Source: Myxococcales bacterium
Lineage (GTDB): Bacteria; Myxococcota_A; UBA9042
Direction: 5' to 3'
Assembly (NCBI GenBank): GCA_037441385.1
Contig: JBBISH010000137.1
Coordinates: 1-15,569 of the forward strand
Length of the DNA stretch: 15,569 nucleotides
A program made the translations under genes and the position numbers. The notes under the pieces were generated by a model. It worked only from the letters and a program-made list of their open reading frames with translations. It did no database searches and had not been told where the DNA came from. This document shows positions 1 through 15,569 of this stretch, piece by piece. Numbering within the stretch: position 1 is the stretch's first letter; each line of letters begins with the position of its first letter.

Positions 1-170
1 GTCCCAGCTACGGGTTGCCCCACTGGGGCGACCCGTTCACCCTTCGGGCGACCGCTGGGGCCCTTCTCCCTGCGGCGACCGCTAGGTCGCCTCAGTCGCT
101 CCGCTCCTTGCGCCTTGATTTGCATCCCAAATCGGCGGCCGTGGCGAATTTCGATGGTGGATCCTGGTCC
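1..170. repeat. Highly structured palindromic element, probably the end of a MITE/REP-like repeat (likely continues beyond the left edge)
   Basis: Pairings seen directly: 1-8 with 54-61, 11-22 with 24-35 (one G-U), a cUUCGg loop within 40-48, 74-80 with 85-91, and 111-122 with 128-137. The GCGGCG..CGCCTCA..GCGCCTTG layout recalls deltaproteobacterial MITE-like repeats (from memory, unverified). The right boundary is approximate. Confidence 0.45.
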
Positions 171-240
171 TCTGGATTTCGACCGAAAGGCCCGGTACGG
201 CCAGAGCTCTGCTGTGCCGCGCAAAAAAAGGGTCCCTCGC

Positions 241-568
241 CTACGCCGCCACGTCGACCACCGGCAGCTTGTCCGCGAAATCGACCCGAAGTCATCGCCG
301 ATGGCCAGATCCCGCCCAATCGCGCCGATGCCCTTGGGGAAAGCTCGCGCGGCGGCCGGGGCAGTGCTCCGTTTCTCGGCGCCAGACCAGTTGGGTCTCC
401 TTTGGCACGACTTCAGTCGGCATGCTCAAGTGTTTCGGGATCTTCTTGACCGCCGTGGCCAGAGTCATCACCGCAATCGGCCGGATCCCAGGCCGGGTAC
501 GCCTTGACGGCTTTGTGCAGCTCCTGCACCGAATCTCGAGTTTTTTCGGGGTCGCCGACGCCGGTGTA
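241..568 (-). pseudogene. Probable frameshifted 3' remnant of an unidentified gene
   Basis: Successive GC3-rich segments in shifting minus frames: YTGVGDPEKTRDSVQELHKAVKAYP / GIRPIAVMTLATAVKKIPKHLSMPTEVVPKETQLVW / ARAFPKGIGAIGRDLAIGDDF / VDFADKLPVVDVAA-stop (TAG at 243-241). The 5' side is cut at the CTAG at 569-572. Confidence 0.35.
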
Positions 569-588
569 CTAGGAGCGTGTCGGACTAA
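569..588 (+). mobile_element. Lone IS5-family/MITE-like terminal sequence CTAG-GAGCGTGTCGGACTAA
   Basis: Resembles GGAGCCTGTCGGACT-type terminal inverted repeats inserted at (C)TAG (recalled, unverified). I found no partner inverted repeat and no transposase in the window. Confidence 0.3.
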
Positions 589-847
589 CTCGGGTTTGTC
601 GTACTTGGCAAACGCTGTACAACCGACGAGTTTGGTGCCAGTCTTGCGCCCAACAACGGGTACCTTGGCGCGCTGCGGCCGCTCGCGCGATCCGCCGCCG
701 CCGGTGGCGTGCCGCGGCTACCGAACGGGGAACGACATGGGATTGACCAAGTGGATGCCGGCTCCGTCCGAATCGGATCGCCAACTGGGGCAGCTCTTTG
801 GGCCCGAACCAGGGCCCCCATCTGATTCTCGCCTGTTGCAGGCCGGG

Positions 848-3800
848 TTGGCGAAACCGTTTACGCGTGGATCAAACGGGGTTCGCAGGAGATGGACGTT
901 TTGGGCCGCCCTGGCGCTGAGCGTGGGCGCCTGCGGCAGCCAGCCGGGCGCAACCCCTGCGACGCAAGACGTCGCGCCAAGCGACGCGGCCAGCAGTGGC
1001 GCGGCCAGCAGTGACGTAGACGGCAGCACGGCGGACACGGCCGCGGACCAATCCGGCCCCGACGGGGCGGGCGACAGCGGGCCCTCGGCGTTCGATGCCG
1101 GCGATGCCGCGGCACCGCCAGACACTACTGGTAGTGGTAGCGACGCCGAAGCAGACACCACCGGTGGTGTAGATACACCAAACGGCGACTCCTGGACCGA
1201 CGCCGCGACCGGCGCGGGCGACACGAGCCCCGACGCCGGCAGCGACGCCACCGCTGGCAGCGACGCCGCTGTCCCGCCCGCCACCTGCGCGGCTGCCGAC
1301 GATTGCCCAAGCGCCGGGCCCTGTTTGCTGCCCCTCTGCTCGCCCAAACACCAGTGCCAGTTCGTGCCGGCCAGCGACGGTGCCCCTTGCAGCGACGGCA
1401 ACGCCTGCACGACCCTTGACCATTGCAGCGCCGGCCAGTGCCAAGGCGGCGCCGCGCTGGCCTGCGACGACCAGAATCCCTGCACCGCCGACCAGTGCAA
1501 CCCCGTAAAAGGCTGTATCAACCTGCCCACCGCGGCCACTGCCGGCTGCGACGACGGCGACCCGTGCACCAGCGGCGACACCTGCATGGCCGGCCAGTGC
1601 CAGCCCGGCGTCGCCATCTGTCAATGCAAAACCACCAGTGATTGCGCCAAGTACGAAGACGGCAACCTGTGCAACGGCTCGCTCTACTGCGACACCAGCT
1701 CCGGCGCGCCGTTTACCTGCAATCCCAACCCGGCCAGCGTGGTCGTCTGCCCGGGCGGCCAAGACAACGCCTGCCAGAAAAATACCTGCGTCCCCGCGAC
1801 CGGCGAGTGTAAGCTATTGATTTCGCCGAAAAACACCCCTTGCGACGACGGCGACAGCTGCACCAGCGGCGATGTCTGCGACCAGGGGCTGTGCCAGGGC
1901 GGCCAAAACACCTGCTACTGCAAGACCGACGCCGACTGCGCCAGCCAAGAGGACGGCAACTTGTGCAACGGCGTGCTTTTCTGCAACAAGGCGCTGGCGC
2001 AGTGCCAGGTCAACCCGGTGAGCGTGGTGACCTGCCAGACCGTGGACAACACCTTCTGCACGCAGAACCTGTGCAACCCCAAGGATGGCAAGTGCTACTA
2101 CGTGCCCGTTCACGAAGGCAAAAGCTGCGACGACGGCAATCCCTGCACGCCCAACGAGAGCTGTCAAAGCGGCCAATGTCAGACCGCTACCAACACCTGC
2201 GAGTGCCAAAACGACATGGATTGCCTAAAGAAAGATGACGGCGACCCGTGCAACGGGGCCCTGTACTGCGACCTTGCCAGCAAGAAGTGCATGACCAATC
2301 CAGCGACGGTCGTGCACTGCAACACCGACGACGATCCGCCGTGTTTATCCGATGTTTGCGATCCCAAGACCGGCAAATGCAGCCTGATCGCCCTACCCAA
2401 AGACGGCACGCCCTGCGACGACGGCAACTCGTGCACGCCGGGATCGTGGTGTCAAAGCGGCCAGTGCGCGGCCCAGACCAACACCTGCGAGTGCCAGAAG
2501 GACGCGGATTGCCTGGGCAAAGAGGACGGCGATTTGTGCAACGGCACCCTGTACTGCGACCAGGCCAGCAACCACTGCTTGGTCAACCCAGCGAGCGTGG
2601 TCGAGTGCCCCAGCGCTTTTGACGAGGCGTGCCTGACCAACCAATGCGACAAGAAAACAGGAAGTTGCGGAATGAAGCCCGCGCATCAAGGCAACCAGTG
2701 CGGCAGCGACTCGCCCTGCACGGCCGGGGGCTGGTGCAGCTACGGCAGCTGCGACGCCCCAATCAAGGGCGTCTGCCAATGCGAAAGCGACAGCGATTGC
2801 GCTAAGTTGGAAGACGGCAACCTGTGTAACGGTACGCTCTATTGCGACAAGACCGGCACTGACAAGGCCAGTAAAGCGCCGCAGTGCAAGGTGAACCCGG
2901 CGACAGAGGTCGTGTGCCCCACGGTCGACGATACGGCGTGCCAGAAGAACACCTGCCAGCCCAAGAGCGGTGTGTGCCAAATTCAGGTGATTTCGGCCAC
3001 TTGCAACGACGGCGACCCTTGCACCTTGGCCGACGTGTGCAAGAACGGCGGTTGCGCCGGCACCGCAGTCCTCTGCGAAGACGGCGACCCGTGCACCAGC
3101 GACACCTGCATCAAGGGCTTTGGCTGTGTGGCGTTGGCGGCGGCGGCCAGCACGTGCGACGACGGTAACGTGTGCACTACGGATTCGTGTGTGCCCAAGC
3201 TGGGTTGCGTGCATGGCTATGCGCCAGGCAGCTGCGACGACGGCAGCGCCTGTACCGGCAGCGACGCCTGCAAAGACGGCAAATGCGTAGGCGTGGTGCT
3301 GACATGCGACGACGGCGTGACTTGCAGCGCCGACAGCTGCGACCCGACCGCGGGCTGCCAGCACACGCCAGTCGGCGACGGCGGGACGTGCAGCGACGGC
3401 AACGCCTGCACCGGTCAAGACGCGTGCAAAGGCGGAAAATGCGTAGGTGTCGCCCTAAGTTGCGACGACAAGAACCCGTGCACCAGCGACGGCTGCGACC
3501 CCAACGCGGGGTGCACGGCCGCGGCGGCGCCGGGCGGCTGCGATGACGGCAATGCCTGCACCAGCGGCGACTCCTGCAAATCGGGCAATTGCGTAGGAAC
3601 GGCCAAAACGTGCGACGACGGCGCAGCCTGTACCACCGATGCTTGCACGCCCGCCGCCGGCTGCCAATTCCTGCCCGTGCCGGACGGCAATGCCTGCAGC
3701 GACGGCAGCGCGTGTACGACCCTTGACGCCTGCAAAGCCGGCAAATGCGCAGGCTCTATCTTAAGTTGCGACGACAACAACCCCTGCACCGCCGACAGCT

Positions 3801-6562
3801 GCGACCCGACCAGCGGCTGCACCAGCGCGGCCACCGGCGGCGGCTGCGACGACGGCAACGCGTGCACCAGCCTGGACCACTGCCAGGGCGGAGCGTGCCT
3901 GGGCGGCGGCAACGCCTGCGATGACCAAAATCCATGCACCGACGACAGTTGCAAGGCCGGCGCCTGCAGCCACGCCGCCAATAGTGCTCCGTGCACCGAC
4001 GGCAGCGCCTGCACGACCCAGGACACCTGCCAGGGCGCGGTTTGCGTGGGTGGCACCAAGCTGGACTGCGACGACAAGAATTCATGCACTTTTGACGGCT
4101 GCGCGGCAGCGAGCGGTTGCTTGCACGCGGTCTCGGCGGCCACCTGCGACGACGGCGACGCGTGCACGAGCGGCGACGCGTGCCAGAATTTGGACGGCGT
4201 GGGCCTGTGCCGCGGTGCCACGCTGGACTGCAATGACCAGAACCTATGCACTTCAGATAGCTGTGACAAGATCGCCGGTTGCCAGCACAGCCCCAACACG
4301 GCCCCGTGCAACGACGGCGACGCATGCACGACCCAAGACGCCTGCAAAGACGGCAACTGCGCAGCCGGCAAGGCAAAGAACTGCGACGACGGCAACATTT
4401 GCACGCAAGACCTGTGCGTCGCCGCCAGCGGCGCCTGCGCCAACACCGACGTCGCCGCGACCTTGTGCGACGATGGCAAACCGTGCACCGACGACCTTTG
4501 CCACCCCATCCTTGGCTGCAGCCATGTCAACAACGCGGCGGCCTGCAGCGACGGCGACGCGTGCACCACCGGCGACGGCTGCAGCGGCGGCAAGTGCAGC
4601 TCGACGGGCACGCAGACCTGCAGCGATGCCAAGGTGTGTACCGACGATTCATGTGACCCCAAGCAAGGTTGCGTCTTCACGCCCAACTCCGCAGCCTGCA
4701 ATGACGGCCTTGGCTGCACCGTGAGCGACACCTGCAAGGACGGCAGTTGCACCGGCAAGCTCAGCTGCGACGACCAGAACTCTTGCACGGCCGACAGCTG
4801 CGACTTTGGCACGGCGACGTGCGCCCACCAGAGCCTGGACGGCCAAACCTGCGACGACGGCGACGCTTGCACGGCCGAGAGCTTATGCAAATCGTCGACT
4901 TGCCAGGCGACCAAACCCAAGACTTGCGACGACGGCAATCTGTGCACCGACGACAGTTGCGACAAACTCAAGGGCTGCCAGACCGTGAACAACACCGCCA
5001 GTTGTTCGACCGGAACCTGCACAGGCGGCGATGCTTGCGCCGCGGGTAGCTGCAAGTCGTCCGGCAAGGCGCTGCTGCACGTCTGGAACTATGACGACCC
5101 TGACTACAACATTGCCGAGGATCTCTGGCATGTTGCACCCGTGGCCGACGGCGGCTGGGTGGCCGTGGGCGCGCGACGCAACACCTGCTGCGGCGCCAGC
5201 CAAGACGCGCTGGTGGTTCGCTTTGGGCCGGCCGGGACCGTTTCCTGGACCAAAGTCCTAGACTTCTCGTCGGGTAGCTACGATTGGGCCGAGCACGTCT
5301 CGGTCGAGGCCAACGGTACACTGGTGGTGCTGGGATCGACCAACACCGCACTGGAAGACGGCTTTGTCGCACGGCTTTCGCTGGCCGACGGCAGCCTGCT
5401 CAGCAAGGCTATCTGGGTCACGTCGACCACGGCGGTCTACGAGGAGCGAGTGTGGACGGCGGCCCGAGTCGTGACCGCGAACGGCGTGCGCTGGTTGGCG
5501 GCGGGCGGTCGCCACGTGAACGCTGCGGGGGCCAACGCCGACGGCTTTGTGACCCAGGTCGCCAGCGACGGCACGGTCGATTGGACGGTGATCCTAGACG
5601 ACAACCCAGGAAACACGACCGATTTGACGGTCACCGGGGTCGCATCGACCCCCGACGGCGGCTTCTATCTTGCGGGTTCGACCAACGCCCCATCGTCGGC
5701 GGCCGGCGCCGATGGCAAAGTGGCCAGCGGCCTTGGCAGCCAGGACATCTTCTTGGCCCGCTACGACTCCAAGCGGGTCTTGCAGTGGTTCCGGCGGCTT
5801 GGCGGCAACAACTTCGACTTTGCCCACGGCGTGGCCACCTTGGCCGATGGCGGCGCGATTGTCACCGGCACCTTTGGCGGTCTTGACGCCTACATCGCCC
5901 GCGTGGACGGCAGCGGCACGACCACCTGGTCCACGCAGATCGACGCCGGCAGCGGCGGCTACGACTACGGCGGCAACCCGCTCATCTGGCCTGACGGCAC
6001 CGTGGGGCTGTGCTGGTGGGGCGCCTTCCAAGGCAACGGCCCGTGGCCCAACATCAGCAGGTACGACCCGGCCGGCAAGCTCTTGTGGAACAAGACCTAT
6101 ACGACCTCGTCACCCGTTGAATTTGCGCAATTGGCGCTGTTGCCAGGCGGCGGCCTGATCGGCGTGGGATCGCTGCTCTACGGCGCCTCGCGCGGCGGCC
6201 TGCTGGTGCGCGCCGACCCTTGGGGCGAATCAAGCTGCGGCGTCAGCAAGGCATGCGCCGAAAAGGACCCCGCGACCTGCGACGACGGCGAGCCCTGCAC
6301 CTGGAACAGCGGCTGCGACGGCAGCACCGGCGCATGCCTGCAAAAATCGGCCACTGGCGCGTGCCAAGATGGCAACGCCTGCACGAACGGCGACACCTGC
6401 CAAAACAGCGTGTGCACAGGCGGCCCTGCGGTGCTCTGCAACGACAACAACCCGTGTACCGCCGACTGGTGCGATACCGGCAAAGGCTGTCAAACGTCGA
6501 CCTATCCCGACGGCTTCGCCTGTGCCACCGGCAAGACTTGTTTGGCCGGCGTCTGCCAGTAG
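848..6562 (+). CDS. Giant (~1900 aa) Cys-rich repeat surface lipoprotein with Dictyostelium-type CTxDxC repeats and a probable beta-propeller domain
   Basis: Open frame 269..6562. The start is more likely TTG 848 (or ATG 737), giving RRRWTFWAALALSVGA-C with the lipobox Cys at 932-934. Then a D/A/G/S/T-rich linker (~935-1280), Cys repeats (~1285-5055), a Cys-poor region with propeller-like repeats such as QDIFLARYD..LQWFRRLGG and DAYIARVDGSGTTTWS (~5060-6225), and a Cys-rich tail ending CATGKTCLAGVCQ. Confidence 0.9.
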   Translation: MAKPFTRGSNGVRRRWTFWAALALSVGACGSQPGATPATQDVAPSDAASSGAASSDVDGSTADTAADQSGPDGAGDSGPSAFDAGDAAAPPDTTGSGSDAEADTTGGVDTPNGDSWTDAATGAGDTSPDAGSDATAGSDAAVPPATCAAADDCPSAGPCLLPLCSPKHQCQFVPASDGAPCSDGNACTTLDHCSAGQCQGGAALACDDQNPCTADQCNPVKGCINLPTAATAGCDDGDPCTSGDTCMAGQCQPGVAICQCKTTSDCAKYEDGNLCNGSLYCDTSSGAPFTCNPNPASVVVCPGGQDNACQKNTCVPATGECKLLISPKNTPCDDGDSCTSGDVCDQGLCQGGQNTCYCKTDADCASQEDGNLCNGVLFCNKALAQCQVNPVSVVTCQTVDNTFCTQNLCNPKDGKCYYVPVHEGKSCDDGNPCTPNESCQSGQCQTATNTCECQNDMDCLKKDDGDPCNGALYCDLASKKCMTNPATVVHCNTDDDPPCLSDVCDPKTGKCSLIALPKDGTPCDDGNSCTPGSWCQSGQCAAQTNTCECQKDADCLGKEDGDLCNGTLYCDQASNHCLVNPASVVECPSAFDEACLTNQCDKKTGSCGMKPAHQGNQCGSDSPCTAGGWCSYGSCDAPIKGVCQCESDSDCAKLEDGNLCNGTLYCDKTGTDKASKAPQCKVNPATEVVCPTVDDTACQKNTCQPKSGVCQIQVISATCNDGDPCTLADVCKNGGCAGTAVLCEDGDPCTSDTCIKGFGCVALAAAASTCDDGNVCTTDSCVPKLGCVHGYAPGSCDDGSACTGSDACKDGKCVGVVLTCDDGVTCSADSCDPTAGCQHTPVGDGGTCSDGNACTGQDACKGGKCVGVALSCDDKNPCTSDGCDPNAGCTAAAAPGGCDDGNACTSGDSCKSGNCVGTAKTCDDGAACTTDACTPAAGCQFLPVPDGNACSDGSACTTLDACKAGKCAGSILSCDDNNPCTADSCDPTSGCTSAATGGGCDDGNACTSLDHCQGGACLGGGNACDDQNPCTDDSCKAGACSHAANSAPCTDGSACTTQDTCQGAVCVGGTKLDCDDKNSCTFDGCAAASGCLHAVSAATCDDGDACTSGDACQNLDGVGLCRGATLDCNDQNLCTSDSCDKIAGCQHSPNTAPCNDGDACTTQDACKDGNCAAGKAKNCDDGNICTQDLCVAASGACANTDVAATLCDDGKPCTDDLCHPILGCSHVNNAAACSDGDACTTGDGCSGGKCSSTGTQTCSDAKVCTDDSCDPKQGCVFTPNSAACNDGLGCTVSDTCKDGSCTGKLSCDDQNSCTADSCDFGTATCAHQSLDGQTCDDGDACTAESLCKSSTCQATKPKTCDDGNLCTDDSCDKLKGCQTVNNTASCSTGTCTGGDACAAGSCKSSGKALLHVWNYDDPDYNIAEDLWHVAPVADGGWVAVGARRNTCCGASQDALVVRFGPAGTVSWTKVLDFSSGSYDWAEHVSVEANGTLVVLGSTNTALEDGFVARLSLADGSLLSKAIWVTSTTAVYEERVWTAARVVTANGVRWLAAGGRHVNAAGANADGFVTQVASDGTVDWTVILDDNPGNTTDLTVTGVASTPDGGFYLAGSTNAPSSAAGADGKVASGLGSQDIFLARYDSKRVLQWFRRLGGNNFDFAHGVATLADGGAIVTGTFGGLDAYIARVDGSGTTTWSTQIDAGSGGYDYGGNPLIWPDGTVGLCWWGAFQGNGPWPNISRYDPAGKLLWNKTYTTSSPVEFAQLALLPGGGLIGVGSLLYGASRGGLLVRADPWGESSCGVSKACAEKDPATCDDGEPCTWNSGCDGSTGACLQKSATGACQDGNACTNGDTCQNSVCTGGPAVLCNDNNPCTADWCDTGKGCQTSTYPDGFACATGKTCLAGVCQ
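1619..3060 (+). repeat. Five ~96-aa, 14-Cys coding super-repeats (CxCxxDxDCxxxEDGNLCNGxLYC...VNPAxVVxC...)
   Basis: Units begin at 1619, 1913, 2198, 2486 and 2774 (spacings 294, 285, 288 and 288 bp), with conserved Cys spacing in the translation. Confidence 0.9.
3001..5055 (+). repeat. Array of ~24-aa, 4-Cys repeats, mostly alternating two subtypes (CDDxNPCTxDxCDPxxGCxH and CxDGxACTxxDxCxxGxCxG)
   Basis: Read directly from the translation. The consensus matches the Dictyostelium EcmA/EcmB-type repeat (Pfam PF00526). Confidence 0.85.
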
Positions 6563-6621
6563 CTGCGCTGGGTGGCCTCCTTGGTTCCGCGCCGACCGGA
6601 GTCAACGCCGAAATCGAGCCC

Positions 6622-6686
6622 CAAGTCGGGCTCTCAAGTCGGGCTCTCAAGTCCGGCTCTCAAGTCCGGCTCTCAAGTCTGGCTCT
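6622..6686 (+). repeat. Intergenic tandem repeat, 5 x 13 bp CAAGTC[G/C/T]GGCTCT
   Basis: Units start at 6622, 6635, 6648, 6661 and 6674. They differ only at position 7 (G, G, C, C, T). Confidence 0.95.
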
Positions 6687-6787
6687 GCGGGCCCAAGGTG
6701 CCAAACTGGAGTGCGCCCCAGCAGATCGCCCGTGCGCGCCTGCTGTCCAGGCTGCGGTGGCATCGGCCGTCGGGGGGGAGGCTCGAT

Positions 6788-6816
6788 TTGACCCGCCAGT
6801 CATGGACGAGTAGCCT
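6788..6816 (+). promoter_or_regulatory. Putative sigma70-type promoter
   Basis: TTGACC (6788-6793), 17-bp spacer, TAGCCT (6811-6816). Predicted transcription start near 6823. Confidence 0.5.
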
Positions 6817-7029
6817 GCCGACATGGCTCGGATGTCCCGGCCCGGTGAAGCGATGGCAAGACGTTTGCTGCGGAATCCGCCCACGTTGGCTCGAAGACTC
6901 CGGGAATTCTTTGGGTTAGAACGGGGAAACCCATCTGGGTTTCGGTGGTTGTCGACTGTGGCAGCGAAGCCGCAAGGGCGTGAATCAGGTGGGGCTTGCG
7001 GCGGGCCGCACCCTGCCGGCACCAATGCC

Positions 7030-8406
7030 TTGGGCGCAGGGCGCAACCCAGCCCGGCGGCGACCAATTCTCCTGCCGTGGGCGTGGCTGGCGGCGTGCTG
7101 TGCCGCTTGTGTCGAGCTCCCCACCGGTGCAGAGCCGGCGCCAGCGCCGCTGGGCCCGCGCGCTACGGCGACGGCCGAGCTGGCGTTGGTCGACGCACCG
7201 ACCCTGACTCTGGTCGATCCGCCCGAAGGCAAGGTCTACTACGTGGATTACACGGCACCTGCGGCAGTCCACGTTGACATTACCATGCAAATCAATGGCT
7301 TTACGCTTGGGCCGGCCAATGGGATGGTCATCTGCCACGTCAATGGCGGGGGGCCAAGTCTCACCGCCACGTCTGGACTGCTCAAGGGTGTCGATCTTGG
7401 CACAGCCAAGGGTGTTCGAGTGATCTCGTGCACCTTGGCGTTACCCACCACCGGAAAATTGCAGGGGCCGGAAGCAACGGCCAACCTGCACCTGTACATT
7501 GCCCAGGACCCGACCAAGCTCGACGACGCCAACACGTGCAAGACCGACAGCGACTGTGTCGATCCCATGCCGTGCAGCGTTGGCAAGTGCGGGAACGGCA
7601 AATGCAGCTACCTGTATGCCCAAAAAGATCCCGCATGCTGCTCGACGTCGTACGAATGTCCTGCCGGTCGCGTGTGCATCGGCAGCGGACTCGCCGCGTC
7701 GTGCAGCCTTTGCCAGGTCGACAGTCAGTGCGACGACCAAGATCCTTGCACGTTTGACAAGTGCACGCCTGGCACGGGGCTGTGTGCGTTCGTGGCCGGC
7801 GGTGACCCCCTGTGCTGCAAGGTCTCGGCCGACTGCAATGATTACGATCCCTTGACCGAGGACTGGTGCGACGGCAACCACCAGTGCAAGTACAAAGCCG
7901 CCAGCGATGCCAGCGCCACGGACAGCAGCGAGTCGCCCGACGCGTTGGACGCGGCCAGCCCGGGCGACTCCTTGGCGACACCGGACGACCTCGCTGCGCA
8001 AGACGTGGCCATCGCAGAGACGGCTGGCGACGGGGCGAGTGCCGGCGCCGCCGACGCATCCGCCCCCGACGCATCCGCCGCCGACACCAGTTCGGCAGAC
8101 GCGGCGGTCACGCCCGATTTGCCGGATGCGTCCGCTGCGCCGGATGCGCCTGCTGCGTCGCCGGACCAGTCCGACGCAGGCCTGTGCGACTCGCCGGACG
8201 GCTGCGGGCTAGGCGAGGTCGATACGTGCACTGGAGACGCGCAGGTCTGCCACCCCAACGGCACGTCGAGTCCTTCTGGGCCGGCCGACAACGGCTGTAG
8301 CGCGGTGACCTTTGGCGCCCACTCCAGCGCAGAAAAGTGGCTGCTTCTGGTGGTGGCTGGCTTGGCTGCGGCTCGGCGCCGACGTGGCGGCGCGTCGCCC
8401 GCGTAG
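7030..8406 (+). CDS. Cys-rich exported protein with a MYXO-CTERM-like C-terminal sorting signal and a possible N-terminal lipoprotein signal
   Basis: Open frame 6823..8406; start uncertain (TTG 7030 precedes RRRPILLPWAWLAACCAAC). Contains a beta-rich N-domain, CxxDxDCxDxxPC...CC repeats and a D/A/S/P-rich linker. Ends NGCSA (Cys at 8296), hydrophobic WLLLVVAGLAAA, then RRRR. Confidence 0.8.
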   Translation: MGAGRNPARRRPILLPWAWLAACCAACVELPTGAEPAPAPLGPRATATAELALVDAPTLTLVDPPEGKVYYVDYTAPAAVHVDITMQINGFTLGPANGMVICHVNGGGPSLTATSGLLKGVDLGTAKGVRVISCTLALPTTGKLQGPEATANLHLYIAQDPTKLDDANTCKTDSDCVDPMPCSVGKCGNGKCSYLYAQKDPACCSTSYECPAGRVCIGSGLAASCSLCQVDSQCDDQDPCTFDKCTPGTGLCAFVAGGDPLCCKVSADCNDYDPLTEDWCDGNHQCKYKAASDASATDSSESPDALDAASPGDSLATPDDLAAQDVAIAETAGDGASAGAADASAPDASAADTSSADAAVTPDLPDASAAPDAPAASPDQSDAGLCDSPDGCGLGEVDTCTGDAQVCHPNGTSSPSGPADNGCSAVTFGAHSSAEKWLLLVVAGLAAARRRRGGASPA

Positions 8407-8430
8407 AATCCGCGCGCCGGTCAGAGCGGG

Positions 8431-8471
8431 TTGGCGAGGGAGGCTTGGCGAGGGCGGCTTGGCGAGGGCGC
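8431..8471 (+). repeat. Intergenic tandem repeat, ~3 x 14 bp TTGGCGAGGG[A/C]GGC
   Basis: Units start at 8431, 8445 and 8459; the third is incomplete. Confidence 0.9.
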
Positions 8472-8565
8472 GGAACCCATGGGGTAGCCACCGATGTTCT
8501 TTCTAATTCTAGGCGGTTGTGGGATCGGACCGAGAGCGCAGCGGCTCGAATCAGGTGGGGTGCAT

Positions 8566-9459
8566 ATGACCGGCTTGCAGCGTCGCGCGTTCTTGAGGCA
8601 GGCCCTGGTCCTGACTGCCGCGGCCGCGTCGACCCTGCCGGCCTGGCGCAGGGGCCTTGCCCAGCAAGAGCCAGAGTTCAAGGGGCCCACGTTCGCCTTT
8701 CCCCACCAGCCCGACTCCAAGCCCTTGCGCGAGCGGATCCCGCTGCCGGACCATCTGCGTCGTCTGGACCTGGAGCCCCGCTCGTTTGCGGCCTGGGTTC
8801 GCGAACTGCCCGTTAAACAAGAGAATCACGGCGTGTTCGATGCTTTTGGCAAGAAAGTGCTAGAGCCCGAGGCCGCGTATGCCATCGTGGACCTGGACGT
8901 CCGCCGATTCCAGGAGTGCGCCGACACGGCCGTGCGCCTGTGGGCCGAATACCTCTGGTCGCGAGGCGAGATCGGCAAGCTGCACCTGCGGCTAGAAAAT
9001 CGCAGCCCGAATCCCGTGGAACGCGAACTCAGCCAGGCGAATCGCCGGAGCTTGGACCGGTACCTGCACCATCAATACGTTTTTTCAAGTTCGCTGGTTC
9101 TCAAGCGCGACCTGCGGCCCGTGGAGCCGCCCGACGTCTTGCCCGGTGACGCGGTGGTGTTGCGGCCCGAAAGAGCCCCGCAAGGCCACGTGTTCATCGT
9201 GGGCGATGTCGCCGTGGACGCGGCCACTAGTCGCAAGAAGGTCGTGATTATCCAGAGCAATATTCCGGCGCAGAACCTGCACGTGGTGCCGAACCCTCCG
9301 CCGTACGTCGGTTGGGGAAGTGCCTACCGCGACGAGTTCACGCCGGCTGCCGGCAGCGTCGGTCCCCATCCACACGCCTGCTGGCACGACTGGCTGACAT
9401 TCTTTGCCCACACCAAGTACGACATGAACGGGCAGGGGGTGCTCCGGCGCTTTGGCTAA
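8566..9459 (+). CDS. Tat-exported DUF4846-like protein
   Basis: ATG 8566 follows AGGTGGGG. Twin-arginine signal QRRAFL with a hydrophobic stretch. Motifs SFAAWVRELPVK, QECADTAVRLWAEYL, PGD...GHVFIVGDVA and QSNIPAQNLHVVPNP match my recollection of DUF4846. Confidence 0.75.
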   Translation: MTGLQRRAFLRQALVLTAAAASTLPAWRRGLAQQEPEFKGPTFAFPHQPDSKPLRERIPLPDHLRRLDLEPRSFAAWVRELPVKQENHGVFDAFGKKVLEPEAAYAIVDLDVRRFQECADTAVRLWAEYLWSRGEIGKLHLRLENRSPNPVERELSQANRRSLDRYLHHQYVFSSSLVLKRDLRPVEPPDVLPGDAVVLRPERAPQGHVFIVGDVAVDAATSRKKVVIIQSNIPAQNLHVVPNPPPYVGWGSAYRDEFTPAAGSVGPHPHACWHDWLTFFAHTKYDMNGQGVLRRFG

Positions 9460-9519
9460 ATGCGGGGTAGAAAATGCCCCCCAAACCTTCTGCTGCGCCA
9501 ACCCCAAAGAAAGGCAACG

Positions 9520-9548
9520 TTGACGCGCGCCGGGCCGCGGCGTACGCT
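9520..9548 (+). promoter_or_regulatory. Putative sigma70-type promoter for the DUF2167/site-2 protease pair
   Basis: TTGACG (9520-9525), 17-bp spacer, TACGCT (9543-9548), about 125 bp upstream of ATG 9673. Confidence 0.6.
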
Positions 9549-9672
9549 CCATTCGCGAGACGCGACGGTTCGAGTCAGCCGGTACGGGAGCGCTTGCCGC
9601 GGTCGGTGGGCCGATGCCAGCGCCGCAGCGACCCGCCAGGTGCCTCCACCGCCCTCTCTCTGGGAGTCCTGC

Positions 9673-10614
9673 ATGTTCAAGTCCGTCCTCGTCGTCGTCT
9701 TGCTGCTTTCGTCCAGCCTGGCCTTGGCCGCGGACGAGCCCAAAAAGTTCTCCGAAGAGGAATTCTTGGCGTCCCTCCACTTCCAGGACGGCAAGATTGC
9801 GCTTCCCGGCAACATGGCCACGCTGGACCTGTCGCGCGAGTTCCACTACCTGCCGCCGGACGACGCCGAGCGCGTCTTGGTGACAGGCTGGGGCAATCCG
9901 CCGGGAACCAAGTCGCTGGGCCTGATCGTCCCTGCCGCGGTCAGCTTGCTGGACGATGCCGGCTGGGCCGTGGTGGTCACCTACGACAAGGACGGCCACG
10001 TCAACGACGACGACGCCAGCAAGATCGACTTTGACGATCTGCTCAAAGAAATGCAGGAGGGCGTCGTCAAAGCGAACGAGGAGCGCAAAAAACAGGGGTA
10101 TCCGGCTATGCAGTTGGTGGGTTGGGCCGAGCGGCCGAGCTATTCGGCCGAGACCCACAAGCTGTACTGGGCCAAAGAACTGCAAACCAGCGCCCCCGAG
10201 CACACGCTCAACTACAACGTCCGCGTCCTGGGCCGCGAAGGCGTGTTGGTGCTCAACGCCGTGGCCGGCATGAGTCAGATTGGCACCGTTCGCGAAGAGA
10301 TGAAGAAGGTGACGGCGTTCACCGAGTTCACGGCCGGCAACCGCTACACCGACTTCAACGCCAGCACCGACAAGACCGCCGAGTACGGCATCGCCGCGCT
10401 CGTCGCCGGCGGCGTGGCGGCCAAGCTGGGTCTGTTCGGCAAGCTTTTTGCGGTGTTACTCGCGTTCAAGAAGCTCTTCGTCTTGGGGGTTCTGGCGGCG
10501 GCCGGCTATGTCGCCAAGCTCTTTGGCGGGCGCGGCAAAGAGGTGCCCAAGACCGACGCGCCCACGGTTGGCGAGGCCAAGGTTGACGAGCTCAAGGTCG
10601 GCGAAGACCAGTAG
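9673..10614 (+). CDS. DUF2167-family membrane-anchored periplasmic protein
   Basis: ATG 9673 follows GGGAG. Sec signal ends in ALA. Motifs WGNPP, GHVNDDDASKIDFDDLL, GWAERPSY, KLYWAKEL, LNYNVRVLGREGVLVLNAV, GNRYTDF and AEYGIAALVAGG, then a C-terminal hydrophobic/amphipathic segment. Confidence 0.9.
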   Translation: MFKSVLVVVLLLSSSLALAADEPKKFSEEEFLASLHFQDGKIALPGNMATLDLSREFHYLPPDDAERVLVTGWGNPPGTKSLGLIVPAAVSLLDDAGWAVVVTYDKDGHVNDDDASKIDFDDLLKEMQEGVVKANEERKKQGYPAMQLVGWAERPSYSAETHKLYWAKELQTSAPEHTLNYNVRVLGREGVLVLNAVAGMSQIGTVREEMKKVTAFTEFTAGNRYTDFNASTDKTAEYGIAALVAGGVAAKLGLFGKLFAVLLAFKKLFVLGVLAAAGYVAKLFGGRGKEVPKTDAPTVGEAKVDELKVGEDQ

Positions 10615-10682
10615 TACAGGAACGATCTGGATCGGACCGAAAACTCCGGCAATTCTTCGGGACCGAATCGGGGTGGGAACAA

Positions 10683-11393
10683 GTGGGCAAACTCCTGGTC
10701 GGGCTGTTCGTCGCGGGCAAGCTGGGCAAGCTGCTGCTGTCCGGCGGCTCGATGTTGGTATCCGTCTTTGCGTATTCGCTGGTCTTTGGCTGGCGCTACG
10801 CCGTCGGTTTCGTGCTGCTGATCTTCTGCCACGAGATGGGGCACTTCGTCGCGGCCCGGCAGCGCGGTCTAGACGTAGGCTTGCCCACCTTCATTCCCTT
10901 TGTGGGGGCGTGGATCGAGCTGAAACAGCTGCCGCACAACGTTGAGACAGAGGCCTACGTTGGCATCGCGGGGCCGGTCGCTGGTGCCGCCGCCTCGATG
11001 CTCTGCTATTTCGCCGCGCGGCAGACCGATTCCAGCCTGCTGCTGGCGCTGTGCCAGGCGGGCTGCATTCTGAACCTGTTCAACCTGATCCCGCTGTCGC
11101 CCTTTGACGGTGGGCGGATCACGGCCATTCTCTCGCCCAAGATTTGGCTGCTCGGCGCGCCGCTCTTGGTGGGTCTGTTTCTGTGGCGGCCCAGTCCGAT
11201 GCTGATCATGGTGGGTATCTTGGCCTACCCGCAGTTGAAGAAGGCGATCTGGGGCGACCCCAAGCTGCCGCAGGGCTACCACGACGTGGCCATGGAAACC
11301 CGCGTCAACTACGGCGCCATGTACATCGGCCTGGTAGCGTTCTTGGCCACGATGAGCTATTCCCTCCACGAGACCCTGGCGGGCCGCGGCTAG
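10683..11393 (+). CDS. Site-2 protease family (peptidase M50) intramembrane zinc metalloprotease
   Basis: HEMGH (10830-10844), AGP, and NLIPLSPFDG (11082-11111) in a multi-TM protein with a GTG start. No PDZ or CBS domain is apparent. Confidence 0.92.
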   Translation: MGKLLVGLFVAGKLGKLLLSGGSMLVSVFAYSLVFGWRYAVGFVLLIFCHEMGHFVAARQRGLDVGLPTFIPFVGAWIELKQLPHNVETEAYVGIAGPVAGAAASMLCYFAARQTDSSLLLALCQAGCILNLFNLIPLSPFDGGRITAILSPKIWLLGAPLLVGLFLWRPSPMLIMVGILAYPQLKKAIWGDPKLPQGYHDVAMETRVNYGAMYIGLVAFLATMSYSLHETLAGRG

Positions 11394-11633
11394 TGTCGCA
11401 ACAACCGGCCGGGGAGGCTCGGATAGCCGTGGCCACGGCCCGTGCTGCCGCCGCAGCGTCTGGAGACGCCACCAATCGCGGCTGATTCGTTCAGCAATTG
11501 CCCGTTGCGGGCCCGTCCCCAGCCCCAACTGGGGCGCCGGTGACAGCCCGCAGCGACGCGCTGCGCCGAATTCGGAGGCGCGGATTTCCAGAGAAGCGGT
11601 AGACTGATCCAGCCTCAAGAAGGACCCGCAGCC

Positions 11634-12476
11634 ATGGACACACAGCCAGACACACAGCCAGATACGCAGCCAGACACACAGCCAGATACACTGCCAGACC
11701 CGCTCCTTGACCCGGAACAACCGACCGCCGCCGCCGATTTGTTGCCGCAGCTGGGGGAAAGCCGACTGGTGCAGGTTTTCTTTGGTCCCCCGGTCCCTGG
11801 GCTCGACAAGGCGCGCATCTTCTTGCGGTGTGTGGCGATCCTGCTGCCGCTGGACATCGCAACCAAGCTCCTGGCGCTGGCGCTCCTGCCGGCCGACGGG
11901 CGCGAAGTGCCGCTTTTTGGCAACAATGTATTTTCGCTCATGATCAATGACCAGTTCATTGCCAAGAGCCAAGCCGATGCGCTGCGGGCCGCGGGATGGG
12001 ACCACTCGATGACCTTTGTCTACGCCTTGGCCCTGGCGACCGGCTGGGCGCTCATCCTGCCGTTCGCCTCGTGGCGGTGGTCCTTGAAGAGGCGTTTTGG
12101 CCTGCCACTCTTGGTCGTCCTGACGGCGCCGATCGCCGTGCGGCTGACCGAAGACTACGCCGTGGTGAGCAGTTCGCTACCGGTCGTATGCATGCGGGTG
12201 GCCGCTACAACCATCGCGTGCCTGTTGCTGGTTCGCCTGGTCGCAGACGTCACCCTATTCTGGATGCTGGCCATTGCAGAGACCGCCAACCTCGCCAACC
12301 TCGCCAACTGGCTGTGGTATCCAGCAGGCATCGTCGATTTCCTCTACTTTCCAGCCCGGCACAAGTACGTTTTCAATCTGCCCGACTTCGTGCTGCGCCT
12401 GGCGCCCGCGCTGTTGACCTTTGGCCTGGTGGTCGCAACGTGGCGCAGAGTCCGCCGACCCGCGCCGGAGGGGTAG
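11634..12476 (+). CDS. Divergent, enlarged signal peptidase II (LspA, peptidase A8)-like membrane protein
   Basis: ATG follows AAGAAGGA. LspA-like motifs occur in the expected order: LDIATK (11853), IVDF (Asp 12336) and VFNLPD (Asp 12384), then a final TM helix and basic tail. GNxxDR is replaced by ANLANW. 280 aa versus ~150-170 aa for typical LspA. Confidence 0.65.
   Translation: MDTQPDTQPDTQPDTQPDTLPDPLLDPEQPTAAADLLPQLGESRLVQVFFGPPVPGLDKARIFLRCVAILLPLDIATKLLALALLPADGREVPLFGNNVFSLMINDQFIAKSQADALRAAGWDHSMTFVYALALATGWALILPFASWRWSLKRRFGLPLLVVLTAPIAVRLTEDYAVVSSSLPVVCMRVAATTIACLLLVRLVADVTLFWMLAIAETANLANLANWLWYPAGIVDFLYFPARHKYVFNLPDFVLRLAPALLTFGLVVATWRRVRRPAPEG
11637..11699 (+). repeat. Coding tandem repeat, ~5 x 12 bp GACACACAGCCA, encoding (DTQP)4-DTLP-D
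   Basis: Units start at 11637, 11649, 11661, 11673 and 11685, immediately after the start codon. Confidence 0.95.
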
Positions 12477-12735
12477 GCGGCAATTTCTGCTACTTGGAAT
12501 TCTTGAAGAACGGTTGCTCGCGTCCGCGATGCCGGCCACGTGGCGACCATCGTGCGCAACCGCTGTCGGGCCAAGGGCGGCGACGAGACGTTTGACCTGG
12601 ATACGGAGACCCGGTCTGCAACCGGAGAAAATCACGCAGGTGCTCCCGTTCGGGCCCAAAGAATTGCTGGTGTTTTTGAGCCGACTGGCGCGGGATCCGT
12701 ATCACAAGAACCCCGTGTGCCTGCCGCGCGGCCCA
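12477..12735 (+). pseudogene. Possible frameshifted gene remnant
   Basis: Three consecutive GC3-rich segments, each shifted +1: NFCYLEFLKNG / DAGHVATIVRNRCRAKGGDETFDLD / LQPEKITQVLPFGPKELLVFLSRLARDPYHKNPVCLP. No start codon identified and no family recognised. Confidence 0.3.
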
Positions 12736-12789
12736 CCAAGAACTCGGCCAGCAATGGCCGTTTGGGTTGGGGCGGCGCGGCTCGGGCGG

Positions 12790-15567
12790 CTACTTGCACA
12801 CGCCAGCTTGGCAAGTCAGACCCGTGCCACAGCCCAGCCCGTCGACGGCGTTGGTGTACACGCACCCCAACGTCTTGTCGCACGTTTCAAAGGTGCACGG
12901 ATTCTTGTCGTCGCAGTACACCTTTGCGCCGCTGCCGCACACGGAGCTGCTGGAGCACACTTCGCCCGTCGTGCACGCATCGCCGTCGTTGCAGCCGATG
13001 ACCTTCTGCGCCTGGTTGACGCATGCGCTGTTGAAACACAGGCTTGCCGTGCACGGGTCGCTGTCGGCGCACGACCCGATGACCGCCGGGATGCATTTGC
13101 CAGCCGCAACGCACGAGGCGGCGCCCCCTTCGGTGACCCGCAGCGCAAAGAAGTCGGCCGTGCCGTTGCTGGCCATGTGGTAGCCGGCGGCCGTGAGCCG
13201 CCCGCTCGCGGCGTTGCGCATCAGGGCGACCATGCCGTCGTCCAGGTCGCTAATGCCGTAGTCGCTGGTCCAGAACTGGTCGCCGTCGGCATCCAGTGCC
13301 AACAGCCAGGCGTTGGTCTTGCTGCTGTTGCCGGCCTCGGCGCGGCGCCCGGCAAAGAACAGCGCGCCGTCCGGAGCCGCCACCACCGCACGCAGGTCGT
13401 TGGTGGTCCCGCCCGCGATGATCTTTTGCCAAATCAAGGTACCGTCGGCGGTGGTGCGGACGATGTAGGCCTCGGGCACGTTCGACGCCGTGGTGCGGGT
13501 TCCCGCGGCTACCAGACTGCCGTCGGCCAGGCGTGCCACGGCGTGGAAAACCTCGTTGGCCGTGTCGCCAAAGCGCTTGCGCACCTCGCCGCTGAGGTCG
13601 GGCTTTACAAACGTCAAGGTCGCATCGTCGCCACCGCCGCCGCCGGCTTCGTTGGTGCGACCGGCCACGACGACCGAGCCGTCCAGGCCCAGCACGGCGG
13701 CCCGCGGTTCGTTGGTGAGCGTGTTGTACTGGTCGGGGTGTAGGTAGGCCAGCGGCACGCTGCCGTCCGGTTCCACGTTGGCCACCACCAGACGGAAGCT
13801 GTACTCGTCGCGCAAGATCACCGCCGTCAGCACGGTCTTGCCGGCCACCGTTCGCTCGATCAGGGCCACCGGCGTCTGTACACCATTGGACCCGGTGGCG
13901 CAGGGGCCGTAGGCAATCTTGACCACGGGCCCAAAGTTGCCGGCGCTGTCGACCGACGACAGTTGCCCGCACTGGGCCAAGACCCCAGCCACCGCAAGTG
14001 TGCCGTCGGCCCGGCGCAGACTGGCCGTCAAGTTCGCGCCGCCAAGTGACATGGGCCCGATCTTGGTCCAGGCGCGCGCGCCCAGGGCGGTCACTCGGCT
14101 GGTGGCTGCGTACGACGTGTAGTAGGGCGACACGGCGTAAGAGCCCACGGCGATGAAGGAGTCATCGTCGAGCGCCATAGCACTGGTCCACACTTCTTTG
14201 ACGCCTGCCGTGCTCGTGTCGTCGGTGATGTACTTGCTCCAGACGCGGTCCACGCCGCTGCCGACACAGCTGCCGTTTTGGCACGCGTCGCCTACCGAGC
14301 AACCGCCCACGTCGCACGGCGCCTTGTTGGTCTTGGTGCCGCAGCCGGCCGCCGAGTCGCAAAAGTCGTCGGTGCAGACGTTGCCGTCGTCGCACACGAC
14401 CAGCGCACCGCCGGTGCAGACGCCGTTCTTGCATGCGTCGCTGCCGGTGCACGCGTTGCCGTCGTTGCAACTGCCTGCAAGGGCTGCGAACTTGCAGGTC
14501 CCCGTAGTGAAGTCGCAGCCATCGGCGGTGCACGGGTTCTTGTCGTCGCATTGCAGCGTGCCCGTGCACTTGCCCTTGCTGCAGGTGTCGCCCACCGTGC
14601 AGCCAACATTGTCGTTGCATGGTGCGCTGTTGTCGGTGTTCAGGCAGCCCTGTTTGGCGTCGCACGTGTCGTCGGTGCACAGGTTGCCGTCGTCGCAGTT
14701 GAGGCTGCCAAGGCCCTGGCATGTGGCGTTCTTGCAGCCGTCGCCGGTGGTGCACGGGTTGCCGTCGCTGCAGCTCGCGGCGTTGTTGGCGTGGCCGCAG
14801 CCCAGGACTGGGTGGCACAGGTCGTCAGTACACGCGTTCTTGTCGTCGCAACTGGCGCTGATGTCGGTGTTTTGGCACTGGCCGGTGGCGCTGAGGCACG
14901 CGTCCTGGGTGCACACGTTGGCGTCGTCGCACGTCTTGGCCTTGCCGGGGGCACAGCTGCCGCCGCTGCACAGGTCGCCCACGGTGCACGGATTGCCGTC
15001 GCTGCAGCCGGCCTGGTTGGCGCCAGCGGTGCAGCCGGTCTTGGGGTCGCAGCTATCGTCGGTGCACGGATTGCCGTCGTCGCACACTACCTTGATCCCT
15101 TTGCAGATTCCGCCGCTGCAGCTATCGGCCTGGGTGCAGGCGCTGCCGTCGCCGCAGGTCGCGGCGTTGGCGACGTGGACGCAGCCAGCGCCGGCGTCGC
15201 AACTGTCGTCGCTGCAGACGTTGTTGTCATCGCAGTTCTGGGGCGCACCCCCGCTGCAACTGCCTGATTTGCATGAATCATTGCTCGTGCACGCGTTGCC
15301 GTCGCTGCACGGCGCTGCGTTGGCGCTGTGGCTGCAACTGCCCGAGCTGCAGCTGTCGTCGGTGCACGGGTTGTTGTCGCTGCACGCCCCCAAAAGGCCA
15401 AGGCAGACCCCGCCGTTGCAGGTGTCTTTGACCGTGCAGGTGTTGCCGTCGTCGCAGCTTGCGGTGTTTGCCGCGCTGGTGCAGCCGGTCTTGGGGTCGC
15501 AGGCGTCTTCTGTGCAGGGGTTGCCGTCGTTGCATACCAGCGTGACTCCGCTGCACTTTCCGCCGGC
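12790..15567 (-). CDS. Giant Cys-rich repeat protein with a probable beta-propeller; paralog of 848-6562 (5'-partial, runs off the window)
   Basis: The frame stays open upstream of the called TTG 15393 up to the window edge (AGGKCSGVTLVCNDGNPCTEDACDPKTGC...). Same CTxDxC array, a Cys-poor propeller-like region (~13130-14250; EAYIVRTTADGTLIWQK, NAWLLALDADGDQFWT) and the tail CGTGLTCQAGVCK. Confidence 0.92.
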   Translation of the reverse strand, partial: AGGKCSGVTLVCNDGNPCTEDACDPKTGCTSAANTASCDDGNTCTVKDTCNGGVCLGLLGACSDNNPCTDDSCSSGSCSHSANAAPCSDGNACTSNDSCKSGSCSGGAPQNCDDNNVCSDDSCDAGAGCVHVANAATCGDGSACTQADSCSGGICKGIKVVCDDGNPCTDDSCDPKTGCTAGANQAGCSDGNPCTVGDLCSGGSCAPGKAKTCDDANVCTQDACLSATGQCQNTDISASCDDKNACTDDLCHPVLGCGHANNAASCSDGNPCTTGDGCKNATCQGLGSLNCDDGNLCTDDTCDAKQGCLNTDNSAPCNDNVGCTVGDTCSKGKCTGTLQCDDKNPCTADGCDFTTGTCKFAALAGSCNDGNACTGSDACKNGVCTGGALVVCDDGNVCTDDFCDSAAGCGTKTNKAPCDVGGCSVGDACQNGSCVGSGVDRVWSKYITDDTSTAGVKEVWTSAMALDDDSFIAVGSYAVSPYYTSYAATSRVTALGARAWTKIGPMSLGGANLTASLRRADGTLAVAGVLAQCGQLSSVDSAGNFGPVVKIAYGPCATGSNGVQTPVALIERTVAGKTVLTAVILRDEYSFRLVVANVEPDGSVPLAYLHPDQYNTLTNEPRAAVLGLDGSVVVAGRTNEAGGGGGDDATLTFVKPDLSGEVRKRFGDTANEVFHAVARLADGSLVAAGTRTTASNVPEAYIVRTTADGTLIWQKIIAGGTTNDLRAVVAAPDGALFFAGRRAEAGNSSKTNAWLLALDADGDQFWTSDYGISDLDDGMVALMRNAASGRLTAAGYHMASNGTADFFALRVTEGGAASCVAAGKCIPAVIGSCADSDPCTASLCFNSACVNQAQKVIGCNDGDACTTGEVCSSSSVCGSGAKVYCDDKNPCTFETCDKTLGCVYTNAVDGLGCGTGLTCQAGVCK

Positions 15568-15569
15568 AC

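What the first reader, a model, noticed from the sequence alone, without database searches (positions are those of the whole stretch)
3880..15567. Two giant paralogs share a repeat-by-repeat collinear Cys stalk but carry strongly diverged propeller heads: a candidate variable receptor/adhesin family
Seen: the stalks align unit for unit, including irregular units (GKAKNCDDGNICTQDLC vs GKAKTCDDANVCTQDAC; CTDDLCHPILGCSHVNNAAACSDG vs CTDDLCHPVLGCGHANNAASCSDG; CNDGLGCTVSDTC vs CNDNVGCTVGDTC; CTADSCDFGTATC vs CTADGCDFTTGTC). In both, a ~370-390-aa Cys-poor domain starts at the same point (CKSSG / CVGSG) and returns to a Cys cap (GESSC / GAASC). The inserted domains share only scattered motifs by eye (LADGG/LADGS, AYI.R....GT..W). 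Inference: a conserved disulfide-bonded scaffold presents a fast-evolving or exchangeable binding head, as in diversified adhesin or prey/kin-recognition families.
Basis: partly seen in the sequence, partly recalled or inferred. Interest (0 to 1): 0.75.

Follow-up and report, generated by a model that had tools for sequence, protein, structure and literature searches.

The report
Giant cysteine-rich stalk proteins with propeller heads
Two old gene copies encode huge secreted proteins in which a long rod of small disulfide-bonded repeats carries a seven-bladed propeller near its far end; they belong to a large, little-studied bacterial family whose rods carry many different end domains, but this pair shows no sign of head swapping or clearly accelerated head evolution.

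Summary
Gene 1 (+ strand, to 6562) and gene 2 (- strand, 12790-15567, cut by the contig end) share 17 Cys units in the same order, ABABABABAABABABAB. Each is followed by a ~385-aa Cys-poor domain and a ~107-aa Cys cap. The stalk is Pfam Dicty_CTDC. Both heads model as seven-bladed SBBP/delta-60-type propellers whose nearest solved structure is CylK.

- Non-Cys identity is 49% in the stalk and 29.5% in the head, but most of the stalk excess comes from the repeat consensus. Out-of-register stalk alignments already give 34-45%.
- At repeat-variable stalk columns, in-register identity is 29-32%, the same as the head.
- Synonymous sites are saturated everywhere, so the duplication is old, there is no recent gene conversion, and dN/dS cannot be computed.
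- Head and stalk trees both recover the clade (gene 1, gene 2, locus L001), so these heads were not exchanged.
- The ML distance between the heads is about twice the stalk distance, mostly on the gene 2 head branch.

At family level the scaffold idea does hold. At least 591 relatives were found, mostly in MAGs titled Myxococcales, Myxococcota or Deltaproteobacteria. In 75 loci, 91 heads fall into 41 sequence clusters, including lectin-like, MAM, LTD, RCC1, FG-GAP, CotH and beta-helix domains. Function is inferred, not shown.

The parts
848..934 (+). Gene 1 (W1): probable lipoprotein signal peptide with lipobox (..WTFWAALALSVGAC; Cys at P0001 residue 222). The start codon is uncertain: TTG at 848 or 836, or ATG at 737 or 755. 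The database model starts at 737.
   Evidence: Motif read from the sequence. No dedicated signal-peptide predictor was run. P0004 start.
935..1273 (+). W1 low-complexity linker rich in Asp, Ala, Ser, Gly and Thr (P0001 residues 223 to about 335).
   Evidence: Read from the translation.
1274..2968 (+). W1 N-terminal Cys-rich region. It includes five composite repeats of about 96 aa, each holding an ..EDGNLCNG.LYCD.. motif (at residues 463, 561, 656, 752 and 848).
   Evidence: motif positions, period 95-98 aa. L001 is collinear with W1 337-940 at 56.5% identity.
2969..3739 (+). W1 middle stalk: further alternating A/B Dicty_CTDC units. The gene 2 counterpart, if any, lies beyond the contig end.
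3740..5065 (+). W1 distal stalk (P0001 residues 1158-1599): 17 Dicty_CTDC-type units in the order ABABABABAABABABAB, collinear with gene 2.
5066..6238 (+). W1 head (residues 1600-1990): predicted seven-bladed SBBP-type beta-propeller. It ends in the subfamily motif R.D.WG...C.
   Evidence: AF2 model with 28 strands and pLDDT mostly 80-94 in the propeller. Foldseek best hit is CylK, E = 4e-21. phmmer finds 33,343 representatives at E <= 1e-3. End motif.
6239..6562 (+). W1 C-terminal Cys cap (residues 1991-2097) with the conserved tail ..DG..C..GK.C.AG.C, plus the stop codon.
14254..15567 (-). Gene 2 (W2) distal stalk (P0002 residues 1-438): 17 units in the same order as W1. The gene runs off the contig at its 5' end.
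13111..14253 (-). W2 head (residues 439-819): predicted seven-bladed propeller of the delta-60/DUF5122 type. Residues 177-236 of the modelled construct have low confidence.
   Evidence: Pfam DUF5122 25.0 bits (cutoff 27) and TIGR02608 34.2 bits (cutoff 76.5). AF2 model. Foldseek best hit is CylK, E = 2.9e-15.
12790..13110 (-). W2 C-terminal Cys cap (residues 820-925) plus the stop codon.
6823..8406 (+). Third Cys-containing protein (P0003, 527 aa). It has one sub-threshold Dicty_CTDC unit, an acidic low-complexity region, and a tail ..GCS..(hydrophobic)..RRRR that looks like MYXO-CTERM. It is context, not part of the paralog pair.
   Evidence: Weak NF045523 match (E = 0.036, 12.6 bits). The MYXO-CTERM description comes from PMC3325183 (passages read).

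Best explanation
W1 and W2 are two anciently diverged paralogs of a large family of giant exported proteins.

Proposed build and action:
- An N-terminal lipoprotein signal would tether the protein to a membrane. This is seen in W1; the W2 N-terminus is missing.
- A low-complexity linker and a long rod of disulfide-bonded Dicty_CTDC mini-domains would hold the far end away from the cell.
- Near the far end sits a seven-bladed SBBP/delta-60-type propeller, closed off by a short Cys cap.
- The rod acts as a presentation scaffold and the propeller as a ligand-binding module. The ligand is unknown; glycan or protein is a guess.

Shown by computation: the domain anatomy, the unit-for-unit collinearity, the propeller fold prediction, the age of the duplication, the congruent descent of stalk and head, and the diversity of end domains in the family.

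Inferred: lipid anchoring, surface exposure, rigidity, and binding.

The stalk looks far better conserved than the head mainly because about half of its positions are Cys or repeat-consensus residues. Its free positions have diverged as much as the head. Heads are replaced on long time scales in the family, but they were not replaced between these two genes.
For: Anatomy:
- Dicty_CTDC scores 116.6 and 145.7 bits against a cutoff of 27.
- The unit order is identical in both genes.

Consensus effect on stalk identity:
- Out-of-register stalk identity is 0.34-0.45 against 0.49 in register.
- Consensus columns give 0.75 in register and 0.665 out of register. Variable columns give 0.29 and 0.166.
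- Variable stalk columns give 0.32 against 0.30 for the head.

Age of the duplication:
- Codon sharing at identical residues equals the codon-usage expectation in the stalk (168 observed, 162.1 expected; z = 0.85), the head (z = 0.50) and the cap (z = -0.35).

Descent of stalk and head:
- The head tree and the stalk tree give the same clade.
- Three-way site counts are close to a trichotomy.

Fold:
- AF2 models have pLDDT 74.2 and 71.8; the W1 model has 28 strands. CylK is the top Foldseek hit for both.

Family:
- At least 591 relatives were found and 75 loci kept, from 46 assemblies, 20 of which contribute two or more loci.
- 91 heads fall into 41 clusters.
- 40 of 89 locus heads match a Pfam family at E <= 1e-3. 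These are mostly binding-type modules: Laminin_G_3, MAM-like, LTD, discoidin-like, Fibrinogen_C-like, RCC1 and FG-GAP.
- A lipobox-like signal is present in 43 of 89 family ORFs that have their 5' end within the locus.
- The nearest-stalk neighbour carries a head of the same cluster in 22 of 59 cases, against 1.9 expected by chance.
Against: - No experiment and no characterised homolog bear on function.
- Curated cutoffs for DUF5122, TIGR02608 and NF047494 are not reached.
- The lipobox was read by eye and by a crude regex, not by a predictor, and 46 of 89 family ORFs lack it by that regex.
- The ML head distance between W1 and W2 is twice the stalk distance. Distant pairs show a floor of 0.17-0.22 at variable stalk columns, while W1-W2 reaches 0.32. 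MSA-based head identity for W1-W2 is 0.26 against 0.18-0.24 for distant pairs. So some extra head divergence, mainly in W2, is real or cannot be excluded.
- The nearest solved structure is an enzyme (CylK), not a lectin.
- The taxon is uncertain.
Confidence: 0.55

Rival explanations
1. Diversifying selection. The heads are fast-evolving recognition surfaces, for prey, kin or phage-related arms races, on a conserved scaffold.
For: - The head ML path between W1 and W2 is 3.38 against 1.69 for the stalk, and the W2 head end branch is 2.06.
- Heads compared alone give only 33 bits.
- No close head relatives were found in two word-indexed searches: best 28% identity for each. In the exhaustive HMMER search with the W1 head the listed local matches reach at most 45% identity.
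- Tandem paralogs L004a and L004b1 also have stalk identity 0.49 against head identity 0.28.
Against: - Variable stalk columns are as diverged as the head (0.29-0.32 against 0.30).
- Divergence is not concentrated in loops: strand positions 60/209 = 0.29, other positions 43/144 = 0.30.
- The L004a and L037 heads are 0.46 identical against 0.26 at variable stalk columns.
- dS is saturated, so no dN/dS supports this reading.
Confidence: 0.17
2. Cassette exchange. One of the two heads was replaced by recombination with another propeller gene after the duplication.
For: - Each head finds better-scoring blade matches in unrelated database proteins than in its paralog. In phmmer at database scale, neither head lists the other.
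- The W1 head's relatives carry SBBP (PF06739), while the W2 head's relatives carry DUF5122 (PF17164).
- At family scale, heads of unrelated folds sit on similar stalks.
Against: - The head tree places W1, W2 and L001 together with support 95/94, as the stalk tree does with 100/99.
- Domain boundaries, the end motif and the C-terminal tail are shared.
- The full-length collinear head alignment has z = 9.6.
- A tree with W1 and W2 held as sisters is not rejected (p-AU 0.258).
Confidence: 0.05
3. Structural matrix protein. The Cys-rich repeats build or cross-link an extracellular matrix or sheath, as the Dicty_CTDC proteins of Dictyostelium are said to do, and the propeller is an assembly module rather than a specific receptor.
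For: - The repeat family is the same as in Dictyostelium extracellular proteins (Pfam name).
- The repeat mass is very large, and a neighbouring Cys-containing protein has a surface-sorting-like tail.
Against: - A lipobox suggests membrane tethering rather than release.
- Many family heads are lectin-like binding modules.
- Nothing tested here distinguishes the two roles.
Confidence: 0.15
4. Enzyme head. The propeller is catalytic, like CylK or like lyases and sialidases with propeller folds, and the stalk only positions it.
For: CylK is the best Foldseek hit for both heads (E = 4e-21 and 2.9e-15). Some family heads are enzyme-like: CotH kinase and FGE-sulfatase.
Against: - Identity to CylK is only 15-18%, with TM-score (normalised by the query) about 0.5.
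- CylK is 633-653 residues against a head of about 390 aa, so the match covers only part of the enzyme.
- Catalytic residues were not compared.
- Other hits are lectins, BamB and designed propellers, so the match is a generic fold match.
Confidence: 0.05

Closest known systems
TraA of Myxococcus xanthus (polymorphic kin-recognition receptor; PMC3325183 passages read; PMC3820747 and PMC6372800 seen only in the search listing)
   Same: Both have a variable recognition domain on a tandem Cys-rich repeat region. The authors propose that region as a rigid stalk for display on the cell surface. Both have paralogs with the same architecture. The authors note a resemblance between the TraA repeats (TIGR04201) and Pfam PF00526.
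   Different: - Polarity is inverted. TraA has an N-terminal PA14 head and a C-terminal MYXO-CTERM anchor. Here there is an N-terminal lipobox and a head near the C-terminus.
- No PA14, TIGR04201 or MYXO-CTERM match was found in W1 or W2.
- The stalk here is several times longer.
- The head is a propeller.
- No evidence of homotypic recognition exists.
Dictyostelium Dicty_CTDC proteins (PF00526), for example the PA14-plus-Cys-repeat signal proteins DicA1/PsiF and PsiA cited in PMC3325183
   Same: They share the Pfam repeat family, well above the gathering score. They are extracellular and disulfide-rich, with repeats combined with a globular binding domain.
   Different: These are bacterial proteins with a lipobox, a propeller head and an alternating A/B unit pattern. 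No functional link is known. No solved structure matches the stalk by sequence (0 hits).
SBBP (PF06739) and delta-60/DUF5122 (PF17164, TIGR02608) beta-propeller repeat proteins, and CylK (PDB 7roo, 7fh6)
   Same: The repeat family is matched at sequence level: 33,343 representatives at E <= 1e-3, and hits carry PF06739 or PF17164. The predicted fold is a seven-bladed propeller, and CylK is the best solved match.
   Different: Curated cutoffs are not reached. The head here is embedded between Cys-rich modules and has its own end motif R.D.WG...C. CylK is a much larger protein (633-653 residues) than the head, and its function is not implied.

Membership tests
Dicty_CTDC (Pfam PF00526) | HMM score above the gathering cutoff (27 bits) with multiple repeats | tested here: met
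   P0001 scores 116.6 bits over 12 stretches. P0002 scores 145.7 bits over 10 stretches.
SBBP / DUF5122 (delta-60) beta-propeller repeats | Curated HMM cutoffs: PF17164 27 bits, TIGR02608 76.5 bits, NF047494 400 bits | tested here: not met
   W2 scores 25.0 bits on PF17164 and 34.2 bits on TIGR02608. W1 scores 30.1 bits on NF047494 and has no PF06739 hit at E <= 0.01.
SBBP / DUF5122 (delta-60) beta-propeller repeats | Significant sequence similarity to family members, and a seven-bladed propeller fold | tested here: met
   phmmer gives 33,343 representatives at E <= 1e-3 and 220 at E <= 1e-30. Hits carry PF06739 or PF17164. AF2 gives 28 strands for W1, and CylK is the top Foldseek hit. These are predicted structures, not solved ones.
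TraA-type receptor | PA14-like N-terminal variable domain | tested here: not met
   No PA14 hit in Pfam for P0001 or P0002 at E <= 0.01. The W2 N-terminus is missing.
TraA-type receptor | TIGR04201 Cys-rich repeats | tested here: not met
   No NCBIfam hit for the stalk even at E <= 10 or for the whole proteins at E <= 0.01.
TraA-type receptor | C-terminal MYXO-CTERM sorting tag | tested here: not met
   W1 and W2 end in a Cys cap (..AGVCQ and ..AGVCK), with no hydrophobic stretch followed by an Arg tail. Only the neighbouring P0003 has a tail of that look, with a weak NF045523 match at E = 0.036.
Bacterial lipoprotein | Signal peptide ending in a lipobox [LVI][ASTVIG][GAS]C | tested here: inconclusive
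   W1 has RRRWTFWAALALSVGAC. This is a motif match only: no predictor was run and the start codon is uncertain. W2 cannot be tested because it is 5'-open.
Hypervariable / cassette-exchanging receptor family | Head phylogeny incongruent with scaffold phylogeny, or excess nonsynonymous change in the head | tested here: not met
   The trees are congruent. Variable stalk columns are as diverged as the head. dN/dS cannot be tested because dS is saturated.

The most novel reading that the evidence does not exclude
These genes belong to an undescribed, very large family of modular 'rod-and-head' surface proteins in uncultured aquatic bacteria, probably Myxococcota. A lipid-anchored Dicty_CTDC rod, with polarity inverted relative to TraA, displays one or several interchangeable binding modules. 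There are dozens of head types, several genes per genome, and often tandem arrays. The family would form a repertoire for recognising prey, particles or kin, with paralogs such as W1 and W2 holding distinct specificities that are then conserved in orthologs.
Probability: 0.3. Interest if true: 0.6.

Novelty: new variant of a known kind. Interest (0 to 1): 0.38.

Why it matters
If the rod-and-head reading is right, uncultured aquatic bacteria invest tens of kilobases per genome in a repertoire of long disulfide-bonded display proteins. The end domains (lectin-like modules, propellers, MAM, LTD and others) could define what the cells stick to or recognise.

That would extend the TraA idea of a variable head on a Cys-rich stalk to a different and much larger repeat family. 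It would also give a bacterial context for a repeat known mainly from social amoebae.

For this particular finding the main value is corrective. Higher identity in a repeat scaffold than in a globular head is expected from repeat consensus alone, and should not be read as fast head evolution without a register-shifted control.

Tried and rejected
- dN/dS between the paralogs was rejected. Codon identity at conserved residues equals the codon-usage expectation in stalk, head and cap, so dS is saturated.
- Recent gene conversion in the stalk was rejected by the same test. Nucleotide identity in 30-codon windows peaks at only 0.79.
- My shuffle baseline for head identity was flawed. Free end gaps allowed short alignments, giving a mean of 0.284, so I use only the score z-value from that call.
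- The unit-type regex labelled every unit 'A'. Its 'same-type' off-register mean (0.336) is therefore an all-units mean. Types were separated properly.
- No synteny was found. None of the 75 loci holds a homolog of the window's DUF4846, DUF2167, M50-like or 11634-12476 genes at tblastn E <= 1e-8. The only P0003 match is one weak hit in L072.
- The listing of cluster members returned no names for 7 head relatives.
- The sequence search of the stalk against PDB chains gave 0 hits.
- The ESM Atlas gave only unnamed clusters plus partial PQQ_2 and SBBP labels.
- Literature searches found nothing on bacterial Dicty_CTDC proteins. 8 papers hold 'slime mold repeat', 'Dicty_CTDC' or 'PF00526', and none is about such bacterial stalk proteins. 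One preprint merely lists the domain in teneurin-like proteins.


Full report
**What is in the window.** The window is a complete 15,569-bp contig; the database gene model P0004 has longest_contig 15569. GC content is about 65%.

Two long ORFs dominate:
- 269..6562 on the + strand (P0001, 2097 aa from stop to stop; the database model is 1941 aa and starts at nt 737).
- 12790..15567 on the - strand, open at its 5' end (P0002, 925 aa).

I call them W1 and W2. Between them lie:
- a third Cys-containing gene (6823-8406, P0003);
- a DUF4846 gene (8494-9459);
- a DUF2167 gene (9460-10614);
- an M50-like peptidase fragment (10683-11393);
- an ORF with no match (11634-12476).

**Checking the observation.** One BLASTP alignment joins P0001 1158-2097 to P0002 3-925 (526 bits, 40% identity).

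The stalks parse into the same number of Cys units. Unit lengths match in 13 of 16. Once the last composite unit is split, both have the same type order, ABABABABAABABABAB, including the irregular A-A doublet.

The register is not an artefact of repetitiveness:
- The Smith-Waterman score is 1499 in register and 979-1057 for equally long windows shifted upstream.
- The best-matching W1 unit is the in-register one for 8 of 16 W2 units among 26 candidates.

Non-Cys identity is 0.49 in the stalk, 0.295 in the head and 0.34 in the C-cap.

The heads alone give just 33 bits over 109 aa in BLASTP. In phmmer at database scale, neither head lists the other. The full-length collinear head alignment still scores 120, against 21.5 +/- 10.2 for shuffles.

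**What the parts are.**
- *Stalk.* It is Pfam Dicty_CTDC (116.6 and 145.7 bits, cutoff 27). No PDB chain matches it by sequence.
- *W1 upstream of the stalk.* It begins with a lipobox-type signal (..ALALSVGAC) and an acidic low-complexity linker. Five composite Cys repeats of about 96 aa follow, then about 27 A/B units.
- *Heads.* W1 matches an SBBP lipoprotein model weakly. W2 matches DUF5122/delta-60 just under the cutoffs. An exhaustive HMMER search with the W1 head finds 33,343 representatives at E <= 1e-3, with 26-45% local identity among the 150 listed.
- *Models.* AF2 models built on a 34-row alignment have pLDDT 74.2 and 71.8. The W1 model has 28 strands, which is seven blades. The W2 model has a low-confidence stretch. 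For both, the best solved neighbour is the propeller of CylK (E = 4e-21 and 2.9e-15). Designed propellers, BamB and Photorhabdus lectins follow.

**Is the head really more diverged than the scaffold?** The stalk is a repeat, so any unit resembles any other. Out-of-register comparisons already give 0.34-0.45 non-Cys identity.

I split stalk columns into repeat-consensus and repeat-variable classes:

| Column class | In register | Out of register |
|---|---|---|
| Consensus | 115/153 = 0.75 | 0.665 |
| Variable | 59/202 = 0.29 | 0.166 |
| Variable, six-protein classification | 62/194 = 0.32 | not computed |
| Head | 102/345 = 0.30 | not applicable |

So the stalk's free positions have diverged as much as the head. 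Within the head, strand and non-strand positions are equally diverged (0.29 and 0.30).

Synonymous codon sharing at identical residues equals the codon-usage expectation in stalk, head and cap (z = 0.85, 0.50 and -0.35). The duplication is therefore old, there is no recent gene conversion, and dN/dS cannot be estimated.

A modest excess does remain:
- ML path lengths between W1 and W2 are 1.69 in the stalk and 3.38 in the head. The W2 head carries the longest end branch, 2.06.
- Variable stalk columns sit clearly above their floor (0.32 against 0.17-0.22 in distant pairs).
- MSA-based head identity for W1-W2 is only a little above its floor (0.26 against 0.18-0.24).

**Relatives, and whether heads are exchanged.** 75 loci were kept, from 46 assemblies, 20 of which contribute two or more loci. 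Record titles say Myxococcales or Myxococcota in 36 loci and Deltaproteobacteria in 8; the rest carry other labels.

In these loci I found 103 Cys-rich ORFs. Counting the window's two heads, there are 91 Cys-poor domains of at least 140 aa that follow a stalk. They fall into 41 BLAST clusters.

Pfam names 40 of the 89 locus heads at E <= 1e-3. The names include Laminin_G_3, InhA-like MAM, LTD, weak Fibrinogen_C, ALK/LTK Gly-rich domain, Lcl_C, CotH, four RCC1 propellers in one protein, FG-GAP with a cadherin-like domain, beta-helix/NosD, CARDB, PKD, a discoidin-like domain and FGE-sulfatase. The other 49 have no match. Some proteins carry two to four heads separated by short Cys linkers. At family level, then, the stalk is a scaffold for many unrelated end modules.

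Heads and stalks nevertheless mostly descend together. The nearest-stalk neighbour has a head of the same cluster in 22 of 59 cases, against 1.9 expected by chance.

The window's heads cluster only with those of L001, L004 (three heads) and L037. These share the end motif R.D.WG...C and the tail DG..C..GK.C.AG.C.

L001 is collinear with W1 over the whole stalk (56.5% and 51.9% identity), but its gene is split over three reading frames.

The head tree and the stalk tree both recover (W1, W2, L001), with support 95/94 and 100/99. The inside of the clade is unresolved. Three-way site counts are close to a trichotomy. There is therefore no sign that either window head was swapped.

In the likely orthologous pair L004a and L037, the head is better conserved (0.46) than variable stalk columns (0.26). 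The tandem paralogs L004a and L004b1 look like W1 and W2 (0.28 and 0.28). This fits heads that differ between paralogs and are then held by purifying selection.

Word-indexed searches found no close relative of either head; the best hit was 28% identity for each. This is weak evidence, because only about 8,000 candidates were scored in each search.

**Most likely mechanism.**
- *Shown by computation:* the anatomy, the fold prediction, the age of the duplication, the congruent descent of stalk and head, and the family-wide head diversity.
- *Inferred:* export and lipid anchoring through the lipobox. A similar motif occurs in 43 of 89 family ORFs with an intact 5' end, by a crude regex. Also inferred are oxidative folding of the repeats into a long rod, display of the propeller away from the cell, and ligand binding by the propeller.

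Rivals are diversifying selection on the heads, cassette exchange, a structural matrix role, and an enzymatic head. Each is weighed in its own section.

**Comparison with what is known.** The nearest described concept is TraA of Myxococcus xanthus. TraA has a PA14 head, Cys-rich repeats (TIGR04201) proposed as a rigid stalk, and a MYXO-CTERM anchor. Its authors note a resemblance of those repeats to PF00526 (PMC3325183, passages read).

W1 and W2 are not members of that family. No PA14, TIGR04201 or MYXO-CTERM match was found, and the polarity is inverted.

I found no paper on bacterial Dicty_CTDC stalk proteins. Searches for 'Dicty_CTDC', 'PF00526' and 'slime mold repeat' returned 8 papers, none on this subject. 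Two of them were checked by passage.

**Open problem.** The taxon is not settled. The DUF2167 gene in the middle of the contig has its best named relatives (60-70% identity) in Oxalobacteraceae and in 'Pseudomonadota bacterium' MAGs. The giant genes point to Myxococcota-labelled MAGs. GC3 is uniform across the contig (0.74-0.87). The closed collections (metagenome contigs, viral contigs) were not searched.

**Verdict.** The family is large, modular and apparently undescribed in print. The specific claim of a fast-evolving or exchangeable head in this pair is not supported beyond a roughly two-fold excess in ML distance.

Noticed in passing
window 9460-10614 (+), with 8494-9459 and 10683-11393: The DUF2167 gene's best named relatives (60-70% identity) are from Oxalobacteraceae (Duganella, Massilia, Pseudoduganella, Janthinobacterium) and 'Pseudomonadota bacterium' MAGs. 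Relatives of the giant genes sit mostly in Myxococcota-labelled MAGs. GC3 is uniform across the contig and none of the 75 related loci shares these neighbours. The cause could be horizontal transfer, mislabelled MAGs, or a non-myxobacterial host; this is unresolved.
   Followed up: partly
window 6823-8406 (+): P0003 is a 527-aa protein with a Cys-rich middle (one sub-threshold Dicty_CTDC unit) and a long Asp/Ala/Ser-rich region. Its C-terminus..GCS..LLLVVAGLAAARRRRGG, looks like a MYXO-CTERM sorting tag. The only support is a weak NF045523 match (E = 0.036).
   Followed up: partly
window about 1600-2970 (+), P0001 residues about 445-900: There are five tandem composite repeats of about 96 aa (C.C...D.DC....EDGNLCNG.LYCD......C..NP..VV.C...). 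Each ends in a Dicty_CTDC-like unit. Pfam names nothing beyond Dicty_CTDC. The region is conserved in L001 at 56.5% identity.
   Followed up: partly
L001 (SXNM01000255.1) 1965-7306: The closest relative of W1 is split over three overlapping reading frames, with frame changes opposite W1 residues about 940-945 and about 1513. This is either assembly error or a pseudogene.
   Followed up: partly
L003, L004, L031, L073 and others: Some family members carry two to four heads in series, separated by short Cys-rich linkers. L073 has four RCC1 propellers and L031 has four MAM-like domains. Several loci hold two or three giant genes in tandem.
   Followed up: partly
C-termini of W1 and W2 (window 6500-6559 + and 12793-12850 -) and of the L001, L004 and L037 proteins: All six propeller-head proteins end with a conserved Cys tail..DG..C..G(K).C.AG.C, followed by 1-4 residues. 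Its role (a folding cap or a sorting signal) is unknown.
   Followed up: no
record titles (for example L004, L006, L009, L037, L043): Thirteen of the 75 loci come from MAG records titled 'uncultured Enterobacteriaceae' or 'Klebsiella pneumoniae', although their gene content matches the Myxococcota-labelled loci. These titles look like mislabels and were not used for taxonomy.
   Followed up: no
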